Source: Candidatus Wolfebacteria bacterium GW2011_GWB1_47_1
GTDB taxonomy: Bacteria > Patescibacteriota > Minisyncoccia > UBA6257 > UBA9933
DNA length: 64,000 bases
Direction: 5' to 3'
Assembly (NCBI GenBank): GCA_001029635.1
Contig: CP011209.1
Coordinates: 16,983 to 80,982, forward strand
Each line of letters opens with the position of its first letter. The first letter of the stretch is position 1. Shown here piece by piece: positions 1 through 64,000 of this stretch. A model generated the notes under the pieces. That model saw nothing but the letters and a program-made list of their open reading frames with translations, made no database searches and was not told the origin of the DNA. Position numbers and translations under genes: made by a program.

Positions 1-3000
1 GCTTACCCAGTCATCTGCAAATAACTCCGCCTGCTTAAGAATAGTTTCGGTTGCTATAAGCTGTTTATCGGGCGGGTAACCAAACTTTGTAAGCGTGCGC
101 CTTACTAACACGCGTAACTTTGCTTTTACATTTTCCCTAATCGTCCAATCAACTGTTGCGCCACTACGCACCTTCTCTACTAATACCCGCGCAATCTCTC
201 GAAGTGTTGCGTCATCCATTACCTCTCGAGCACTCTCATTATTAGCGAGTGCATCATAAAACGCGAGCTCGTCATCACTCAACCCTAAATCCTCCCCTCG
301 TGCGTCTGCTATTCTTATTTCCTTTGCGAGCTCAATAAGCTCCTGTATTACTTCCGCCGCGGTAAGGAGGTTATTCTGATACTTCTTAATTGTCTTCTCC
401 AGCATTTCTGATAACTTCTTCCCTTGAATGAAGTTCTTTCGCAAACGGCCTTTAATCTCGTCATTTAAAATGCGCTTCAAAAGCTCCATTGCTACATTTT
501 GGTGCTTCATCCCCTTAACTTCTGCAAGGAAGTCGTCCGAGAGAACAGAGAGATCCGGTTTTTGAATACCGGCTGCCGCAAAAATATCTACTACTCCTTC
601 TGCCACAATCGCCTTGTCCACTATCTGTCGTATAGCTGTTTCGATATCTTCCTGCCGATTTTCAGGATTTGGATCAAACTTTATAAGTCGTGCTTTTATC
701 GCTTGAAAAAATGCTACCTCTCCTCGTATAGCAAGTGCCTCCTCGTGAGGTACTGCAATTGCAAAAATCTTTGATAATACTGTAACCTCGTGTGTAAACC
801 GTTCCTGCGCGCTCTGTGGTTTTTGCGCCTTCTTTTTAGGGCTTCCCGTTTCTTTCCCTTGATCCTTCGCGAGAATATGTTCCTGCGCCTCTAAAATAAC
901 CCCCAGCTTGCCGTAGGTATCTAATGTAAAGTAACGGCCATAATCAAAGCCGTGGAACATTTGCTTCACCACCTCATACTTCTCCAGCATTACTTCAACC
1001 GCTTTTTCCTGTGTTATAGTTGGGTCTCCCGTTCCTCCACTTTGGGTATATACTGCAAGCGCCTTTTGTAAATCAGACGCAAAGCCGATATAGTCCACAA
1101 TCAATCCTCCCGACTTATCTCGGAATACTCGGTTTACGCGCGCTATCGCCTGCATAAGATTATGCCCGCGCATCAGCTTGTCTATATACATCGTATGGAG
1201 ACACGGAATATCAAATCCCGTGAGCCACATATCACAAACAACTACCAGCTTAAGTGTATTGTTCGGGTCTTTGAAACGATCAGCGACACGGCGTCGCATT
1301 TCTTTATTTGTATTGTGTGGTTGAAACTCTTTCGGATCGGAAGAATTGGCAGTCATTACTACCTTTATCGCGCCCTTATCCAAATCATCACTATGCCACT
1401 CTGGACGAATAGCGACTATTTCTTCATACAGCTGTACTGCAATTCTTCGGCTCATCGCCACAACCATCGCTTTACCAACATTCACTTCTTGTCGCGCTTC
1501 AAAATGAGCTACGAGGTCTTTTGCAATCTCCTTCATTCGCTCTCTATTACCGACAATTGCTTCCAGTTGTGCCCATTTTGCCTTCGCCTTTTCTTTCGCA
1601 GTAAACTCCACCCCTTCGGCTACGGCTTCAACTTCTGCATCTATCTCTCTGCTCTTCTCTTCCGGTAGATGCACTTTCACTAATCGGCTTTCGTAATAAA
1701 TAGGGACGGTCGCTCCGTCTTTTACTGCATCTTGAATATCATATACATCAAGATACCCTCCAAAGACCGCCGGCGTTGATTTATCCTCGCTTTCGATTGG
1801 CGTACCGGTAAATCCTATAAATGACGCGTTGGGAAGCGCATCTCTCAGATATTTCGCATTGCCGTATCGAGTAATTGCTTCCTCGTCTTTAAATACCGTT
1901 CGCGCTGCAAATCCATATTGACTACGATGTGCTTCATCAGCAATAACAACAATGTTTTTCCTTTCAGTTAGCTGATCATATACCTCTCCCCCATCCTCGG
2001 GGAAAAACTTTTGAATAGTCGTAAACACAATTCCGCCTCCTGCCGTCTGTAATAGTTCTTTAAGATGTGTTCTGCTTTCTGCTTGTACGGGGTCTTGGCG
2101 AAGCAATCCACGGCTCCCCGCAAATGTCTCAAACAGTTGATCATCTAAATCATTTCTATCGGTAATTACCACTATGGTTGGGTTGTTAAGCGCAAGCACT
2201 ACTTTCCCTGTATAGAAAACCATCGAGAGCGACTTCCCCGATCCTTGCGTATGCCAAACAACGCCGATTTTTCGCTCGCCGTTTTCTTCTGTCGCTTGCA
2301 CTGTTGAGGCAATCGCTTTATTCACCACATAGTACTGATGATAGGCGGCGACTTTCTTAATACTTTCAACAACGACTAATCCCGTCTCTTTGTTTTCCTT
2401 TTTTGCCTTTTCAAATACCGTAAAGTTTCGGATCAAATCAAGAAGTACTGCCGGCTTGAGCATCTCCGTAACGATCGTTTCCATCTGTGGCTTTATGTTC
2501 TCGCCCTTACGCTTCTCATCCGGTGCGCGCCATACTACAAACCGTTCCCACGGCGCCGTGAGTGAACCTACGCGCGCATCTAAGCCGTCAGAAGCTATGA
2601 GGATGCCATTATAAACAAACAGCTGAGGTACAGCATCCTTATAGTTTTGCAGTTGGGTAAACGCCTTATGTACTGTCGCATTCTCGTCGGTTGCATTCTT
2701 AAGTTCTATGATTACGAGCGGAAGCCCGTTTACGAGGAGGACCACATCGGGACGCTTACTCGTATGGTCATAGGGAATGGTAAATTGATTGGCGACCACT
2801 AAGTCGTTATTTGTTATGGTATCAAAATCAATAAGATGTACTACTTCTCCCCGAGTACCCCCGTGTTCCGAGGCGACTTCCACGGTTACTCCATCGGTAA
2901 GCATTTTCTGAAACTCCTCATTACTCTCCACTAAGTGCTGTGGCAAAAGGTTAAACACCTTCTTAATGGCATCCTCCCGCGCTTCTGCGGATACAGAAGG

Positions 3001-3162
3001 GTTGATGCGAGCCACCGCCTGTTCCAAGCGACCACGTAAAATGACCTCTCGTAAGTCAGGGCGTTCAATCTCCTGATCGTCAGGCGATAAATAGGCATAG
3101 CCCTGCTTTTCCAGTATTTCTATAACCCACAGCTCTATGTCGTTTTCGTATATTTTGGTCAT
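1..3162 (-). CDS. hsdR: Type I restriction enzyme R subunit (HsdR); C-terminal end runs off the window start
   Basis: Not in the ORF track because the stop lies outside the window. Reverse translation from the ATG at ~3160-3162 gives MTKIYENDIELWV... with superfamily-2 helicase motifs (GSGKS Walker A, IADEAHRSQ DEAH box). The frame stays open to position 1. It lies downstream of hsdM/hsdS. Confidence 0.85.
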   Translation of the reverse strand, partial: MTKIYENDIELWVIEILEKQGYAYLSPDDQEIERPDLREVILRGRLEQAVARINPSVSAEAREDAIKKVFNLLPQHLVESNEEFQKMLTDGVTVEVASEHGGTRGEVVHLIDFDTITNNDLVVANQFTIPYDHTSKRPDVVLLVNGLPLVIIELKNATDENATVHKAFTQLQNYKDAVPQLFVYNGILIASDGLDARVGSLTAPWERFVVWRAPDEKRKGENIKPQMETIVTEMLKPAVLLDLIRNFTVFEKAKKENKETGLVVVESIKKVAAYHQYYVVNKAIASTVQATEENGERKIGVVWHTQGSGKSLSMVFYTGKVVLALNNPTIVVITDRNDLDDQLFETFAGSRGLLRQDPVQAESRTHLKELLQTAGGGIVFTTIQKFFPEDGGEVYDQLTERKNIVVIADEAHRSQYGFAARTVFKDEEAITRYGNAKYLRDALPNASFIGFTGTPIESEDKSTPAVFGGYLDVYDIQDAVKDGATVPIYYESRLVKVHLPEEKSREIDAEVEAVAEGVEFTAKEKAKAKWAQLEAIVGNRERMKEIAKDLVAHFEARQEVNVGKAMVVAMSRRIAVQLYEEIVAIRPEWHSDDLDKGAIKVVMTANSSDPKEFQPHNTNKEMRRRVADRFKDPNNTLKLVVVCDMWLTGFDIPCLHTMYIDKLMRGHNLMQAIARVNRVFRDKSGGLIVDYIGFASDLQKALAVYTQSGGTGDPTITQEKAVEVMLEKYEVVKQMFHGFDYGRYFTLDTYGKLGVILEAQEHILAKDQGKETGSPKKKAQKPQSAQERFTHEVTVLSKIFAIAVPHEEALAIRGEVAFFQAIKARLIKFDPNPENRQEDIETAIRQIVDKAIVAEGVVDIFAAAGIQKPDLSVLSDDFLAEVKGMKHQNVAMELLKRILNDEIKGRLRKNFIQGKKLSEMLEKTIKKYQNNLLTAAEVIQELIELAKEIRIADARGEDLGLSDDELAFYDALANNESAREVMDDATLREIARVLVEKVRSGATVDWTIRENVKAKLRVLVRRTLTKFGYPPDKQLIATETILKQAELFADDWVS

Positions 3163-3164
3163 AG

Positions 3165-5387
3165 TTAACTTTCAGTAATTGATTGCTTCAGTATATCAAA
3201 ATGCTCAGGAAATGTTGCATCCATCATCTCAAGTAAATATTTAACATTTTTTTGAGTTTCAGGTACTAAGGATGGGTCAAATCCGCCTCCCGTAATATGC
3301 GATTGATCATTTGTAAATTTATATATTGCAGTTTTCTTAATTTCATCAAAATTCAATCTTTTAAGCTTGCTGAATGTTTTCTCACTATTAGGAACCCTAA
3401 ACATTAAGAATGTTTCCAAGACCTTTCTTGCAACATTCGGTATATGATAGACAGAGACAATACTGCCGTCTATTTCTAGTTCAAGTAAAATCTTACAAAG
3501 GTAGTGATACTCACTTTCATGATCAATCAGCAGCGGATCTATTTTTTTAATTTCTGCTATTCTTTCATTGTTTAAAACTTTATTTCCTATCATAAAATAG
3601 GGCTTACTTTGCTTTTGATAAAAATAATTAAGCCAATTTATTAACAATCTAAGAAAATCAAAATTATGTGTAAATATAAATACCTGCTTTGCATTTTCCA
3701 CACTATTCTTTAAAAATGCGAATGCCTGAAATAGAGAGTTTGCATCCATACTAGAGACGGGATCGTCTATTACTATTATCCCATCTTTAACATTAAATCC
3801 CTGATCGTTTAGATGGACTGTAAAATATACAAATGCAATCGCCGTCTTCTCTCCTTCGCTTAAATTTTTTGCAATCTTACCACTTCTTTTAATTTCATAT
3901 CCCCCATGTGGAGATACTTCAAAAGTAATTTCCTTCCTCCCTAAAAATATTTCCAGTTTTCTATTTAATTCTTCGCATGCTTTATGCTCAGAAGATATAG
4001 TTGCCTTATTTTTTTCTATCTTTTGAGATAATTCTATTATCCCTAATACTTGTTCATCACCATCAATTATCTTCTTTATTTTTGTATCACAATTTTCAAT
4101 ACCCTTTTCTAAATCTTTTACTGTTTGAAAAATTTCACTCAAGTAATGGTTTTCTAGTTTCTTTTGAGCTTCATCTCGTTGGTTTTGGAAATTAGCAGTT
4201 TTTCCATTATGCCCTTGGATTGTTTTGTTTATTTCCTCAATACTCTTCTCAAGTTTGTTACTTATGGTAAACTCTAAATCAATCCTTTCGGTCGTTTTCG
4301 TTTTTTTGTCTTCGAGTATTCTAATTAAATCACCCAGCTCTCCCAATAAATTTATTCTTTCTTTGTTAAAAGTTGTAAGCCTAGATACATACTCTGTTTG
4401 AAATTCCGTATATAAATTTGCCTTATCAACAGGAACTATCTCCTCTATAAATCTAAAAAATCCCTTTATTTGTTCTATGCTCCTATTTAAGGAAGCCTTA
4501 AGCTCCTGGTCTTCTTTATTAAAATAATTGACCAATTCCTGCATTCGGCTCTCGGGCATGAATTGACCGCAAAATTCACAACTACCATTACCATGCTTTA
4601 AATGCAATGCAAGTCCATCTTCAACCCATCGCGAGATGTCGATGTTTTGTTTTAATCTTTCAATAACTAGAATTTCAACTGTTTGCGCACATAGATTTTT
4701 ACTTTCCTGAATAATAGGATTTAGTGCCTGAAGAAAGCTAAATGTGTCTATTTCTGGGATGCTCACTTTTTCTTCTTGCTTTAATGCAAGAAGACATCCA
4801 TTTATATCTTCGTCGCCTAAGAGTTCCGGCTTAATAAGGGCGGCAAATGCCTTTTCAGCATCCGGCTTTCGATAATTTCTCAACGAAGATCCACTTGTGT
4901 TCGCACCAATAACCTTTGCGACGTCGGTAAACTTATTACCTTTTTCGGTTTCTTTTTTCTCCTTTAGCTTTTCCTGTTCGTTTTTACTATTATTCAGCTC
5001 CTTTAATAAGGTTTCGTCCTTTTCTATCTGCTCAGCTATATCTTTGTTTTCTTCTCCTAAAATAAAGATGGGCTTTGTCTTAGATCCCGCAATTTCAATA
5101 TTATTTTCAATATAATCCTGATTAAAAACCCTAATTTTTTTATCAAACTTTTCACCGTTCTTAAACGTCGCCGTTTCTGAACTAATTTCATATTCTAAAT
5201 TTGGAAACTCTGATAATGATCCACTTTCTATGGCGGCAAATAATTTAGTTAGCGTTGTCTTTCCTGTTCCGTTCCACCCATAAAATATATTGTATCTCTC
5301 AAAATCAGCTAAAACCCCGCTATCCCATTGATAGTTCGAAAAAATGCCGAGATTTTTTATTTTTTTAATCTTTTTAATCATGCCCAT
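3165..5387 (-). CDS. AAA_13 family ABC-type ATPase, RloC/PrrC-like (putative anticodon nuclease) with a coiled-coil CxxC zinc-hook insert
   Basis: 740 aa. N-terminus MIKKIKKIKNLGIFSNY and Walker A YGWNGTGKTTL. LSEGEK signature followed by Walker B IVIDDPVSSMD. Central coiled-coil region containing CEFCGQ. C-terminal R-x3-E (ARKVLETF) with a His ~39 residues downstream. It sits between hsdS and hsdR, as prrC does in the EcoprrI locus. It is AT-rich relative to hsdR and hsdM. Confidence 0.7.
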   Translation of the reverse strand: MGMIKKIKKIKNLGIFSNYQWDSGVLADFERYNIFYGWNGTGKTTLTKLFAAIESGSLSEFPNLEYEISSETATFKNGEKFDKKIRVFNQDYIENNIEIAGSKTKPIFILGEENKDIAEQIEKDETLLKELNNSKNEQEKLKEKKETEKGNKFTDVAKVIGANTSGSSLRNYRKPDAEKAFAALIKPELLGDEDINGCLLALKQEEKVSIPEIDTFSFLQALNPIIQESKNLCAQTVEILVIERLKQNIDISRWVEDGLALHLKHGNGSCEFCGQFMPESRMQELVNYFNKEDQELKASLNRSIEQIKGFFRFIEEIVPVDKANLYTEFQTEYVSRLTTFNKERINLLGELGDLIRILEDKKTKTTERIDLEFTISNKLEKSIEEINKTIQGHNGKTANFQNQRDEAQKKLENHYLSEIFQTVKDLEKGIENCDTKIKKIIDGDEQVLGIIELSQKIEKNKATISSEHKACEELNRKLEIFLGRKEITFEVSPHGGYEIKRSGKIAKNLSEGEKTAIAFVYFTVHLNDQGFNVKDGIIVIDDPVSSMDANSLFQAFAFLKNSVENAKQVFIFTHNFDFLRLLINWLNYFYQKQSKPYFMIGNKVLNNERIAEIKKIDPLLIDHESEYHYLCKILLELEIDGSIVSVYHIPNVARKVLETFLMFRVPNSEKTFSKLKRLNFDEIKKTAIYKFTNDQSHITGGGFDPSLVPETQKNVKYLLEMMDATFPEHFDILKQSITES

Positions 5388-5397
5388 CCTTTTATAA

Positions 5398-6591
5398 TCA
5401 AAATTCCTTTACTCGCACTTCTCCACTTATCAGCTTTGGTAATAATACATCCCTAATATCGCCAAGCTGTTCCATTTGCAATGAGTTGCTTGCTATAGAC
5501 CTAAAGCAAGTTTCGACAAATCCAGCGAATATATCTAAAGTTTTCTTATCTGGCACAACTACTGGATAACCTCTGAGCATCTCTACTTGTACGCGCTGTC
5601 TACCCGATGTACCACTCATCATTTTTATTGCGAAATTGCGAAAAGAAGTATTGCGAGCAAGTAAATATCCATATTCCGAAGGAAGGGGCTTCTTTACTCT
5701 TATAACAATGAATTCGGTAGAACCCCATGCACTCACTCCCTCTGGCAAACACTGGATAAAAGCTGTTTTCCCATTTTCTAAACAGGGAGTGATCCGCGCA
5801 AAAAGAGTATCTCCATTACGAAATCTTGATCCCGAAGAAAATTTGCGCATCAATGGCTTCTCCGTCCAACTCCCTTGTATGGGCAATGCAGACATATCAA
5901 GATAAGGAATTTCCCCGTCCTTTTGAACCACTTCTGATGGATTTAGCTCAATAACATCTTTAAGTTGAGTTAAGTGCCACCCCTTTGGTAATTCTTTGCC
6001 TTTCTCAAACCATTCGTTAAAAATTGCTTGTGCGGTAGCTTCGAGAGTTTTGTTCTGTTTTCGTAGTAATTCTATTTTGTTATCCAAGCTTAAAAGTACT
6101 CCTGCTATTTCTTTTTGTTCTGTTATTGGAGGGAGTTTAATTTCTAAACTCCTCATTAAAGAAGCGGACGCCTCACTAAAAGTAGATCCTGATGAAAGTT
6201 TTTCTATACGATTGCTATTATTTTTTAGCCAATAGTAGATAAAAAGATAGTGCGTATTCTTTTCATCGCATATTATATTTTTAAACCCCTGATTTGTAGT
6301 TAGCTCATTACCCGCAATTGCTACGTATCCTATGGGCGCACGAGACGAAAATAAAACCGTATTTTTAGGAAGCATTTGCGCTGAGGAGTTTCTAATACCC
6401 TCTTCAGTTATATTCCTTTCTCCACGAGTAATATAAACGCCTTTAAAGCTTGAGAGATCTTTAGGCGTTATCCATGCGATATCTCCTCCCCAATATGTTA
6501 CCTCTTTTGTAGAGGGCGTAGCCCCACTAGCAATTTTAGCAACGTCCCCAAGTGTAGTTTCGACCCAATCGCCAATAGCTGCATTCTTCAT
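5398..6591 (-). CDS. hsdS: Type I restriction-modification specificity subunit (HsdS)
   Basis: 397 aa with two target-recognition domains separated by the conserved central helix [24 protein letters not shown]. It overlaps hsdM by 4 nt. Confidence 0.9.
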
Positions 6592-8153
6592 ATTTCAAAT
6601 CCAACCTTTTTTAATTGGTTTTTTATCTCCATATTTATATCCTCCTCCTCGGCAATTTGTCCCTTAAGAGTAGTGGTGAGGCGTTTCATTTTCTCTTCAA
6701 ACGGCTCACTGTCTATTTTTCCGTCTGCAATGCCCGCATATCTTCCGGGGGTAAGGACATAGCCGTGCTTCTGCACATCCGCAAACGTTGCTGACTTACA
6801 AAATCCTTTTATGTCTTCGTATTTATTGTCCTTCTGTCGCCATTCGTGATATGTTCCCGCGATCTTTTGTATATCTTCTTCAGTAAATTCCTTATGCGTA
6901 CTGTCTGCCATAAAGCCCATTTCCGACGCGTCAATAAAGAGAAGCTCTCCAGTTCGCTTTCTATCTCCGTTCCCTAAACGCTTGCGCGAAATAAACCAAA
7001 GACACGCAGGAATACCCGTATTATAAAATAGTTGCTTTGGAAGTGATACGATACAATCCACTAAATCCTCATCGACAAGTTTCTGGCGTATTTCCCCCTC
7101 CCCGCTTTGATTGGACGACAAAGAGCCGTTCGAGAGAACGGTTGCCATTACTCCTTTTGGTGCGAGGTGGTGGATCATATGCTCTATCCACGCAAAGTTT
7201 GCATTGCCGTCTGGAGGAAGCCCATATTTCCATCGCGCATCTCCTTTTAGAATATCCCATCCCCAGTCGCTTTGATTAAATGGTGGATTGGCGAGAATAT
7301 AATCTGCTTTTAAGTCCGGATGTGCATCTTTTAAGAATGATCCCTCACTATTCCAAGCTACTTGCGATCCATCTATACCACGCAAGGCGAGGTTCATTCG
7401 GCATAAGCGGTATGTGGTGTGGTTACTTTCCTGTCCGTAAATAGAAATATCTTCCATTCGTCCACGGTGTGCGACCACAAACTTTTCACTCATTACAAAC
7501 ATACCTCCCGAGCCACACGCAGGGTCATATACGCGCCCTGAAAGAGGCTCTATCATTTCAACCATAAGCTCAACGATGCTTCGTGGGGTATAGAACTGCC
7601 CGCCCTTTTTGCCTTCAAGAGATGCAAATTCACCAAGAAAATACTCATATACGCGACCGATAAGGTCTTTTGATTTCTCGCTTTCGATACCGAGCGCAAC
7701 ATCCGCGATAAGATCAACCAGTCCACCGAGTGCTGCTTTATCCAAATTCGGTTTTGCGTATTCCTTTGGCAATATCCCTTTCAGCGTTGGGTTTACCTTC
7801 TCGATAGCTTCCATTGCCGCGTCCAAGTCCTTACCGATACTCGGAAGCTTTGCCCGTGAGTGGAGATGCGTCCATCGCGCTTCTACTGGTACATAAAATA
7901 CATTTTCTGCTTTGTATTCATCCTGATCTTCGGGGTCTGCTCCTTCGTATTCACCTTTACCTTCTGAGAGTTTTTCGTAATGCACATCAAACGCATCCGA
8001 TATGTACTTTAAAAAAATAAGTCCAAGCACGATATGCTTGTACTCTGCTGCATCTATATTCTTTCTGAGCTTGTCGGCCGCCTTAAAAAGTTGGGCCTCA
8101 AAGTGCCCACTTCCTTGATTTGCATTCTTTTTAGTCTTCTTCTGTTCTTCCAT
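6588..8153 (-). CDS. hsdM: Type I restriction-modification N6-adenine DNA methyltransferase subunit (HsdM)
   Basis: 521 aa with a typical HsdM N-terminal domain, SAM motif I ([11 protein letters not shown]) and motif IV NPPF ([12 protein letters not shown]). Confidence 0.95.
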
Positions 8154-8242
8154 AAGGGTCTGAGCCCTTCTCTATTGGGGCTTAAAGTTCCTACTATTTT
8201 ACCACATTTTGCTTATTTTTTCCAGTGAAATATGGGGTGTGT

Positions 8243-8548
8243 TCACCTTTTCACTTCCCATCCTTTCCTCCTGTAGCACTCTCTCATCTCCTCAATAAAT
8301 TCACCCGTAGGGCGAATATGTCCTCCCATCTCTAAGGTTTTAATAGTACTGTATGCTTTCAATTCTTCGAGGCAATATTTTGCCTTTTCGGGTAATTCTC
8401 TTTTTTCTATTTTGGGTAGTTGAAGAAGAAACAATTCATATATAAGAAACCCCATCATTATAACAACCAACGCCAAAAGCCACATGACTGGGGCGCTCTT
8501 TACTCCCCCGCCTTCCTCTTCTGTGTTTTGTGGCTCTTTTGATGTCAT
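8243..8548 (-). CDS. hypothetical small membrane protein
   Basis: 101 aa with one predicted TM helix (WLLALVVIMMGFLIYELFLL). AT-rich block. Confidence 0.5.
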   Translation of the reverse strand: MTSKEPQNTEEEGGGVKSAPVMWLLALVVIMMGFLIYELFLLQLPKIEKRELPEKAKYCLEELKAYSTIKTLEMGGHIRPTGEFIEEMRECYRRKGWEVKR

Positions 8549-8568
8549 TATCTATCCCTTTAGGTCTT

Positions 8569-9108
8569 TTACATCGATGAATATTGATCGTCATTAGGAA
8601 TTGGCTGATGTTGCTCCTGAGTTCCTTCAAAAATATCCGCTCCGCCCCCGTAAGGTATATATGCCGATGATACTCGCTCCTCATCCTCCTTTGATCTTTG
8701 AGATGGTGCACTTGGGATTTCCGCAAGTTGCTCCTTGAGCCGCTGGAAAACTTCTTTCGGTGTATTCTTAATATCCCAAAATATAGGCTTTTGCTCCGGC
8801 TTTATCTGAGTTAACTCCTCCGATGTCATAGGTCTACGCCTACCCCACTCATCAAATCCTCGTAATTCGAGCTCTCTAATGACCGCAGGACTACTAAAAA
8901 CCTTATGTGGGGCATCAACAACACTTTCCCTATATCCTGCCTCTCTTAAGGCCTTTGCCTTGCTTTTAAAGCCACCTACTTGCCAGCAATCTAATGCTTT
9001 TATTTGCATTGGGCTTATTTTTCGTACGATCTTCTCCATATCATATATAGTACCACCTTTCGCTAAATATGCCTTTATCGTGTCGCGCTCTGCCCATTTT
9101 CCTACCAT
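8569..9108 (-). CDS. hypothetical protein; HTH segment resembles a phage terminase small subunit
   Basis: 179 aa. The segment W..GGFKSKAKALREAGYRESVVDAPHKVFSSPAVIRELE fits the Terminase_2 HTH pattern (..AIRAGYS......LL..P.V...I). The similarity is inferred and not verified. Confidence 0.5.
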   Translation of the reverse strand: MVGKWAERDTIKAYLAKGGTIYDMEKIVRKISPMQIKALDCWQVGGFKSKAKALREAGYRESVVDAPHKVFSSPAVIRELELRGFDEWGRRRPMTSEELTQIKPEQKPIFWDIKNTPKEVFQRLKEQLAEIPSAPSQRSKEDEERVSSAYIPYGGGADIFEGTQEQHQPIPNDDQYSSM

Positions 9109-9177
9109 TTCCTACCTAATACCCCCCCTATCTACTCCTCGATATTGCATAATTTAACCTCATAGGGTAGCGCCCTA

Positions 9178-9735
9178 TCATGCGTTAAATCCGCTGTTAA
9201 TATATTCGTACCCTTCAATCCTTCGCGCGTCAGTTATTGATGTGTGTGATTTTTCGAAGATTTTAGTAAGTGAATTGAGTATCAGCCATTCTGGATCCTT
9301 ATTTTCCTGCTTATAAATATATATGAGGGATTTGTATATATCCTGCTTCCACTCGCTTATCGCAGTCCATATATCTTGCAATCCTATACTATTCCCTTCT
9401 TTAAGAAACGTCAGCCGATATTGCGTAATGTCTTCCCCGAGAAAACCGCGTATTTGTTCAAACTCCATATCTAATAAGCCAAGGTCTATCTCTGTTTCTT
9501 CGGAGAAGTAGTCATTGTATGCATGTTTTGCAAACTCACCCACAATAACTGCCGTAGCAACAGCATACATAAAACTCGAAGCGCTTTCGGCTCCTCCTTG
9601 TATCAAGAACTGCTCGTTCTCTGAGAGCTTTTGCTCTACTTCGTAGCCCCATTTGGCACATCGACCAATAAGCTCCCCGTCAGAATAATCAAGGATTTCC
9701 CTGTATACCTTTTTGTATAATTCTTGTCCTTCCAT
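9178..9735 (-). CDS. hypothetical protein
   Basis: 185 aa ORF that tiles with its neighbours in the AT-rich block. No recognisable motif. Confidence 0.5.
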   Translation of the reverse strand: MEGQELYKKVYREILDYSDGELIGRCAKWGYEVEQKLSENEQFLIQGGAESASSFMYAVATAVIVGEFAKHAYNDYFSEETEIDLGLLDMEFEQIRGFLGEDITQYRLTFLKEGNSIGLQDIWTAISEWKQDIYKSLIYIYKQENKDPEWLILNSLTKIFEKSHTSITDARRIEGYEYINSGFNA

Positions 9736-9747
9736 AAAAGTGCATAT

Positions 9748-10701
9748 TTACTCACATCTAACGCTTGTTTGCGCTGTGCCATTCACAATACCACCGCTAT
9801 ATTGGGTGGTAGACCAACATTGAGTAGCCTTTTGTGGTGCTGGGATTTGTTGTGACTGCTGCTCAATTTGAAGCAACTGCTGACTTACAGACAAAAAAAT
9901 ACTCTTTGTAGCAACTAAACTGTCAATGTATTTCAATGACTGAGAAAAACTATCGGCTTTTTGCTGCTCAAATTTCTGCGCAGCAGTGTTAAACTTTATT
10001 ACCAACCCCAAGAAACGATTTATCTCCTCATTCCCCATAGACAGAACCTTTGATAAATTAGCAGGAGTAGTCCCCTGATCTATTATCCCTTTTATTTCTG
10101 AAGTCATTTCGTATTGCTTCTTTACCTCCGTCTCTAATGGCTCATACAGCGTATTGTAATCCGTTTGCGCACTTTGTATGTATTTTGTGAATTTATTTGC
10201 ATCACTTAGGGCGAAGTTCTTTATCCCTATATCACTTGCCGTATCCGCAAAATCATTTAACAAATCGGCTCTGGCTTGAGCGGAGCTTTTTGCATACGAG
10301 ATATAATTATTCTTAGTTGTTCGAATTGCCCTTAAGAGGGTGCCGAAGTCTTCAATCTGCTGATCTAATTGGCTCAATTTGTCCATATCAGACATCACTT
10401 CCTTTACCAAATCGTCTGCTTTTTTAGTATTAGTGCTCTCCTGCTTTGTGGGTGCGATAATTTTCTGCGTTCCCTGTTCTTTTATTATTCCTTCTCCGCT
10501 TTTGATTTCTTGTACAGCACCGGAAGTTGAGACCTCTTCGCGATTTAAGGGAACCGTGCTCAAAGCTGTCTTTTTATTTATTTCTTCTTGCTTACTATTC
10601 TTTGCCCCTACAAAATAATAGCTCGTTCCCAGTATGGCCAAAATGCCCACAGCCATAAGCACTACTACCGGAACCTGTATAAAACCTTTTATTGATTTCA
10701 T
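9748..10701 (-). CDS. hypothetical membrane-anchored or secreted coiled-coil protein
   Basis: 317 aa. N-terminal TM/signal anchor (VPVVVLMAVGILAILG), a Q-rich coiled-coil body and two C-terminal Cys. Confidence 0.55.
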   Translation of the reverse strand: MKSIKGFIQVPVVVLMAVGILAILGTSYYFVGAKNSKQEEINKKTALSTVPLNREEVSTSGAVQEIKSGEGIIKEQGTQKIIAPTKQESTNTKKADDLVKEVMSDMDKLSQLDQQIEDFGTLLRAIRTTKNNYISYAKSSAQARADLLNDFADTASDIGIKNFALSDANKFTKYIQSAQTDYNTLYEPLETEVKKQYEMTSEIKGIIDQGTTPANLSKVLSMGNEEINRFLGLVIKFNTAAQKFEQQKADSFSQSLKYIDSLVATKSIFLSVSQQLLQIEQQSQQIPAPQKATQCWSTTQYSGGIVNGTAQTSVRCE

Positions 10702-11038
10702 TATGGTGATTATTTGCTTACTATTACCGTTAATTTATTCCGGACGTGGGTAAACAAAAAACCCACCACCAGATAGGCCTTACGGCCATATGCAAGTTTC
10801 CCTGCATAACGCAACAAGCGATCCTGATGATGGGATCTTTAAGCTTGTTGCGATTTTGCACCATACCTATCGCCGAGGCGGTAGGGTTAGGCACTTGCCC
10901 TTGCGGGCTCTATTCGGTTGTTAGCTTGATTATACGGCAAAAAATACGCTTTGGGTATGTTTATAACTTTTTACACTAAACCTGCCTCTATTGGGCTTAT
11001 TTTGCCCGTACATAGGTATTGGAATAAAAAGAGGGCCA

Positions 11039-11434
11039 TTACTGATCCTCTCTTAAATCCCATAGCTTCCAATAGAGGTCGCTATTACCCCTTTCTAAAC
11101 GCGGGTCTTTTTTTAATTTTTTATAAATTTGATCCTGTATATAATAAGCATCACTCCAAATATGCTCTTTTGATAATGTCTCATTATCTATCCCCTCCCG
11201 ATATGGATTATCTATTTCAAACTCAATTTCTGACGTCTTTACGAGAAAATGTTCAATCCAGTGATAATCAGTATTTGTATGTTCTTGGTTCCAATATGTC
11301 TTTATTATTATAGGCAACTCATTAAGCACTACTTTTATCTCTGCTTTTTGATACTGCAAAAAATGCTTCATTCCGTCCTCATAAAGCTTTATCTGTTCAG
11401 GAGTTGGTTTTTCTTCAAAAGAAATTTTAGTCAT
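11039..11434 (-). CDS. hypothetical protein
   Basis: 131 aa ORF with no recognisable motif. Confidence 0.5.
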   Translation of the reverse strand: MTKISFEEKPTPEQIKLYEDGMKHFLQYQKAEIKVVLNELPIIIKTYWNQEHTNTDYHWIEHFLVKTSEIEFEIDNPYREGIDNETLSKEHIWSDAYYIQDQIYKKLKKDPRLERGNSDLYWKLWDLREDQ

Positions 11435-11447
11435 GTATTATGTATAT

Positions 11448-11972
11448 TTAATCAATATTCACATGATCCGTTCTGATGCAAACGACATTAAATATTTCTT
11501 GCGTAAAAAACCCGAAAATTCTCCCGCCTCCTGAATATTGAACCTCTAAAATCTCAACCTCAGGAGATAAATTTCTATACAAAAATTCATACTTGCCTGA
11601 ATTCCCCACTTTATCTCTTATTAGTCCGGATTGTTGCGCGTCAGATTTTGTAGTCGCATTTATTTCAGAAAATTTACGGATTAGCGACTTCGCAGCTTCT
11701 TTCTGAATTTCATCGATTTGCCTATGCTCTAAGCTTTTTTGTTTTAAATGAATTGAGATGTTTTTCCCCTCGGGATCATCTCCGGTTGGAATAGTGATAG
11801 CGTCTGGTATTTTTCCTGCAAATAAAGTTTGTTCGATTGCCTTAACGGCATGTTCTAAATAAGGGGAAATCTCCTTATCCTTATTTTCTTTCCCAAATCT
11901 TTCGATCAATTCAAAAGCCTTAGCCTTAAACCATTTACTGTCCTTTTTTGATTTCTTCGAGCCTTCTCCCAT
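11448..11972 (-). CDS. hypothetical protein; candidate toxin partner of the upstream Panacea-domain gene (possible RelE/ParE-like fold at the C-terminus)
   Basis: 174 aa. Its start overlaps the 3' end of the DUF4065 gene by ~38 nt. The C-terminus GKYEFLYRNL...GGGRIFGFFTQEIFNVVCIRTDH loosely resembles the RelE/HigB pattern (..YRI.Y.....V.VL.IGHR). Confidence 0.45.
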   Translation of the reverse strand: MGEGSKKSKKDSKWFKAKAFELIERFGKENKDKEISPYLEHAVKAIEQTLFAGKIPDAITIPTGDDPEGKNISIHLKQKSLEHRQIDEIQKEAAKSLIRKFSEINATTKSDAQQSGLIRDKVGNSGKYEFLYRNLSPEVEILEVQYSGGGRIFGFFTQEIFNVVCIRTDHVNID

Positions 11973-12417
11973 AATATTCTTTCATAAGATCGGTGTTGAT
12001 TTCGTTATTGCAATATTCATCAATTGCACAACCGCTTCTTGCCTTTTGCCACGGTTCTTCATTATGAGTGAGGAGTTCTAAATAGTCAGCATCAAACTTC
12101 CCGTAGGCACTCCATACATTATCAAGCAATTTCTCTTCTTTATCTGATAAGGCCTCAAAATCACTTTTATTTACAGTAATACTAATATTTCCAAATCCAA
12201 ATTTTTTAAATTCAAAATATATCAATGGAATTGCTGGCCCATGAACCCATGCCTCGATTTGGTCGTCAAAAATCTTCTCCCCATTAAAAACAAGGCTCCA
12301 TGCTTGCGCATAATATAACAACTTTTGTATTTTTTTGTTAGTAATCTCCTCACCAGCAATCTGACTTTTGCTGATAAAATATTCAGCAATCACTAAACTT
12401 TTTGATTTTTGCATCAT
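11935..12417 (-). CDS. Panacea domain (DUF4065, SocA/PanA-like) protein, putative antitoxin
   Basis: 160 aa. KIQKLLYYAQAWSLVFNGEKIFDDQIEAWVHGPAIP matches the DUF4065 signature (KLQKLLYYAQ.W.L......F...I.AW..GPV). Confidence 0.65.
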   Translation of the reverse strand: MMQKSKSLVIAEYFISKSQIAGEEITNKKIQKLLYYAQAWSLVFNGEKIFDDQIEAWVHGPAIPLIYFEFKKFGFGNISITVNKSDFEALSDKEEKLLDNVWSAYGKFDADYLELLTHNEEPWQKARSGCAIDEYCNNEINTDLMKEYYGRRLEEIKKGQ

Positions 12418-12607
12418 ATTTAAAATATATATGCCTCTAATTAATTATAGCATTAAAACAACTATTTAGAATGTGCATAACTTAATCCACTCTCTAACCT
12501 GATTTTAAGGCTAAATGGGATCCCTTTTATTTCTCCATTACCCCCATGGCCATGTCGGGTTGTGTCCCGACCATGCCTATGGATAGTTTCATAATTTCTA
12601 CTGTAGC

Positions 12608-12640
12608 AACAAAAAAAAGAGGGTGCAAGCACCCTCTTCG
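12608..12640 (-). terminator. Rho-independent terminator for the clpP-like gene
   Basis: Plus strand reads A-run then AGAGGGTGC-AAGC-GCACCCTCT. On the minus strand this is a hairpin followed by a T-run. Confidence 0.7.
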
Positions 12641-12646
12641 ATAGTT

Positions 12647-13201
12647 CTACGGGATCAGGTCGATCACCTCGTCGACAAATCCCCGTTCGAGCGCTTCATA
12701 GGCGCTCATGCACATCTCGAGCTTGGAAAACCTCGTAGCCTCCTCGATCGGCTTTCCGAGTTTTGATGCGATAATCCGATATAGCATCTGTTGTCGCTTA
12801 CGGGCGCTTTTAAGCACCTCTGCAAGCTCCTCTTCGCTGTCGGTCACGCGCACCTCTGCTCGTGTATCATGAAACAGAATTTCAGCGCTTGAAAACGCTA
12901 CCCGTTTATGACACGCCTGCAGCACGATCGCGGCCGTCGAGAATGCCCGCCGATACACTACTCCTCGCACCGAAATGCTGGAATTGCGTATTAGTTCGTA
13001 CATCTGCAACCCCGCTACAACAGATCCTCCTTGGCTGTCGATGATCAGATTAACCGTTTCAAACCGCTTTACTGCATCGAGCCACATCATCGCCTTTCCA
13101 AGCTGTTCTGCCATTCTTGGCGTGACCTCTCCGCTCAGGTAGATCACACCCTTTTCGAGCATGTCTCTGAGCATTTCGCCCTCCAGTGCCGCCACGTGCA
13201 A
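12647..13201 (-). CDS. ClpP-family (S14) serine peptidase-like protein, short form
   Basis: 184 aa. IDSQGGSVVAGL aligns with ClpP INSPGGSVTAGL, RRAFSTAAIVL with GQAASMGAFLL (catalytic Ser), and ILFHDTRA with VMIHQPLG (His). The Asp position is uncertain. It is more GC-rich than the upstream island. Confidence 0.7.
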   Translation of the reverse strand: MHVAALEGEMLRDMLEKGVIYLSGEVTPRMAEQLGKAMMWLDAVKRFETVNLIIDSQGGSVVAGLQMYELIRNSSISVRGVVYRRAFSTAAIVLQACHKRVAFSSAEILFHDTRAEVRVTDSEEELAEVLKSARKRQQMLYRIIASKLGKPIEEATRFSKLEMCMSAYEALERGFVDEVIDLIP

Positions 13202-13328
13202 CCCCTCCTTTCTTTCTTCTGTTGTCTATGTGCATTGCCCGGTTGTACCCGAGGCTGTTTTGCTGTATAATGTATACAATAAATATTTAAAAATGTCAAT
13301 GTCGTGACATTACAATCATTTCATTACC

Positions 13329-13595
13329 ATGTTTGAAAAATTCTTTTCAAAACCGCGCGCCGAACATGAGGCCGCAAAAATGCAGGAAAAAATAAAGGAT
13401 GCCGGCATCACTAAGCCCACTTCTGAGGATTACGACAAGGCCGAAGAGCAAGTCGAGCAGGATATCGCAAACCGCGAAGAAGCGGCGCACGGCGAGCGCA
13501 AATACTCCGTTGATGAAAAGGGTATGGTACTCACCGACGAGGAGCGCAAACAGCGTATTGAAGAGGGCCCCGAATCACATGCCAATCAGCGATAA
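13329..13595 (+). CDS. small acidic hypothetical protein
   Basis: 88 aa, rich in E/K, followed by a strong terminator. Confidence 0.5.
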   Translation: MFEKFFSKPRAEHEAAKMQEKIKDAGITKPTSEDYDKAEEQVEQDIANREEAAHGERKYSVDEKGMVLTDEERKQRIEEGPESHANQR

Positions 13596-13599
13596 TCAA

Positions 13600-13630
13600 C
13601 AAAAAAAGACCCATTCGGGTCTTTTTTTGT
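13600..13630. terminator. bidirectional rho-independent terminator
   Basis: AAAAAAAGACCCATTCGGGTCTTTTTTT between convergent genes. Confidence 0.8.
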
Positions 13631-13636
13631 TGATTA

Positions 13637-14095
13637 TCACAATCCCATTTTGCTTTTGATCATGTCGCTAACCGCCTTTGAATCGGCGCGTCCCTTGATC
13701 TGGGGATTGATCTCCGCCATGACCTTGCCCATATCCTTAATCTCCTTTGCCTCTGTCTTTTCAATCGCAGCCGTCACGATCGCATCGAGCTCTTCGGTCG
13801 AAATCTCTTCCGGCAAAAACTCCTTAAAGATCACTATTTCGGCAAGCTCTACGTCTGCCAACTCCTGCCGTCCCGCTTCGGCATATACCGTAGCCGATTC
13901 ATTGCGGCGCTTTACCTCCTTCATCAATACATCGATCACATCCTCATCGCTCAACTCACCCTCGATCCCCTTTCCGCGATTCTCCACCTGTCGGTTGTTG
14001 ATCGCGTTCATTGCGAGGCGCAAGATGTTTGTGCGCTCTGATGTCCCCGCCTTCATTGATTCCTTTATTTTTTCCATCAGTTGTTCTTTGATCAT
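13637..14095 (-). CDS. yqeY: GatB/YqeY domain protein
   Basis: 152 aa with the YqeY-like pattern (NILRLAMNAINN..., EIVIFKEFLPEE..., AKEIKDMGKVM). Confidence 0.85.
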   Translation of the reverse strand: MIKEQLMEKIKESMKAGTSERTNILRLAMNAINNRQVENRGKGIEGELSDEDVIDVLMKEVKRRNESATVYAEAGRQELADVELAEIVIFKEFLPEEISTEELDAIVTAAIEKTEAKEIKDMGKVMAEINPQIKGRADSKAVSDMIKSKMGL

Positions 14096-14170
14096 GCTTA
14101 TGTAAGTCGTTAGTTTGAATACTTTATTATATCACCAAACAAAAATGGCACCATAGCGGCGCCATTTTTA

Positions 14171-14380
14171 TTAGAAGGTTCCCAACTTCTTCGCTGTCTC
14201 TATCTCCGTACGCTTTTCATCGCGGTAGATCGCTGCGATCCTTCGTTTGTTCTTATTGACGGCGCGTCCACGAGTGCGTCGCTTCTTTGCCTCCTTCAAG
14301 ACGCCACTTTGTTGCATCTTCTTGGAAAAGCGGTACAGAAACGCGCTTACCGACTCACCTTCTCGACGTTTTAACTCCAT
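14171..14380 (-). CDS. rpsU: 30S ribosomal protein S21
   Basis: 69 aa basic protein (...GESVSAFLYRFSKKMQQSGVLKEAKKRR...KRR) matching the S21 pattern. Confidence 0.9.
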   Translation of the reverse strand: MELKRREGESVSAFLYRFSKKMQQSGVLKEAKKRRTRGRAVNKNKRRIAAIYRDEKRTEIETAKKLGTF

Positions 14381-14421
14381 TTGGATTGGTTAATTAAATA
14401 GTTATTGATTACTTTGATACC

Positions 14422-14829
14422 TTAAACGTTAAGGATGCGATCCTTAATGACCTTCAGCGACTCCTTAGGAGGATTTCCAACAACGCTATGGAGCGAACCC
14501 CCGCCGTCATCACGCCACCGAGGCATGATATGAATATGCAGATGGTCTATCGCTTGCCCAGCAACTTTACCATGGTTGATGCCGATTGTAAAGCCATCCG
14601 GCCCCAATGCCTTCTGCAAGGTCGCCGTCACCTTCCTAACCGCCGCAAATACCGGTTCCAGCTCTTTCTCGGGCAGATCGAGGATCGTTTCGGCATGTAT
14701 TTTTGGAATGATCATCGTGTGCCCCGGGGTGCGCGGGAAGACGTCTAATATCCCCACCACGTGGTCATCTTCATAGACGATTTCAGCCTCTCGGACCTTA
14801 TTCGCAATAGCGCAAAATAGACACTCCAT
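14422..14829 (-). CDS. HIT family (histidine triad) hydrolase
   Basis: 135 aa with the HIT motif HLHIHIMPR near the C-terminus. Confidence 0.9.
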   Translation of the reverse strand: MECLFCAIANKVREAEIVYEDDHVVGILDVFPRTPGHTMIIPKIHAETILDLPEKELEPVFAAVRKVTATLQKALGPDGFTIGINHGKVAGQAIDHLHIHIMPRWRDDGGGSLHSVVGNPPKESLKVIKDRILNV

Positions 14830-14918
14830 ATTTGTTGAATTTCTAATTACTAATTTATAATTTTTAAATGATCACCCAGATATTAGGTCATCCATTAATA
14901 ATCAAGCATTAGAAATTT

Positions 14919-16232
14919 TTATTTCAGTCGCTTTTTTACTTCTTCTACAATACGCTCCAAGGGTACGCTTTCTTGCGCACCCGTTTCCATATCTCTGACG
15001 ATAATACTCCCTTCGAATACCTCGCGCTGCCCCAAGATCAGAGACAACTGCGCCTGCTCCTTATCCGCTACGCGCATTTGCGACTTCAAGGAATCCTTTC
15101 CAAATGATTCGTTAATACGCACTCCGCTTTTGCGAAATTCCTCGATCAACGCTAACCCTCGCTTCTTCGCCTCATCTCCGATATGCACCAAAAACACCCT
15201 TGCGGCTCCTCTCGGCACTATGATTTTTCCACTCGCCTTCATTACTTCGATGATGCGTTCTGTGCCAAGTGCACTCCCTACTGCCGACAACTTCCCCAGC
15301 TTTAGCGTTTCAGAAAGATAATCATACCGTCCTCCTCCGCCAAGCGCAACAGAAAATCCTTCGCCAAAGAACTCGAATACCGTACGGTTGTAGTAATCCA
15401 ACCCGCGAACCAGGTACGAATCGATATAGTACGGAATCTTCACCTCATCGAGGTATTCCAATACCTTCGTGAAATGGGCTTTGCATTCCGAATCGAGATA
15501 ATCGAGAATGATTGGCGCTTCAGCCTTTACGAGCTGACATTTTTCTTCTTTGCAATCAAGAACTCGCAATGGATTTGTACTTATGCGATTTTTGCAATCC
15601 TTACAAATCTTCAACGCATTCTTTTTATAATGCGCTTCCAGCTTTTTAATGTATGTCGCGCGACACTTGTGACATCCGATGCTATTGATATGCACCGTTA
15701 CGTTTTTTATCTTCAACTCTTCAATGATCCTGAACGCGCTCATGATCGCCTGCGCATCATATACAGGATCACTTTCGGCTCCCAAAATTTCAAATCCTAC
15801 CTGATTGAACTGCCTATATCTCCCCGCCTGTGGCTGCTCATATCGAAATACCGGTCCTTCATAATAGAGCTTCATTGGTTGTCCGAACTGGCTCAACCCG
15901 TGCTGATAATAGGCACGCATGACCGCCGAGGTGAATTCCGGTCGCATCACAAGCTTATCGCCCCCCCTCGTCTTTATGACAAACATCTCCTTTTCGACAA
16001 TATCGGTCTTTGTTCCCAATCCCCGCTCGAATATGTCCGCACCTTCGAGTACCGGCGTATCGATGCGTTGGAAATTATAAAACTCACCGACGTGTTTTGT
16101 CGCTAAACGGACCTTATCCCACAATGGCTGCTCCTCCGGGAGAATGTCGTGCATCCCCTTTACGGTCTGATATGCCATCTTCTTCTCTCTCACCTTTTTT
16201 TCCTTTTTTGGAGCGGCTTCTTTTTCTGCCAT
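14919..16232 (-). CDS. hisS: histidine--tRNA ligase
   Basis: 437 aa with HisRS N-terminal motifs (GMHDILPEE, class II motifs) and an anticodon-binding domain. The true start may be M19 (~16178, MAYQTVKGMHD). Confidence 0.95.
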   Translation of the reverse strand: MAEKEAAPKKEKKVREKKMAYQTVKGMHDILPEEQPLWDKVRLATKHVGEFYNFQRIDTPVLEGADIFERGLGTKTDIVEKEMFVIKTRGGDKLVMRPEFTSAVMRAYYQHGLSQFGQPMKLYYEGPVFRYEQPQAGRYRQFNQVGFEILGAESDPVYDAQAIMSAFRIIEELKIKNVTVHINSIGCHKCRATYIKKLEAHYKKNALKICKDCKNRISTNPLRVLDCKEEKCQLVKAEAPIILDYLDSECKAHFTKVLEYLDEVKIPYYIDSYLVRGLDYYNRTVFEFFGEGFSVALGGGGRYDYLSETLKLGKLSAVGSALGTERIIEVMKASGKIIVPRGAARVFLVHIGDEAKKRGLALIEEFRKSGVRINESFGKDSLKSQMRVADKEQAQLSLILGQREVFEGSIIVRDMETGAQESVPLERIVEEVKKRLK

Positions 16233-16337
16233 AAATTCGAAATATGAAAAGTGGAATATGAAAAATAAAGAAATATAATCCGTAGATTCTTACCCTCTCT
16301 TTCCCTTTTTCATTTTCCGCTTTCCTTCATTCGTGTA

Positions 16338-16889
16338 TTAGTATACCGGCTTTTCGAATGCCATTACCTGATTCAGTGGCCATAATCGAACCCATACCGA
16401 TCCGACAACCTCCGATCTCTTTAATGGCCCCCATTGCCGCGAATCAAAGCTTGCGTCCCTGTTGTCTCCCATAACAAAAAACTCATTCTCACCCAATGTA
16501 ATATCCTTTTCCCCCACGGTCACCAATTCGTTTGGCAAGTATACTTCACTCATCAATCTCCCCTCTTCGTGCTCAGGGTTATAGACATATAGGTTTCCCC
16601 CCGTCACTACTACTCGCTCGCCTGGCAAGCCAATAATGCGCTTGATAAAAAATGTCTTTTCATCCCCTGGGTAACGAAACACGACAACCTCTCCCCGCTC
16701 TGGCTCTCTGAACCGATACGAAAGTTCGTTGATCAGGATGTAATCACCTCCATGAAATGTCGGCTCCATACTCGCTCCACTTACTAAAAATGGCTGTACC
16801 AAAAAACTCCGGACGCCGAACACGACCAGCACTGCAACCAACACTATCTCTATAATCTCGCGAAGCGCGTAAAGGAATGATTTCATCAA
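16338..16889 (-). CDS. lepB: signal peptidase I
   Basis: 183 aa with the S26 catalytic segment GASMEPTF and GDYILINE. Confidence 0.9.
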   Translation of the reverse strand: MMKSFLYALREIIEIVLVAVLVVFGVRSFLVQPFLVSGASMEPTFHGGDYILINELSYRFREPERGEVVVFRYPGDEKTFFIKRIIGLPGERVVVTGGNLYVYNPEHEEGRLMSEVYLPNELVTVGEKDITLGENEFFVMGDNRDASFDSRQWGPLKRSEVVGSVWVRLWPLNQVMAFEKPVY

Positions 16890-16962
16890 GTTTGCTAATT
16901 TGTTAACTTCATTTTAGTATAAACGTAGGCAATGTCAAACAGACATTTTTCTTATTTTTTCT

Positions 16963-17472
16963 ATGCAAAAGACCATTTCGTTCGCCGATCTCGATATCAT
17001 TATTGCGCTCGGCAATCCCGGCCCCGAATATACCGACACCTACCATAATGCAGGCACTCTCTTTATACGATTTCTCCGAGAATCTTCTTTCGCTACCCCT
17101 CCCACCATTGAATCACTCGGTACATTCATGAATGTCTCCGGTCCCGCTGTTGCTAGATTTCTCAAAAAGGATGGTATCAAGCCCGATCACTTTATCTTGG
17201 TCCATGACGATGTTGATATTCCCCTTGGCGAATACAAATTTTCCTTTGGGAGCGGCGCTGCTGGACATCATGGCGTGGAATCAGTCATCAACTCGCTCGG
17301 GACTAAGGACTTTTGGCGATTGCGCATCGGCATTGCAAAGCATATTACAACGCCCGATGGTACTATAATCAAAAAGAAGGCGGATACGTATGTACTCAAG
17401 CCTATTTCTCAGAAAGATCTCGAACAAATGCAGATTGTATTTGAAGAAGCGGCGAAGCAACTACAAGAATAG
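16963..17472 (+). CDS. pth: peptidyl-tRNA hydrolase
   Basis: 169 aa with the Pth signature IIALGNPGPEYTDTYHNAGTLF. Confidence 0.95.
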   Translation: MQKTISFADLDIIIALGNPGPEYTDTYHNAGTLFIRFLRESSFATPPTIESLGTFMNVSGPAVARFLKKDGIKPDHFILVHDDVDIPLGEYKFSFGSGAAGHHGVESVINSLGTKDFWRLRIGIAKHITTPDGTIIKKKADTYVLKPISQKDLEQMQIVFEEAAKQLQE

Positions 17473-17479
17473 ACCGGGC

Positions 17480-17542
17480 TGTCATTCCCGCGGATGCGGG
17501 AATCCAGATATTATATAGATTCCCGCCTCCATGGGAATGACA
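17480..17542 (-). repeat. hairpin repeat copy A (composite, two hairpins bounded by TGTCATTCCC / GGGAATGACA)
   Basis: TGTCATTCCCGC-GGAT-GCGGGAATCCAG ... GATTCCCGCCTCCATGGGAATGACA. The first half is the reverse complement of the CTGGATTCC-stem-GGAATGACA unit. Confidence 0.65.
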
Positions 17543-17551
17543 ATTTGATTT

Positions 17552-17585
17552 AAAATCCCCAGGGTTAGACCCTGGGGATTTTGCT
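17552..17585. terminator. bidirectional terminator
   Basis: AAAATCCCCAGGGT-TAG-ACCCTGGGGATTTTG between pth (+) and the minus-strand gene ending at 17624. Confidence 0.75.
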
Positions 17586-17623
17586 CAACTTTTTACTAAC
17601 CTCGCAGACCTGTCGGCCCGGGT

Positions 17624-18085
17624 CTACGCGAAGGCAGTGGTCCCGGCGAATAAGGCTCCCTGGTCAAAACTAGCGACAATGTCGCAGCCGGGGCTCTCCC
17701 GCCCTGCCGAATTAATGGTGCCGATGGCCCGTATCATGGTCCCGGTGGCGCCGGAGAATCTTTTCTCAATAGAAGACCCTGCCGATGCCGCAGCCACGGC
17801 CGTTATAGCCGGCACGTTAACTGTTGCCTCTCCCCTGCCGCCGATTGCGATGATGGCGGTGCCTTCGCTCTTGAAGTTCGCCAGGATGACGACCCCTACT
17901 TTGAGGGTCGATGCCTCCGTATGGTTGAGCTGCGCGCTCGCCATCGCCGGGCCGGACTCTCGCTGGTCCGCCTGCTTATAAGCGATCTCCTTCTTTGACC
18001 TCTGGTCGGTAGCCACCGACGCCCATGCCGCACTGGCGAAAGCAAGTGAAACCATAAAGCACAGTAGCATGAGTACTTTTCCCAT
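17624..18085 (-). CDS. secreted protein, possibly GlcG/HbpS-like (DUF336)
   Basis: ORF trimmed to M18 (MGKVLMLLCFMVSLAFASAAWA signal peptide) with GAGGAGG 7 nt upstream. The Gly/Ala-rich core AIGTINSAG resembles the DUF336 AIGVSGG motif. It is clearly more GC-rich than its surroundings. Confidence 0.45.
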   Translation of the reverse strand: MGKVLMLLCFMVSLAFASAAWASVATDQRSKKEIAYKQADQRESGPAMASAQLNHTEASTLKVGVVILANFKSEGTAIIAIGGRGEATVNVPAITAVAAASAGSSIEKRFSGATGTMIRAIGTINSAGRESPGCDIVASFDQGALFAGTTAFA

Positions 18086-18242
18086 AAATGCCTCCTCGCT
18101 TGATAACTTCTTCGGATAGGAATTTCTACAACCCAAAACCTCCTTTTATGTTAGTGGTCGCCTTGAGCGAGCGACTACTTTTGTAAAAGACCATAATTGA
18201 ATGTATCTAATACTACATAATACATATTCCCCGGTCAAGCAA

Positions 18243-18276
18243 ACAAAAGGCCCAGGTATCATACCTGGGCCTTTTC
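18243..18276 (-). terminator. terminator for the SDR-like gene
   Basis: GGCCCAGGTAT-C-ATACCTGGGCC flanked by A/T runs. Confidence 0.7.
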
Positions 18277-18293
18277 GCCGTTATGGCGAAATA

Positions 18294-18986
18294 CTACTTA
18301 GACGCAAAAAGGTTGAGATCCACATACCCCGTAGACATATTGATCGCTTGAGCGACTGCCTCGACGATCTCGGATACCGGGACCATCCGTTGCGGTAACA
18401 GTTCCGTCGCAGCCCCTTCATAAAAGGGGCTTCCTTCCACCGATCCCGGTGCGATGCGATGCACGTGGATGTTCCTCGGCGTGGTGAACAACGTATCCGC
18501 CCGCATCCATTTGACGAGCACCTCCTGGGCCGCTATGGAAGCGCCATACAATCTGTCGCTCAGATAATACGGAGGCTTCTCCGTTCCATCCACCGAACTG
18601 ATCACGACGATATGCCCGTCGTCGGTCATGTGCGGCACCAGCTTTGTCGCCACATGCAGAAGACCAAGACCATAAACTTCGGCGTTTTTCATGAATACCG
18701 CCGGGTCCGTATCTCGTTTTGACGTCTTCATCTCGGCCTTAAACCCTCCGGGCTCGCGATTGCCTGCCGCGTAGATGATGACGGAGGGGTTTATTTCGTT
18801 CTTCATTAACCACTCCGAGAAATCTTCTACGCTCGTTGCATCCGTTACGTCGAGTCGCAGATGTCCAAACCTCCCGCTCCTACTCGTGCCAAAGACCAGA
18901 CTTCTCCGGTCCTCTTCCTTAAGCAGTCGGTGTGTAATCGCGGACCCGATAAACCCGCCAGCCCCAATAACCAAAATGTGTTTCAT
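18294..18986 (-). CDS. NAD(P)-binding Rossmann-fold oxidoreductase (SDR/epimerase-like)
   Basis: 230 aa with an N-terminal VIGAGGFIGSAI dinucleotide-binding motif. Confidence 0.75.
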   Translation of the reverse strand: MKHILVIGAGGFIGSAITHRLLKEEDRRSLVFGTSRSGRFGHLRLDVTDATSVEDFSEWLMKNEINPSVIIYAAGNREPGGFKAEMKTSKRDTDPAVFMKNAEVYGLGLLHVATKLVPHMTDDGHIVVISSVDGTEKPPYYLSDRLYGASIAAQEVLVKWMRADTLFTTPRNIHVHRIAPGSVEGSPFYEGAATELLPQRMVPVSEIVEAVAQAINMSTGYVDLNLFASK

Positions 18987-19077
18987 CTTTTACCTCCCTT
19001 TCAATACGTAATGATACTGATTTGTTTATAAACCATATTATTATATTAGTCAAAAAAAGCCCTTGTATTCGGCCTTC

Positions 19078-19105
19078 TGTTATTCCTGCGGATACGGGAA
19101 TAACA
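19078..19105. repeat. hairpin repeat copy B (degenerate, fully palindromic flanks)
   Basis: TGTTATTCC-TGCGGATACG-GGAATAACA. It retains the GGAT loop of copy A. Confidence 0.5.
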
Positions 19106-19110
19106 ATTCA

Positions 19111-19138
19111 TAAAAAACCACTCACATATGAGTGACTT
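19111..19138 (-). terminator. terminator for the LCP gene
   Basis: On the minus strand: hairpin CACTCA..TGAGTG followed by TTTTTTAT. Confidence 0.65.
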
Positions 19139-20041
19139 CTACTTCTCTACCTTCGATTGAATGTAATTGCGCATATCTTCATATTTCCCCGAGCCAAGTC
19201 GTGGAAGTAGTACATACGCCATAGCATTGCCGTATTCCACTTCTGAGCTTTGCAAAATTCCCGTCTTGAAATCAACAACGATTGTATTAAGCCGCACTCC
19301 GCCAAACTGCCGCAACGTCGGCAACAGCTCCTTGAAGTCGATGTTTGTATTTAAATTTCCCAACTCCGGAGTCATCTTAAACAAGAATGCCGTCTTTTCC
19401 ATCGCACTCAATGTCTTAAATTCCTTCAAGACAGCACGGACCACCTCTTGCTGATTCTTTTCCCGGAAAAAGTCCCCCTCCGGCGCGTGTCTATTGCGAA
19501 CCAACCAGATCGCCTGGTCGCCATTGATATGGTTCTCTCCCGCCGGGATAGTGTATCCGCTCACGCCATCTACTACCTTGTCTTTCAATGTCAGGTCTAC
19601 ACCCCCCATCTCATCGACAACTTTCTTTAATATGTCGACGTTTACCACAACATATTTGTCCGTCTTAAGTCCCGTCATCTGTGGCAATGCCTCCATAAAC
19701 TCATTTAATTTCCCCCGTCGTAGCGCTTCATTTAGCTTAAACGACTCACCACCGAACGTTACAAATAGATCGCGAGGTAATGAGATCAGGTTCACCACGC
19801 CGAGCTTTGGACGATATTCGACCAAGATAATACTATCGGTCAGATCGGGCGCGTTACTCCATCCTAATGCCCTCCCCGTTTCTCCAAGCAATAAAAAACT
19901 AATCCGATCTTCGCTCATTGGGTTATCGTCGTTCTCCGCAAAGATTGATATCTTCTTTTGATAACTCATCAAAAATCCGACCCCCACGATTGCGGCGATT
20001 GTGACAAATACTTTTGCGATTGTTTTTACTTTTGATGGCAT
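19139..20041 (-). CDS. LytR-CpsA-Psr (LCP) family cell-envelope phosphotransferase
   Basis: LCP core (LISLPRDLFV...GYTIPAGENHINGDQAIWLVRNRH). Start trimmed to M44 (MPSKVKTIAKVFV, TM anchor), because the upstream 43 codons of the track ORF are a translation of a hairpin-repeat element. Confidence 0.85.
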   Translation of the reverse strand: MPSKVKTIAKVFVTIAAIVGVGFLMSYQKKISIFAENDDNPMSEDRISFLLLGETGRALGWSNAPDLTDSIILVEYRPKLGVVNLISLPRDLFVTFGGESFKLNEALRRGKLNEFMEALPQMTGLKTDKYVVVNVDILKKVVDEMGGVDLTLKDKVVDGVSGYTIPAGENHINGDQAIWLVRNRHAPEGDFFREKNQQEVVRAVLKEFKTLSAMEKTAFLFKMTPELGNLNTNIDFKELLPTLRQFGGVRLNTIVVDFKTGILQSSEVEYGNAMAYVLLPRLGSGKYEDMRNYIQSKVEK

Positions 20042-20070
20042 GCCGACTATTTTTATTGTTCCGTTTTTTT

Positions 20071-20169
20071 GGTTAACGCGTTGATGGGTTAACGCGTTAA
20101 ATCCCTCTGTCATCCTCCCCGAAGACGCGCATCTATATACTCTGGATTCCGGCCTTCGCCGGAATGACA
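20071..20169 (+). repeat. composite hairpin repeat copy C: two GTTAACGCGTT(R)A palindromes, a TGTCATCC..CGAAG arm, and CTGGATTCCGGC-CTTC-GCCGGAATGACA
   Basis: Lies between the true LCP start (20041) and the folD stop. It accounts for the artefactual N-terminal extension of the track ORF 19139..20170. Confidence 0.7.
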
Positions 20170-20179
20170 TAAGTGGCGC

Positions 20180-21004
20180 TTATTTATTCAAGATGTAGTA
20201 ATTTTCCATCAACTTTGCGATCAATATCGGGCCCGTTCCTCCGGGAGTTGGCGTGTAGAATGCATGAGGCACCAGAGATGCGGAATGAGGAATAAGAGCG
20301 TTATCGAAATCACCTTGGATCTTTCCTTCACTATCAAATGAATATCCAAAGTCTACGACACTTGCGAAATCCCTTATCATCTCCGGCGTAATGAGTCCCG
20401 CCTTGCCAACGCCGGTGATGATTATGTCCGCCCGTTTAAGTATTTCCAGGTCGCTCCCCTGGTCGAGTGCGTATACTTCCTTCGCCTTTTTCATCAACCA
20501 AAGCGCGATTGGCTTCCCTACTAATATGCCCAACCCCACAACTGCAACTTTTTTCTCGCGAAGGTCTATTCCCTTTCTTATGAACAATTCTTCGCACGTT
20601 GCCACCGATGGCGGCGCCACCGAACTCCTATTGTTATAGAATGCGCCGAGTGTCCGTTCGCTTAATGCATCCACATCCTTCTCTGGTGGGATCATATTTA
20701 AGACATAGTGCGCATTGCAATGCGCGGGCAGGGGTAGTTGCACTATTATTGCGCCGACGCGAGACATCCTAGCGATCCTCCCTATCTCTTTGCGTAATGA
20801 ATCGTTTGTACTTGTTTCCGGAAATCGATAGATGCGAAAGTCGAGACCCAACTCCTTGGCCACTTTTTCCTTCTGCTTCACAAAACTCTCGCTCGCCGCG
20901 TTGTCGCCGACCAAAACAGCCGCAAATATCTTGTGCGGTGCTGGCTCGCTCTTGAGTCGTTCAATTATTTCTTTCGCAATCCCCTTTCCGTCGATCGCCT
21001 TCAT
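20180..21004 (-). CDS. folD: bifunctional methylenetetrahydrofolate dehydrogenase/cyclohydrolase
   Basis: 274 aa with a typical FolD sequence (VLVGDNAASESFVKQKEK..., VVGLGILVGKPIALWL). Confidence 0.95.
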   Translation of the reverse strand: MKAIDGKGIAKEIIERLKSEPAPHKIFAAVLVGDNAASESFVKQKEKVAKELGLDFRIYRFPETSTNDSLRKEIGRIARMSRVGAIIVQLPLPAHCNAHYVLNMIPPEKDVDALSERTLGAFYNNRSSVAPPSVATCEELFIRKGIDLREKKVAVVGLGILVGKPIALWLMKKAKEVYALDQGSDLEILKRADIIITGVGKAGLITPEMIRDFASVVDFGYSFDSEGKIQGDFDNALIPHSASLVPHAFYTPTPGGTGPILIAKLMENYYILNK

Positions 21005-21110
21005 TACTGTATTGTATCAGATTTTATTCTTCTTACTATATAACGACGCTAAGCGTGGCTTGTTTCCGTATTAGTATTCCTTGATTCCCATCATTATTAT
21101 TCATAAGCCA

Positions 21111-21154
21111 TTGACATGATCACTTTAAACTAGTATTCAATAATCAGCTATTAT
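21111..21154 (+). promoter_or_regulatory. promoter and palindromic operator of paralog cassette 1
   Basis: TTGACA-N17-TATTCA followed directly by ATAATCAGCTATTAT. GAGGAGG SD 5-6 nt before the ATG at 21176. Confidence 0.6.
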
Positions 21155-21175
21155 CACCTGTTTTGAGGAGGCTCT

Positions 21176-21553
21176 ATGTTTAGCAAACTACGAGTGGATC
21201 CACACAAGAAATGCTTGGTCAACCTACCGGAAGGATGGGTCACGTTGTTCCTAGCAAGAACCCGCGAAAGTGCATTCCTTTTCGGAGCCGTTATTGGTCT
21301 CCGGGATAAATGCCTCCCGACAGACGAGGGCATACAACGCGAAATAGGAGGATTCGCTAAAGTTCTCCAGTTCACTGTGGAAAATATCCACGTCCTCGAT
21401 GTTTATCATGGTCATAAATACCCTCAAGGTGGAGGCCTGGTTGACGTTAACCTTCTAGACAAATCTGTGATCTGGGCAGGCGTAGACGAATGCGGGCGCA
21501 ACGAATTCTTCGGCGAACGCATTCCGCTTGCTGACGTTCTCGTTACCCTCTAA
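21176..21553 (+). CDS. hypothetical protein, member 1 of a tandem three-paralog family
   Basis: 125 aa. Shares GLP.GWVTLFLA, CLP, HGHKY..GGG and W...DECG...FGERI.P.DVLV.L with the two downstream paralogs. Confidence 0.65.
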   Translation: MFSKLRVDPHKKCLVNLPEGWVTLFLARTRESAFLFGAVIGLRDKCLPTDEGIQREIGGFAKVLQFTVENIHVLDVYHGHKYPQGGGLVDVNLLDKSVIWAGVDECGRNEFFGERIPLADVLVTL

Positions 21554-21572
21554 GCACTTCTCCGTTTCATCT

Positions 21573-21602
21573 GGAGCCCTCCTTCTCGGAGGGCTTTTTT
21601 TA
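21573..21602 (+). terminator. terminator of paralog 1
   Basis: GAGCCCTCC-TTCT-CGGAGGGCT followed by TTTTTTT, which runs directly into the next TTGACA. Confidence 0.8.
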
Positions 21603-21603
21603 T

Positions 21604-21647
21604 TGACATGCATTCGATAACTTGGTATTCAATAATCAGCTGTTATC
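21604..21647 (+). promoter_or_regulatory. promoter and palindromic operator of paralog cassette 2
   Basis: TTGACA-N17-TATTCA then ATAATCAGCTGTTAT. GGGGAG SD before the ATG at 21669. Confidence 0.6.
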
Positions 21648-21668
21648 AAACGTTTACGGGGAGACTTT

Positions 21669-22037
21669 ATGAACTTGCGCATCGTCAATGATACTATCGT
21701 CGGATTGCCTGACGGCAATACTGTTTTCTTCCTCGCCAAGGCGAACCTACACGGGGTTATCTACTGCTACGCCATATTCGGTCCCACCGCCACCTGTCTT
21801 CCAAAACCGGGAGAAACCTTTACCGAGCTGTTCGACGCAAAGGTTGCCGTCTTTCGCACCGATGGCAGCATGTACGCATTGTACTACGCACATCATGGGC
21901 ACAAATACGCCCTTGGTGGCGGTATGGTCGAGATTATCTCCGGCCGTTCCATCGTCTGGACCACTCCTGATGAATGCGGCTGTACGCGAATCTTCGGCGA
22001 GCGCATCCACCCTCGCGATATCCTTATCGCACTCTAG
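21669..22037 (+). CDS. hypothetical protein, paralog 2
   Basis: 122 aa with the same conserved blocks (FFLAKA, CLP, HHGHKY.LGGGM, TPDECG..RIFGERIHPRDILIAL). Confidence 0.65.
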   Translation: MNLRIVNDTIVGLPDGNTVFFLAKANLHGVIYCYAIFGPTATCLPKPGETFTELFDAKVAVFRTDGSMYALYYAHHGHKYALGGGMVEIISGRSIVWTTPDECGCTRIFGERIHPRDILIAL

Positions 22038-22040
22038 CTC

Positions 22041-22069
22041 AAAGCCCCGCGTATGCGGGGCTTTTTTGT
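22041..22069 (+). terminator. terminator of paralog 2
   Basis: AGCCCCGC-GTAT-GCGGGGCT followed by TTTTTTG. Confidence 0.8.
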
Positions 22070-22112
22070 TGACATCGTTTTTATAATCTGGTATTCAATA
22101 ATCAGCTATTAT
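22069..22112 (+). promoter_or_regulatory. promoter and palindromic operator of paralog cassette 3
   Basis: TTGACA-N17-TATTCA then ATAATCAGCTATTAT. GAGGAGG SD before the ATG at 22134. Confidence 0.6.
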
Positions 22113-22133
22113 AAAACGCTTTGAGGAGGGTAT

Positions 22134-22514
22134 ATGTTTAAGCACCTACGCGTAAACGAACAAACAAAGTGTATCGATGGCTTGCCGAAAGAATGGGTTA
22201 CTCTTTTCCTGGCAAAGGTCTCGGCTCGGTATGGTTTGCTCACCCATTGCGCCGTCATATGCCCCGACGTACTCCTCCCTGAAAAGAATCAGTTTTACTC
22301 CTCGATCGTAGGTGCTAAAGTCGTCCTATTTAACGGAAGAGCATTCAACTTGATCGACATCATCGAAGGATACAAGGTTCGGAAAGGCGGATGCCGCGTT
22401 CAGTATATAAAGAAAGGCCTCGTCGACTTTCCAGGAGAAATCCATAGTTATGACGGGGAGCATACCTTCGAAGATCGTCTTCTTCGCCCACAGGATGTTC
22501 TTGTCGCACTTTAA
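22134..22514 (+). CDS. hypothetical protein, paralog 3
   Basis: 126 aa. The most diverged copy (GLPKEWVTLFLAK retained, GHKY replaced by EGYKVRKGG), ending in QDVLVAL. Confidence 0.6.
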   Translation: MFKHLRVNEQTKCIDGLPKEWVTLFLAKVSARYGLLTHCAVICPDVLLPEKNQFYSSIVGAKVVLFNGRAFNLIDIIEGYKVRKGGCRVQYIKKGLVDFPGEIHSYDGEHTFEDRLLRPQDVLVAL

Positions 22515-22535
22515 TCTCCTCCCCGTTTCACCCAA

Positions 22536-22562
22536 AAGCCCCGCTTGCGCGGGGCCTTTTTG
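22536..22562 (+). terminator. terminator of paralog 3
   Basis: GCCCCGC-TTGC-GCGGGGC followed by CTTTTTG. Confidence 0.75.
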
Positions 22563-22774
22563 CTTCTCTTGATTTAATCTTGCATTTCATCTGCGAGCTG
22601 TAAAAATAGGGGGTTAAATAGGCGAAGAAAATCTCCTCAAAAATAGAGAATCTGGGTCCCGTCCGAAGTATGGGTGATTCTCGATTTTGTTAGAGATTTT
22701 TAAGCCTATTCCCTATTTTTAATTCGCTCGCGCTTTTTGGCCTACTTTTACTAAAAAAGTAGGGAAAAGAAAAG

Positions 22775-24469
22775 TTACATCTGTTCCAATGTTTTCAACC
22801 CAAGCAACTCCAGTCCTGTCTTCAGTGTCTGGGCCGCTGCGGCGATTAGCGCCAAGCGCGCGTTGCGCTCGGCTTCATCGGCCTTCAATATCTGTACCGC
22901 TTGGTACATCGTATTTACATCCTTTGCTAGTACATAGAGATAATCAGACAAGTGATGCGGAAAATAATTTTTTGTTATCCCCTCTATCACCTCTGGAAAT
23001 TCTTGCAATCGCAAAATCACCTGCAATTCCGATTCATCCTTCAGCATATCGACGTTGAATGCCGCTACTTTTTCGCCCTTGCGTAAAATGCTCTTTAATC
23101 GCGCGTAGGCGTATTGCAAATACGGCCCTGAGTTTCCTTCGAAACTCAACATGCGATCCCAATTAAATGCGATGTCGGACTGTCTATTCTGCGACAGGTC
23201 GTTGTATTTTACCGCGCCTAATCCTACTGCCTCGGCTATCTGCTGGCGTTCTTCCTCTGACATGTCGGGTTGTTTTTCATCGACAACTTTTCGTGCCCGA
23301 AGTATAGCCTCCTGCAACAGATCAAAGAGTGATACAGTCTTACCCGCGCGAGTCGAAAACTTCTTCATATCCTCTCCGAGCATTAATCCAAATTTCACAT
23401 GGACCAACGTTTGATCGTCAACGATCTCGAGTTTCTTTGCAGCCTTAAATAGTTGCTCGAAATGCAACGATTGTTCATTACCGACGACATACACGATTCT
23501 ATCCGCATTCAGATCACTAACCCGATGACGCAGCGTTGCGAGGTCCGTGGTCGGATACAGATATGCTCCATCCGACTTCCTGATGATCATCGGCGCTTCG
23601 TATCCCTCGATCGGAATGACGATCGCCCCCTCGCTCTCTTTCGCAATCCCCTTTGTAAGCGCCTCCTCTACGATTCCGGGAAGTTGCTCGTTGTAAAAAC
23701 TTTCACCCTGCACATGATCAAATGATACATTTAATAGCGCGTACATTCGATCGAACTCGGCAAGACTGACATCATAAAACTTCCTCCAAATGGCCAGGTT
23801 CTCTTCATCTCCATCTTGTAACTTTTTTACTTCCTTTCTTGCCACCTCACCTAAGGTCGGATCTTCTTTCATTCGTCCACTAAAGCCGACGTATAACTTC
23901 ATCAAATAATCAATCGTCACCTCCTCTGGCATGCCATCTTCCTTGTATGCCGCGATCAATACGCCGAATTGCTTCCCCCAATCCCCAAGGTGATTATCGC
24001 CAATAGCGTTCCACCCATTGAACTTGAATATATTGTAGAGCGCTTGCCCGATAACAGTCGACCGTAAATGCCCCACCCCCATTGGCTTGGCGATGTTTGG
24101 AGCACTATAATCAACGACCACAGTCTTTAATCGTTCCGCAGCCTCGTGCATAGGACGACCCCAATTTTCCCCTGTTTCGTATATTTCTTTAAAGCTTGCT
24201 TGAATAGCCTCCGCAGTCAACCAGATATTCACAAATCCCGGGCTTACCGCTTCTATTTTTTCGAAGAACCCTTCGGGGGTAGCTGATCGGAGCTTTTCTG
24301 CAATATCCTCGGCAACTTCCATCGGACTCTTACCTCGCGCCTTTGCCAATCGCAACGCGACATTGGTCGAAAAATGTCCGAACTGTGCATGTTCGGGGAT
24401 AGTAATCTCGATAATTTGTGCGTCTGAGATCGCAGACCGCAAATACTCTTCAATATTCTTCCGCATCAT
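22775..24469 (-). CDS. argS: arginine--tRNA ligase
   Basis: 564 aa with an ArgRS N-terminal add-on domain, a class I HIGH-like segment (PNIAKPMGVGHLRST) and a C-terminal DALR anticodon-binding domain ending ...LEQM. Confidence 0.95.
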   Translation of the reverse strand: MMRKNIEEYLRSAISDAQIIEITIPEHAQFGHFSTNVALRLAKARGKSPMEVAEDIAEKLRSATPEGFFEKIEAVSPGFVNIWLTAEAIQASFKEIYETGENWGRPMHEAAERLKTVVVDYSAPNIAKPMGVGHLRSTVIGQALYNIFKFNGWNAIGDNHLGDWGKQFGVLIAAYKEDGMPEEVTIDYLMKLYVGFSGRMKEDPTLGEVARKEVKKLQDGDEENLAIWRKFYDVSLAEFDRMYALLNVSFDHVQGESFYNEQLPGIVEEALTKGIAKESEGAIVIPIEGYEAPMIIRKSDGAYLYPTTDLATLRHRVSDLNADRIVYVVGNEQSLHFEQLFKAAKKLEIVDDQTLVHVKFGLMLGEDMKKFSTRAGKTVSLFDLLQEAILRARKVVDEKQPDMSEEERQQIAEAVGLGAVKYNDLSQNRQSDIAFNWDRMLSFEGNSGPYLQYAYARLKSILRKGEKVAAFNVDMLKDESELQVILRLQEFPEVIEGITKNYFPHHLSDYLYVLAKDVNTMYQAVQILKADEAERNARLALIAAAAQTLKTGLELLGLKTLEQM

Positions 24470-24512
24470 TGCATTGAGTGTATCGCAAACAGTTCAAAAA
24501 CTCAAAAAATCC

Positions 24513-25682
24513 TTATTTTGTGGCATTGTACATCACCTCAATCTCATTGCCCGAAAGTGGCCTATTATATACCCGCACATCATCCACCTTCCCGGTTGTC
24601 CAATATGAACCACATCCGTGCGCACCCATGCACAAATTTGCACTTACCGTGTCCGCTCCCGTGATTGCTAACGTCCCATCTAATACGCCGTTTATGTAGA
24701 CCTTTACGCCTGTATTGTCATATACTCCGACAATATGATACCAATTACCCATCGCGAGCGACGTTGCCCCATTTATGCTTTTCTGGGTACCTCCGACCGA
24801 CGCAGAATGGAAAGCCCTATTCCCCGATACATGCGTTGATAAATAAGGCAACCCAAAACTAAGGAATATATTCGCGTTTACCGCAAGTGACCCAGGATTA
24901 AACCACGCCGCCATCGTGTGTCCTTTTGAAAAATCAACGCCCGTACTTACTCCCGGGGCATTCACGGCACTGCTTCCATTAAAGCTTATCGCTCCATCCA
25001 CCTTACCGGCCGTCCACGTAGGCGATCCTATAGAAAGGATTCCATCATGCCCCCTGCCGCTACCGTCAGCTGCAACAGCGCCATTGGTTTCATCAAATGC
25101 CCAGTACCCAACAAGCCCAGACGCTTGCGCCAATAAGGATAAATTCGACCCCTGTTCGAACCGGGAAGGATCAACCCCTCCATCCTTCGCCCCATTTTGA
25201 TTGAAGTATTTATCGGATTCCAAGGTCGCAGACAATGCATATCCGCTTCCGGCAACATATGTATAATACAGTCCTTTTGTTCCGCTATTTGTCGGGTCTA
25301 TTGGCAATGTTCCTTGCGAAGCCCCCAAGCTCGCAATATCCACCGGAAGCCACCCACTTCCATCTGTCTTGAGGTAGTTTGCTGCTGTTTTACACGCATA
25401 GCTCCAAGTCGGAGGCAAGGTTGGAAGGCTCAAGTTTGCACATATCGCAGATGTATCCGGCGTTGAAACATAAACCACGTTCGCCGTCCCCATTGCCATA
25501 TTTCTGTTTTTTGCCTCCGCCAACGAAAGGGATAGTATCTGGATGTCGACGACTCTTTTCCCGTCTCTCGACTGCCTCAGCTGCTCTACTGGATTAATAG
25601 ACAGTACAGCTACGGTTGAGATGATCGCTATAATGCCAATCGAAATCAAAAGTTCCAATAATGTGAATCCGTTCCTACTCAT
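24513..25682 (-). CDS. type IV pilin-like (prepilin N-terminal methylation motif) protein with a LamG/concanavalin-like domain
   Basis: Prepilin leader and cleavage motif MSRNG|FTLLELLISIGIIAII. C-terminal LamG-like jelly-roll (GNWYHIVGVYDNTGVKVYINGVLDG). Start trimmed to M39 of the track ORF. Confidence 0.8.
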   Translation of the reverse strand: MSRNGFTLLELLISIGIIAIISTVAVLSINPVEQLRQSRDGKRVVDIQILSLSLAEAKNRNMAMGTANVVYVSTPDTSAICANLSLPTLPPTWSYACKTAANYLKTDGSGWLPVDIASLGASQGTLPIDPTNSGTKGLYYTYVAGSGYALSATLESDKYFNQNGAKDGGVDPSRFEQGSNLSLLAQASGLVGYWAFDETNGAVAADGSGRGHDGILSIGSPTWTAGKVDGAISFNGSSAVNAPGVSTGVDFSKGHTMAAWFNPGSLAVNANIFLSFGLPYLSTHVSGNRAFHSASVGGTQKSINGATSLAMGNWYHIVGVYDNTGVKVYINGVLDGTLAITGADTVSANLCMGAHGCGSYWTTGKVDDVRVYNRPLSGNEIEVMYNATK

Positions 25683-25824
25683 ATAACCTATTGTACCATA
25701 TCTTCTTCTTATGAAGTGCATAGTAAGACCCCTCGTACCAAAACAAATATTGACAATATTTATATTATATGATATAAATATATCAGATTCTTTCACTCTT
25801 CAGTAGTTAAAAAAGGAGACTTTT

Positions 25825-26124
25825 ATGAAATCGGAGCTCGTTATTTCGATCGACACAGGAACCCATACCAACGCAATCGGCATGAACCTTTCTCTGTTAC
25901 TGATGGCCGCAGACGGCGTCGAATTCACCGACCCTAGCAACAAAGCAGAGGAAAAGGGTCTTTCGCAGGACCTGATCAACCTCAAAAACGACCTCTTCAG
26001 AATTGTAGGGGTCAAGCGGATCTTCTTCTCGCAGAAGTCGATCACTATCATAAAAACTGACGCACCCAACAGGAAGGGTATCATCTCCGCCGCTAAACGG
26101 CGCATCCACAAATATCCCTTCTAA
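25825..26124 (+). CDS. Nfu/NifU N-terminal (Nfu_N) domain protein
   Basis: 99 aa. LFRIVGVKRIFFSQKSITIIK matches the Nfu_N core (LF.I.GVKSVFFG.DFITVTK). Confidence 0.65.
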   Translation: MKSELVISIDTGTHTNAIGMNLSLLLMAADGVEFTDPSNKAEEKGLSQDLINLKNDLFRIVGVKRIFFSQKSITIIKTDAPNRKGIISAAKRRIHKYPF

Positions 26125-26133
26125 GCCTCACCC

Positions 26134-26169
26134 CCAAGGGCCACGCACATGTGTGGCCCTTTTTTTTAT
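26134..26169 (+). terminator. rho-independent terminator
   Basis: AGGGCCAC-GCACATGT-GTGGCCCT followed by TTTTTTTT. Confidence 0.8.
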
Positions 26170-26195
26170 CCCTTATTACCCATATACTCTACTTT

Positions 26196-26633
26196 ATGGA
26201 GGCCATAACCAACAAACGTGCCTATTTTGACTATGAGATCCTCGAAACCTTCGAGGCGGGCTTGGAATTGCTCGGAACGGAGGTGAAATCGGTCAAGGGT
26301 GGACGTATAAACCTTTCGAGCACCTATGTACTCCTCCGGGACGGCCAGCCAACCCTTTTTAATGCCGATATCCCACCCTATCAACCCAAGAATGCGCCTA
26401 AAGATTACAACCCCACTCGCACCCGTCGGCTCTTACTTACAGCCAAAGAAATCCAGTATTTAACAGGCAAAATCGAGGAGCGAGGGTTGACATTAGTGCC
26501 TTTGAAAGTATATACTAAGCATCAGCGAATTAAGGTTCTCGTCGGTCTCGCAAAGAGCCGAAAGGAACACGACAAGCGCGAAGCCATCAAAAAGCGTGAA
26601 GATTGGAAGCAAATCCGCAAGGATATCTTCTAA
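26196..26633 (+). CDS. smpB: SsrA-binding protein
   Basis: Starts at M16 of the track ORF (MEAITNKRAYFDYEILETFEAGLELLGTEVKS...), a canonical SmpB sequence. Confidence 0.95.
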   Translation: MEAITNKRAYFDYEILETFEAGLELLGTEVKSVKGGRINLSSTYVLLRDGQPTLFNADIPPYQPKNAPKDYNPTRTRRLLLTAKEIQYLTGKIEERGLTLVPLKVYTKHQRIKVLVGLAKSRKEHDKREAIKKREDWKQIRKDIF

Positions 26634-26639
26634 CCCATG

Positions 26640-26981
26640 GGGATGGCAGGCTTTGACAAAAGCGGCTCGTTGAAAAACTGCAGACCGGTCGTCATACCGC
26701 AACCTGACAAAAACCAATAACTGCCAACAAAACAGCAGTTCCTGCATTCGCTTTCGCGTAATGCAGTGTCGCCCCACCCTAAGCTTGTACGGTGGACGCG
26801 GCATCAACCCACAAGCTGGTTCAGTATCCGTGCCGTAGGCGCCTGAACGAGATTCAAATCGGCAAACTCAGTGGCGATTCGTCGGATTTTCTGCTTCTGT
26901 TTTACACTAACCCGACTATGTCTGTAGACGTCTTTCAATAACTCTTTTGGACGGGAGTTCAATTCTCCTCATCTCCACCAT
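26640..26981 (+). ncRNA. ssrA: tmRNA (SsrA)
   Basis: Lies immediately 3' of smpB. 5' GGGGATG pairs with 3' CATCTCC-ACCA, giving a 7 bp acceptor stem with a G3:U70 wobble (Ala identity) plus an encoded CCA. T-arm GGGAG-TTCAATT-CTCCT. Internal tag ORF GCC AAC AAA ACA GCA GTT CCT GCA TTC GCT TTC GCG TAA encodes ANKTAVPAFAFA* (~26724-26762). Confidence 0.75.
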
Positions 26982-27005
26982 CATTCACACTAACCAAACA
27001 CTGAT

Positions 27006-27512
27006 TTGGAACAACCACTTCGACTTAACCATCAAATAAAGGCACCTGAATTACGCGTCGTTGACGAGCAGGGAGAATTCCTCGGTATATTCTCACTCTC
27101 GGAAGCATTGCGGATTGCGGACGAAAAGGAACTTGATCTCATCGAGATCGCCCCGAATGCAAAACCGCCAGTCGCAAAGATCATCGACTTCGATAAATTC
27201 CGGTATCAGCGTGAGAAGGAAATGAAGAAGCAGCGCGCTCAACAAAAGACGAGCGAGCTGAAACAGATCAGATTTGGAGCCCGCGCGGCAAAAAACGATA
27301 TGGAGATCAAAATCAAGCAGATCGACAAATTCGTAAACGATGGCCATAAAGTAGAGATCATGCTCGTCCTCAAGGGACGCGAGAAGTACAACAGGGAATG
27401 GGCCTTCCAACGATTAAAGGAGTTCCTTGCCATGATCCCGTTTGAATATAAAACCATCGTCGAGCCGAAATTCGGCGGAAGAGGGCTATTGACCCAAATC
27501 ACCAAGAAATAA
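27006..27512 (+). CDS. infC: translation initiation factor IF-3
   Basis: 168 aa. HQIKAPELRVVDEQGEFLGIFSLSEALRIADEKELDLIEIAPNAKPPVAKIIDFDKFRYQ matches IF-3. It has a non-ATG (TTG) start, as is usual for infC. Confidence 0.9.
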   Translation: MEQPLRLNHQIKAPELRVVDEQGEFLGIFSLSEALRIADEKELDLIEIAPNAKPPVAKIIDFDKFRYQREKEMKKQRAQQKTSELKQIRFGARAAKNDMEIKIKQIDKFVNDGHKVEIMLVLKGREKYNREWAFQRLKEFLAMIPFEYKTIVEPKFGGRGLLTQITKK

Positions 27513-27520
27513 TAACCACC

Positions 27521-27691
27521 ATGAAAAAGACCATCTCAAAGCGATTGCGCATCACATCGACCGGAAAGGTCCTCCGACGCGCCATGGGTCTCGGTCATAA
27601 CCGATCCCGCAAAAGTTCAACCCAGCTCCGAAGAAAGGCCAATATGCGCCTCCTTGGTGGCGCAGCATCATTGATCAGACAAAACATGTAA
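27521..27691 (+). CDS. rpmI: 50S ribosomal protein L35
   Basis: 56 aa ORF not in the track because it is under 60 aa: MKKTISKRLRITSTGKVLRRAMGLGHNRSRKSSTQLRRKANMRLL... It sits between infC and rplT in the canonical operon position. Confidence 0.8.
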   Translation: MKKTISKRLRITSTGKVLRRAMGLGHNRSRKSSTQLRRKANMRLLGGAASLIRQNM

Positions 27692-27798
27692 ATTCACGGA
27701 TATCGAAGAATGGAAAACGGAATATAGGGGGTTCACTGGTTATATTTACAAACACTCCCCCCCTATTCCCTATTTCATAATTCATATTCCCTATTCTT

Positions 27799-28143
27799 AT
27801 GACACGAGTAAAACGAGGCGTACTAGCCCACAAAAAAAGAGAGAAGTTGCTCACCTACGTAAAGGGATTTAAGTGGGGACGCAAGACAAAAGAACGCGCA
27901 GCCAAGGAAGCATTGCTCCACGCTTGGAGCCACGCATTCCAGGGGCGCAAGCAGAAGAAGCGTGATTACCGAGCCCTCTGGGTGGTGCAGATCAACGCAG
28001 CTCTCCGCAACCTCGGAACGACCTATAGCAAGTTCATCGACGGAACAAAGAAGGCAAATATCCAGATCGACCGCAAGGTTCTCTCTGAGATAGCCAAGAC
28101 CGCTCCTAATACGTTTGCAAAGATCGTAGAGCAGGCAAAATAA
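27799..28143 (+). CDS. rplT: 50S ribosomal protein L20
   Basis: 114 aa, MTRVKRGVLAHKKREKLLTYVKGFKWGRK..., canonical L20. Confidence 0.95.
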   Translation: MTRVKRGVLAHKKREKLLTYVKGFKWGRKTKERAAKEALLHAWSHAFQGRKQKKRDYRALWVVQINAALRNLGTTYSKFIDGTKKANIQIDRKVLSEIAKTAPNTFAKIVEQAK

Positions 28144-28147
28144 TAAA

Positions 28148-28182
28148 AATACCGACCGCTATTGTGGTCGGTATTTTTATTC
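28148..28182. terminator. bidirectional terminator between rplT and the nucleotidyltransferase gene
   Basis: ATACCGACCGC-TATT-GTGGTCGGTAT followed by TTTTAT. Confidence 0.8.
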
Positions 28183-28185
28183 ATT

Positions 28186-28851
28186 TTATTCCCTCGGGAG
28201 AAAACTTGTATCTCCAAAATGTCTCAGCGCTTCATCGTTTAATATTCGCATCGCGTGAGGTTCTCTAGCTATCCATTCACCTATATACCGCTTTACTTTA
28301 TCGGAAAATAAGAGGTTCCACTGTTTTTTTATCCTGTATGCCCGCACGATATTTAATACATGTGGCTGATCGGCCAATGACCCACCTTTTAGTGGTATAT
28401 CGAGCTGCATCGTCCTCATTGCATCGTTAAATCCTTCGCATACAAAACTATTATCGGATAAATTTATACAAATGGCGTCTATGTTATAAAATGCACCATC
28501 AGCTATCTGTTCTTTCTCTTCGTTGATAATGCCCTTCTTAACTGGCCAGTGATCTTCGATACTCCATATATCAAATATGCGATCATCTATTCGCATCTTA
28601 TATCCTCCAAATCTATTCTTTGTAGCGGAGCTACCCTTCATGCACTCCTGCAAATCAGCTCCTTTACAGCACACGATCATATCAAAATCCCTTGGCTGCT
28701 TATTCTTTAATGCAATATCGCGTACTGCACCGCCAATCAAGATCACATCGCCACGGTCTTCAATGCTCCTCATAACCGCATCTAGTCGCTCATTCTCTCT
28801 CATTTTTGCAATATATGCTACAACTTTCTTTGCGTGTTCCGATGTAAACAT
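28186..28851 (-). CDS. minimal pol-beta nucleotidyltransferase with a CCA-adding/poly(A)-polymerase-type head domain only
   Basis: 221 aa. ILIGGAVRDIALKNKQPRDFDMIV matches the class II tRNA-NTase head signature (GGAVRD...D.D). No recognisable neck/body or RNA-binding domain follows. Confidence 0.65.
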   Translation of the reverse strand: MFTSEHAKKVVAYIAKMRENERLDAVMRSIEDRGDVILIGGAVRDIALKNKQPRDFDMIVCCKGADLQECMKGSSATKNRFGGYKMRIDDRIFDIWSIEDHWPVKKGIINEEKEQIADGAFYNIDAICINLSDNSFVCEGFNDAMRTMQLDIPLKGGSLADQPHVLNIVRAYRIKKQWNLLFSDKVKRYIGEWIAREPHAMRILNDEALRHFGDTSFLPRE

Positions 28852-29012
28852 GCCCTATTATACAATTCCTTGCGCACATTACAACGTCATTTGTAAAAAA
28901 TCTATATAGACACCCAAAGAGCTAATCCTCAAGACCTTTATTATTCCTCTTCTCCTTGATGATCAGAAACAATCAAATACTTTACCCTCTATACTAAGAC
29001 GAAAAACGGCGC

Positions 29013-29780
29013 TTATGCGCCATTTTGTTTTCGTTCTATCGGTTGTCCTTCGGATTGAGATCGATACCCTCCCCCTTGCTGTGGACGTCCCTGGTCTCGT
29101 CGTTGAGGAAACCGAGGTTGTTGCAAGGGCTGTCGTTGTAGCGGCCTTCGCTGGTCGCCTCCGCGCTGCTGTGACCCTTCCGCACGTGGACGTGGCGTCT
29201 GCGCATCTTGTTTTGGCGACGCCTCGCGCACTGGTTGCTCTCCATCTTCTTTACGCACTCCTCCTCCGATGCGCGCCGCCCGTACTCCCTGCTGTGGTCG
29301 CCGTGGGCGAATTGCCCCCTGCTTACGCAACTCGATGTTCCTCAAGAAATTATATGCCTGTTTCAAAACACGCTGACTATCTTCCTTGGTTAGTACTTTG
29401 AGCGCTTCCTTGTAGGTAAACCATCCATATCCTTCATGCTTCTCCCCTTGCGCATCGGTTTGCTCTGGTAGTTTTATCCGCTGCTGGGCCGTTTCGGCAA
29501 GATAAAATACGATCGTTTTATAGATCTTTTCCTTATTCCTCCAGAATGTGAAATTCTCCGATGTCTTGAAATTCTCATTGAATCGGAGGTCATTTCGCGT
29601 AAGGCCTGTTTCTTCCCTCACTTCGCGAACCGCTGTTTGGAAGCTTTTTTCTTCGCTTTCAATTTTCCCCTTCGGGAAGTTCCAATAGTTGTGTCCGTGA
29701 TATAAAATCAGAAAACGAGGGCCCTCCGCAGTTGTTCGGTACGCTATGATACCCGCGGAAATTTCTCGCATATTGCACAT
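29013..29780 (-). CDS. Nudix hydrolase with a ~105 aa Arg/Gln/Pro-rich low-complexity C-terminal tail
   Basis: Nudix box GKIESEEKSFQTAVREVREETGL (G-x5-E-x7-REUxEExGU). The tail (RPRRPQQGVRAARIGGG...QRRPLQRQPLQQPRFPQRRDQGRPQQGGG) is GC-rich. The start may be M4 (~29771). The terminator hairpin overlaps the stop. Confidence 0.85.
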   Translation of the reverse strand: MCNMREISAGIIAYRTTAEGPRFLILYHGHNYWNFPKGKIESEEKSFQTAVREVREETGLTRNDLRFNENFKTSENFTFWRNKEKIYKTIVFYLAETAQQRIKLPEQTDAQGEKHEGYGWFTYKEALKVLTKEDSQRVLKQAYNFLRNIELRKQGAIRPRRPQQGVRAARIGGGVRKEDGEQPVREASPKQDAQTPRPRAEGSQQRGGDQRRPLQRQPLQQPRFPQRRDQGRPQQGGGYRSQSEGQPIERKQNGA

Positions 29781-29825
29781 ACTATAGCATAGATCTGGCG
29801 GGGATACAAATTGTATAGGTTAGTC

Positions 29826-29879
29826 GGTTAACGCGTTAACGGGTTGGTAAATGCAGAAATACTGGATTCCGGAATGACA
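29826..29879 (+). repeat. composite hairpin repeat (copy D): GGTTAACGCGTTAAC palindrome plus CTGGATTCCGGAATGACA
   Basis: Shares both modules with copy C at 20071-20169. Confidence 0.7.
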
Positions 29880-29891
29880 CCGTGGGAACAT

Positions 29892-29920
29892 AAAAAAGGG
29901 GCGGATTCTCCGCCCCTTAC
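29892..29920 (-). terminator. terminator T1 of the small-gene array
   Basis: On the minus strand: AAGGGGCGGAGAATCCGCCCCTT followed by TTTTTT. Confidence 0.75.
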
Positions 29921-29923
29921 GTA

Positions 29924-30124
29924 TTACCTGTGATTACCCAGTGCCAACTCGGTCTGTTTTTGGATCTCCTTGGAGGCTCCCAAAATATCGGACAGTTCGT
30001 TCTCGAGCCTTGTTCGCTCGAACCGAAGCGCCTCCTCTTCTCCCGCGATCTCTCCGAATCGCTGTTCTATTACAACCACCCTCGCCTGTATCCTTTTTAC
30101 ATCTTCATCCACTAGACTTACCAT
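29924..30124 (-). CDS. small coiled-coil hypothetical protein (paralog of 30236..30451)
   Basis: 66 aa, charged and heptad-like. It has its own promoter/terminator module. Similar to the next small gene (IEQRFGEIAGEEEALRFERTRLENEL vs IASRLKGIEEEIRQRNTERDNLLLEL). Confidence 0.45.
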   Translation of the reverse strand: MVSLVDEDVKRIQARVVVIEQRFGEIAGEEEALRFERTRLENELSDILGASKEIQKQTELALGNHR

Positions 30125-30193
30125 GTCGATTACCTCCCGCCTCTCCTGTGGTGCATTTTAAATTTCTATCGTTTGTATACCACTTTTCTATCA

Positions 30194-30232
30194 CTTTTGC
30201 AAATCAAAAAAAGGCGGATACTCCGCCCCTTT
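30194..30232 (-). terminator. terminator plus promoter module T2 (reiterated intergenic unit)
   Basis: On the minus strand: GGGGCGGAGTATCCGCCTTTTTTTGATTTGCAAAA (hairpin plus T-run) then TTGCAA-N17-TATACA (promoter for gene 29924..30124). Confidence 0.65.
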
Positions 30233-30235
30233 GTC

Positions 30236-30451
30236 TTATGCCTGCGTCTCGAATATCTTATTCACCTGAATCCCTATCTGGGCAACGGACCTCCTTGTCT
30301 CCTCCAGCTCAAGTAAAAGATTGTCCCGCTCAGTGTTGCGTTGCCTTATTTCCTCTTCGATTCCTTTCAAACGAGATGCGATGGTCGTAATGCGATCTCT
30401 TACCGCTTGCGCCTCTACACTGGCGGGCGATCCAGGCCGTGTACTCGACAT
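30236..30451 (-). CDS. small coiled-coil hypothetical protein
   Basis: 71 aa, paralogous to 29924..30124. Confidence 0.45.
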   Translation of the reverse strand: MSSTRPGSPASVEAQAVRDRITTIASRLKGIEEEIRQRNTERDNLLLELEETRRSVAQIGIQVNKIFETQA

Positions 30452-30520
30452 AAAAAATTCCTCCCCTAAGATTGGACCCCTAATTTAATTTACTATATTT
30501 TATATATCATTCCTTTGCCG

Positions 30521-30558
30521 ATTTTGCAACAAAAAAAGGGCGGATCACTCCGCCCCCC
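30521..30558 (-). terminator. terminator plus promoter module T3
   Basis: GGGGGGGCGGAGTGATCCGCCCTTTTTTTGTTGCAAAATCGG on the minus strand. It shares the ~38 nt core with T2 and T4. Confidence 0.65.
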
Positions 30559-30568
30559 CTGCTACCAC

Positions 30569-30931
30569 CTAACGTATCCCGAAGGACGCAATCCTACTGA
30601 GATATAGGATCCCATAAACATCTTCGCGCATCTTTTTAGACCCCCTCCCAAGACGCACCTGCCTGAATCTTTTTTCAAATTCTTCAAGCTCAGCTACCAG
30701 CGTCCAGGTTTCGTTCCAAATCTTCCGCAGCTCGTCTTCCCCGTCATCATCGTCCCAGGTCCCTTCTACAATTCGTTCCCAATGAATAGTAACCCGCCTG
30801 TCTGTGAGCCTGTACCGTCTCGAGTTTATCGCCTGCAAGACTTGCACTAGCTCGTCGAACCCGCCACCACCCGGCTCCAGGTTGTTAGTGGCCCTTCTTA
30901 ACAAGATTACACTGTCATATAATTCCGCCAT
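30569..30931 (-). CDS. hypothetical acidic protein
   Basis: Trimmed to M45 of the track ORF (MAELYDSVILLRRATNN...). The upstream 44 codons translate the T4 terminator/promoter/SD repeat (AAAGGAGGAG lies 6 nt before this ATG). Confidence 0.5.
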   Translation of the reverse strand: MAELYDSVILLRRATNNLEPGGGGFDELVQVLQAINSRRYRLTDRRVTIHWERIVEGTWDDDDGEDELRKIWNETWTLVAELEEFEKRFRQVRLGRGSKKMREDVYGILYLSRIASFGIR

Positions 30932-30991
30932 AGCAGACTCCTCCTTTTCGCTTTTATTAATTTCTACCTTCTCTATACCAACTTTCTCCCT

Positions 30992-31030
30992 TTTTTGCAA
31001 ATCAAAAAAAGGGCGGATCACTCCGCCCCG
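30992..31030 (-). terminator. terminator plus promoter module T4
   Basis: Minus strand: GGGGCGGAGTGATCCGCCCTTTTTTTGATTTGCAAAAAAGGGAGAAAGTTGGTATAGAG, i.e. hairpin, T-run, then TTGCAA-N16-TATAGA. Confidence 0.65.
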
Positions 31031-31035
31031 TTCCC

Positions 31036-31563
31036 TTACTTGCCCATGCGCCCCGCAAAGCAACTACGGACGTTCGCAATGGACTCGTCTACCGCCGCCT
31101 TTTCACTCTTGCGCGCGGCTATCTTTTCACCGAGCAATGCATACTCCCTTTCCAATTCCGGAATCAACCGGCACAGGGCCGTGTAGTAGTCCTCGGGGGT
31201 CTCCTCCTCCGCGACTACGGGCTCGATCGCGATAGGCTTCTTGCCCACCTTCCGAGGACGCTGCTTGATCGTGACAATCTCGTAGGAGATGAATATCCCC
31301 TGGTGCCATTGGTACAGCCCCGACTTCATGCGCTGGCCCGGAGCCTTGTTGAACTCGATCAACTCAAGCACCTTAGCCTCCGCAAGCACCTGGATCGTCG
31401 CCGTTACCAGACTATGGCACGGCCTGTTCTCCATCTTTGCATCCAGATGCGCATGGATCCCACGTATCCGCGATGTTGGCATTTCTTTTAGCAGTTCGAT
31501 GATCATCGCCATAACGCGCTGCTGTTTCATCGTCATACCCAGTTGCTTCTTTGCTTCGGTCAT
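31036..31563 (-). CDS. hypothetical protein with an N-terminal winged-helix-like segment (putative regulator)
   Basis: 175 aa. QQRVMAMIIELLKEMPTSRIRGIHAHLDAKMENRPCHSLVTATIQVLAEAKVLELIEF resembles wHTH DNA-binding domains. It is the first gene of the array that follows rpsJ. Confidence 0.45.
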   Translation of the reverse strand: MTEAKKQLGMTMKQQRVMAMIIELLKEMPTSRIRGIHAHLDAKMENRPCHSLVTATIQVLAEAKVLELIEFNKAPGQRMKSGLYQWHQGIFISYEIVTIKQRPRKVGKKPIAIEPVVAEEETPEDYYTALCRLIPELEREYALLGEKIAARKSEKAAVDESIANVRSCFAGRMGK

Positions 31564-31635
31564 CTATCCCTCCAATATTCCATAATGTGTAGTGCTTTTT
31601 CTTTTGTACAAATAAACAGCCCCTTTGTCAATCCA

Positions 31636-31664
31636 AACAAAAACACCCCGAAGGGTGTTTTTGA
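31636..31664. terminator. terminator after rpsJ
   Basis: AAAAACACCCCGAAGGGTGTTTTTG. Confidence 0.8.
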
Positions 31665-31668
31665 GCGA

Positions 31669-31995
31669 TTATTTCATTTTGATCTCGATATCAACTCCCG
31701 AAGGCAGGTTGAGTGTGCTCAAAGATTCAATGATCTTTTGGCTCGGATTAACGATGTCGATAATCCGATTGTGCACACGCAGCTCGAACTGCTCACGCGC
31801 GGTCTTGTGGACGAACGTGGAGCGATTCACGGTGTACCGCTTGAATTCAGTCGGCAACGGAATCGGACCAACTATTTCTGCTCCGTTTCTGACCGCCGTA
31901 TCGACGATCTGCTTGATCGAGTTATCGATCAGCTTGTGGTCGTACGATCGTACGCGTAATCGCAATTTAGATTGTGCTTCTTCTTTCTTGGCCAT
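31669..31995 (-). CDS. rpsJ: 30S ribosomal protein S10
   Basis: Starts at M3 of the track ORF (MAKKEEAQSKLRLRVRSYDHKLIDNSIKQIVDTAVRNGAE...), canonical S10. Confidence 0.95.
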   Translation of the reverse strand: MAKKEEAQSKLRLRVRSYDHKLIDNSIKQIVDTAVRNGAEIVGPIPLPTEFKRYTVNRSTFVHKTAREQFELRVHNRIIDIVNPSQKIIESLSTLNLPSGVDIEIKMK

Positions 31996-32167
31996 TGTCA
32001 AAATACTTTAATGAATTAATCGCTTTTCTATTTTTCTCTCCGAAAAACGGTTGCATTCGGATGAAGTGCGAGGCACGGGGAAATCGATGAGGAAGCTGTA
32101 CAGAAGTACTGCGACCGAATCGATGGGGCCCCGTAACGAAGCAATTCGCCGAATGCAGACGTTTTTC

Positions 32168-33361
32168 TTATTTGATGATCTTAGTAACAACACCTGCCCC
32201 TACCGTTCGTCCACCCTCGCGAATAGCGAAACGGGTCTGGTCTTCCAATGCTACCGGAGCGATCAACTTAACCTTAAAGGTTACGGTGTCTCCCGGCATA
32301 ACCATCTCCATGCCTTCCGGAAGCTCTACTTCTCCGGTCACGTCAGTGGTGCGGATGTAGAACTGCGGCTTGTAGCCCTTGAAGAATGGCGTGTGTCGCC
32401 CTCCTTCTTCCTTAGTCAGGATGAGAACTTCTGCTTCGAACTCGGTGTGCGGGGTGACCGATCCCGGCTTTGCCAGAACCTGTCCACGCTCCACATCCTC
32501 CTTCTTCAAGCCACGCAAGAGCAAGCCTACGTTGTCTCCTGCCATACCCGAATCCAGTAACTTATTGAACATTTCGATACCGGTAACAACAGTCTTCGCG
32601 GTCGGTCGGATACCAACAACTTCGATTTCCTCGTTTACCTTGAGTACACCGCGCTCGATACGTCCAGTTACAACAGTTCCACGACCTTCGATCGAGAAAA
32701 TGTCTTCTACTGGCATAAGGAATGGCTTATCGGTTGCGCGCTGCGGCTCCGGAATGTAATCGTCGCATGCCTTTACCAAATCGTAGATCGGCTTCAATGC
32801 TTCATCATCGGCATTTGTTGCCTCTCCCGCCTTCAATGCAGATCCACGGATAACCGGGGTCTCATCTCCAGGGAAGTTGTACTTCTTCAGCAATTCGCGA
32901 ACTTCAGCTTCGACGAGGTCGATCAATTCAGGATCGTCAACCATATCGCACTTGTTCAAGAACACTACGATTGCGGGAACGCCAACCTGGCGGGCCAACA
33001 AGATGTGTTCTCGCGTTTGTGGCATCGGGCCGTCAGTTGCGGATACTACGAGGATTGCACCGTCCATCTGCGCAGCACCGGTGATCATGTTCTTGATGTA
33101 GTCTGCGTGTCCCGGAGCGTCGATGTGCGCATAGTGGCGCTTCTCTGACTCGTATTCTGAGTGGTGCAAAGCGATCGTGATCCCACGAGCTTTTTCTTCC
33201 GGAGCGTTGTCGATCTGATCAACGTTCTCCTTTTTCTTAGACCATCCCTTCAAGAAGGTGGCGTTGGTGATAGCTGCCGTCAATGTGGTCTTGCCATGGT
33301 CAACGTGACCGATGGTGCCGATGTTCACGTGCGGCTTAGTTCGTTCAAATTTTTCTGCCAT
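32168..33361 (-). CDS. tuf: elongation factor Tu
   Basis: 397 aa with [23 protein letters not shown] and NKCD motifs. Confidence 0.98.
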
Positions 33362-33537
33362 ATGTTATGGGCGCAACATGGTCACAGATTACTGCGACAT
33401 AGAAATACTGTTAAACGAATCGCTTAACTGCATTTCCCTGTCGCATGTCTCAGCTCCCTTGTCGCTTTTGATTGGTTAGTCGACTTGTTTGTTTAATATA
33501 TAGTATTTTACCTCTTTTCGTCAATATGCCGATCTAT

Positions 33538-33600
33538 TGTCATTCCGGCCTCCCACTACCATGCAAATGATGTGGGGATGTACTTTCGCAGGGATGACGC
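33538..33600. repeat. TGTCAT-terminated inverted-repeat element (copy H)
   Basis: TGTCATTCCGGCC...CGCAGGGATGACG with an internal hairpin CCCAC..GTGGG, in the tuf upstream region. Related to copy E. Confidence 0.5.
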
Positions 33601-33615
33601 TCGAGGCGACGTTCA

Positions 33616-33969
33616 TCAAGCAATGAACTCAATCGTTGCCATTGCTGAACCGTCTCGCATACGTGCTTCCGCAGACTTTACCACACGGAGATATCCACCT
33701 CGTCGCGCCTTATATTTCGGTGCAACTTCGTAGAAGATCTTTTCCGCGGCCTTCTTCGGAAGTCGGGCGATGAGCAAGCGCAAGCTTGCCGTATCCTGCT
33801 TCTTTGCGAGTGTGACCATCTTTTCCACTTCCGGCCTCAGCTCTTTCGCTTTTGCTTCCGTAGTTGTGATCTTCTCTTCAAGAATCAGGTTATTCGCCAG
33901 AGTCTTCATGAGCGCTGTGCGTTGACCAGTCTTCCTATGAAATTTTCGTCCTTTCGCTAAGTGTCTCAT
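33616..33969 (-). CDS. rplQ: 50S ribosomal protein L17
   Basis: 117 aa, MRHLAKGRKFHRKTGQRTALMKTLANNLI..., canonical L17. Confidence 0.95.
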   Translation of the reverse strand: MRHLAKGRKFHRKTGQRTALMKTLANNLILEEKITTTEAKAKELRPEVEKMVTLAKKQDTASLRLLIARLPKKAAEKIFYEVAPKYKARRGGYLRVVKSAEARMRDGSAMATIEFIA

Positions 33970-33978
33970 TGTAGTTCT

Positions 33979-34734
33979 TTATTTTTTCCCTTTCTTTTTC
34001 GGCTCTTCCTCTCCTTCTTCGTCTTCCGTTTCCACGGTAACGTCGGCGATCTCAGCGACCTTGGAAAAGTGATCCTTGAGAATATTCGATGCCTTATGCA
34101 ACGCGAGGGAAGGCTTTGTACTTCCGTCGGTCTCGATGGTGAGCTTTATCTTATTGAAGTCAGTCCGCTCTCCTACGCGCATGTTCTCAACCACGAAGTT
34201 TACATTCGTGACGGGGGTGAAGATCGCGTCGATGGCAATGACGCCAACCGGCAACTTCTCAACCTTGCGCACTTCGACCGGTACGTATCCAAGACCTTTC
34301 TCGACAGTTATTTCCATTGAGAATTCGGTCTTCTTCTCCGTAAGGGTTGCGATGTGCGATTCCGGATTGATAACTTCAACCTGCGCATTCGCCTTGATGT
34401 CCCCTGCGGTCACCACCTTCTCTCCTTTTACGTCGAGGGTGAGGACTTGCGGTTCGTCAGCGTGGAATGCAAAACGTACTTTCTTCATATTCAACGCGAT
34501 CTCTACGATGTCTTCCATGACTCCGTCGATCGTCGTGAATTCGTGTTTGACGTTCTTGATCTTGATCTGGGTTACACACGCACCCGGAAGCGATGACAGC
34601 AACACGCGGCGCAATGCGTTTCCGACGGTCAGGCCATAGCCCGAGTACAAACCGTCGATCTCGAACACTCCTTCAGTCGCAGTTTCCGAAATTGTTTTGA
34701 TTTTTACCGACTCGCTTAATCGTGTATATTCCAT
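33979..34734 (-). CDS. rpoA: DNA-directed RNA polymerase alpha subunit, N-terminal domain only (no alpha-CTD)
   Basis: 251 aa. The alpha-NTD is conserved (GNALRRVLLSSLPG...), but the protein ends in an acidic/lysine tail (ETEDEEGEEEPKKKGKK) 10 nt before rplQ. No ~80 aa alpha-CTD is present. Confidence 0.9.
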   Translation of the reverse strand: MEYTRLSESVKIKTISETATEGVFEIDGLYSGYGLTVGNALRRVLLSSLPGACVTQIKIKNVKHEFTTIDGVMEDIVEIALNMKKVRFAFHADEPQVLTLDVKGEKVVTAGDIKANAQVEVINPESHIATLTEKKTEFSMEITVEKGLGYVPVEVRKVEKLPVGVIAIDAIFTPVTNVNFVVENMRVGERTDFNKIKLTIETDGSTKPSLALHKASNILKDHFSKVAEIADVTVETEDEEGEEEPKKKGKK

Positions 34735-34751
34735 AGAAAAAGAAATTTAGA

Positions 34752-35366
34752 TTATTTTGAGTAGAAATCGACAACCAGGTTAATGTCATACGGAATCTCG
34801 ACATCGAACGGAAGGGATTTTACCTTGCCTTCGAGTTTTTCCCGTTCGATCTGGAGCCAGACCGGAGTTTCGTATTTCTTCAGGTTCTCGGAAAGATCTT
34901 TGAACAACGGGGTTGTCTTTGATTTTTCCCGAACTGCGACGATATCACCTACCTTTACCTGAAATGACGATATTGTCACCTTCCGGCCGTTGACTAGGAT
35001 ATGACCATGACTAATAAACTGCTTTGCCATGATGCGCGACGGGGCAAACCCCATGCGAAACACCACGTTATCAAGACGTCGTTCAAGCAGGTTCACGATC
35101 GTTGTCGTAATAGCCTCCTTTTTATGCAACGCTTCCTTAAAGATGCGTTCCATCGCCTTCTCCCTTAGACCGTAGCTAAACATGATCTTCTGCTTTTCAG
35201 CAAGTTGGAGACCGTATTCAGACAACTGCTTTCTTCGGGACTTTCCGTGCACACCCGGACGATATGGTCGTCGGAGCAATGCGCACTTACCGGAGCTGCA
35301 TCGTTCTGCCTTCAGGAAGAGATGCACTCCCAGCGCCCGTTCTTTTTTTTCTTTTGGACCCATCAT
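34752..35366 (-). CDS. rpsD: 30S ribosomal protein S4
   Basis: 204 aa, ...GPKEKKERALGVHLFLKAERCSSGKCALLRR...YGLQLAEKQK... Confidence 0.95.
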   Translation of the reverse strand: MMGPKEKKERALGVHLFLKAERCSSGKCALLRRPYRPGVHGKSRRKQLSEYGLQLAEKQKIMFSYGLREKAMERIFKEALHKKEAITTTIVNLLERRLDNVVFRMGFAPSRIMAKQFISHGHILVNGRKVTISSFQVKVGDIVAVREKSKTTPLFKDLSENLKKYETPVWLQIEREKLEGKVKSLPFDVEIPYDINLVVDFYSK

Positions 35367-35369
35367 ATG

Positions 35370-35473
35370 AATGACTCAGAACTTATAACTCATAACTTAT
35401 GACGAGATTCTTAGGGATAACCCTGCCCATCCGCCTTCTGTCATTAGTCAATAGTTATTGGTTAATAGTTATT
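35370..35473 (-). repeat. alpha-operon leader element, copy 1 (upstream of rpsD)
   Basis: ~100 nt, homologous to 36463-36570. Conserved CCGCCTTCYGTCATTAGT and AATAGTT blocks, a hairpin AGGG-ATAA-CCCT, and AACTT-rich repeats abutting the start codon. Confidence 0.7.
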
Positions 35474-35929
35474 TTAGATTCTTCGCGGCTTTTTCGGTCG
35501 CGGACCGTTATGCGGGATCGGCGTCACGTCCTTTACGGAAGTGATATTGAATCCCTGGTTTGCGAACGAGCGGATCGCTGAATCGCGTCCCGAGCCGACG
35601 CCTTTCACTACAACGTCAATTTCGCTCAAACCAACTTTCTTCAATTTTTCGACCAGTGCGGCCACTGCCTTTGATGCGGCAAACGGGGTTGCCTTCTTCG
35701 GACCAGCAAAACCAAGACTTCCTGCGGATACCCATGCGATAACATCGCCTCCTCTATTGGTGACGGTGATCATCGTGTTGTTATAGGTAGCGTTGATGAA
35801 TACCTTCCCTTGTTCGATTTTACGCGATCCCCCTCCCTTGCCCGAGACCTTCGTCATGGTCTTCTCGAGGTTGTCGCTCTCCTTGAGCACCTGCGCTTCA
35901 GTTTGTTTTATGACTTTTTTCTTACCCAT
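35474..35929 (-). CDS. rpsK: 30S ribosomal protein S11
   Basis: 151 aa. The C-terminus GFNITSVKDVTPIPHNGPRPKKPRRI is canonical S11, with an N-terminal extension. Confidence 0.95.
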   Translation of the reverse strand: MGKKKVIKQTEAQVLKESDNLEKTMTKVSGKGGGSRKIEQGKVFINATYNNTMITVTNRGGDVIAWVSAGSLGFAGPKKATPFAASKAVAALVEKLKKVGLSEIDVVVKGVGSGRDSAIRSFANQGFNITSVKDVTPIPHNGPRPKKPRRI

Positions 35930-35946
35930 AGTTAAAGGAGGTTAGA

Positions 35947-36330
35947 TTACTTCAATGATGTCTTACGTCGTCCGCTCGTAGCGGTCTTGCGTACGTTTCC
36001 GCGTACGGTGCGGGAATTGGTCTTCGTTCGCTGTCCGCGTGTCGGGAGCTTCTTCATGTGCCGAGTTCCTCGGTAGCAGTTGATCTCCTTCAAGCGCGCA
36101 ATGTTCGTTTTGATAACCTGTCGCAATTCACCTTCGACCTTGCAGTTCTTTTCAACGTATTCTTGAATCTTTTTCATCTCATCCTGCGTGAGATCCTTTG
36201 CTTTCTTATCTACCGGAATCTTCGTGGCAGACAAAATAGCATCGGCAGTCGTCTTTCCGATGCCGTGTACGTATGTCAAGGCATACTCGATCCTTTTATT
36301 ATCTGGAATGTTTACACCAACTAATCGCAT
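35947..36330 (-). CDS. rpsM: 30S ribosomal protein S13
   Basis: 127 aa, MRLVGVNIPDNKRIEYALTYVHGIGKTTADAIL... Confidence 0.95.
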   Translation of the reverse strand: MRLVGVNIPDNKRIEYALTYVHGIGKTTADAILSATKIPVDKKAKDLTQDEMKKIQEYVEKNCKVEGELRQVIKTNIARLKEINCYRGTRHMKKLPTRGQRTKTNSRTVRGNVRKTATSGRRKTSLK

Positions 36331-36345
36331 GGTATTGAATGATTA

Positions 36346-36462
36346 TTAACCCTGTCGCTGTTTATGCTTAGGATTTTTCTTGCAGATGATAAATACGCGG
36401 CCTTGTCGGCGTACGGATTTACAATCCTTACAAATTTTTTTAACTGAAGCTCGAACCTTCAT
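36346..36462 (-). CDS. rpmJ: 50S ribosomal protein L36
   Basis: 38 aa, [38 protein letters not shown]. The track ORF is extended 5' by read-through of the leader repeat. Confidence 0.9.
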
Positions 36463-36570
36463 AATAAATGACTTAGAACTTTTAACTTTTGACTTTTGAC
36501 GGGTTGCGGGGAATTCTCCCCATAGTCCGCCTTCCGTCATTAGTTATCGGTCAATAGTTTATAGTTTATT
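36463..36570 (-). repeat. alpha-operon leader element, copy 2 (upstream of rpmJ)
   Basis: Homologous to 35370-35473. The hairpin here is GGGGA-ATTC-TCCCC, a compensatory variant of AGGG-ATAA-CCCT. Confidence 0.7.
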
Positions 36571-36810
36571 TTACATTCTCCTCACAATCCTTCCCCGCGC
36601 ACCATCTGGACTCAATTCAAGTGTGACCGTATCACCGGGCAGTATCTTGATGTAGTGCATCCGCATCTTACCTGACAAATATGCAAGAATCTCTTCGCCA
36701 TTCTCAAGCTTCACTCGAAATGTCGTTGCCGGCAGCGATTCAACAACAATACCTCGTGCGAGTGGCTTACCTTGATCTTTTATTTGCCTCGGTTGTCTCC
36801 TTGGTCGCAT
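36571..36810 (-). CDS. infA: translation initiation factor IF-1
   Basis: 79 aa. [59 protein letters not shown] matches IF-1. N-terminal extension [13 protein letters not shown]. Confidence 0.9.
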
Positions 36811-37043
36811 GTAGGTTAGATAGTAGACTAAAATAGGTGAACAGTCAAGCCATGCACTACCAAACTTGCAAGTTTGGTGTGTAGGTAAAAGTAAATCACC
36901 GCGTTTGCGGCTTTTTCATGATTTGTTCACTTCGTGTGCAGCATTCCCGGCGGTATGCATATATAGTACACTGTTTCTCTATAAAAACAAGGCCGCTGCG
37001 CGCGTCCACGGTTAATAGTTCACGGGTCATAGAAATTCCGCAT

Positions 37044-37149
37044 TGTCATTCCGAGCGGAGCGGTACTCCGCGTAGTCGAGGAATCTGCAGTCTATACACT
37101 TCCCTGCTACAGATCCTTCGACCCCACTCCGTTGCGCTCAGGATGACAA
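37044..37149. repeat. TGTCAT-terminated inverted-repeat element (copy E), MITE-like
   Basis: ~106 bp with 14 bp terminal inverted repeats TGTCATTCCGAGCG / CGCTCAGGATGACA (2 mismatches) and an internal GCGGAG-CGGTAC-TCCGC hairpin. It lies in the 490 bp gap upstream of infA. Confidence 0.6.
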
Positions 37150-37274
37150 TACAGGCGCTTTTCATTCCCAAACACAGGCTCCCATATCGTGATACGTGTC
37201 CGTCATCTGGCGAATCCGAAGGGAATCCACTTCATTTTTTCGTCTTACGATGACGGAAAATTGAAGACACCTAT

Positions 37275-37301
37275 AAAAATCCGCCAAAATGGCGGATTTT
37301 T
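37275..37301. terminator. bidirectional terminator
   Basis: AAAAATCCGCC-AAAAT-GGCGGATTTTT downstream of gene 37304..37597. Confidence 0.8.
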
Positions 37302-37303
37302 GT

Positions 37304-37597
37304 TTACATTCCCGTACCGTAACTATCCGGCTTATTTTTACTCATTTTATGCGGGTCCCTATTTTCGATACTTATGATATCTTCGGCGTTTATCTTAAAA
37401 TCGGCGCCCCTATCTAAGGTTATTTCCGAACCAACCATTCGCTTAAACTCTCCGGCGATTGTTTCGGCGGCTCCCTCTTTTTTAAAATACACATGGACCA
37501 TATCGCCCAGAGCAATATCCTGCTTTTTAATCTCATTGGCTATCCGCTCAACTTTTTCATCCACCTGCTCCTCCGTCCTCCTCGGCAATCCTTCCAT
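37304..37597 (-). CDS. hypothetical protein
   Basis: 97 aa ORF with a terminator downstream. No recognisable motif. Confidence 0.5.
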   Translation of the reverse strand: MEGLPRRTEEQVDEKVERIANEIKKQDIALGDMVHVYFKKEGAAETIAGEFKRMVGSEITLDRGADFKINAEDIISIENRDPHKMSKNKPDSYGTGM

Positions 37598-37620
37598 ATT
37601 TTATTTGGGTTTAATTTTTG

Positions 37621-37658
37621 CTGGATTCCGTCCGTTCCCTAGCAGTCCGGAATGACGG
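37621..37658 (+). repeat. CTGGATTCCG..CGGAATGAC hairpin repeat (copy F)
   Basis: CTGGATTCCG-TCCGTTCCCTAGCAGTC-CGGAATGACGG. Same flanks as copy D, with a 17 nt loop insertion. Confidence 0.6.
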
Positions 37659-37711
37659 ATTATTTAGGCTCGACAGCCATTTTATTCCCCTTATTTTACC
37701 CCCCCCCGAAT

Positions 37712-37746
37712 CAAAACAGTCAACCCTCTAGTGGTTGACTGTTTTG
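37712..37746. promoter_or_regulatory. 14 bp perfect palindrome (possible operator or terminator)
   Basis: CAAAACAGTCAACC-CTCTAGTG-GGTTGACTGTTTTG, immediately upstream of an orphan promoter. Confidence 0.5.
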
Positions 37747-37753
37747 ATTGCTC

Positions 37754-37857
37754 TTGACACGCGCAAACGCACTGCTATACTTTCTTTATAAGAAATAAAT
37801 CCTCTCGCGTTGGGATACCGTAAGGCGTCTCGTTAAAGCGAGGGGTTTTCTTTTTTA
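37754..37857 (+). ncRNA. candidate small RNA: near-consensus sigma70-like promoter firing into a hairpin terminator with no ORF
   Basis: TTGACA-N16-TATACT at 37754-37781, then a ~70 nt transcript ending in CCTCTCGCG...GCGAGGGG followed by TTTTCTTTTTTAT. No start codon or ORF in between. It converges on the stop of the DUF3800 gene. Confidence 0.4.
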
Positions 37858-38484
37858 TCAGGGGAATAACTGGTTCTCTTCGACAATGACGTCTTTTATT
37901 AGCTCATAATATCCGCGATCCTCCTGCTCATATTTTCTAAAGATCGCCCACGAAACAAAGTCTACGGCCTGCAAACATTTTTCCGTATGAGACGGCTTGA
38001 TCTGTATGTTGACCCCGTCTCTCCTTCGCTTGATGAAACTTTCTTGCAAATATTTTTCAAAATTATCGCGCAGCGCTCGTTTCGTGTCCTTTTGGTCGAT
38101 ATAGAGATGGATCGGTTCGGTTATGCCTATTAGGCCATTATTATGCAGCCTGTCTAATAAAATATTGGCAGTATAATTGTACAGATAATTTTTCTGACCC
38201 CGAAGATCCACATACACCTTATCCTTATTCAAAACGATACACAGCACTTTCAGGTCTTCTTTAGCCAACAACTTCAAAACTTTTTTTCTAGTAGCTTCAT
38301 CCGCATGATACGCGTGCAATTCACTGACTCTCTTATATTTCTTACTTAAACCTCTATGCACTTTCTTGATAACCTTTTCTATTCGACGATGATCTTCGGT
38401 CAAAACGATCGTAAAGATAAACCATTTACTAGACCCCTTCTTGAATCCCAAATCTCCGCTTTCATCCAAAAATATGTGCGCCAT
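37858..38484 (-). CDS. DUF3800 family protein
   Basis: 208 aa. The N-terminus MAHIFLDESGDLGF matches the DUF3800 signature. Confidence 0.7.
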   Translation of the reverse strand: MAHIFLDESGDLGFKKGSSKWFIFTIVLTEDHRRIEKVIKKVHRGLSKKYKRVSELHAYHADEATRKKVLKLLAKEDLKVLCIVLNKDKVYVDLRGQKNYLYNYTANILLDRLHNNGLIGITEPIHLYIDQKDTKRALRDNFEKYLQESFIKRRRDGVNIQIKPSHTEKCLQAVDFVSWAIFRKYEQEDRGYYELIKDVIVEENQLFP

Positions 38485-38656
38485 CCCGTAATTTTACCAA
38501 ATTCTTATCCGCTTATAAAATAACCCCCGGCCTCCGCGCTCCGCGTGCCACCACTAAAGCTTCAGCGACACGCGGCTAGCCATAGCCCTTGGTGATGTGC
38601 GACCGGGGGGGGTGATAAATAAAAAAATCCATTCACCAGCTGGCGGCACTCAAATA

Positions 38657-38687
38657 AAACAGCCCATCTCTGTGAATGGGCTGTTTT
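38657..38687. terminator. bidirectional terminator
   Basis: AAACAGCCCAT-CTCTGTGA-ATGGGCTGTTT downstream of gene 38722..40521. Confidence 0.75.
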
Positions 38688-38721
38688 ATTTATCTGACCT
38701 CTTATCTCTTACTACTTGCCT

Positions 38722-40521
38722 CTATTTGAGCTCCACTTTTACACGATCCGGATCGCTCGGCACTCGCTTTACCCAAATAGGCCAAAGGGAAACATCCGCC
38801 TTTTCGATGTTTGATGAGCTAAAGATATAGGATTTCAACTCATTTTCATCCTTTCCAAAGGCATTTTTTTTGAATTCTTCGACATTGATCGGCTTCCAAA
38901 AGACTCCTTTGAAGTCAATTGGCAGCGATATCATCCCCGTCTTCTCGTCCACGGTTATGTCCCCGTAGGAAAGCGTGTGTTCACGTATCACATACCCATC
39001 TCCATTAACCTGCCGAGCTAATGCGGTCATCAGCTTTAATACATGTTCTTCCTTGAGTGTATCAACCCCTCCCTCTGCTTCTATATATATCGAGAAATTC
39101 CCTTGCTCGTCGACTGATTCGTTCACCGTTTCCTTGCTAATCGAAAACCGTCGGCTACTTTCTATCACTTTAAACCCTTCAGGCACTACCTGCGTTGCCA
39201 AGAATGATTCGATTACTTCCTTCATTTGTTTCCGGGCATCTTCCTTTGCGGTCGCTATGTCTTTTTCCGTTGGATATTTCCCTTCTCCGACAAATCCCCC
39301 TGTCATCGGATTCTTTGATTCGGCATAAAACTTTTCGAATTTTTCCGACCCTGCGAATCCCGGAATGGTGAATTTATTCACCGGGCTTATGTTATACGAC
39401 TCTCCCGCCTTGTCGGCAACCACTTCTGCTTCGATACTAGCCGGAACCAACTCTCCTCCGTCTGTCTTGGCGCCCGGCACGACGATCCGCTCCTTAAGTC
39501 TAAAGATTTTACCATCGGGAGTTTCGAACCGGGTGCCTGCAATGAGCGGCTGAGAGCTACTGTTATATTCGTTGTATACGGTTATCTTACCCGTTGCCTT
39601 ACGTTCGATACTTTTCCCCGACCCTGTCGCCGGATAGTGGAATGCATTTGTCTTCTTCTCGGAAAATACCGCAACCGGTATCTGCTTCGCCGTCGGATCG
39701 ATATCCGCGATCTTCGTACTTGCCCCGATCACATTTGCATATGAATCAGATGCGGGCCAGGTGACCGTCTTAGGCACTAGCACTATTTCAGCGCGTGGCA
39801 ACACTACCACAACGAGGTACGCCCCAAGCCCTAGTAATATGGACACTACGCTCCATGTGAATATTCCTCCTTTCTTTACCTTTATAATTTCTTTTTTCTG
39901 AGAACGCTCCCTTTTTTCGATCCGCTCCAGTACTCGCTTCTCCTCGCGGGTCGGCTTTTCCTTTGGTATGTATGCGATCGGCCGGTCCATTTCCAATGAC
40001 GACACCTCGGGTATAGTCATTGGTCGCTCTTCCATTTTTACTTCCTGCGTCGGTCGATACGCCGTTTGCGGCAATGCGTCCAGACGTGGCTCCCTTTCAT
40101 ACATCGCAGATCGTTCTTGTGCTTGGGTTTCGATCACTCGGGGTGTTTCTTCCTTTACTACTGGCACATACCCTCTTTCCTCTTCCTGTCGCTGGGCACG
40201 CACATCCAGCTCGACTCGCTCCCGTACGGCTGCCGTTTTCATATCTCGCAGTATCGCCTCCCGCGCGACCTGCTGCGGAGAGGTCGCGTGCAAGGGTGTC
40301 GTTTCAACAACAACACTCTTTCGCATATCCTCTTTTGGAGCACTTACGATTTCTTCCCGATGCAGTTCCGGCTTTTTTTCTATCGTAAATTTCACCTGCT
40401 CCTCCTTCGCCTTCCATGATGTAGGTGCGGCCGCTGTCGGCTTTTTACGCACAATGTCCATCATTCTTATTTTTTTCATCGGTGTTTTATCCATGAGGTC
40501 GATATACTCCTTATACTTCAT
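38722..40521 (-). CDS. hypothetical membrane-anchored protein with a disordered charged N-terminal region
   Basis: 599 aa. ~210 aa E/R/K-rich N-terminus, one TM helix (IFTWSVVSILLGLGAYLVVVVL), then a ~370 aa extracytoplasmic domain. Confidence 0.6.
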   Translation of the reverse strand: MKYKEYIDLMDKTPMKKIRMMDIVRKKPTAAAPTSWKAKEEQVKFTIEKKPELHREEIVSAPKEDMRKSVVVETTPLHATSPQQVAREAILRDMKTAAVRERVELDVRAQRQEEERGYVPVVKEETPRVIETQAQERSAMYEREPRLDALPQTAYRPTQEVKMEERPMTIPEVSSLEMDRPIAYIPKEKPTREEKRVLERIEKRERSQKKEIIKVKKGGIFTWSVVSILLGLGAYLVVVVLPRAEIVLVPKTVTWPASDSYANVIGASTKIADIDPTAKQIPVAVFSEKKTNAFHYPATGSGKSIERKATGKITVYNEYNSSSQPLIAGTRFETPDGKIFRLKERIVVPGAKTDGGELVPASIEAEVVADKAGESYNISPVNKFTIPGFAGSEKFEKFYAESKNPMTGGFVGEGKYPTEKDIATAKEDARKQMKEVIESFLATQVVPEGFKVIESSRRFSISKETVNESVDEQGNFSIYIEAEGGVDTLKEEHVLKLMTALARQVNGDGYVIREHTLSYGDITVDEKTGMISLPIDFKGVFWKPINVEEFKKNAFGKDENELKSYIFSSSNIEKADVSLWPIWVKRVPSDPDRVKVELK

Positions 40522-40603
40522 TTATCATAGCAAATTCTACATGAAATAAAAAATTTATATTTTTCGAATTCCTCCTGTCTGTCATTCTGCTTCGACAGAC
40601 CTT

Positions 40604-42181
40604 TTGTTTTCTATTACAATACAACATATGCAAACACGCAGAACCGTAATTCTTGTCATTATCGACGGGTGGGGTGTCGGACGATCCGATTTTTCCAATC
40701 CCATCCATACCGTCAATCCGCAAACGTTCGATTTTTTAAAGCATAACTTCCCCAATGGCACGCTCCAGGCATCGGGCATCTCAGTCGGTCTTCCCTGGGG
40801 AGAAGAGGGCAATAGCGAAGTCGGACATATGAACATGGGTGCCGGGAAAGTTGTCTACCAAAACTATCCAAAGATTACGCTTGCCCTTCGTAACGGCACG
40901 TTTTATACCAACGCCGTACTTAAAGAGTCGTTCGACCATGCCATCGCGAATAATTCATCCGTAAATATCATTGGACTCCTTGGTGAAGCGAATGTCCATG
41001 CGTCTTTTGAGCATCTTGATGCTCTCTTACGATATGCTGATCAGATCGCATTTCCTTCCGATCGCATCAATCTCCACCTTATCTCCGATGGTCGCGATAG
41101 CGACCCTCATTCCGTAATGAAGCTTATCGGTCGACTCCCCCATGTTGAACAACTTGCCAGCATTGGCGGTCGCTACTACGGCATGGATCGTGATAAACAC
41201 TGGGACCGAATCAAACCGGCCTACGACGTCATGACCGGCACATCCCCTTTGACGACTGATCTTTCATCATATGTCCAGCAATTTTATGACAAGAATCTCA
41301 ATGATGAATATATCGCGCCAACGCTAGTCGGAGCGACGGCACGCCCCATTCAAGACAATGACTCTGTCATCTTTTTCAATTTCCGTGAAGATCGCATGAA
41401 GCAAATTGTACGTTCTTTCACCGACCCCACCTTCAAGGAATTCCCCACAAAACAGTTTGCCAATATCCTATTCAGTTCCTTCATCGAATACGACCCGTCA
41501 TTCGCCATCCCCGTCATATTCCCTCCTGAAGAACTTGGTAATCCACTCGGCAAGGTTCTTGCTGATAATCACAGAACACAATGGCGTATTGCTGAAACGG
41601 AGAAGTACGCGCATATCACCTATTTCTTCAATGGGCTTCGAGAAAAACCATTTGACGCAGAATATCGTGTTCTCATTCCTTCAAAAAAAGAGTTCAACTA
41701 TGCCGAGCATCCCGAGATGCAGGCAGCCGAAGTGACGTCTCGTCTTGTGGAAGCGATTGAGGAAAAGGCATACGACTTCATCTTATGCAATTATGCCAAC
41801 GCTGACATCATCGCCCATACCGGTAATATGCAAGCATCTATTGAAGCAGTAAAAATCATTGATGCGTCCATCGACAAGGTGGTCAAAGCAGCACTCGACA
41901 CCGATTCGATTCTCATCATCACAGCAGATCATGGCAATGTGGAGCGTCTTGCTAACCCAATGACCGGCGAACCGGAAACAAAACATGATGCCAACCCCGT
42001 TCCGATCTATCTTGTCGCCAATGAATATAAGCGACCCCGGAGCGAAGAGGAGGTCAAATCATCTGAGCAATCCTCTATCGGTGTACTGGCGGATATCGCG
42101 CCCACTATCCTCGATCTCATGCATCTACCCAGACCCGAAGAGATGACGGCGCAAAGTTTGATCGATCTAATGGCAGACTAA
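40604..42181 (+). CDS. gpmI: 2,3-bisphosphoglycerate-independent phosphoglycerate mutase
   Basis: 525 aa with iPGM motifs (VILVIIDGWG, SEVGHMNMGAG, ITADHGN). Confidence 0.95.
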   Translation: MFSITIQHMQTRRTVILVIIDGWGVGRSDFSNPIHTVNPQTFDFLKHNFPNGTLQASGISVGLPWGEEGNSEVGHMNMGAGKVVYQNYPKITLALRNGTFYTNAVLKESFDHAIANNSSVNIIGLLGEANVHASFEHLDALLRYADQIAFPSDRINLHLISDGRDSDPHSVMKLIGRLPHVEQLASIGGRYYGMDRDKHWDRIKPAYDVMTGTSPLTTDLSSYVQQFYDKNLNDEYIAPTLVGATARPIQDNDSVIFFNFREDRMKQIVRSFTDPTFKEFPTKQFANILFSSFIEYDPSFAIPVIFPPEELGNPLGKVLADNHRTQWRIAETEKYAHITYFFNGLREKPFDAEYRVLIPSKKEFNYAEHPEMQAAEVTSRLVEAIEEKAYDFILCNYANADIIAHTGNMQASIEAVKIIDASIDKVVKAALDTDSILIITADHGNVERLANPMTGEPETKHDANPVPIYLVANEYKRPRSEEEVKSSEQSSIGVLADIAPTILDLMHLPRPEEMTAQSLIDLMAD

Positions 42182-42212
42182 AAAACCACCCGCGATGCGG
42201 GTGGTTTTTTAG
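42182..42212 (+). terminator. terminator after gpmI
   Basis: AAAAACCACCCGC-GAT-GCGGGTGGTTTTTT. Confidence 0.85.
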
Positions 42213-42273
42213 TCCTCCATAGAAATGATGTCTAACCCTAATTCTTTCAATTCTTCATCACACGTATTATTTT

Positions 42274-45255
42274 TTACTTCCACTCATCTACTTTGTAGAC
42301 ATATGTCTCTGTGTCTATGTCCGTATGGCTAATAGTCAGAATATCGTATCCGGTAGTATTTCGTATCAGTGCATAATACGCCCCAGACCCAGGCCAATAC
42401 CCTTCACGCACCTGTCCGGTCGTAGAAGAGTATACGGAGACTCGGTAAAACCTGTGGCTTTTCGAAGCAGCTTGAATATTAGCTATACCAGATACTTCCG
42501 ACCCACTATTTAAGGTGATAGATGATTCGGCAATAGTTACCCAAGTTTTACCCCCCAAGTTAGCAGCGGTTGTCTGTGTTGTCCCATCAGGGAATGTGAA
42601 TCCTCCACTCGAAGACCGAATCTGTCCCGCGACATCCAATTTATAGGACGGACTTGTATTCCCTATACCAACATTACCCGAGAAATACGTATTACCACTC
42701 GTTCCTCCCGAAATAGTCAGATATGCCGCATTATCGTTATGAATTCCTCCTCGTGCTTGAAGCGCTGCTGCCATATATACCGTCCCGCTGTTAAAGTAGG
42801 CGCCTCCCGGAGCAATAAAGTAGGAGGATGCGCTTATCGTCGGGTTTGCCACGTTGAAGGTAAGATTTCCTCCCAAGGTAATTGCCCCTGTATTGTATTG
42901 ATTTCCGCTATTATCCCAATACGACTGCCAGCTACCCGCTCCAGTAAGAAATCCAATTACATTGGAATTGGCGTGAATGGACTTTGCTCCCGACGTTGAT
43001 TCATCGTCGCGGAGATAGATGCGCGTCGACGCTAAAGGTCCAAATATGACATCCCCAACCACATCCAACTTCGCTCCTGGAGCTGATGTACCGATGCCGA
43101 CGTTGCCGGCGTTGTAATACGCAACTGTGCCACTTAATGAGAATGGCGACGCACCAGCAGGGCCGGTTGCTCCGGTAGGTCCTGCGGGGCCGGTCAAACC
43201 CGTCGCACCGGTAGCGCCCGTTGCACCAGTCGCGCCTGCGGGGCCGGCCGGCCAGCTCGCATAGCATGTTCCGCTAATACATAATGAAGATCCGTTAATC
43301 GAACCGTTTACATCAAGCTTGTATCCTGGAGTGGTCTTGCCGATACCGACGTTGCCGCCGTTAAAAAGAACACTTCCCGAGTTTGGAATATTGTTTGTTG
43401 CTGACGTATTGACGGATCCAATGACTGTTCCCCCTGCTCCACCGCAGGTGCCTGAAGCATTCCCTGTACAGATCGACCCGTATGAATAGATAGACGAACC
43501 CGCATTAAAGGTTGGTGCATTCACGCTTGCCCAATTCGAGCTTGATCCGCCATTGGCAACAATATTCCCGGCAGTCCAGATGCCGGTACCCAAGGCGGTC
43601 TGTGTAACGCCATTATTCATGACAAGGAGCTGATGATTGAGTCCCGCCTTTGATTGCGGGTTATTCCCAACCGAACCATAGTCGGGGTTGTATGACCAGC
43701 CAAGACCATACAATGTTCCATAGTTTGTCGTTCCACCTCCCGCAGGCAAAACATATGCGGGACCCATGGACCAAACTGCTTGCGTTTTGGTTGGATCGTA
43801 TGTGCCGATCGTACCGAGCCCTACATTACTAAAGGTTAGGTTACCACTCATTGTATCGCCCGTTTTGAGCACTTTAGTGTCATCGGCACTACTTGGCCAC
43901 GCAGTCTTATTAACGCCCCCCAGCGTAAGACCTCCCGTGCCGACGGTGATCGCAGGGCCTCCGCCTGCATTATTGAAATAGCCGGCAGGGCTTGTTGCGC
44001 TGTTGTTTTCTGCCTTGACGCCGCCACCGAACGTGGTGAGGCGATAGCTTACGTCGGGATTTGCCGTACCAATCCCAACATTGCCGGAAGTATTCGCAGT
44101 CAATAAATCTCCCGCAGAGGCATTCCACAAGCGAAATGTTACACCACTGGCATACCAAAGCCATGAAGATGAATCGTTCTTGAATCCGATCGCGGGGTAG
44201 TTATTCTTGAAGATACCGATACCTTGCGTTCCCGCCATTTGGGAAGTTGGATCTGTCGTACCGATACCGATATTGCCGCCATTCAAATAAGAGACGCCAC
44301 TCTGCGCCAAATGATACGCATTGGAATAGTTGGTCAATGCGCCATCTATGGCTGTTGTTTTATTCAAATAGAATGAGGGTCGATCGGTCTGGAAATGCGC
44401 ATAGCCTGCGTTCATCGCGCCAATATCAAGCACTCCGCTTCCGCTGTCGATGCGCAATGCGCCAGCCTGATCGCCTCGCACTGATCCGTTCACATGCAGC
44501 TTTACGGCAGGCGCGGATGTGCCGATGCCGACATTGCCCGTAACATACAGATTATTCGCAACACGTACGTGGTTGTCGCCATTGCCTACGGAAAGGATCT
44601 CCGTTGCGCCAGCGCGAGATGGATGGTCGTTATAAAAACGGGTTCCGCCATAGCTATAATATCCACCGATTTTAACACCGGTATGATAGCCAAAGATCAG
44701 ATCAGGATACGGGAACGCCCACGCGCCTCCCTCCTGATAGCCGAACTGATAGGCACGGTCGCCGGTGAGACCCGAATCAAATCCAACCCCGTTCGGGGTC
44801 ATAGTCCCACTCAGGGTTAGGTTACGCAATGCGGTAATATCATTGCCTGACATATTCAAGGCAGCGGTTGCGGTATGGTTGCCGAGATTGTCTCCACTCC
44901 CCCATGTTGTGCGATTCACACCTCCCAACGTAAGACCTCCCGTGCCGACGGTAATGGCAGGGCCTCCGCCTGCATTATTGAAATAGCCGGCAGGCTGGGT
45001 TGCGCTGTTGTTTTCTGCCTTAATACCGCCACCGCTGGTGGTGAGGCGATAGCTTGCATCAGGCGTTGCGGTGCCGATGCCGACATTGCCACCGGATACA
45101 TTTATCGCGTTAATACTGAGTGGCGGATTACTGGACGGGTTTGTCCAGGCAAATCCTTGTTGCGCAAATACAACGAGTCCGAAAGCAAAAATACTGCCGG
45201 TAATGAGCAATAAAAATTTATAGGGAGAAATCTTCATTACTAATAAGTATATCAT
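42274..45255 (-). CDS. large secreted repetitive surface protein with a collagen-like (G-A/P-T)n segment and tail-fibre-like Gly/Asn/Thr-rich repeats
   Basis: 993 aa. Signal peptide (LLLITGSIFAFGLVVFAQQ). The motif GNVGIGT.SP..KL.V.G recurs at least five times. The 39 aa block AENNSATxPAGYFNNAGGGPAITVGTGGLTLGGVN appears twice. Collagen-like run GPAGATGATGATGATGLTGPAGPTGATGPAG. Confidence 0.8.
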   Translation of the reverse strand: MIYLLVMKISPYKFLLLITGSIFAFGLVVFAQQGFAWTNPSSNPPLSINAINVSGGNVGIGTATPDASYRLTTSGGGIKAENNSATQPAGYFNNAGGGPAITVGTGGLTLGGVNRTTWGSGDNLGNHTATAALNMSGNDITALRNLTLSGTMTPNGVGFDSGLTGDRAYQFGYQEGGAWAFPYPDLIFGYHTGVKIGGYYSYGGTRFYNDHPSRAGATEILSVGNGDNHVRVANNLYVTGNVGIGTSAPAVKLHVNGSVRGDQAGALRIDSGSGVLDIGAMNAGYAHFQTDRPSFYLNKTTAIDGALTNYSNAYHLAQSGVSYLNGGNIGIGTTDPTSQMAGTQGIGIFKNNYPAIGFKNDSSSWLWYASGVTFRLWNASAGDLLTANTSGNVGIGTANPDVSYRLTTFGGGVKAENNSATSPAGYFNNAGGGPAITVGTGGLTLGGVNKTAWPSSADDTKVLKTGDTMSGNLTFSNVGLGTIGTYDPTKTQAVWSMGPAYVLPAGGGTTNYGTLYGLGWSYNPDYGSVGNNPQSKAGLNHQLLVMNNGVTQTALGTGIWTAGNIVANGGSSSNWASVNAPTFNAGSSIYSYGSICTGNASGTCGGAGGTVIGSVNTSATNNIPNSGSVLFNGGNVGIGKTTPGYKLDVNGSINGSSLCISGTCYASWPAGPAGATGATGATGATGLTGPAGPTGATGPAGASPFSLSGTVAYYNAGNVGIGTSAPGAKLDVVGDVIFGPLASTRIYLRDDESTSGAKSIHANSNVIGFLTGAGSWQSYWDNSGNQYNTGAITLGGNLTFNVANPTISASSYFIAPGGAYFNSGTVYMAAALQARGGIHNDNAAYLTISGGTSGNTYFSGNVGIGNTSPSYKLDVAGQIRSSSGGFTFPDGTTQTTAANLGGKTWVTIAESSITLNSGSEVSGIANIQAASKSHRFYRVSVYSSTTGQVREGYWPGSGAYYALIRNTTGYDILTISHTDIDTETYVYKVDEWK
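43150..43255 (-). repeat. in-frame collagen-like GXT/GXA triplet repeat (GC-rich microsatellite-like tract)
   Basis: GGn-CCn/GCn-ACn codon reiteration encoding (G-A-T)/(G-P-A) triplets. Confidence 0.7.
43913..44090 (-). repeat. intragenic ~180 bp direct repeat, copy 1
   Basis: Near-identical to 44925-45103. Both encode ...TPPxVRPPVPTV(I/M)AGPPPALLK on the antisense frame, which is why the track shows two spurious plus-strand ORFs. Confidence 0.75.
44925..45103 (-). repeat. intragenic ~180 bp direct repeat, copy 2
   Basis: See copy 1. The repeats are ~1 kb apart within the same gene. Confidence 0.75.
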
Positions 45256-45319
45256 AAAAACAAATACACACTATGCCATACGCTAAAAAAATCGACCGAA
45301 GCCGATTTTTATCAAATAC

Positions 45320-45922
45320 TTATTGCACAGGGGCAGGAGGAGCAATCGCCGGCAATGTCTGCACGGTAATAGTAGCAGCAACGAATTCCTTCGCCTCCTT
45401 GACGTTTTGCGTCGCACCCACCAAAATCTGGTCGCCCTTCTGTATTCCAGAGACTAGTATCTTTTCCTGCAAAAACATCTGCGGAGGAATTATGGCGCCT
45501 GCAGCAGGGCCACCGATGGACTGCTGTATTTTTTTATTATATTCCTGAACCTCTTTTTGATACGCAATTGGATCCTTTTGCACCGCACGATAAATTATGG
45601 TGTTTGCATCAATTTTCACAATACGCATATCCAGTTCTGGATCAGCAAGTGGCTCAAGTGGTCGAATTTTCAAAACAACCTCGTTCGAGCGCACTTCTAT
45701 TACCTCACCGCCCATGTGTAAGACTTCAATAGCTGCGGGCACTGCGTATCCAGAATCGGCGAGGCGCTTCTTGGCGGCATCCCACCCCGCCTGATAGGTA
45801 TTTTCGCCGGTCAACAATGGCCCTGTTGGATCAAATGCAACAGACCCGATCCAAATACCAATAGCTAGCGTAATCACGATGACTCCTCCAATAATAATTA
45901 TTTTCTTTATTTGTTCATTCAT
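45320..45922 (-). CDS. hypothetical membrane-anchored protein
   Basis: Start trimmed to M22 (MNEQIKKIIIIGGVIVITLAIGIWIG TM anchor). Pro-rich C-terminus. Confidence 0.55.
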   Translation of the reverse strand: MNEQIKKIIIIGGVIVITLAIGIWIGSVAFDPTGPLLTGENTYQAGWDAAKKRLADSGYAVPAAIEVLHMGGEVIEVRSNEVVLKIRPLEPLADPELDMRIVKIDANTIIYRAVQKDPIAYQKEVQEYNKKIQQSIGGPAAGAIIPPQMFLQEKILVSGIQKGDQILVGATQNVKEAKEFVAATITVQTLPAIAPPAPVQ

Positions 45923-46018
45923 TGATGTGTTGGGTTGTGTATTATTTACTTCTCTGCTCGCATATATATGCGGTAAGTATATCAAAAATAGCTGCGGAAG
46001 AATATGTAATTATATTCT

Positions 46019-46942
46019 TCATAATTCTTTTTTTGCCAACGCTTCAGAGATGTTTAGTACGGCTTTAATCGCCTCTCCGATAGCCGTATTAATCTGGTTG
46101 TATGAAGCGTCGGTAATATCCCCCGCAGCCCAAATGCCCTTGAGTGATGATTGGAATGTCGTCTTATCGACGATAATGTTTCCGTTCGGTGTAATATCGA
46201 CAAGATCACTAACAATACCCGAGTTGGGCTGCATACCAATAGCAACAAACACGCCCTCAACAGCAAGGTTCTTTTCTTCGTTAGTCGTGCGATCGACATA
46301 TGTCAATCCGCGCACAAATGTATCCCCAACGATTTCCTTCGTTTGCGCCTGCGTAACAATCGTTATTTTCGGGTCGCTGCGCAATAACTCTTGAGTAGTC
46401 ATGTCTCCCTTTAACATTGGAGCAAATTCCAGGATGGTAATGTGCGAAGCGAAGGGCAATAAGTCACGTGCCGCCTCAAGTCCGCTATTCCCTCCACCAA
46501 TGACCACAACGGCCTTATCCTGCATCAACGGTGCATCGCACGTCGCGCAGTAAAAAACACCCTTGCCGGAAAACGCACGTTCCCCGGGTATATTCAAATG
46601 TCTATAGATACTCCCTAATGTCACCAATATTGTTTTGGTATCATAGACCCGCCCTTTTGAATCAACAACTGAAAATCCTCCGTCAATCTTTGTTACACGC
46701 TCAACGGTTATGCCATCCGTGATTACGATGTGTTTCTGGGCACGAAGTTGGGTTTCAAGCACCTGAGCGAGTTCCAATCCGGAAATAGCGATGTGACCGA
46801 TAAAGTTTTCGATCTTTGCCGAAGTAATCGCCTGCCCGCCGAAATCCTTGGTCAGTAGCAATGCATTCAATTTTTTCCGGGATGCGTACACACCCGCTGC
46901 AACACCCGCAGGCCCACCCCCAATAATAATGAGATCATACAT
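46019..46942 (-). CDS. trxB: thioredoxin-disulfide reductase
   Basis: MYDLIIIGGGPAGVAAGVYASR FAD motif, CATCDA redox-active disulfide, and GGGNSGLEAA NADPH motif. Confidence 0.95.
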   Translation of the reverse strand: MYDLIIIGGGPAGVAAGVYASRKKLNALLLTKDFGGQAITSAKIENFIGHIAISGLELAQVLETQLRAQKHIVITDGITVERVTKIDGGFSVVDSKGRVYDTKTILVTLGSIYRHLNIPGERAFSGKGVFYCATCDAPLMQDKAVVVIGGGNSGLEAARDLLPFASHITILEFAPMLKGDMTTQELLRSDPKITIVTQAQTKEIVGDTFVRGLTYVDRTTNEEKNLAVEGVFVAIGMQPNSGIVSDLVDITPNGNIIVDKTTFQSSLKGIWAAGDITDASYNQINTAIGEAIKAVLNISEALAKKEL

Positions 46943-46992
46943 GATATGCATAGTATAAATCTTTTCCTAAAAAAAATCCCTTTCGGGATTTT

Positions 46993-47220
46993 TTATTTTG
47001 CCAAGGCCTTATCTATTTCCTCACGATCGAATCCGATAATGATGGTTCCGTTCACATCAATGACAGGCACACCAAGCTGATGCGTCTTCTCGACCATCTC
47101 TTTTGCGGCATCATGATCGGTCTGTACGTTCTTTTCGACGAATTCGACACCCTGCTTTTCAAAATATTCCTTTGCCATTATGCAATAAGGACATGTGTTT
47201 GTAGAATAGATGATTACCAT
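46993..47220 (-). CDS. glutaredoxin (NrdH/Grx-like)
   Basis: ~75 aa from M22 of the track ORF: MVIIYSTNTCPYCIMAKEYF, with a CPYC active site. Confidence 0.8.
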   Translation of the reverse strand: MVIIYSTNTCPYCIMAKEYFEKQGVEFVEKNVQTDHDAAKEMVEKTHQLGVPVIDVNGTIIIGFDREEIDKALAK

Positions 47221-47248
47221 AATTGTATTAAAAATATATACGCTCTGT

Positions 47249-47521
47249 TTATTTTTTAATTCCGCCCTCCAGACCTTTACCAAACAGGCCCCATAGTGTC
47301 AGAACAACGATACAGGCACCGGCGATAACATTACTCCATAATGCGAATGCGTAGCCCGAAAACCCAAGCACCCAAGGGGAGACAAATACCCAAACCCCGA
47401 GGATAAGCTTCGCCCAACTTAAATAGTTCATTTCTATAGTATACCCCGTTACAAAATTTAACGCTATATCGCGCATAGGTATAGTAAAAACATGCGCCAT
47501 ACTAGCAAGCAGGGCATACAT
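47249..47521 (-). CDS. SPW-repeat membrane protein
   Basis: VSPWVLGF motif and two to three TM helices. The start is uncertain (M18 or M25 of the track ORF). Confidence 0.55.
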   Translation of the reverse strand: MYALLASMAHVFTIPMRDIALNFVTGYTIEMNYLSWAKLILGVWVFVSPWVLGFSGYAFALWSNVIAGACIVVLTLWGLFGKGLEGGIKK

Positions 47522-47577
47522 TTTGTAACGAGGTACGCCGCAAAGAAAAACCACCGATCTGTGGTTTTTCAAATGAC

Positions 47578-48357
47578 TTATTTGAGATAGCTCTCGACCA
47601 ATACGGTCAAAGCCTGCTTGTCATACAACACGCGCGGATCAACCTTCTTACCGTTGATGTATACGGTAGGAGTCGAAATGCCGTCAGTCATAACTTCCTG
47701 CGCCTCCCGCATATGGGCTGCGGTCACTTCGATCTTCTTCCCGGAATTGAAGCACTCGGTAAATGCGTTCTGATCGAGTCCAATTTCCTTGCCAATTTTC
47801 GTGAAGAGATTAAGGTTCAAGTTTCCATTGTTCTCGCTCGATTCAATCTTCCGCGCGATCATCTGCTCAACTTCTTTGTATTCCGCAGTAAAGATCCCAT
47901 CGTGCATTTCCCAAAATTTCCCCTGCTCTTGAGCGCAAGCTACCGCGGTAGCGGAATTTTCCGATTCCTGCCCAAGAAATGCGAGTGGCTTATAAACCAA
48001 TTTTGCCTTGCCGGTATCGACAAACGCGCTCTTAATGAAGGGTGCTACATCATTGAAGAACTTACCACAGTACGGGCACTGAAAATCGCCAAATTCGATG
48101 ATAGTCACTTTCGCATCGGAATTGCCTCGTACAACATCTGCAGCAGTGATCTCCGGGGCCTTTCCGATGGCGCCCTGCTCAACAGTAGGAGCTGGATTAT
48201 TTGCTGCACCACTTGAATAGACGAAAGCGGCGGCAATCACCACAGCGGCAAATACAATGCTCGCAGGGAGCATCCACTCCTTTTTCTCCTCTTTCTTAAT
48301 AAACTGGGCAATTTCTTCCGCCTGGTTCATTTGGTTTTTCTCGTTAGTATGTTCCAT
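47578..48357 (-). CDS. DsbA-like thiol:disulfide oxidoreductase (thioredoxin fold) with an N-terminal membrane anchor
   Basis: 259 aa. TM helix, then FQCPYCGKFF CxxC active site and DsbA-family context. Confidence 0.85.
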   Translation of the reverse strand: MEHTNEKNQMNQAEEIAQFIKKEEKKEWMLPASIVFAAVVIAAAFVYSSGAANNPAPTVEQGAIGKAPEITAADVVRGNSDAKVTIIEFGDFQCPYCGKFFNDVAPFIKSAFVDTGKAKLVYKPLAFLGQESENSATAVACAQEQGKFWEMHDGIFTAEYKEVEQMIARKIESSENNGNLNLNLFTKIGKEIGLDQNAFTECFNSGKKIEVTAAHMREAQEVMTDGISTPTVYINGKKVDPRVLYDKQALTVLVESYLK

Positions 48358-48564
48358 AGTACACCTAGTTTACTACACCTAGTCCATCAAGTGCAACGTG
48401 AGTCTCTTGTCAAAACAACGGGTATGCATTTAACAAAATAGAATAAAAAATGAGGGGAACGAAATAAATCACCCCTCTCAGATATTTTACACATACGCGC
48501 GCGTTCCACCGCTACCACAGCGAAGAAAGGATGATTTACTCCACGCTATATACCGATCACATGA

Positions 48565-49905
48565 TCATTGCTCATTTACAAAGACCGTTTTGATCGTCTT
48601 AAGGATAATCAAAATATCCAGTACGAACGACATATTCTTTAAATAGTAGATATCAAATTCAAGCTTGCGATACGCGTCCTCCACACTCGATCCATATCGA
48701 TATCCTATCTGAGCCCACCCGGTAATCCCTGGCTGTACCAAGTGGCGAACCTCATAATACGGCACTTTCTTTTTGAGGTCGGCAACGAACTCAGGTCGCT
48801 CGGGTCGCGGACCAACGAACGACACCTCGCCCCGCAATACGTTAAAAAGTTGCGGAAATTCATCGATATGAGTCGCACGCAAAAACTTCCCCACTTTGGT
48901 CACTCGGTTATCCCCAGGCGCAGACCATTGCGCCCCATGTTTTTCCGCATCCACACGCATGCTTCGAAATTTATAAATTTCAAACAACTGCTCATTCTTC
49001 CCTACGCGCTCCTGTCGATAAATGACCGGCCCACGCGAAGTAAACTTCACCGCGACTGCCGCAAGAAGTATGATTGGGGAAAGAATAACCAGCATAACGA
49101 TCGCCAAAACCTTTTCAAACACCGCGCGGATAAACGCATACAGTGGCCCCATCGGACGAATGTGTTCGATGAACCAATTTTCCTCGATCTCCTTCAATGG
49201 GATCTGCTTGAATGCCAATTCGTAGAAATCGACAAAGTCGAAGATGCGCACACCCATCGGCAACAATTGATACACGATTTTCACAGTCGATGATTTCTTG
49301 ATGATGCTCGATTGGATGACGAGTGTGTTGATCCGTTCCCGCTCGATCATTTCCTTGAGATGGTCAAATCCGTCGTCTTCCTTTTGGATCCATTTGTTAA
49401 CCGAATATCCCACTTGCGGATTCTGTCGGATAAATTCAATAGTCGTTGCCATCTCGGGAGAATCACCAATAAATAGAATGGTATTACGCATCCCCCGCTT
49501 CACAAAGATTTGTCCAAGTCCCAAGCGGAACACATAATCAAGGACGGCAAACAGCGCGACAAAGATGAGGAGGTTTGTTTTTGGCGAAATTCCAAACACC
49601 GGAAGAAAGAAATAAAAGAGTGCGATAGAAACGGCAACATTAGTCGCAAGTGCCTGGGCGAACAAGGTGAATGTAGCTATATTTGGCTTGAAGTTCTTCT
49701 CCCGATACAGCTCGAAGAGGTAGAAAACAAGCAGCCATGGTAAAAGAATGAACGAAAAGACTTGTAGGTGCTGATACACGAGGCTATATAGTGCGCTGAT
49801 ATATTCACCACGGTAGCGGATTAATAACGTCAAAAACAGGGATGTATAAAACAATACGACATCCCCCAACACTATGGCGGTAATTTTTGTCCGAGAAATG
49901 TTCAT
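48565..49905 (-). CDS. polyprenyl-phosphate sugar phosphotransferase (WbaP/bacterial sugar transferase family), initiating enzyme of the glycan locus
   Basis: Multi-TM N-terminus. C-terminal sugar-transferase domain (...DEFPQLFNVLRGEVSFVGPRPERPEFV). Start trimmed to M19. Confidence 0.9.
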   Translation of the reverse strand: MNISRTKITAIVLGDVVLFYTSLFLTLLIRYRGEYISALYSLVYQHLQVFSFILLPWLLVFYLFELYREKNFKPNIATFTLFAQALATNVAVSIALFYFFLPVFGISPKTNLLIFVALFAVLDYVFRLGLGQIFVKRGMRNTILFIGDSPEMATTIEFIRQNPQVGYSVNKWIQKEDDGFDHLKEMIERERINTLVIQSSIIKKSSTVKIVYQLLPMGVRIFDFVDFYELAFKQIPLKEIEENWFIEHIRPMGPLYAFIRAVFEKVLAIVMLVILSPIILLAAVAVKFTSRGPVIYRQERVGKNEQLFEIYKFRSMRVDAEKHGAQWSAPGDNRVTKVGKFLRATHIDEFPQLFNVLRGEVSFVGPRPERPEFVADLKKKVPYYEVRHLVQPGITGWAQIGYRYGSSVEDAYRKLEFDIYYLKNMSFVLDILIILKTIKTVFVNEQ

Positions 49906-49906
49906 A

Positions 49907-50827
49907 TCAGAACCAGTCTTTCTTCGAGAAGATGGCGAACGCAATGGCAGATACGACAACGATCAACCCCATGACGCCCAAAAATGCCATCGGATTACTC
50001 TGCATCGGAAGAGGCACATTCATACCAAACACGCTTGCAATCATCGTCGGCAAGGTGAGCAAAATCGTCACACCCGCCAAGAATTTCATGGTCTTATTTA
50101 AGTCGTTCGTCAAAATGGTCGAATACGCCTCGCGAATGTTCGAAATAGCCTTGATGCTCGTATTGCAGATGTCGACAGCCTCTTCGTTACTCAGCATAAG
50201 GTCCTCCACAACATCGCTATCCTCCTTGATGAACGCAAGATACTGCTTCCCCAAAAGGGTCTTGTAGATCTTCCCTGCCGGGACCAATGAAGTAACGAAA
50301 TCGTTCATGACACGCTCTCGGTCAACGAACGCAATAATATCCTGGTTCGTGATCTTCGCAACGTTCGATTGCTTCACGCGAATGTCCTTATTAATGGCAT
50401 GCAGGTAGCTTTGGTACAGCAAATTGATCTTGATAAAGAACAGTAACAAAAACTTTTCCTTCTGTGTGGTCGCGAATTCAATCTTCCCGGATAGGAAGTC
50501 ATCGAAGATGGCCCTGCGTTCGCGCGCGACCGTGACAATAAAGTCTTCCGCGACGACAAAAAGAATCGGTGCGGTCTGGATAACCCCACGCTCTTCGTAC
50601 GGGAACCGCAAAAAGATATACATCATACTGCCCTCGACCTCAAAACGAGGAACCTCAAACGGGTCGAGTGCATCCGAAATATGCCCATGCTCAAGCTTAA
50701 GGTCGTCGGTCAGGAATTCCATTTCATGTTCGGATGGGTCGGTCACAAAGACCCAGCTCCCCTTCTGAACCACGCTACCCTTTTGAATATGAGCATCCTT
50801 TAATGATTTTCGGTAGATTTCGATCAT
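49907..50827 (-). CDS. corA: CorA-family Mg2+/Co2+ transporter
   Basis: Two C-terminal TM helices with a GMN-type motif (VFGMNVP). Start trimmed to M26. Confidence 0.8.
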   Translation of the reverse strand: MIEIYRKSLKDAHIQKGSVVQKGSWVFVTDPSEHEMEFLTDDLKLEHGHISDALDPFEVPRFEVEGSMMYIFLRFPYEERGVIQTAPILFVVAEDFIVTVARERRAIFDDFLSGKIEFATTQKEKFLLLFFIKINLLYQSYLHAINKDIRVKQSNVAKITNQDIIAFVDRERVMNDFVTSLVPAGKIYKTLLGKQYLAFIKEDSDVVEDLMLSNEEAVDICNTSIKAISNIREAYSTILTNDLNKTMKFLAGVTILLTLPTMIASVFGMNVPLPMQSNPMAFLGVMGLIVVVSAIAFAIFSKKDWF

Positions 50828-51007
50828 AGTAGTTCTATTTCCCCCCTCCTCCGTCTTGCTGTTGCGTATCTTTTTAGGAGACTGCGAAGATCGGCGGAGC
50901 AAGCACGAACCGAATATTCAACAGAATATTCGTGTGCTCCTAAAAAGACACGACAAAAGCAAATACTTCCCTTTAATTATGCCCTTAATTGCGGTAACAT
51001 TCAATCA

Positions 51008-52474
51008 ATGTTAAAACGGGTAAGATCACTTCTTCTGGAGAACAAAACAACCAGGCAAACAATAGCCAAAAACACCTTCTGGCTCTTTTTTGGTAACATC
51101 AGTTCGCGCCTCATCAAGGCGGGCATCATCATCTACGCGGCCCGCATTCTGGGCGCCGAAGACTGGGGCGTCTTTTCATATGCTCTTTCCCTCGCGGCCT
51201 TCTTCACCGTCTTCACCGATTTTGGGATGAGCACGGTCATCACACGCGAATCAGCAAAAGATCTTTCTGTGCAAGAAAAATACTTTGCAACTTCACTAGT
51301 ACTCAAGATAGCCATGACGATCGTATCGATCGCCGTGTTTCTCGCCCTCGCCCCGCTTATCGTAAAGCAAAAAGCGGTCATGGCACTGCTCCCCATCATC
51401 ATCCTGCTCGTAAGCCTCGATGGCATGCGCGACTTTGCCGCCTCGCTATCCCGCGCATGGGAGAAGATGGAGATCGAAGCCGCGATCCAAATCCTTACCA
51501 ATATCGCCATAGTCATCGGCGGATTTGTTGCGCTGTACTATTATCAGACCTCGTACGCACTCTCCGTAGGCTACACGATCGGGGTTGGTATTGGTATGCT
51601 CGCAGCATTTTATCCATTCCACCACTATTTCAAGAATCTCAAGCAAACCTTCGATCCGAAGCTCATCAAGCCGATCCTGCACGCAAGTTGGCCGATCGGC
51701 ATGCTCGGTCTCATGACGGCGACCATGCTCAACACCGACACAATTATGATCGGATGGTTCCGTGACATTTCAGAAGTTGGTTACTATTCGGCCGGTCAGC
51801 GCATTGCGCAGATCATATTCATGGTACCCGCATTACTGACAACGGCCCTCTTCCCCTCATTTGCAAAGTTCGCATTCGACAAAGAGCGCTTTGGCAAAGC
51901 AATCGAAAAGTCGCTCCTCATCCTCCTTATGGTCGGCATCCCCATGGCGATTGGCGGAGCCTTCCTTGCTAAGGACATCATGTACATTGTATACGGCGAT
52001 CAATATCTCGCCGGTTCGCTCGCTTTTGCAATCATGTCGCTCACCTTCATCTCGGGGTTCATAGCCCCAGTCTTAGGCAATGCGATATTCGCGCTTAACA
52101 AAGAAAAGCAATTATTCACCTATATCGCCTTGGGGATCGGCGGGAACTTCCTATTTAATCTGATTTTTATTCCCGTCTTTGGTATAGCAGGCGCAGCACT
52201 TTCGACACTCCTTAACCAAACCATCATCACGATATATTTATCGCATAAGCTCAAAAAAGAAGTGACGATCTCCATTCGCAAAAAGCTTGCAAATATTCTT
52301 ACGGCGTCATTCATCTTATTTGTCGCGGTATTTGGTCTATCACTCCTGGAGTTCAATGCGATTGTGATTATCATCGCCGCCGCAGCAGCATATGGATACG
52401 TCCTCCATCTCCTGCAAGAACCAATTTTTGTAGAAGTTGCCAATCCAATATTCCGCCGCATAAAAAGCACATAA
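51008..52474 (+). CDS. oligosaccharide flippase (Wzx/MOP superfamily)
   Basis: 488 aa with ~12-14 TM helices. N-terminal LLENKTTRQTIAKNTFWLFFGNISSRLIKAGIIIYAARILG is typical of polysaccharide-biosynthesis (PST) proteins. Confidence 0.85.
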   Translation: MLKRVRSLLLENKTTRQTIAKNTFWLFFGNISSRLIKAGIIIYAARILGAEDWGVFSYALSLAAFFTVFTDFGMSTVITRESAKDLSVQEKYFATSLVLKIAMTIVSIAVFLALAPLIVKQKAVMALLPIIILLVSLDGMRDFAASLSRAWEKMEIEAAIQILTNIAIVIGGFVALYYYQTSYALSVGYTIGVGIGMLAAFYPFHHYFKNLKQTFDPKLIKPILHASWPIGMLGLMTATMLNTDTIMIGWFRDISEVGYYSAGQRIAQIIFMVPALLTTALFPSFAKFAFDKERFGKAIEKSLLILLMVGIPMAIGGAFLAKDIMYIVYGDQYLAGSLAFAIMSLTFISGFIAPVLGNAIFALNKEKQLFTYIALGIGGNFLFNLIFIPVFGIAGAALSTLLNQTIITIYLSHKLKKEVTISIRKKLANILTASFILFVAVFGLSLLEFNAIVIIIAAAAAYGYVLHLLQEPIFVEVANPIFRRIKST

Positions 52475-52566
52475 CGGCGCATTGTCATGCTAAACCTATA
52501 TTGTTATTCTGACGAATATGGAAATCCAATATTTTTCTTAATTCTCTTATCGCATATCTCTATTCT

Positions 52567-53700
52567 ATGAACATCCTCATTGTGATAACCAAAGGAGAAG
52601 TAGGCGGAGCGCAGATATTTGTTTCCACGCTCGCAAAAAACCTGCATCGGCAAGGACACAAAGTCACTGTCGCCTATGGAGAAGGAGACTACCTGCGCGA
52701 TACGCTAGCGCCGGAAGGTATTGCGCTAGTGCGCTTCCACTGGCTTAGGCGCACGACCAACCTACTGTCCAACATCCGCTTTGGCCGGGAATTGCGTGCA
52801 TACCTCGCAACACGTCATTTTGACGTGATCCATTTCAACAGTTCAAATGCGCTCTTCGGCGTACTAGCCGCGCGCTTGATGCGCTCACATGCAAAAATCA
52901 TATTCACGCTCCATGGCCTTTCGGTCGTCGATCCAAACTACGCCGCATCGAACATCGCAAAACGCGCATATCGAGCATTATTTAAACTATTACTAATGCT
53001 TGTCGATGAGCCCGTATTTGTAAGTAAATTAAATTTCGAATACGCAAAGAAGATCGGGCTGATCAAACGCGGTACAGTAATCCCCAATGGCATCAACACG
53101 GAATCACTGGAATTTCTACCCCGTGAAGAAGCACGCATCACCTTGAGCGAAAAAATGGGGATAACCACCGCAGACTACTACATCATTGGATCCATTGGCC
53201 GCCTTGCCTATCCAAAGAATTATGAGTTTCTTATTAGAACATTTCCAAAAATCGTGAAGGAGATCCCAAACGCAATAGCCATTATTATTGGTGAAGGGCC
53301 AAAACGCGAACTATATGAACAAATGATCGAACAAAAAGAACTGACTAATAGGGTATTTCTCATTGGCGAACTCCCGGATGCCTATCGGTATATCAAAGCA
53401 TTTGATCTCTTCACACTCCCCTCAGAATACGAAGGGATGTCCATGACGCTCATCGAAGCAATGTTTGCAGAAGTGCCCATCCTCGCATCACGCGTTGGAG
53501 GTACACCAGAATTGCTCAATGACCCTACTCAGACCTACGCGCTCAATGACGTGGATAACTTTATCAAAAAATTGAACGAGATCCGCTCTAAGGAAGGTTT
53601 TACCTATACTACGGAACAAAGGAACCATCACTCCCAATTCAAAGGCGAAGCGATGGCAGAAAAATATATCAAGGTTTACGGGGAAACCCATTTTTCTTGA
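52567..53700 (+). CDS. glycosyltransferase family 4
   Basis: 377 aa. N-terminus ILIVITKGEVGGAQIFV, C-terminal GT4 motif EGMSMTLIEAMFAEVPILASRVGGTPELL. Confidence 0.9.
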   Translation: MNILIVITKGEVGGAQIFVSTLAKNLHRQGHKVTVAYGEGDYLRDTLAPEGIALVRFHWLRRTTNLLSNIRFGRELRAYLATRHFDVIHFNSSNALFGVLAARLMRSHAKIIFTLHGLSVVDPNYAASNIAKRAYRALFKLLLMLVDEPVFVSKLNFEYAKKIGLIKRGTVIPNGINTESLEFLPREEARITLSEKMGITTADYYIIGSIGRLAYPKNYEFLIRTFPKIVKEIPNAIAIIIGEGPKRELYEQMIEQKELTNRVFLIGELPDAYRYIKAFDLFTLPSEYEGMSMTLIEAMFAEVPILASRVGGTPELLNDPTQTYALNDVDNFIKKLNEIRSKEGFTYTTEQRNHHSQFKGEAMAEKYIKVYGETHFS

Positions 53701-54490
53701 TCAGGGCATACGGAGAAGATAATCCGAGTACGCCATACCAAACCAGTCGCGCAACTCCGCGCACCAATGCCCGCATCACATACGGGTATTGTTTTTTATA
53801 ATTCCAGATCAACCCCAATGTGATCAGATTCATCTTCCACTTCTTTTTGGCACTCACTGAGCCCGCACGCTGAGTCCAATTGATGCAAAATGTATCGAGA
53901 TTGGCGAACTTTCCAACAGCACCCATGCGTAGCCATAAATCATAGTCTTCAGCCAATCGCATATCCTTATATCCACCCAACTGCTGAAATACATCCTTGC
54001 GATAGAGTGCTCCCGAATGAGCGAAGCAATTGCGCCCCAAAATACTGGCACGAATTTGCTCATCATTCTTCGGATACCGTTGTTCAAATAAAATATTCTC
54101 CAATTCATCAACAACTCGCACGCAACCAGATCCAACAAGTACATATTCGGGGTGCGCTTCCAAAAAACCAACCTGCTCGCGTAACTTATTTGTATCTGGC
54201 CATTCGTCATCATCATCAATGACCGCAACGTAACCACCCTTCGCCTGGGCAACTGCAAAATTACGCGCCCTCCCCGGCCCCTCATTCTTCGCTCGATAAA
54301 AATACCTCACCCGCGCATCCCTACTCGCAATCGCATGTACGATATTTGCAGTGCCGTCGGTCGATGCATCATCGACCACAACAACCTCAAAATCTACACC
54401 CTCCTGTCGCAAAACACTGCGGATTACACGCTCGATGAATCGCTCTCCGTTTTTAGTTGCAATGATAACGCTGATCATAATCGTATCCAT
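53669..54490 (-). CDS. glycosyltransferase family 2
   Basis: ISVIIATKNGERFIERVIRSVLRQ and DDASTDGT (DxD). The start is M17 or M21 of the track ORF, abutting the stop of the upstream fucosyltransferase gene. Confidence 0.85.
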   Translation of the reverse strand: MDTIMISVIIATKNGERFIERVIRSVLRQEGVDFEVVVVDDASTDGTANIVHAIASRDARVRYFYRAKNEGPGRARNFAVAQAKGGYVAVIDDDDEWPDTNKLREQVGFLEAHPEYVLVGSGCVRVVDELENILFEQRYPKNDEQIRASILGRNCFAHSGALYRKDVFQQLGGYKDMRLAEDYDLWLRMGAVGKFANLDTFCINWTQRAGSVSAKKKWKMNLITLGLIWNYKKQYPYVMRALVRGVARLVWYGVLGLSSPYALIKKNGFPRKP

Positions 54491-55332
54491 TCGCTTGGCA
54501 CCGCATCGCTCGTATCGACGCGCGAATCGCTCACCCATTGCCTCGGAGCAATGACGATCTTATGGGGATTAGCATTAAGCCAAGCGCCCCACCAACTGAA
54601 GCTACTATTGGCAATGATGGCGTGCTTGCACTTGCTCATCAATATAAGCTCTTCATAATCTCTAATACCGCCATCGGAAACATATGTCGCGTTAGGGATT
54701 TCAATATGCTCTTTTACCCACTCGATATCATCAGAGAACACAAAAAATTTTGGCAGGTCAATGCGCTTCAAGATCGTGTCGATTGCAGCTCGGTAATATG
54801 CAGGCGAACAAATGCCATGGAATGCGCTCGCATTTTTATTATTCACATAATCACCTCGGCGAACATGTAAAGAAACCGCATTGGATTGCTCGATATCTTC
54901 CAAGACAGCATGCGCATCTCGACCCATAACATCCTTTAATTGAAATTCGTTACGAACAATAAATTCAATATCCTTGAAATAGCGCTCGCTCTGAAAGAAT
55001 CCTTCCATATACACGTCTCCCGTCTGCTCCAATATCTTTGGGTTAAATACATAACTCGTGATCGGCCGAAATTTATTAATGATCTTTTTGATCAACCTGC
55101 CAATAAGCGAATCACACATACGCCCCACCTCCTCCGCAGTGGCCGCTTGCGCAGAAATGGCAAAGTTGCTCAATGCGTACTGTCGCACAGTATCACTCGC
55201 AGGAATGCCACCAGGATCATACCAGCTCAAATCAAGACGCAATATATCATTGTTCCTTTCTGCCAAATGCTTCGCGCACGCATATTGGAACATCTGGTTC
55301 CCTAGCCCACCTTTAAGTTTGATGATAATCAT
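54475..55332 (-). CDS. alpha-1,2-fucosyltransferase (GT11 family)
   Basis: Starts at M12 of the track ORF: MIIIKLKGGLGNQMFQYACAKHLAE, the GT11 signature (GGLGNQMFQYA). The upstream 11 codons of the track ORF translate hairpin repeat copy G. Confidence 0.8.
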   Translation of the reverse strand: MIIIKLKGGLGNQMFQYACAKHLAERNNDILRLDLSWYDPGGIPASDTVRQYALSNFAISAQAATAEEVGRMCDSLIGRLIKKIINKFRPITSYVFNPKILEQTGDVYMEGFFQSERYFKDIEFIVRNEFQLKDVMGRDAHAVLEDIEQSNAVSLHVRRGDYVNNKNASAFHGICSPAYYRAAIDTILKRIDLPKFFVFSDDIEWVKEHIEIPNATYVSDGGIRDYEELILMSKCKHAIIANSSFSWWGAWLNANPHKIVIAPRQWVSDSRVDTSDAVPSEWIRL

Positions 55333-55338
55333 ATATCT

Positions 55339-55366
55339 GTCATCCCGGCGAAAGCCGGGATCCACT
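55339..55366 (-). repeat. hairpin repeat copy G with compensatory stem changes
   Basis: Reverse complement reads (C)TGGATCCCGGC-TTTC-GCCGGGATGACA, i.e. ATTCCGGC/GCCGGAAT changed to ATCCCGGC/GCCGGGAT. In the 5' UTR of the GT11 gene. Confidence 0.65.
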
Positions 55367-55405
55367 TCCCTATTCGCGCAGAACGCGCATATATAATATT
55401 CTGAA

Positions 55406-56131
55406 TCATTTCTTCACAAACCAAAAGCATCCACATCCGTACACCTCCCCATTTGCCTGATCCGCAGTCGCATTCACGATCATGGGGCCACTTTTTTCAG
55501 GAATAAGCGAAAACTCCCTTAGCTCAAGTTCACTAAAATATTCCTTGATCATACCATATGAATAAATACGATGCGCATTAAATTGGATCTTTGGTTTACC
55601 GATTGGCACGACAAACAATAACGATCCACCAGACGCAAGTACGCGCTGCAATTCTTTGATCGCCTTCAAGTCACCGTCCGGGTCAATAGGGTCACCATAC
55701 CTTCCAAGACCTACATGCTCAACGGTATGCATACATGAAAGCGACTTAATGCTATTGTCCGCAAAAGGCAGCTTCATAAGATCCCCCTTCTCACTCGCCA
55801 GGCCGCTCAATTGCAGGTCGGCAGGACGATAGTCATAAAATTTAACAGGTACAAAAGCCGAAACGATTGAGGAAAAATAAAGACTCGAGGAAATATCCGT
55901 ATGAAATTCCGACTTGATCTCCGCAACTTTACGCGCCGCCCAAGCCGTGTGATACACATAATGCCGGTCGAATCCAGTCATCACAGTCTTATCAAGCGGG
56001 CACGGATACATATCTGAAACAGCCAATGAAAATCTCCCTCTTTTGCCCGCCAATTTTTTAAACGCAAAGTAATCCTTCAATACAAAAGGAGCGAGAAGAT
56101 ACTGTCGTATTTTTTTGATCGTTCGTTTCAT
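55406..56131 (-). CDS. class I SAM-dependent methyltransferase (probable sugar O-methyltransferase)
   Basis: 241 aa. Glycine-rich SAM-binding region and LFVVPIGKP motif. The assignment is weak. Confidence 0.6.
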   Translation of the reverse strand: MKRTIKKIRQYLLAPFVLKDYFAFKKLAGKRGRFSLAVSDMYPCPLDKTVMTGFDRHYVYHTAWAARKVAEIKSEFHTDISSSLYFSSIVSAFVPVKFYDYRPADLQLSGLASEKGDLMKLPFADNSIKSLSCMHTVEHVGLGRYGDPIDPDGDLKAIKELQRVLASGGSLLFVVPIGKPKIQFNAHRIYSYGMIKEYFSELELREFSLIPEKSGPMIVNATADQANGEVYGCGCFWFVKK

Positions 56132-57063
56132 TGTGAAATGATAGAGAGATACCGTTCCGCCGATTTTCTATCCGTAAAATGTTCCAAGGCATATGCACGA
56201 GTCCGGAATGATCCCAAGCTGGCCATAAAGTCGCTAAGCACCGCAAGATCTTCCGCGCCTTTGAAGCGCATCCCACACGCATCCACAAGGTACGGAGCGG
56301 AGCTTGCCCCGCTCCACTCGCGGCCACCTCCAGTAAACAGCCCCCTATCCCAGACCAGCGTAGGTACCCCTCGGATCCATGCCTCGGCAAGCGCGAGCCC
56401 CTGACTCTCTGATTCAGTTAAATATATCATGCCTGACACCGTTTCCAAAAGCGCAAAGTAATCGCGTTGATCAAATGATCCGTATTCCAAGACCACATAG
56501 GGAATATGCGTGTCAGCCAAATGTCTTACGACTGCATCGAAGATATACTTAGGCGCATGCTTTTTATAGATCAATAATCCGCTACGCGCACCCTGCGGCA
56601 CTTCGCCCGGATCCTGCACGCCCGCGGCCCATACGGCGATCCGCGGAGCGAGCTCGGGGCGCAACGAGACCCATAGATCCTTTACCCATTGTGCCGGCAC
56701 CACAATAACATCGATGGCATCGTCTCGCATAATGTCTTGTACATCATCCGGAAATACTACAATGTTCGGGCCTGCGACTATCTTTTTCACCAGCCCTTTT
56801 CGCTTCCATTCGATCACCCTCTGTAATGCGCATGTCCCGCTTAATACACAGGCGACATCGATCGGTTCCGCGGGTTTCTTGTCGATGGCGACCTGCATAT
56901 CCAGTTCACGCAAACCACGCACAAGACTGTCGAACACCGCCCGCGGCCCACGACTTCCACGACCGATTAGATTTTTAATAAACGCCTTCACTCTGGAGAT
57001 AGCGCACGATTGCTCAGTATAGATGTGGAGAGACTCGGGGGTATATTGCATATTACAGTGCAC
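56128..57063 (-). CDS. glycosyltransferase (GT4-like C-terminal domain)
   Basis: 311 aa. C-terminal E-x7-E motif SESQGLALAEAWIRGVPTLV. Confidence 0.6.
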   Translation of the reverse strand: MHCNMQYTPESLHIYTEQSCAISRVKAFIKNLIGRGSRGPRAVFDSLVRGLRELDMQVAIDKKPAEPIDVACVLSGTCALQRVIEWKRKGLVKKIVAGPNIVVFPDDVQDIMRDDAIDVIVVPAQWVKDLWVSLRPELAPRIAVWAAGVQDPGEVPQGARSGLLIYKKHAPKYIFDAVVRHLADTHIPYVVLEYGSFDQRDYFALLETVSGMIYLTESESQGLALAEAWIRGVPTLVWDRGLFTGGGREWSGASSAPYLVDACGMRFKGAEDLAVLSDFMASLGSFRTRAYALEHFTDRKSAERYLSIISQ

Positions 57064-58105
57064 GTTTTCTAAAATACGCCTGCTTTGCTTTTTCTAATGT
57101 CTTGATTTGTTTAAATGGTTTGTATGCACGGGCAAAAAGCGCTCGCAACCGATTTCGTCGCGTGACATGTCTAACTATGACGAGTTCATTCTTCTCAAGC
57201 TCCTTCGCCCGTACAGGGTTAATCGTCCTTCGCTTCGCGGCGTCGAGCGGCTGATCAATAATGCGAATCAAAAAATTCTCAAATCCTTTTCGCACCAAAT
57301 CAAAGTCATATCCTTTGGCAACGACGGGCTCGTTGATAATACTCAGATAGAGATCATTATCGCGGTCTATTTCCTCAACCCGCTTCACTGCCGCATCAAA
57401 ATCCTTATACCTATGACAATTAATGAACCGCTTTTCATTGAACTCGCGCCCGATGTCGGGATTTCCCCAGTAGATCGGAATCGTCTTTGCCAAGAGAGAG
57501 CTGACAATCTTTTCCGTGGTATAACCGCTTCGAGAAGAATTTTCAAAGGCAATCGAAAATTTATGCTCCGCTTCGAATGCCAGTTTGTTAGCAACTTTGC
57601 CACCGACATTATTCAAATATCCGCCGCCTGCATGCACCTGCTTATACGCACTCAGCTTGTCAAAAAATGTCTTGCGCGCATCGCTCCCTAGATAATTCGA
57701 GTAGACAAAACTGCAAAACCCGGTCTTCTTCAGAAGATCTGTTTTGGTAAGAAAAACTTGCTTGGCAAAATCGGCATCCCCGATCATCTCCAACTCTTCC
57801 TTGCGGTAAAATATAGCCATCAAATACAGCGGCATCCGATAATACCGGTCCCCGAAATCCATATGATCAAATCCGAAGGCATAATCGCAAAGATTAAAAT
57901 CGGGACTGATATTCTCGCCAGTATAGAATATACGAATGCAATCGTGATCCAAATATTCATAGGTTGATTCGTGATAAAAAAGATAATCGGGTCGATCCGA
58001 CAATTCCACATCATAGTGCTTCGTCAGAAGGTCATAAATATACCACCCGCGCGAGTCCTTGTTGCTCTTATCAAATTCACAGATTTTGATGCGTATCTTT
58101 TTCAT
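57053..58105 (-). CDS. alpha-1,3(/4)-fucosyltransferase (GT10 family)
   Basis: 350 aa. KFSIAFENSSRSGYTTEKI matches the GT10 motif (FxxAFENSxxxxYxTEK). N-terminal region typical of FutA-like enzymes. Confidence 0.75.
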   Translation of the reverse strand: MKKIRIKICEFDKSNKDSRGWYIYDLLTKHYDVELSDRPDYLFYHESTYEYLDHDCIRIFYTGENISPDFNLCDYAFGFDHMDFGDRYYRMPLYLMAIFYRKEELEMIGDADFAKQVFLTKTDLLKKTGFCSFVYSNYLGSDARKTFFDKLSAYKQVHAGGGYLNNVGGKVANKLAFEAEHKFSIAFENSSRSGYTTEKIVSSLLAKTIPIYWGNPDIGREFNEKRFINCHRYKDFDAAVKRVEEIDRDNDLYLSIINEPVVAKGYDFDLVRKGFENFLIRIIDQPLDAAKRRTINPVRAKELEKNELVIVRHVTRRNRLRALFARAYKPFKQIKTLEKAKQAYFRKRAL

Positions 58106-58111
58106 CGGTTA

Positions 58112-59047
58112 CTATATAATGGTCGAGATGATCTGGCTTGCATAGAGCGGATCGTCACAATCTTCCGGATTTCGTTCACCTATCTCATTGAAATACTTGT
58201 ACGGGACTTTTACAAGGGTCGCCTCTTTTCTTAAGAACATCTCGTACTCCATATCGATATGCCCCACATCAATGACCCGATATCCTGCCAAGAACAGGTC
58301 ATAGGCAAGCACCTTAGCCGCAGGCCCAAGCGAAACAAGTATCATCCTATCCTTTCCGACCTTCATCGCTTCTGTCTTTATCGCATCATACCGTTCAAAG
58401 GCATTTTCAGGCGGGCATAGTATTCTGCCCAATGACGCAACATTATTGAACATATCATTACCAACTCCCAGCCGACTTTTTGATCCTTCGATCAATACAA
58501 CATCTTTCCCTTCCCAAATGGAAAAAAGGTTTTTAAAAATATCCCCGCATTGAGACTTATCTACAGCCCCTAAGTAGGGGCGAGTTATGGATGCATTGCC
58601 GTATAGTTGATCACGAGATAGCAACCGCTCCCATACATGTCCATATCTAAACAAATGATGGATAGTGAACCAAAAAGCCTGCTTTGTGATCCCGTCAAGC
58701 TTTCCCCAGTAGGCGGGGACACATATCAGGAGTCCATCCTCATTCAACTGCAGGACAGATGTAAGCCGCAAAGCTAATGCATTATTTTTTCCCTGAAAAG
58801 CGAGATCTCCATTATTAATAAGGGACATTTCCCCATCGCCAAATCGGACAACCGAAAGATTGTCTTTTTTAATACGATTGATGGTGTCGTTCATCGAGAG
58901 CACAGTCGGTACCCGCCTATTCTTTCGGATATACACGTTAGAAAAATAAACAGCATATCCAATAAGCGGCCCAATAGATTTCCGCGCCCAAAGCGGAGTA
59001 TATTCCCGCATCGTATCAATAATGACTCTGCTTAACGGTTTCTTCAT
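58112..59047 (-). CDS. GT-D type glycosyltransferase (DUF1792-like)
   Basis: 311 aa. The SVVRFGDGEM motif near the N-terminus is characteristic of DUF1792/GT-D enzymes. Confidence 0.55.
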   Translation of the reverse strand: MKKPLSRVIIDTMREYTPLWARKSIGPLIGYAVYFSNVYIRKNRRVPTVLSMNDTINRIKKDNLSVVRFGDGEMSLINNGDLAFQGKNNALALRLTSVLQLNEDGLLICVPAYWGKLDGITKQAFWFTIHHLFRYGHVWERLLSRDQLYGNASITRPYLGAVDKSQCGDIFKNLFSIWEGKDVVLIEGSKSRLGVGNDMFNNVASLGRILCPPENAFERYDAIKTEAMKVGKDRMILVSLGPAAKVLAYDLFLAGYRVIDVGHIDMEYEMFLRKEATLVKVPYKYFNEIGERNPEDCDDPLYASQIISTII

Positions 59048-59670
59048 AGACCTTTCAGCTTATAGTACGAATTATTTCCATCCCAAAAAACCTTCCGATA
59101 TCCAAAGCGCTTCAGCAGACTGTAGTTATCACCCTCCAGGCAGATAACCCGCGCCTTGTATTTATTCCAGTCATTACTCCTCAAAACCTCGTTTTCAAAC
59201 GTCTCGACATCGATCGAAATAAAGTCGACCAAATGCAAATCGTGTTCCTGAAAAACTTCTCGAAGCGGCTTGAGCGTAAGTCGCTTATGGGACTTCATTC
59301 CACGCAATTCGGCAAGCTCCCGCACGCATGTATTACCGGACGTATCATCGCCTCCTTCAAAATAGTCGATTTCCCCTTCGCCGATGGCGCAATTCAAATT
59401 CACATCCTCCGGCCTTTTTTCTACGAACAAGGCGTAGCCGGTTGGATCGGGCTCGATGTTTATTCCCCGCCATCCGCGCTCATAGAATAGTTTGGTATTG
59501 TTTATCCGATCGGGATGGTTCGCACCGATGTCGATATAGGTCCCCCTTTCCTTATGCCCGGTAAGCCAGTCGATAATCACATCTTCATTCAAGGAAGAGT
59601 AGGATGGCTTTTTATGCAGCCCCATGATTCGGACCATAATCCTGCCGAGGTAATATTTCAATTTCGTCAT
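59044..59670 (-). CDS. FkbM-family methyltransferase
   Basis: 208 aa with YIDIGANHPD and IDVETFENEVL motifs. Confidence 0.8.
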   Translation of the reverse strand: MTKLKYYLGRIMVRIMGLHKKPSYSSLNEDVIIDWLTGHKERGTYIDIGANHPDRINNTKLFYERGWRGINIEPDPTGYALFVEKRPEDVNLNCAIGEGEIDYFEGGDDTSGNTCVRELAELRGMKSHKRLTLKPLREVFQEHDLHLVDFISIDVETFENEVLRSNDWNKYKARVICLEGDNYSLLKRFGYRKVFWDGNNSYYKLKGL

Positions 59671-59683
59671 GTAATGATAGTGG

Positions 59684-60514
59684 TTATTTGAATTCTTTCA
59701 ACAAATCTTCCTTTGCAGCTCCATACGCGTTCTCGATCGTCTCCAACGTGATGCCGTGTTCAAGCTCATACAATTTAGCATAGGCCATGAGTCTGAAGAA
59801 GACGTAATGCAATACAATAATAAGACCCAGGATGCCAAGACGGTAGCTCTGCTTGCCGTAAATCCAGCAATACCGCGCCATAGCGGCGATCATGCGCAAT
59901 GCGCTGAACCGCTTTCCCGCCGCATGCTTTTCCGCAGCCTCTATTTCCGCATAGCGGAGATGGCCCGTCACGAACTTGTGTGTCTCATAGGTACTAAAGT
60001 GTCGCATGGCATACTTCTCTTTGTTCGGTAGTTGCAGCAACTGATCGGTACTGCCGGTAAACCTGCCCATCCCATGAATATGGTTGCCGGAGAAGTCGAT
60101 AAAATCCTTATGGAAAAACATGGGGATATACGCCTTAAGCGCATAGTGTTCGGTATTGCCCCATAGGTAAGTATAGAGCGGGATCAACACCTGCTTCACC
60201 TTGTCTTCTTTTGCGATCGCAGTCATCCTCTCCAGAAGACTCTTGGGAGCAAGCGTATCCGCAAATCCCCAGTAGATCCAATCGGTCTTTACATATTCCT
60301 TCACAAACGCAAACATCTCCGGATTTTCCGCGAGGATATCCATTTTGGGGCGCACAACATATTGAGCCCCCAATTGCTCGACGATCTCCTTAGTCCGATC
60401 GGTACTGCTATCGTCCATAACGATAACCTCTCCATAGGGAATGAAGTTCCGAACGACATACTCGATTCGCTTTTCCTCATTATAGGTAAAAATGACAAAT
60501 GTGATGGTGCTCAT
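59684..60514 (-). CDS. glycosyltransferase family 2
   Basis: ITFVIFTYNEEKRIEYVV...VMDDSSTD. Confidence 0.85.
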   Translation of the reverse strand: MSTITFVIFTYNEEKRIEYVVRNFIPYGEVIVMDDSSTDRTKEIVEQLGAQYVVRPKMDILAENPEMFAFVKEYVKTDWIYWGFADTLAPKSLLERMTAIAKEDKVKQVLIPLYTYLWGNTEHYALKAYIPMFFHKDFIDFSGNHIHGMGRFTGSTDQLLQLPNKEKYAMRHFSTYETHKFVTGHLRYAEIEAAEKHAAGKRFSALRMIAAMARYCWIYGKQSYRLGILGLIIVLHYVFFRLMAYAKLYELEHGITLETIENAYGAAKEDLLKEFK

Positions 60515-60520
60515 AGTTGA

Positions 60521-61504
60521 TTATTTCATTAAGGCGATAATCCGTTTTCTGGTATCCCGAATCAGAACGACCACCGGATTGGGGACGAAATAGATCATAG
60601 TCACCAATAGTAAGTATGGGATACTTGCGCCGCGCAGATTATCGTAGATATACCTCAAATTTGCAATGGTACATTGTAATCCATGTCCCTTCGCCCGCAA
60701 TAGGATAATAGGAATGCTTTTACTATTTACTCCCAAGGCATGTAAAATGCGATCCTTGTCAAAACCGAACGAGCTCATGCGTTGCAATAGAATGTTTGAA
60801 CTTACATAAGTAAAAAGTTCGGTGCCTCCTTTTACCCACTGGCATTCCTGCCCCGTTGCTACTCCTGGCTGCCGTATATACAAACTTTTTTTATGTGATG
60901 CTATAAGCACTCTCAAAACGGTCTCGTAGTAGAACCAATGCTCAAGAGCATCCTCTCTATCTGCGCATGAAAGCCACATATCGCGATTAAACATGAGAAC
61001 ACTGAACCCTCCCTGACAATAACCGAGAAAATAAAATTCATTGGGGTCATCAACTGCAATAGCCTCATTGGATAGAAATTCCCGCCTACTCGTAAGGTCC
61101 GCGATCTGCGGGATCGGGGTCGCCTCTATCGTTACGACATCATACTGATGATCCTTTATTTTATCCAAAATAAACTCAATTGCGCCATTAATGATGACGT
61201 CATCGTCAGCCATATACCAGCAATAATATCCGTTTGCCCGTGTTACAGCATTGAATATATTTCCGTTACAGCCGATGTTTGTTTCATTCCGAAAATACCT
61301 GATATTTTCAAATCGTTCCTGAAAACTCCTTACAATGGCGGCAGTTTCATCATCATCACCGTTATCAGATATAACCACCTCGACTTGCTCACAAACTCGC
61401 TCATCATTAAATTGACGAACAATACTTTCTAGAGTCTCCTGTAGACCATGTGGACGCTTATAGGTAGTGAGGCAGATGCTTAATAATGGCTTGTTACTTT
61501 TCAT
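60521..61504 (-). CDS. glycosyltransferase family 2
   Basis: LSICLTTYKRPHGLQETLESIVRQ...VVISDNGDDDETAAIV. Confidence 0.85.
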   Translation of the reverse strand: MKSNKPLLSICLTTYKRPHGLQETLESIVRQFNDERVCEQVEVVISDNGDDDETAAIVRSFQERFENIRYFRNETNIGCNGNIFNAVTRANGYYCWYMADDDVIINGAIEFILDKIKDHQYDVVTIEATPIPQIADLTSRREFLSNEAIAVDDPNEFYFLGYCQGGFSVLMFNRDMWLSCADREDALEHWFYYETVLRVLIASHKKSLYIRQPGVATGQECQWVKGGTELFTYVSSNILLQRMSSFGFDKDRILHALGVNSKSIPIILLRAKGHGLQCTIANLRYIYDNLRGASIPYLLLVTMIYFVPNPVVVLIRDTRKRIIALMK

Positions 61505-62816
61505 ACCTTTTTTTATTATTAATAATTATAGCAATAATCGGAATAGCGATATACGATATTAACGTAGCCAAGGCAGCACCACTAATCCCAAACTTAGGGA
61601 TTAAATACAAGTTCAACAAAACATTCATCGCCATGGAAAAAAAGTTCACAAAAAATACGGAGCTTGTCCTATGTTCAATAATCAGATAATTATTGACGAT
61701 AGCCGCCATACCGACGCCAATTCCTGCCCACACATAGATCCGTAGTACTCCAACGGCGGGCATATAGGCAACGCCGTACAACAACCTGATGATCAATGGG
61801 GCGAACAGATAGATCGGGAGCGCAACAGCGACCGAACCGAGGAATACATAGAGGGTTAATTTTATCAAACGATTCCGGTAAACCGCATGCCCGACTTTCT
61901 TGGCGTTCACAATCGCCGGGAAAACGGAGGAGATGATGATACTGGGAACAAAATACCATACTTCCGCGATCCGTACCGCGGCATCATACAATCCAACCGA
62001 GCGGATATCCATCAACTGCTTGATCATAACCTGATCGATACGACCGGCGATCGAAGCAAACGCGCTTGATAAAATAAGCGGCAAAGAAACGATAAACATA
62101 GACCTTGCAAGGTTGTGATCAAATTGCCATTGACTGATCTTCAATTGTTGCCGTTGGTAAACAAACCAATGCCCTAGAAAATATAAAATTGGCTCTAAGA
62201 ATAATACAAGCGCAATAAACAGCAGCCCTTTGTGAAGCCAGATAACGGACAACTTCATCGTCGTCAGCAATGCGGTGACAGTCAAATAAACGACGGTGGT
62301 ATGCTTGGAAAGCAGATTAGCCTGAAAAAAGTACTGAAAAACATTAAACGATTGGAATATAAGTGATGCGGCGATAATAATGATGATGAGATTAACGCGA
62401 GCATCATTATACATAAAAGGCAGCGCGGTAAAAATTGCTGCGATTGTAATAAGACTTCCGATTATTTTTAATCCAAGCGCCGTACCAAGTAGTTTATCTC
62501 GATCATGAGGACGATCAACCAGATCTCTGTATAAAATGGAATCAATCCCTAAGCTTGCCAAGAAGCCAAACAGGGCAACAAAGCTAAGGGCGTAGCTTAA
62601 CGCACCATTATTCTCCGGGCCCAAATAGCGGACCAGGTAGACCGAAGAATAGAACGAGATGGCCATGCCGCCAAGTCTGCCTAAAAAGAGCCACCCAGTA
62701 TTCTTAAAGTACCGCTTAAACCCCTCATGGGTTCGCATACGGCGAAAATCAGTCGTGAATAAATTCACCATTCCATAATATTGCAAAACAAGTTTTTCCT
62801 TGGCGCGGCGAATCAT
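61494..62816 (-). CDS. oligosaccharide flippase (Wzx/MOP superfamily), second copy in the locus
   Basis: 440 aa, polytopic, with PST-family architecture. Confidence 0.8.
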   Translation of the reverse strand: MIRRAKEKLVLQYYGMVNLFTTDFRRMRTHEGFKRYFKNTGWLFLGRLGGMAISFYSSVYLVRYLGPENNGALSYALSFVALFGFLASLGIDSILYRDLVDRPHDRDKLLGTALGLKIIGSLITIAAIFTALPFMYNDARVNLIIIIIAASLIFQSFNVFQYFFQANLLSKHTTVVYLTVTALLTTMKLSVIWLHKGLLFIALVLFLEPILYFLGHWFVYQRQQLKISQWQFDHNLARSMFIVSLPLILSSAFASIAGRIDQVMIKQLMDIRSVGLYDAAVRIAEVWYFVPSIIISSVFPAIVNAKKVGHAVYRNRLIKLTLYVFLGSVAVALPIYLFAPLIIRLLYGVAYMPAVGVLRIYVWAGIGVGMAAIVNNYLIIEHRTSSVFFVNFFSMAMNVLLNLYLIPKFGISGAALATLISYIAIPIIAIIINNKKRYEK

Positions 62817-62821
62817 AACTA

Positions 62822-63067
62822 TTACCAGTCTCGTGTTTTTTCCTTAGTCTTTGTCTTTACCTTCTGATATATCTCCGTCGCCTTCTCGTCAACAACTGGG
62901 GAAAGCAATCGTAATAGTTCATGCCCCAAAATCCGATATTGCCCTCCGACTTTATTAGCACGAATAAGCCCCTTCTTCAAAAGACGCTTCATCGTGCTAT
63001 TACTCACTTTTAGCAATACCTCTGCCTCACCGGTGGTATATACTTCGTTCGCTTTTATTTCAGCCAT
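62822..63067 (-). CDS. excisionase-family/MerR-like HTH DNA-binding protein
   Basis: 81 aa. YTTGEAEVLLKVSNSTMKRLLKKGLIRANKVGGQYRI matches the excisionase-family HTH_17 pattern. The upstream region carries direct repeats GGTGTCAC-TA-GGTGTCA and (A)ATCTCT x3. Confidence 0.7.
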   Translation of the reverse strand: MAEIKANEVYTTGEAEVLLKVSNSTMKRLLKKGLIRANKVGGQYRILGHELLRLLSPVVDEKATEIYQKVKTKTKEKTRDW

Positions 63068-63191
63068 AATCGTATTCCCCCTTAATCTCTTATCTCTAAT
63101 CTCTGACCTCTAGCTCATGAATTGTATCAAAAGGTGTCACTAGGTGTCAAAAATAACAAAAACAGCGCGATAAGCACTGTTTTTTACTTAC

Positions 63192-64000
63192 TCACTGGAA
63201 ATCAACCGCCGGCCACTGTCCCTTTTCAACCATCTCTTTCATTAAAAGGGCATTCTTTGATTGTTCAGTGTCAATTACCGCAAGCCGTTCGGCCGCTATA
63301 ATAAACCGTTCCTTATCTCTGTGCTCATACGCAGCTCTCAAAATGGCACGGTACAAGTTGCGCACAAATTCATCCCGCGAACCCGCAAGTGTCGACGACT
63401 GCATTGCGATCTCGAGCTCGCGTAAAGCCTCTTTGTAATCACCCCCGCTCCCCATAATGACAATTCCAAGATAATAATGTGTCTCGGGAGAAATCGAGTC
63501 CACGACCAGCTCATCGCGCAACAGCGTAATCGCCTCCTGGGCGCGTCCTTGGTACGAAAGATTGAGCGAATACGCATAAACGACATCCTGCCGCATTGGA
63601 GCAAGCCTAAGCGCAGTCTTATAATATTCTTCCGCCTTTTTCAGATATTGCTCATCCCCGGTTGTCTTTCCCATCCGGTCATACACACTGGCAATCGTAA
63701 CAAGGAATCGCGGGTTCATGCCTTCTCGTTGAATCAACTCCTCCATCTTTAGGAGCGAGAGGTCAAAAAGTGATTTCGCCTGCGGGTTGCTATAATTTGC
63801 AACACCGACGGTCAAAAAGTGCGATCGAATATCCTGTTGGGCAAATGTATACGGCTCAAATATTGCGCCCGGCTGCTGAACGATAAGCCCGAACTTTTGA
63901 TCCCTAATGGCGGCAAGGTAATTATTCATCTGCGACATCGGGACTAACGTCCAAAAGATAAGCCCCCACAAAAAGAATACTGTCGCGACCCCGGCAGCAC
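63192..64000 (-). CDS. TPR-repeat protein; N-terminus probably outside the window
   Basis: TPR-like helical repeats (AEEYYKTALRLAP..., YYLGIVIMGSGGDYKEALRELEIA). The track ORF begins with a TTG at 63971 and there is no upstream stop before the window end. Confidence 0.65.
   Translation of the reverse strand, partial: AAGVATVFFLWGLIFWTLVPMSQMNNYLAAIRDQKFGLIVQQPGAIFEPYTFAQQDIRSHFLTVGVANYSNPQAKSLFDLSLLKMEELIQREGMNPRFLVTIASVYDRMGKTTGDEQYLKKAEEYYKTALRLAPMRQDVVYAYSLNLSYQGRAQEAITLLRDELVVDSISPETHYYLGIVIMGSGGDYKEALRELEIAMQSSTLAGSRDEFVRNLYRAILRAAYEHRDKERFIIAAERLAVIDTEQSKNALLMKEMVEKGQWPAVDFQ

Follow-up and report, generated by a model that had tools for sequence, protein, structure and literature searches.

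A Strain-Variable Islet with One to Four Orphan Genes Downstream of rpsJ in Groundwater Candidatus Wolfebacteria

Introduction

In a groundwater Candidatus Wolfebacteria genome, an islet of orphan genes was identified 3' of rpsJ, the number of which differs from one to four among close strains. On balance, this region is probably a recombination-prone accessory islet of moron-like monocistronic units, located between rpsJ and a Nudix hydrolase gene in this clade. The units are connected by a reiterated linker of about 90 nt, in which the terminator of the preceding unit is followed by the promoter and leader that belong to the next one. Judged from the sequences, the differences in islet content and in the first gene, g1, among strains most likely result from recombination of the ordinary kind between linkers rather than from an integron-type system.

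CPR bacteria have very small genomes, and the way in which accessory genes are gained, tested, and lost by them is poorly understood. The islet would illustrate, in compact and sequence-defined form, a recombination hot spot beside a core ribosomal gene. Here, new small genes appear with predicted ready-made expression signals, and a lineage-restricted putative winged-helix protein, g1, is present as ancient, exchanged alleles.

Organization of the Islet

The window, the whole stretch of 64,000 nucleotides that was analysed, contains four minus-strand open reading frames (ORFs) of 175, 120, 71, and 66 amino acids after rpsJ, designated g1 to g4 (Table 1). The first-pass annotation had described the same four genes, except that g2 was counted as 121 amino acids. 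For g2, automatic callers predicted 150 amino acids with a GTG start within the hairpin. The start giving 120 amino acids is preceded by an AGGAGG Shine-Dalgarno sequence before the ATG, and two orthologues were called at exactly this length. The last gene of the S10 operon in this clade is rpsJ, and the gene order tuf-rpsJ-g1 was also identified in the related loci L006 and L152 to L154. On the other side of the islet, the first 138 amino acids of the Nudix protein are 99-100% identical with those of relatives, at a dS of 0.35-0.63.

Table 1: Features of the rpsJ-Nudix region (positions within the window).
Feature	Position	Strand	Description
rpsJ (S10)	31669..31995	-	left flank, conserved; Pfam Ribosomal_S10, E = 5e-32
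T1 + P1	31603..31663	-	rpsJ terminator hairpin 31638-31663; predicted promoter P1 31631-31603
g1	31036..31563	-	175 aa
Linker 2	30932..31031	-	hairpin 31010-31029 and T-run; predicted promoter P2 30972-31000
g2	30569..30931	-	120 aa
Linker 3	30452..30558	-	hairpin 30538-30555; predicted promoter P3 30501-30529
g3	30236..30451	-	71 aa
Linker 4	30125..30232	-	hairpin 30208-30232; predicted promoter P4 30174-30202
g4	29924..30124	-	66 aa
T5	29896..29918	-	terminal hairpin and T-run, without linker promoter
Spacer	29781..29895	-	palindromic-element remnant GTCATTCCGGAATCCAG 29862-29878; predicted Nudix promoter 29781-29809
Nudix hydrolase gene	29013..29771	-	right flank, conserved; 252 aa from MREISAG; Pfam NUDIX, E = 2e-17

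Hairpins, Linkers, and Predicted Promoters

A hairpin of the form GGGGCGGAG-N2-3-TCCGCC(CC), followed by a T-run, is present in four copies, 3' of g1, g2, g3, and g4. In all four cases the hairpin starts 8-17 nt past the stop codon; the GC stems are perfect and comprise 6-10 bp with loops of 3-4 nt, 6-7 U follow the stem, and the folding energies are -14 to -19 kcal/mol (z -3.1 to -4.3). Because of these short perfect GC stems with U-runs, the hairpins are regarded, at the sequence level, as intrinsic terminators. The T2 and T3 copies are identical in 27 of 27 nt, T-run included. The exact hairpin 18-mer occurs twice, with 0.04 occurrences expected, and none of 100 shuffles gave two. No further copies of this hairpin family were found in the 64 kb, and the remaining terminators of the window are unrelated sequences. 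A role of the hairpin resembling that of a DNA uptake sequence was rejected, since the 64 kb contain no copies elsewhere.

For T1, the hairpin after rpsJ, a terminator scan and folding gave -16.9 kcal/mol (z = -4.3). T1 had been taken for a hairpin only; however, it is followed by a promoter-like site of its own in front of g1 (P1, TTGACA-17 nt-TACAAA), which is conserved in L005, L006, L133, and L134. In linkers 2, 3, and 4, the predicted promoter consists of TTGCAA, a spacing of exactly 17 nt, and TATAGA, TATATA, or TATACA, with TGn in front as in an extended -10 element; P2 is TTGCAA-17 nt-TATAGA with TGG. The hairpin, T-run, and promoter noticed before the three short genes in the first-pass annotation were thus found, with the same spacing in all three. 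The leaders are GTAGAAATTAA for linker 2, with the AGGAGG mentioned above, ATAGTAAATTAA for linker 3, with the Shine-Dalgarno sequence GGGGAGG, and ATAGAAATTTAA for linker 4, with GGGAGG. Linkers 2 and 4, reported to share about 60 nt, are indeed 80% identical over 59 nt, and the value for linker 3 is 64%. P2 and its leader are conserved in L007, L008, and L133. The DNA common to the units is the linker alone, as blastn between units matches just the first 25-37 nt. Each gene of the islet apparently owns a promoter and a terminator, which suggests separate transcription and termination.

Across the window, 19 TGn-extended -10 promoters were counted, with 10.6 expected. A second array was identified at 21099-22560 of the same window, consisting of three tandem monocistronic small paralogs. 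Here, the proteins are 36-37% identical, and a 65-nt promoter/leader repeat is 66-80% identical. Since a second tandem array is present in the same window, the monocistronic layout can be seen as a house style of this genome.

Proteins Encoded by the Islet

In g1, residues ~12-97 are predicted to form a winged-helix N-domain and residues 123-173 a long C-terminal helix, joined by a K/R/P-rich linker (98-122). In the model, the pLDDT of the N-domain is 32-69, the three helices being at about 60-69 and the wing at 32-46; residues 121-170 reach 80-95. None of the 11 members of the g1 family gave a Pfam or NCBIfam match, and Foldseek searches of the PDB with g1 and g2 gave no match at E <= 1e-3. 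In a PDB profile search with g1, the replication terminator protein (RTP) was listed at E = 0.11, which is below significance, and pairwise hhalign gave P = 2e-4 and a probability of 45% with an RTP sequence that may be inexact. The winged-helix-like N-terminus proposed earlier is supported by the model at low confidence, and g1 is tentatively classed as a winged-helix protein whose C-terminal part is a long helix. It would be a dimeric DNA-binding protein of RTP- or PadR-like architecture, possibly a regulator. The g1 family has just nine cluster representatives among 1.84 billion. It is found directly 3' of rpsJ in the five related loci that retain upstream sequence, and one further locus has a different gene upstream. 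A dN/dS of 0.2-0.3 shows purifying selection, and with a GC3 of 0.73, g1 is the sole GC3-rich gene of the four.

The g2 protein is predicted to form a four-helix bundle with a DDDDGEDE patch (AF2 pLDDT 79.5, pTM 0.67) and would be a helical-bundle partner. Its description as acidic holds in a mild sense only, with a pI of 5.5, a net charge of -2.4, and the one patch. Fold and family searches of g2 (Pfam, NCBIfam, and Foldseek versus the PDB) gave nothing significant. Its orthologues are 79-81% identical, or 45% in L133, and the dN/dS of 0.19 indicates purifying selection.

The products of g3 and g4 are charged, probably helical orphan peptides and would act as small helical peptides. Among 5.8e9 proteins, g3 matches the same strain only; 70% of its heptad a/d positions are hydrophobic. 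For both g3 and g4, no significant match was obtained in the Pfam, PHROGs, PADLOC, and NCBIfam libraries. The codon-usage log-likelihood ratio is 0.118 per codon for g3 and 0.207 for g4, in both cases the highest of the six frames; 0.2% of off-frame windows score as high as g3, and none as high as g4. A GGAGG-type Shine-Dalgarno sequence is located 8-9 nt ahead of the ATG in both genes. For g2 to g4, a GC content of 0.50-0.52 and a GC3 of 0.55-0.57 were found, inside the range of the genome. The 66 and 71 amino acid products had been considered paralogous. This was rejected as not significant, since BLASTP gave no alignment and the Smith-Waterman score is 38 versus a shuffle mean of 28.8 +/- 5.4 (p = 0.07). 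Between the C-terminal half of g2 and g3, a stretch of 28 amino acids gave p = 0.0005, uncorrected for about 13 comparisons; besides this, no protein similarity above chance was detected between the units.

The Islet in Related Strains

Eight independent alleles were compared, most of them on short contigs, with islet flanks of 88-95% nucleotide identity. L005 and L006 contain g1, a hairpin, and the Nudix gene, and lack g2 to g4. L007 carries a g1 variant (g1'), a hairpin, P2, g2, a degenerate hairpin, and the Nudix gene, and in L008 and L133, g1, a hairpin, P2, and g2 are followed by a hairpin and the spacer; in these three, g3 and g4 are absent. The four-gene version was found in this strain only among the compared loci. 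The variable content that the first-pass annotation suggested looking for in relatives is thus present.

Every boundary in content coincides with a copy of the hairpin. T5 and the downstream spacer align with the hairpin after g2 in L008 and L133, and because the window, L008, and L133 have homologous spacers behind their last hairpin, g3 and g4 lie between two hairpin copies. Since L133, L008, and L007 are devoid of g3 and g4, parsimony favours a gain of these genes in the present lineage, although deletion between direct repeats is mechanistically easy. Within one genome, the hairpins after g1 and g2 are identical (in the window, in L008, and in L133, with AGAGGCGGAGCAATCCGCCTCT twice), and they differ from genome to genome. 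Of 11 hairpin copies from six lineages, 10 have the same core and one copy in L007 has TTCGCC; the second hairpin of L007 is degenerate. In contrast, different hairpins have taken the place of the rpsJ terminator T1 among lineages, and in the distant L152 lineage an unrelated terminator is located 3' of g1. Contigs often end in or just after g1, as is expected when the strains of a population differ.

The g1 alleles are hypervariable and have been replaced between conserved flanks; they are far older than these flanks and mosaic relative to them. The dS of g1 alleles is 1.7-3, compared to 0.35-0.6 for the flanks. Between the window and L005, the Nudix gene has a dS of 0.35 and a dN of 0, and g1 has a dS of 1.8 and a dN of 0.5; between L005 and L006, the dS is 0.18 for the Nudix gene and 0.56 for g1. 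L007 and L008 have the same T1, with 39 of 39 nt matching, and their hairpin-P2-g2 block is 84% identical at the nucleotide level. Their g1 genes give no nucleotide alignment and 31% protein identity, despite both flanks in common. A diversity-generating retroelement was rejected as the source of this variability, as the divergence is gene-wide, synonymous sites are saturated, and the window contains no reverse transcriptase.

Searches for Mobile Machinery and Further Linker Copies

No integrase, recombinase, or transposase family was present in the Pfam lists of all called genes of the window. PHROGs gave no matches for g1 to g4, the neighbours of which are ribosomal and translation genes, and a tblastn search of 50,697 phage records with g1 and g2 and a scan of viral contigs with the g2 alignment found nothing. 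With PADLOC, the best value for g1 to g4 was E = 0.006 for a coiled-coil-type match, and no defence family was assigned. A prophage, or a moron in the strict sense, was ruled out in view of the lacking phage context. A toxin-antitoxin pair was rejected as well, with no family matches and a predicted promoter and terminator per gene. An integron was ruled out by the absence of an integrase and attC and by the predicted promoters. Rfam gave no match in the array, and sub-threshold terminator-like matches were obtained only near the ribosomal protein L20 gene (called rplT).

The linker module, which was to be sought elsewhere, has no second location in the window and no true copy in the viral or metagenome collections, the latter evidently being without these organisms. 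The hairpin-plus-TTGCAAAA pattern gave ten unrelated single matches in viral contigs. One of these resembles the linker module and sits in a proteobacterial-type phage. The g1 alignment retrieved nothing from metagenome_contigs, and since even the exact g1 sequence missed there, this collection evidently does not hold these organisms; the P2 promoter/leader pattern gave five chance promoter matches in it, from unrelated organisms. In genome_contigs, the hairpin pattern has at least 120 matches in many phyla, which identifies it as a common ordinary terminator sequence and is no measure of genome-wide copy number in Wolfebacteria. In L033, another Wolfebacteria genome, an unrelated 109-amino-acid ORF with a very similar hairpin, GGGGCGGAGTTATCCGCCCC, was found between two exact 47-nt promoter copies.

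Origin of the Variation and Alternative Explanations

Each unit comprises a predicted sigma-70-type promoter whose -10 element is extended, a short leader that is conserved and carries a Shine-Dalgarno sequence, one small ORF, and a predicted GC hairpin/U-run terminator. In the proposed mechanism, as the breakpoints suggest, the linker copies, with 27-60 nt of near-identity, could be the DNA on which RecA-type homologous recombination acts. Through unequal crossover or gene conversion between these copies, units would be deleted, duplicated, or homogenised, and DNA from related strains would replace g1 or add units, with homology arms provided by the conserved T1/P1 region and by the hairpin/P2 linker. 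No dedicated recombinase would be involved.

Tandem duplication followed by divergence would instead make g2, g3, and g4 old paralogs with a linker under purifying selection, and strain differences would be due to deletions only. The second array, with its divergent proteins and better conserved 65-nt repeat, follows the same pattern, and the 28-residue stretch of g2 and g3 (before correction), the p value for g3 and g4, their native codon usage, and the ease of direct-repeat deletion are consistent with it. However, the ORF lengths are unequal, DNA similarity is absent, and BLASTP of g3 and g4 is empty. The complete identity of T2 and T3 would still require a recent conversion, g3-g4 would have to have been lost independently two or three times or more (L133, L008, L007, L005/L006), and the replacement of g1 alleles and the L007/L008 mosaic would be left unexplained, which makes this origin unlikely. 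It is quite improbable that g3 and g4 are non-coding, as small RNAs or decaying remnants with fortuitous ORFs: their very short length and the restriction of g3 to one strain would fit, but both have a well-placed Shine-Dalgarno sequence and genome-typical codon usage in the best of six frames, and Rfam family matches are absent.

A regulon centred on g1, in which the dimeric protein binds the hairpin DNA or the P2-type promoter/leader and controls g2 to g4 (and the Nudix gene), would explain the conservation of the linker by its being an operator. The predicted winged-helix domain and the long helix that could mediate dimerisation, the inverted repeat GGCGGA-N3-4-TCCGCC about 10 nt upstream of each -35, the strong conservation of P2 and leader even in L133 with its divergent g2, and the constant first position of g1 point in this direction. 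Such a regulon is compatible with linker recombination and would add a function to it. Nevertheless, it is rated rather improbable, as the recognition helices vary widely among g1 alleles while the hairpin core is constant, with no visible co-variation; moreover, L005 and L006 carry g1 without any P2-type linker, and the terminator 3' of g1 in the L152 lineage is unrelated. Dedicated cassette capture, integron-like or new, with the GGCGGA...TCCGCC hairpin as the site of a recombinase encoded outside the window, is highly improbable. It could draw on the nearly invariant hairpin core, whereas T1 is replaced, on identical hairpins bracketing unrelated ORFs, and on the L033 ORF with its hairpin and promoter copies. 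Against it stand the 64 kb devoid of integrase, transposase, or recombinase families and of further hairpin copies, the hairpins, which are canonical terminators by sequence and lack both attC cores and extrahelical bases, the predicted promoter on each unit, and the fact that many unrelated bacteria have the hairpin pattern in ordinary terminators.

Recombination at the linkers, the preferred explanation, can be extended. In Wolfebacteria, and perhaps in other CPR bacteria whose genomes are tiny and poor in mobile-element enzymes, the linker might be a portable, integrase-free cassette system and g1 a strain-specific determinant, a speculative and rather remote idea. Small ORFs bracketed by linkers would then be excised, captured, swapped, and expressed at once via homologous recombination, and g1, for example as an immunity or recognition regulator, would be kept by diversifying or balancing selection. 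The L033 ORF with its hairpin and 47-nt promoter duplication looks, from its sequence, like a second, recent instance of this process. If linker-mediated exchange is true, it would represent a recombinase-free route to cassette-like gene turnover and make g1 a candidate strain-specificity factor; if nothing beyond local duplication and deletion took place, the region amounts to a variable orphan-gene islet of the ordinary kind.

Comparison with Known Systems

In integrons, an IntI tyrosine recombinase, attI, and Pc are located beside the array, and the cassettes are promoterless. The attC sites are imperfect palindromes of 57-141 nt with R''/L''-L'/R' cores (GTTRRRY) and extrahelical bases. 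Like integron arrays, the islet consists of short unrelated ORFs with a similar hairpin behind each and a strain-variable content. In contrast, IntI and a Pc/attI platform are absent, the hairpins are intrinsic terminators by sequence and lack the GTTRRRY core, and each unit has a predicted promoter and a Shine-Dalgarno sequence. Of the cassette array suggested in the first-pass annotation, the predicted independent units and the reused linker are therefore retained, and the integron-like reading is not.

Homologous recombination is known to exchange variable loci between conserved flanks, as for the pneumococcal capsule locus (dexB-aliA) and the competence pherotype loci. The islet shares with these the ancient divergent alleles, here of g1, the near-identical flanks, and the mosaic combinations. 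It differs in scale, a single 0.5-kb gene being exchanged, and in one homology arm, where the ~90-nt terminator-promoter linker takes the place of a housekeeping gene.

RTP and PadR dimerise through a long C-terminal helix. The model of g1 resembles RTP of B. subtilis (PDB 1bm9, 1f4k) and PadR in its N-terminal winged helix and long C-terminal helix. Unlike these proteins, g1 contains a 25-residue basic linker and has no Pfam match, and the similarity is below significance.

The second array at 21099-22560 also has promoter/leader repeats, individual terminators, and a linker that is better conserved than the coding sequence. In the rpsJ islet, however, the ORFs show no detectable relationship and are of unequal length, and the homogenised part is the terminator hairpin.

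Phage morons are independently transcribed units that have been inserted between genes of conserved order or presence (PMC3594210). As with morons, a small extra gene with its own predicted promoter and terminator lies between conserved neighbours on either side, and its presence or absence varies among near-identical genomes; g2 to g4 represent extra DNA with respect to closely related genomes, as morons do (PMC3594210). Different from phage morons (PMC3594210), the islet is located on the chromosome of a CPR bacterium and has no phage genes in its vicinity, the GC content of g2 to g4 is the same as that of the surroundings, and several units are chained on one reused linker.

Gene Organization at the rpsJ Locus

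The sequence of the window was matched by Candidatus Wolfebacteria bacterium GW2011_GWE1_48_7 (LCMT01000006.1) and by identical Rifle-type groundwater metagenome contigs, and the exact g1 protein was found in 68 blocks of the indexed collection, in contigs as long as 984 kb. On the minus strand, the genes infA, rpmJ, rpsM, rpsK, rpsD, rpoA, rplQ, tuf, and rpsJ are followed by the four small genes g1 to g4, a Nudix hydrolase gene, and a small nucleotidyltransferase gene; beyond the latter, the opposite strand carries the ribosomal protein L20 gene (called rplT) and infC, which encodes IF3. Since g1–g4 directly follow tuf and rpsJ, the S10 operon ends after rpsJ, in agreement with the first-pass annotation.

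The small nucleotidyltransferase gene has a GC content of 0.39–0.41, compared to about 0.46–0.50 in its neighbours, and is missing in the related locus L005, where the Nudix gene is directly followed by rplT; the gene has the appearance of a separate insertion specific to the lineage. An insertion of ~123 nt in the tuf-rpsJ spacer, bounded by terminal inverted repeats of 19 nt (89% complementary), resembles a MITE and is not present in the relative L006. Remnants of palindromic elements, GTCATTCCGGAAT...ATCCGGAATCCAG and CATACCGGCGnAGGCCGGTATC, are present in intergenic spacers of the locus in several lineages. The Nudix gene is probably leaderless, with no Shine-Dalgarno sequence between its −10 element and the conserved ATG. 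Elsewhere in the window, a defence-type cluster encodes a type I restriction-modification system, an AAA_13 ATPase, and a SocA_Panacea-domain protein, with small ORFans close by.

Coordinates of features at the rpsJ islet and at other sites (window positions unless a locus is named)
Feature	Position	Strand	Remarks
g1	31036-31563	-	175 aa
g2	30569-30931	-	120 aa
g3	30236-30451	-	71 aa
g4	29924-30124	-	66 aa
114-nt deletion in g1	~31191-31300		LCPB01000021.1
Nudix gene, start region	29769-29809	-	-10 TATAGT ends 29781; ATG (MREISAG) 29771
Small nucleotidyltransferase gene	28186-28851	-	
tuf-rpsJ spacer, insertion region	32038-32167		inverted repeats 32042-32060 / 32149-32167
Palindromic-element remnants	29862-29878; L008:1310-1370; L133:2920-2990, 3600-3645; L152:5840-5890, 6655-6682		
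Second tandem array	21099-22560	+	three paralogous ORFans, 125, 122, 126 aa, 36-37% identical
Defence-type cluster	~3165-12417	-	HsdM, HsdS, HsdR
Wolfebacteria locus elsewhere	L033:1-1400		RIFOXYD12_FULL_48_21, MGIW01000006.1
Promoter direct repeat	L033:93-139, 579-625		47 nt, exact

Anatomy of the Four Units

Each of the genes g1–g4 is preceded by a GGAGG-type Shine-Dalgarno sequence and followed, 8–17 nt past the stop codon, by a hairpin GGGGCGGAG-N2-3-TCCGCC(CC) with 6-7 T, with folding energies of −14 to −19 kcal/mol (z = −3.1 to −4.3). Over 27 nt, T2 and T3, downstream of g1 and g2 respectively, are completely identical. The linkers comprise terminator hairpin, promoter, and leader; the similarity noted earlier between those after g1 and g3 was confirmed (80% identity over 59 nt), and for the one after g2 the identity is 64%. 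All three contain TTGCAA, exactly 17 nt, and then TATAGA, TATATA, or TATACA, with TGn ahead of the −10 element, and share the leader (A/G)TAG(A/T)AA(A)TTAA downstream of the promoter; the P2-type module was expressed as the pattern TTGCAAAA-N13-GRTATA-N6-RTAG(N)AAATT. T1, the hairpin after rpsJ, had been regarded as a hairpin only; a promoter-like TTGACA-17 nt-TACAAA was identified downstream of it as well.

The 18-mer hairpin core occurs twice in the window in exact form, versus 0.04 expected occurrences. In a regular-expression scan of the 64 kb, the GGCGG...CCGCC hairpin family was confined to four sites in the islet, and no other perfect-stem terminator of the window is related to it in sequence. 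By blastn, similarity among the four units was restricted to the first 25–37 nt, consisting of hairpin, T-run, and −35 element; the coding parts gave no DNA match to one another.

Predicted Proteins

For g1–g4, no fitting family was found in Pfam, PHROG, PADLOC, or NCBIfam. The AF2 model of g1 consists of three helices and a beta-hairpin (residues 12–97, low confidence), a disordered basic linker, and a confidently predicted long helix at 123–173. Its best PDB sequence match was the B. subtilis replication terminator protein (RTP; E = 0.11), and pairwise hhalign to RTP gave P = 2e-4 across the recognition helix and the wing. The modelled architecture resembles that of RTP or of small PadR proteins, a likeness that does not establish family membership.

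The g2 protein had been described as acidic with 121 aa; it is one residue shorter and only mildly acidic (pI 5.5), and is predicted to form a four-helix bundle (pLDDT 79.5) for which a structure search returned no significant neighbour. In g3 and g4, hydrophobic residues occur in heptad-like spacing, and the paralogy claimed for this pair was not demonstrable (Smith-Waterman shuffle p = 0.07). By the same approach, a 28-aa stretch was found in common between g3 and the C-terminal half of g2 (p = 0.0005, uncorrected for about 13 tests), and no other pair exceeded chance.

Allele Series and Replacement of g1

In a word-indexed search, the g1 family amounted to 4 clusters; an exhaustive HMM search of 1.84 billion clusters gave 9 representatives. 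For g2, two further orthologues (79–81% identity) were identified, and for g3 a protein search revealed no relative outside its own strain. The suspected variability of gene content among related genomes was borne out: with flanks of 88–95% nucleotide identity to the window, the relatives carry g1 only or g1-g2, and g3 and g4 are present only in this strain among the loci compared. Past the last hairpin, the spacers of the window, L008, and L133 are homologous, which places g3 and g4, together with their linkers, precisely between two copies of the hairpin.

Order of elements at related loci
Locus	Order
L005, L006	rpsJ, T1/P1, g1 (187 aa), hairpin, Nudix
L007	g1' (183 aa), hairpin, P2, g2, degenerate hairpin, Nudix
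L008	g1'' (186 aa), hairpin, P2, g2, hairpin, spacer
L133	651-aa secreted protein (not rpsJ), g1 (178 aa), hairpin, ~100-nt insert, P2, g2-like (143 aa), same hairpin, spacer, Nudix
L134	rpsJ end, T1, insert, P1, g1 (194 aa), hairpin, contig end
L152-L154	tuf-rpsJ, directly followed by most distant g1 (194 aa, 21-27% identical)

In the comparison of the window with L005, dS and dN are 0.35 and 0 for the Nudix gene, versus 1.8 and 0.5 for g1; between L005 and L006, the dS values are 0.18 and 0.56, respectively. The g2 orthologues (dS 0.45–0.58, dN/dS 0.19) are similar to the flanks in dS. The dN/dS of 0.2–0.3 identifies g1 as a constrained and not a decaying protein. L007 and L008 agree in T1 (39/39 nt) and in the hairpin-to-g2 block (84% nucleotide identity), whereas their g1 genes are unalignable as DNA and 31% identical as proteins. 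As judged from these sequences, allelic replacement of g1 takes place between conserved flanks. Its GC3 is 0.62–0.73 in seven of eight alleles, versus a background of 0.49 ± 0.08 in long genes of the window, which could stem from biased gene conversion at a site of frequent recombination, from codon bias linked to expression, or from a foreign origin.

The GenBank assembly LCPB01000021.1 has lost 114 nt of g1 with the frame preserved, and an N-gap in another scaffold begins at the identical base; outside these sites, identity over 8 kb in the sequences concerned (L010 and L011) is 99.7–100%. This deletion reflects either population heterogeneity or an assembly artefact. Assemblies are frequently interrupted in this region. 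Three contigs from three samples (L152–L154) stop 97 nt past g1, and that of L134 terminates inside the hairpin after g1, which suggests a repeat or strain variation just downstream of g1; population heterogeneity would produce such breaks. The hairpins after g1 and g2 have the same sequence within one genome and a different one between genomes (GGGGCGGAGTGATCCGCCC in the window, AGAGGCGGAGCAATCCGCCTCT twice in L133), a pattern that indicates homogenisation by gene conversion or recent copying.

Origin of the Reiterated Linker

To the observed anatomy, allele series, breakpoints, and divergence pattern, the following mechanism can be added. The linker would act as a working terminator-promoter-leader, and the units may be transcribed separately. 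Because it is reiterated and conserved, it would also supply 27–60 nt of homology for RecA-type recombination. Inside the array, such recombination would lead to deletions, duplications, and homogenisation; with DNA of related strains, it would replace g1 in the interval bounded by T1/P1 and the hairpin/P2 arm, and possibly add units. The g1 protein may also bind DNA. For the islet as a whole, we consider recombination at the linkers somewhat more probable than not. A suggestive parallel is provided by L033, the one Wolfebacteria match among the matches listed in a genome-collection scan for the hairpin pattern, which were mostly ordinary terminators of other phyla. At this unrelated locus, upstream of a ~229-aa ORF read as HAD-like, a promoter repeat brackets a 109-aa zinc-ribbon ORF, unrelated to g1–g4, with hairpin GGGGCGGAGTTATCCGCCCC and T6. 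The order of promoter, gene, hairpin, and promoter is that of the rpsJ islet; the 109-aa ORF has a weak, sub-threshold Lar-family match (E = 0.0036).

Plain duplication and divergence gains weight from a second tandem array in the window, in which each gene has a 65-nt promoter/leader repeat (66–80% identical) and its own terminator hairpin. Throughout the window, intergenic regions repeatedly contain TGn-extended −10 promoters, so that arrays of apparently monocistronic small genes with conserved linkers are usual in this genome, and ordinary duplication could account for the linker repeats. This leaves the mosaicism of g1, the unrelated ORFs, and the exact hairpin identity unexplained, and we regard it as unlikely. 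A g1 regulon would be an added layer, and we rate it as distinctly improbable. That g3 and g4 are non-coding is very unlikely, given that the genome's own codon-usage model classes the annotated frame of both as native coding sequence (log-likelihood ratios of 0.12 and 0.21 per codon; reference windows 0.17 ± 0.08 in-frame and −0.24 ± 0.15 off-frame). A dedicated cassette system is hardly credible; among the called genes across the 64-kb window, no integrase, transposase, or recombinase families were found.

Comparison to Known Systems

The islet is a real, strain-variable set of orphan genes in which one expression linker is used repeatedly. Its main interest lies in a g1 allele system adjoining rpsJ and in linker-bounded gene turnover in a CPR genome. 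The integron-like reading of the first-pass annotation was abandoned: the hairpins are of the terminator type and not attC sites, every unit has its own predicted promoter, and no integrase family was found among the called genes of the window. Morons are defined as additions to phage genomes that bring their own promoter and terminator and deviate in GC content (PMC3594210). The islet units are alike in logic, with a predicted promoter and terminator each, but differ from morons in lacking both the GC deviation and the phage context, for which PHROG searches of g1–g4, a viral-contig scan with g2, and searches of phage records with g1 and g2 gave no indication. The islet is moron-like in its logic and is not an integron.

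Follow-up and report, generated by a model that had tools for sequence, protein, structure and literature searches.

Covarying stop-to-start hairpins of heptamer repeats in the alpha operon of a Candidatus Wolfebacteria genome: possible gates for coupled translation

Why should an operon that is otherwise tightly packed spend about 100 nt on each of two spacers, and yet keep them under selection? The question is raised by a polycistronic alpha operon of Candidatus Wolfebacteria, found on the minus strand of the window (here, the whole stretch of 64,000 nucleotides that was analysed). A promoter-like site stands upstream of infA, its first gene (36848-36820). Four of the operon's spacers are 9-17 nt each. 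The other two are occupied from end to end by what will be called elements A and B. Element A reaches from the rpsK stop codon (35476-35474) to the rpsD ATG (35366-35364), and element B from the infA stop codon (36573-36571) to the rpmJ ATG (36462-36460). The CPR/Patescibacteria have tiny genomes, unusual ribosomes and almost no cultivated members; no ribosomal protein leader was matched here, and none was found described for them in the literature searched.

Because the genes lie on the minus strand, A and B must be read as reverse complements. A sequence-only reading made earlier had described both elements from the plus strand; its statements about their sequences stand, while its choice of strand does not. 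The coordinates of the elements and their parts are collected in Table 1. Inside A and B, a scan of both strands for -35/-10 hexamers with 16-18 nt spacing found no promoter-like site, and a scan for a G+C-rich stem with a U tract found no terminator-like site.

Table 1. Elements A and B, their parts, and further whole-spacer hairpins of the window (positions are those of the window).
Feature	Positions	Strand	Remarks
Host operon infA-rpmJ-rpsM-rpsK-rpsD-rpoA-rplQ	33616..36810	-	
Element A	35367..35473	-	107 nt, entire rpsK/rpsD spacer; one interrupted hairpin; covariance model match 122.7 bits
A 5' arm, proposed masking arm	35440..35473	-	heptamers AATAACT ATTAACC AATAACT ATTGACT AATGAC; Tandem Repeats Finder period 7 at 35443-35473
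A core block	35430..35447	-	CTAATGACAGAAGGCGGA, common to B; internal ATG inside
A apical stem-loop	35413..35424	-	AGGG-TTAT-CCCT; changes on both sides at all four pairs (4 sequences)
A 3' arm, proposed translation-initiation region	35367..35405	-	heptamers GTCATAA GTTATGA GTTATAA GTTCTGA GTCATTC; Tandem Repeats Finder period 7 at about 35374-35400
Element B	36463..36570	-	108 nt, entire infA/rpmJ spacer; paralogue of A; covariance model match 134.5 bits
B 5' arm	36536..36570	-	heptamers AATAAAC TATAAAC TATTGAC CGATAAC TAATGAC; Tandem Repeats Finder 36554-36569
B core block	36526..36543	-	CTAATGACGGAAGGCGGA; its ATG at 36540 starts the spurious 64-aa rpmJ extension
B apical stem-loop	36508..36521	-	GGGGA-GAAT-TCCCC; GGAGA/TCTCC in L002
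B 3' arm	36463..36502	-	abuts rpmJ ATG; heptamers GTCAAAA GTCAAAA GTTAAAA GTTCTAA GTCATTTATT; Tandem Repeats Finder 36478-36500
rpmI/rplT whole-spacer hairpin, class member	27692..27798	+	different sequence; ~7-nt periodic arms; z -5.2
hisS/HIT whole-spacer hairpin, class member	14830..14918	-	
lepB/hisS whole-spacer hairpin, class member	16233..16337	-	67% identical to L090 orthologue vs 34% at four-fold sites

The two elements are paralogous, as the earlier reading had proposed in calling them homologous. They are identical at 74 of 109 positions (68%), and share the block CTAATGACRGAAGGCGGA (on the plus strand, TCCGCCTTCYGTCATTAG), which has 2 exact matches in 64 kb where 0.06 are expected. 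A purine-rich core, AUGACRGAAGGCGG, is also common to both. On either side of this core, each arm is a tandem array of heptamers, to which Tandem Repeats Finder assigns a period of 7 and 3.3-4.4 copies. With their degenerate units (AACYAWT and GTYRWRA), the two arrays of an element are complementary and fold together; the 5' arm heptamers can also be phased AACTATT AACCAAT AACTATT GACTAAT. The reiterations of AACTT(A/T) noted earlier beside the start codons are these period-7 repeats, from which the 3' arm of a long hairpin is built. Between the end of the 3' arrays and the ATG there are 2-10 nt, the 3' arm of A stopping 2 nt short, and the 5' arm of A begins at the first base past the rpsK stop codon. 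The motif ACTATTWAACCAAT, considered as a free-standing signal, is not enriched. Neither rpsD nor rpmJ has a Shine-Dalgarno (SD) sequence, in agreement with the sequence-only reading, but this is typical, most genes of the window being likewise without one.

Each element folds into one interrupted hairpin of 21 consensus pairs, with 84 of 84 cells paired in the four distinct sequences available. When the partners are slid out of register, pairing falls to 30-49%. The compensatory changes previously seen in the stem are there: both apical stem-loops are present, and all four pairs of the apical helix have changed on both sides among the four sequences. Fold z-scores on the mRNA strand are -2.4 and -3.0; in A, with 4-6 G-U pairs, the mRNA strand folds better than its opposite. 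The stems are A-U rich, with helices of 3-5 bp and at most 5 consecutive bp, split by internal loops; the outer heptamer helices are weak, consisting of short stems between internal loops of 2x2 to 4x4, and are only partly occupied when folded in context.

The feet of the hairpins fit the gene ends closely. In A, bases +1 to +7 past the stop can pair with -10 to -4 before the start, and in B bases +1 to +6 past the UAA can pair with -6 to -1 before the AUG, the first six bases of its 5' arm (AAUAAA) finding UUUAUU adjoining the rpmJ AUG. In the ensemble of A the first 15 nt past the stop are mostly unpaired, and in-context folding leaves -20 to -8 mostly paired (probability unpaired 0.36-0.45). 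The predicted fold would sequester the downstream initiation region, and the partner strand of that region, beginning with the first base (+1) past the stop, would be accessible to the upstream ribosome.

Comparison with relatives shows that these sequences are held in place. Two other Wolfebacteria have orthologues of A and B that are 89% identical to them, whereas identity at four-fold degenerate sites is 56-59% (P = 4e-12 and 2e-13). Between the relatives L001 and L002, A is identical at 108 of 108 positions, against 84% at four-fold sites (P = 1e-8). Orthologue identity so far above that of four-fold sites means that the elements are constrained and, by this measure, under purifying selection. 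Together with homology, structure and covariation, this upholds the earlier statement that they are not neutral spacer. The conservation is graded. It is highest in the 3' arm (97%), lower in the 5' arm (95% for A against its L001 orthologue, 92% for B against its L002 orthologue), and lowest in the apical region (75%), where the stem is still kept. This is the gradient that an initiation region with a masking arm predicts. Within the arms, unpaired and paired positions are equally conserved (88-89% versus 88-90%), and the conserved unpaired bases point to sequence-specific recognition beyond pairing.

The A/B subfamily has two copies on an 893-kb contig, only at the rpsK/rpsD and infA/rpmJ junctions, and a covariance model search of the window matches A and B only. 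Where it is present in its narrow clade, the subfamily always stands upstream of rpsD and rpmJ. Thus, within that clade, the elements have the position specificity that would set them apart from a dispersed, MITE-like class. A pattern scan of the metagenome for more copies returned 7 loci, 3 of them chance matches in coding sequence and 4 orthologous operon sites, with no dispersed copies; nor are A and B related to the dispersed TTGTCATTCC repeat. The number of elements differs between close relatives, from none in L003 to 2 in the window, 3 in L002 and 4 in L001. L003 is a sister species (S11 94% and S4 90% identical), and its spacers are not clean empty sites but related heptamer mini-arrays. 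In L001 the core of B has been swapped for a different one, and the rpoA/rplQ junction holds a 95-nt element where L002 has an ATGA overlap. A wholesale switch of arm sequence, from ACAAC/GUUGU to AUAAC/GUUAU, is seen between L001 and L002.

A and B are, in turn, part of a wider class of hairpin spacers, no description of which was found in the literature searched for CPR or Parcubacteria. In about 0.7 Mb of Paceibacteria sampled, hairpin spacers of 70-160 nt with period-7 arms occur at variable junctions of translation-gene operons, and their sequences turn over fast. Hairpins of the A/B architecture are found at every junction of the alpha operon (rpsM/rpsK, rpsD/rpoA and rpoA/rplQ among them) as well as in the hisS and infC operons. 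At rpmI/rplT a hairpin of 67-107 nt is present in all five Wolfebacteria lineages examined, and at hisS/HIT one is likewise present in five of five, with unrelated sequences in both cases. The class is enriched at r-protein junctions (18/436 versus 2/328, P = 0.002), and within the window it takes 5 of 12 translation-gene junctions and 0 of 42 others (P = 2.5e-4). The idea that it is specific to S4 positions was rejected, long spacers being found at all six junctions of the operon (7-31%). Among 24 heptad hairpins, a median of 7 nt is unpaired at each end, and terminal complementarity exceeds that of cross-locus controls (P = 4e-4). A period of 7 is seen in 40 of 55 strongly periodic spacers, whatever the heptamer sequence. 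A test of strand asymmetry (G-U versus A-C) on the same number of heptad hairpins found the mRNA strand to be the more stable in 8 and its opposite in 16; this test is uninformative, because repeating heptamers give one or two independent mismatch types per element.

What might such hairpins do? The reading favoured here, with a probability of roughly 0.4, is that they gate translation, tying each downstream gene to the upstream one by being opened by ribosomes. Translational coupling was indeed among the alternatives offered by the sequence-only reading. Here, the 3' arm would be the A/U-rich, SD-less initiation region of rpsD, or of rpmJ and, through rpmJ, of rpsM-rpsK. The 5' arm, as its complement, would mask that region. 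In the folded state, pairing would cover roughly -8 to -20 relative to the AUG, so that independent initiation would be poor. A ribosome finishing rpsK or infA would then unwind the base of the 5' arm and free the initiation region beside the terminating ribosome, and the downstream gene would, as a result, be translated in step with the upstream one. The hairpin would also bring the stop codon next to the start codon. The period of seven itself most likely reflects the expansion of short repeats by slippage, the arms being held complementary by selection.

The stop-to-start fit, the covariation, the constraint and its gradient, the predicted pairing of -20 to -8, the persistence of hairpins at particular junctions and the enrichment at translation genes all count for this coupling. 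The weakness and partial occupancy of the outer helices count against it, as do the equal conservation of unpaired and paired arm positions and the lack of a consistent stability bias to the mRNA strand across the class (8/24). Further, structure just 3' of a stop codon lowers coupling efficiency in reported screens (PMC12548453). Of course, a hairpin is not needed for coupling as such, since four spacers in the same operon are 9-17 nt and L003 does without A and B.

A precedent is at hand in E. coli, where rpmI-rplT is a coupled pair with a spacing of +52 nt and a ribosome translating rpmI opens its inhibitory structure (PMC12548453; Lesage 1992 and Chiaruttini 1996, as reviewed there). The likeness lies in the long gap between two cistrons of an r-protein operon, and Wolfebacteria have a hairpin at this very junction. 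However, the masking strand in E. coli lies in the upstream coding region, whereas both strands of A and B lie in the spacer. Further, the arms of A and B are heptamer arrays, and their predicted hairpin closes exactly from stop to start.

A second parallel is with intergenic heptanucleotide repeats, of which the cyanobacterial STRR and the TAACTGA arrays are of the same kind. In Beggiatoaceae, Cyanobacteria and Bacteroidetes, the TAACTGA direct repeats closely precede start codons and have been proposed to act post-transcriptionally; 169 direct sets are counted against 1 inverted, with no predicted fold (PMC4679880). A and B likewise have at least two tandem 7-nt units, are intergenic, and come within a few nt of a start codon. 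They too are found in SD-poor surroundings and in r-protein operons, including before the S4 gene, and put stop codons in all three frames. The difference is that those arrays are direct and unfolded and use one heptamer, whereas A and B consist of two complementary arrays in a hairpin round a unique core, and the heptamers of such hairpins differ between genomes.

Other functions must, of course, be weighed against coupling. A serious rival is autoregulation, in which free S4 (or another alpha-operon r-protein) would bind the conserved internal-loop core and the hairpin of both elements and repress translation of rpsD-rpoA-rplQ and rpmJ-rpsM-rpsK; this we consider unlikely. S4 leaders are known or predicted in front of rpsD-rpoA-rplQ in Bacteroidia and Flavobacteria, where they are simple hairpins, and in front of rpsM in Clostridia, Fusobacteriales and Gammaproteobacteria (PMC7247131). 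A and B occupy exactly these two positions, one immediately before rpsD, the other heading rpsM-rpsK-rpsD. They share with those candidates, with Alpha_RBS (RF00140) and with the B. subtilis rpsD leader a hairpin shape, covariation and a narrow lineage distribution, as is typical of r-protein leaders; the common purine-rich core and the conserved unpaired arm bases would suit a binding site. However, A and B match none of these leaders in sequence or structure, and their arms are tandem repeats. In Rfam 15, which includes Alpha_RBS and the S4 leader families, the window scores at or above the gathering threshold for tmRNA and LOOT alone. At E <= 10, within 34600-37400, no family falls on A or B, and the best Alpha_RBS match (12.9 bits, gathering score 38) lies elsewhere, at 36301-36335. 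The comparison with Rfam leaders that had been proposed earlier therefore found no family for either element. Mimicry of rRNA fares no better: local alignments of A, B and their cores to 16S rRNA, that of E. coli rather than the host's own, are no better than shuffles (P = 0.3-0.75), the best match of A, to helix 16, having P = 0.6-0.75. A sister species with so similar an S4 has neither element, L001 has a different core in B, and it is the apical and core-flanking region, not the arms, that is least conserved. Hairpins of the same build stand at junctions unrelated to S4, and two copies would fall on one of the two pairs of "S4 positions" with a chance of about 2 in 15. Thus, of the cis-regulatory RNA first proposed, the structure and the constraint stand, while an r-protein binding site, as then stated, is not supported.

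Processing or stability of the mRNA is a quite unlikely role for A and B. REP hairpins and the intercistronic sites of T7 and rplL-rpoB split operon mRNA into segments of differing half-life, and A and B might do so as RNase III-type sites, which take some two helical turns of largely unbroken double-stranded RNA, or as barriers to 3' exonucleases. An intercistronic site in highly expressed operons, enrichment in translation operons, and a hairpin that stays at fixed junctions while its sequence turns over would all fit, as would the long near-perfect helices of some class members (for example L004 rpmJ/rpsM, and L020). With no more than 5 consecutive bp and many internal loops, however, A and B would be poor double-stranded RNA substrates, and their weak, A-U rich stems modest barriers to exonucleases. 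Nor does a stability hairpin predict that conservation should be strongest in the start-proximal arm, unpaired bases included.

It is improbable, further, that the elements have no present function, being slippage-made arrays or palindromic or mobile insertions tolerated in spacers, akin to REP, MITEs or the debris of simple repeats. Such an origin would suit the variable presence among close relatives, the 95-nt element of L001 where L002 has an overlap, the copies of one family at several junctions of a single operon (L020, L042, L052, L010 and L008), and a stability without consistent strand bias. In L028 these same start codons carry true MITEs, with the terminal inverted repeat CCCGTTAGAGACA and the target duplication ATGAA. 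Among the long simple repeats of prokaryotes, heptamers are the most frequent, according to Mrazek (2007) as cited in PMC4679880, and REP/BIME and MITEs have been credited with mRNA stabilisation (PMC3733652, PMC3184786). A and B resemble these in being small, palindromic and intergenic, in a position that is often intercistronic, in folding in mRNA, and in their variable presence. However, REP/BIME are palindromes of 20-40 bp in high copy number, and MITEs come as multiple near-identical dispersed copies, tens to hundreds of them; the elements here are 107-108 nt, differ from each other at nearly a third of their positions, and have two copies per genome. They have no GTAG/CGTC tag, no flanking target-site duplication and no heptamer-free palindrome, and in L003 the sites carry related mini-arrays. 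Conservation far above synonymous sites, in A and B as at lepB/hisS, and stems kept by compensatory changes speak against debris, as does enrichment at r-protein junctions, where insertions should be costly.

Two further proposals take the heptamer as a unit in its own right. The binding site of a cold-shock domain spans about 6-7 nt. A single-strand RNA-binding OB-fold protein of about 7-nt footprint (a cold-shock protein, S1, or one like IF1) might read the arrays, melting the hairpin and so setting how strongly the downstream gene is translated, for instance in response to temperature or growth rate. Period 7 irrespective of heptamer sequence, the conserved unpaired arm bases, and, in relatives, direct arrays that immediately precede start codons and lack a partner arm (L003 and L005 at rpsK/rpsD; L059) are as such a protein would have them. 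The same proposal has been made for the parallel TAACTGA arrays before the S4, L3, S1 and S21 genes of Beggiatoaceae (PMC4679880). It is nevertheless very improbable here: no candidate protein has been identified or correlated with the elements, replication slippage alone also gives a period of 7, and heptamers that differ wholly between genomes would demand a factor almost blind to sequence, which is at odds with how strongly the sequences of A and B are conserved.

The other proposal, which we hold to be hardly likely, is that CPR/Paceibacteria have an undescribed class, concentrated in operons for ribosomal proteins and translation factors, in which stop-to-start hairpins with complementary heptamer arms take the place of SD initiation at internal cistrons; A and B would be its first recognised members. 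Either the hairpin would hold the stop codon of the terminating ribosome against the next start codon, with the same ribosome re-initiating across a closed helix, or an OB-fold protein that reads 7-nt units would open it. The closed helix would be a bacterial counterpart of ribosome shunting. In the CaMV 35S leader and in the bypass of T4 gene 60, a long hairpin has the end of one reading frame at one foot and the start of the next just beyond the other, as in A and B. Those cases are eukaryotic and phage, however, whereas A and B are bacterial and predicted from their sequence. In such a class, the repeats would evolve in concert and so keep the arms complementary, the arm switch between L001 and L002 being an example.

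The recurrence of hairpins with unrelated sequences at the same junctions, and their clustering at translation genes, point to a post-transcriptional device used throughout the lineage. If, as in the coupling reading favoured above, the hairpins gate internal initiation, they would be a way in which the stoichiometry of operons is set in largely SD-less bacteria. They would also suggest a function for the start-proximal heptamer repeats of Beggiatoaceae, Cyanobacteria and Bacteroidetes.

The internal ATG of the elements has a more practical consequence, in that it misleads gene callers. The extended rpmJ that the sequence-only reading ascribed to element B is indeed present as an open reading frame (64 aa, 36346-36540). 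As a gene it is an artefact, because L36 has 38 aa, which align from 1 to 38 in all relatives. The same conserved core ATG might have begun a coding upstream frame or leader peptide (MTEGG...), but this was rejected because no peptide is conserved; the frames run to 15, 20 and 14 codons, and one copy is in frame into rpmJ. An internal ATG of this kind may also lie behind the L20 calls of 124-126 aa in relatives.

The operon that carries A and B, the two paralogous spacer hairpins, runs on the minus strand in the order infA, rpmJ, rpsM, rpsK, rpsD, rpoA, rplQ. Four of its spacers are short (9-17 nt); the two long ones are A and B. The gene order is unusual (window 32168-36917): infA forms the 5' end, with a divergent neighbour beyond, secY-adk-map does not lie upstream of it, and tuf lies beyond rplQ across a 254-nt spacer. 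The sequence TTGACT-17-TACTAT is found by the operon start, at 36848-36820. The HisRS encoded in the window is 100% identical to a protein of Candidatus Wolfebacteria GW2011_GWE1_48_7.

Coordinates of the two elements, neighbouring operon genes and other window hairpins
Feature	Positions	Strand	Description
infA	36810-36571	-	
Element B	36463-36570	-	infA/rpmJ spacer, 108 nt
rpmJ	36462-36346	-	L36, 38 aa
rpsK	35929-35474	-	
Element A	35367-35473	-	rpsK/rpsD spacer, 107 nt
rpsD	35366-34752	-	
rpmI/rplT hairpin	27692-27798	+	whole-spacer, ~7-nt periodic arms
hisS/HIT hairpin	14830-14918	-	whole-spacer, ~7-nt periodic arms
lepB/hisS hairpin	16233-16337	-	whole-spacer, ~7-nt periodic arms

Aligned in mRNA orientation, A and B agree at 68% of positions. 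Common to both are the block CTAATGACRGAAGGCGGA (two exact matches, 0.06 expected), an apical stem-loop, and a near-identical final ~20 nt upstream of the ATG. Each folds as a single long interrupted hairpin across its spacer (z = -2.4 and -3.0, mRNA strand), and both arms are tandem arrays of period 7 (Tandem Repeats Finder). The 5' arm starts with the first base past the upstream stop codon and in A has the heptamers AACTATT AACCAAT AACTATT GACTAAT GAC...; the 3' arm of A has GTCATAA GTTATGA GTTATAA GTTCTGA GTCATTC, and then comes the ATG. In B, the AAUAAA right after the UAA is complementary to the UUUAUU right before the AUG, and the two could pair. The sequence-only reading had described shared blocks, a common hairpin with compensatory stem changes and repeats abutting the start codons; everything that it said of the sequences of A and B was borne out. 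So was its claim of a spurious rpmJ extension: a 64-aa ORF has its ATG within B and continues in frame to the L36 gene. The AUG in the shared core (35440-35442 and 36538-36540) is conserved and opens short frames (MTEGG/MTEDG) of 15 codons in A, 20 in the A of L001 and 14 in the B of L002; the frame in the window's B continues into rpmJ. A comparable gene-caller artefact might account for the L20 homologues called at 124-126 aa in relatives.

A and B were compared with two added sequences, orthologues from two other Wolfebacteria species (L001 and L002). Their consensus structure comprises 21 pairs, arranged as helices of 3-5 bp, with 84/84 cells paired; sliding the partners by 1-3 columns lowers pairing to 30-49%. 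All four apical pairs (4/4) have changed on both sides. The neutral benchmark was identity at four-fold degenerate sites of five flanking genes: 0.588 for the window against L001, 0.562 for the window against L002, and 0.843 for L001 against L002. Against this benchmark, A is identical at 97/109 positions between the window and L001 (P = 4e-12) and at 108/108 between L001 and L002 (P = 1e-8), and B at 96/108 between the window and L002 (P = 2e-13). Conservation falls from the 3' arm (97%) through the 5' arm (92-95%) to the apical region (75%). Because the flanking coding sequence diverges normally, a recent transfer of the spacers alone is unlikely. Thus, A and B are constrained, structured elements.

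What might such elements do? We put at roughly 0.4 the probability that the 3' arm is the translation-initiation region of the downstream gene, masked by its complement, the 5' arm, which would lie in reach of a ribosome terminating on the upstream gene and be opened by it. This model agrees with the geometry of the elements, with their graded conservation and with the behaviour of the wider class. When folded in context, the inner hairpin is retained and positions -20 to -8 are mostly paired. In E. coli rpmI-rplT, a documented coupled pair, the genes are spaced by +52 nt and the upstream ribosome unfolds an inhibitory structure (PMC12548453). Counting against masked initiation, however, A and B have weak outer helices, their arms are as conserved at unpaired as at paired bases, and neighbouring junctions, as well as the sister species L003, do without hairpins.

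The wider class emerged from 80 Paceibacteria alpha-operon loci, which gave 79 spacers of 60-200 nt. Many of these are whole-spacer hairpins with arms of complementary tandem repeats, whose heptamers vary by genome (for example TAGAATA/ATTCCAA, GAATATAG/CCTCAAT and GTTTTAG/CTAACAC). Lag 7 prevails in the strongly periodic cases (40/55 spacers, 23/28 hairpins). Hairpins occur at 6/6 alpha-operon junctions, and several junctions of one operon often share one family (L020, L042, L052, L010, L008). Heptad hairpins fill 18/436 alpha-operon junctions versus 2/328 flanking junctions (P = 0.002), and in the window 5/12 translation-gene junctions versus 0/42 others (P = 2.5e-4). The three additional window hairpins are unrelated in sequence to A and B. 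At rpmI/rplT and hisS/HIT, all lineages examined have a hairpin, with unrelated sequences; the lepB/hisS hairpin and its orthologue share 67% of positions, compared with 34% of four-fold sites.

The A/B subfamily itself is narrow. A two-block pattern scan of a metagenome collection returned only orthologous operon sites (L084-L087) and three chance coding hits; an 893-kb contig among the true matches has exactly two copies, at these two sites. The A/B covariance model has no matches in the 64-kb window other than A and B; AAC-type hairpins at other junctions in L001, L002 and L005 score lower, at 33-47 bits, yet still significantly. L003, whose S11 is 94% identical, has neither A nor B; its spacers there are 31 and 42 nt, with short direct arrays of arm-like heptamers. 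Direct arrays lacking a complementary arm abut start codons at L005 4442-4473 (TTACCAA and TTACTAA twice each before rpsD), L003 4457-4498, and L059 342-410 and 867-953. Perhaps the repeat array is primary, with the hairpin derived from it.

Hairpin turnover is fast, since L001 and L002, at 98.7% protein identity, nonetheless differ in three hairpin features. Their B cores differ; a 95-nt rpoA/rplQ element is in L001 only; and in the rpsM/rpsK hairpin (L001 3890-4000, L002 3897-4000) all heptamers of both arms have changed, ACAAC/GUUGU versus AUAAC/GUUAU. This last switch, at 84% four-fold identity, is concerted, compensatory array evolution. In the alpha operon of L028 (3200-4750, against L030), rpmJ and rpsD, the two genes that B and A precede in the window, have a true MITE inserted precisely at their start codons; its terminal inverted repeat is CCCGTTAGAGACA and its target duplication ATGAA. 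L028 rpsK/rpsD also has a second, nested palindromic element.

An autoregulatory leader bound by S4 has precedent, as published candidates in other phyla lie at exactly the positions of A and B, two of them simple hairpins (PMC7247131). It is nevertheless unlikely here: A and B match no Rfam family, their similarity to E. coli 16S is no greater than chance, L003 lacks both, the B core is swapped out in L001, and the same architecture stands at junctions unrelated to S4. A processing or stability hairpin is decidedly unlikely, the helices being short and interrupted. That A and B are non-functional repeats or mobile debris is very unlikely, opposed as it is by the selection and covariation results. 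The sequence-only reading had allowed that they might be copies of a dispersed MITE-like family, probably the inverted repeats with core TTGTCATTCC(G)AGC; this fails, as that repeat is unrelated and draws no hit from the A/B covariance model. (Copies lie at 37038-37152, where arms at 37043-37056 and 37136-37149 face one another, and at 33537-33550 and 17530-17543.) An array for an OB-fold protein, of which period 7 is suggestive, is highly improbable.

The nearest known systems are the structure-mediated coupling at rpmI-rplT, the lineage-specific S4 leaders, the unexplained TAACTGA/STRR heptamer arrays upstream of start codons, that of the S4 gene included (PMC4679880), and REP/MITE palindromes. 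A and B contain no promoter-like or terminator-like sites; by the criteria tested they fall outside Rfam leaders, REP/BIME, MITEs, terminators and promoters, and resemble repeat arrays in part only. In the literature that we searched, stop-to-start hairpins with heptamer arms are not described for CPR.

Elsewhere in the window, LOOT RNA (RF03000; 10775-10893, minus strand) scores 77 bits, where the gathering score is 46.4, and overlaps a called 77-aa ORF on the opposite strand. Immediately after smpB comes tmRNA (RF00023, 118 bits; the pair at 26151-26980), upstream of infC-rpmI-rplT. At 21099-22560, a 65-nt repeat (21099, 21591, 22057) precedes each of three small paralogous genes (125-132 aa), which have G+C-rich hairpins between them and a strong SD, TTGAGGAGG, in contrast to the SD-poor remainder of the window. 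At 29890-31031, small genes with no Pfam matches are surrounded by terminator-like hairpins, AAAAAAGGGGCGGAT.CTCCGCCCC, and by a 59-nt repeat, which recur 3-4 times. A defence-type cluster (3165-8153 and 11935-12417) encodes an AAA_13 ATPase and Type I R-M specificity and methylase subunits, with a SocA/Panacea antitoxin domain protein nearby. A 993-aa protein (42274-45255, minus strand) has collagen-like triplet repeats, along with internal repeats at the DNA level that form 204-nt and 53-nt families.
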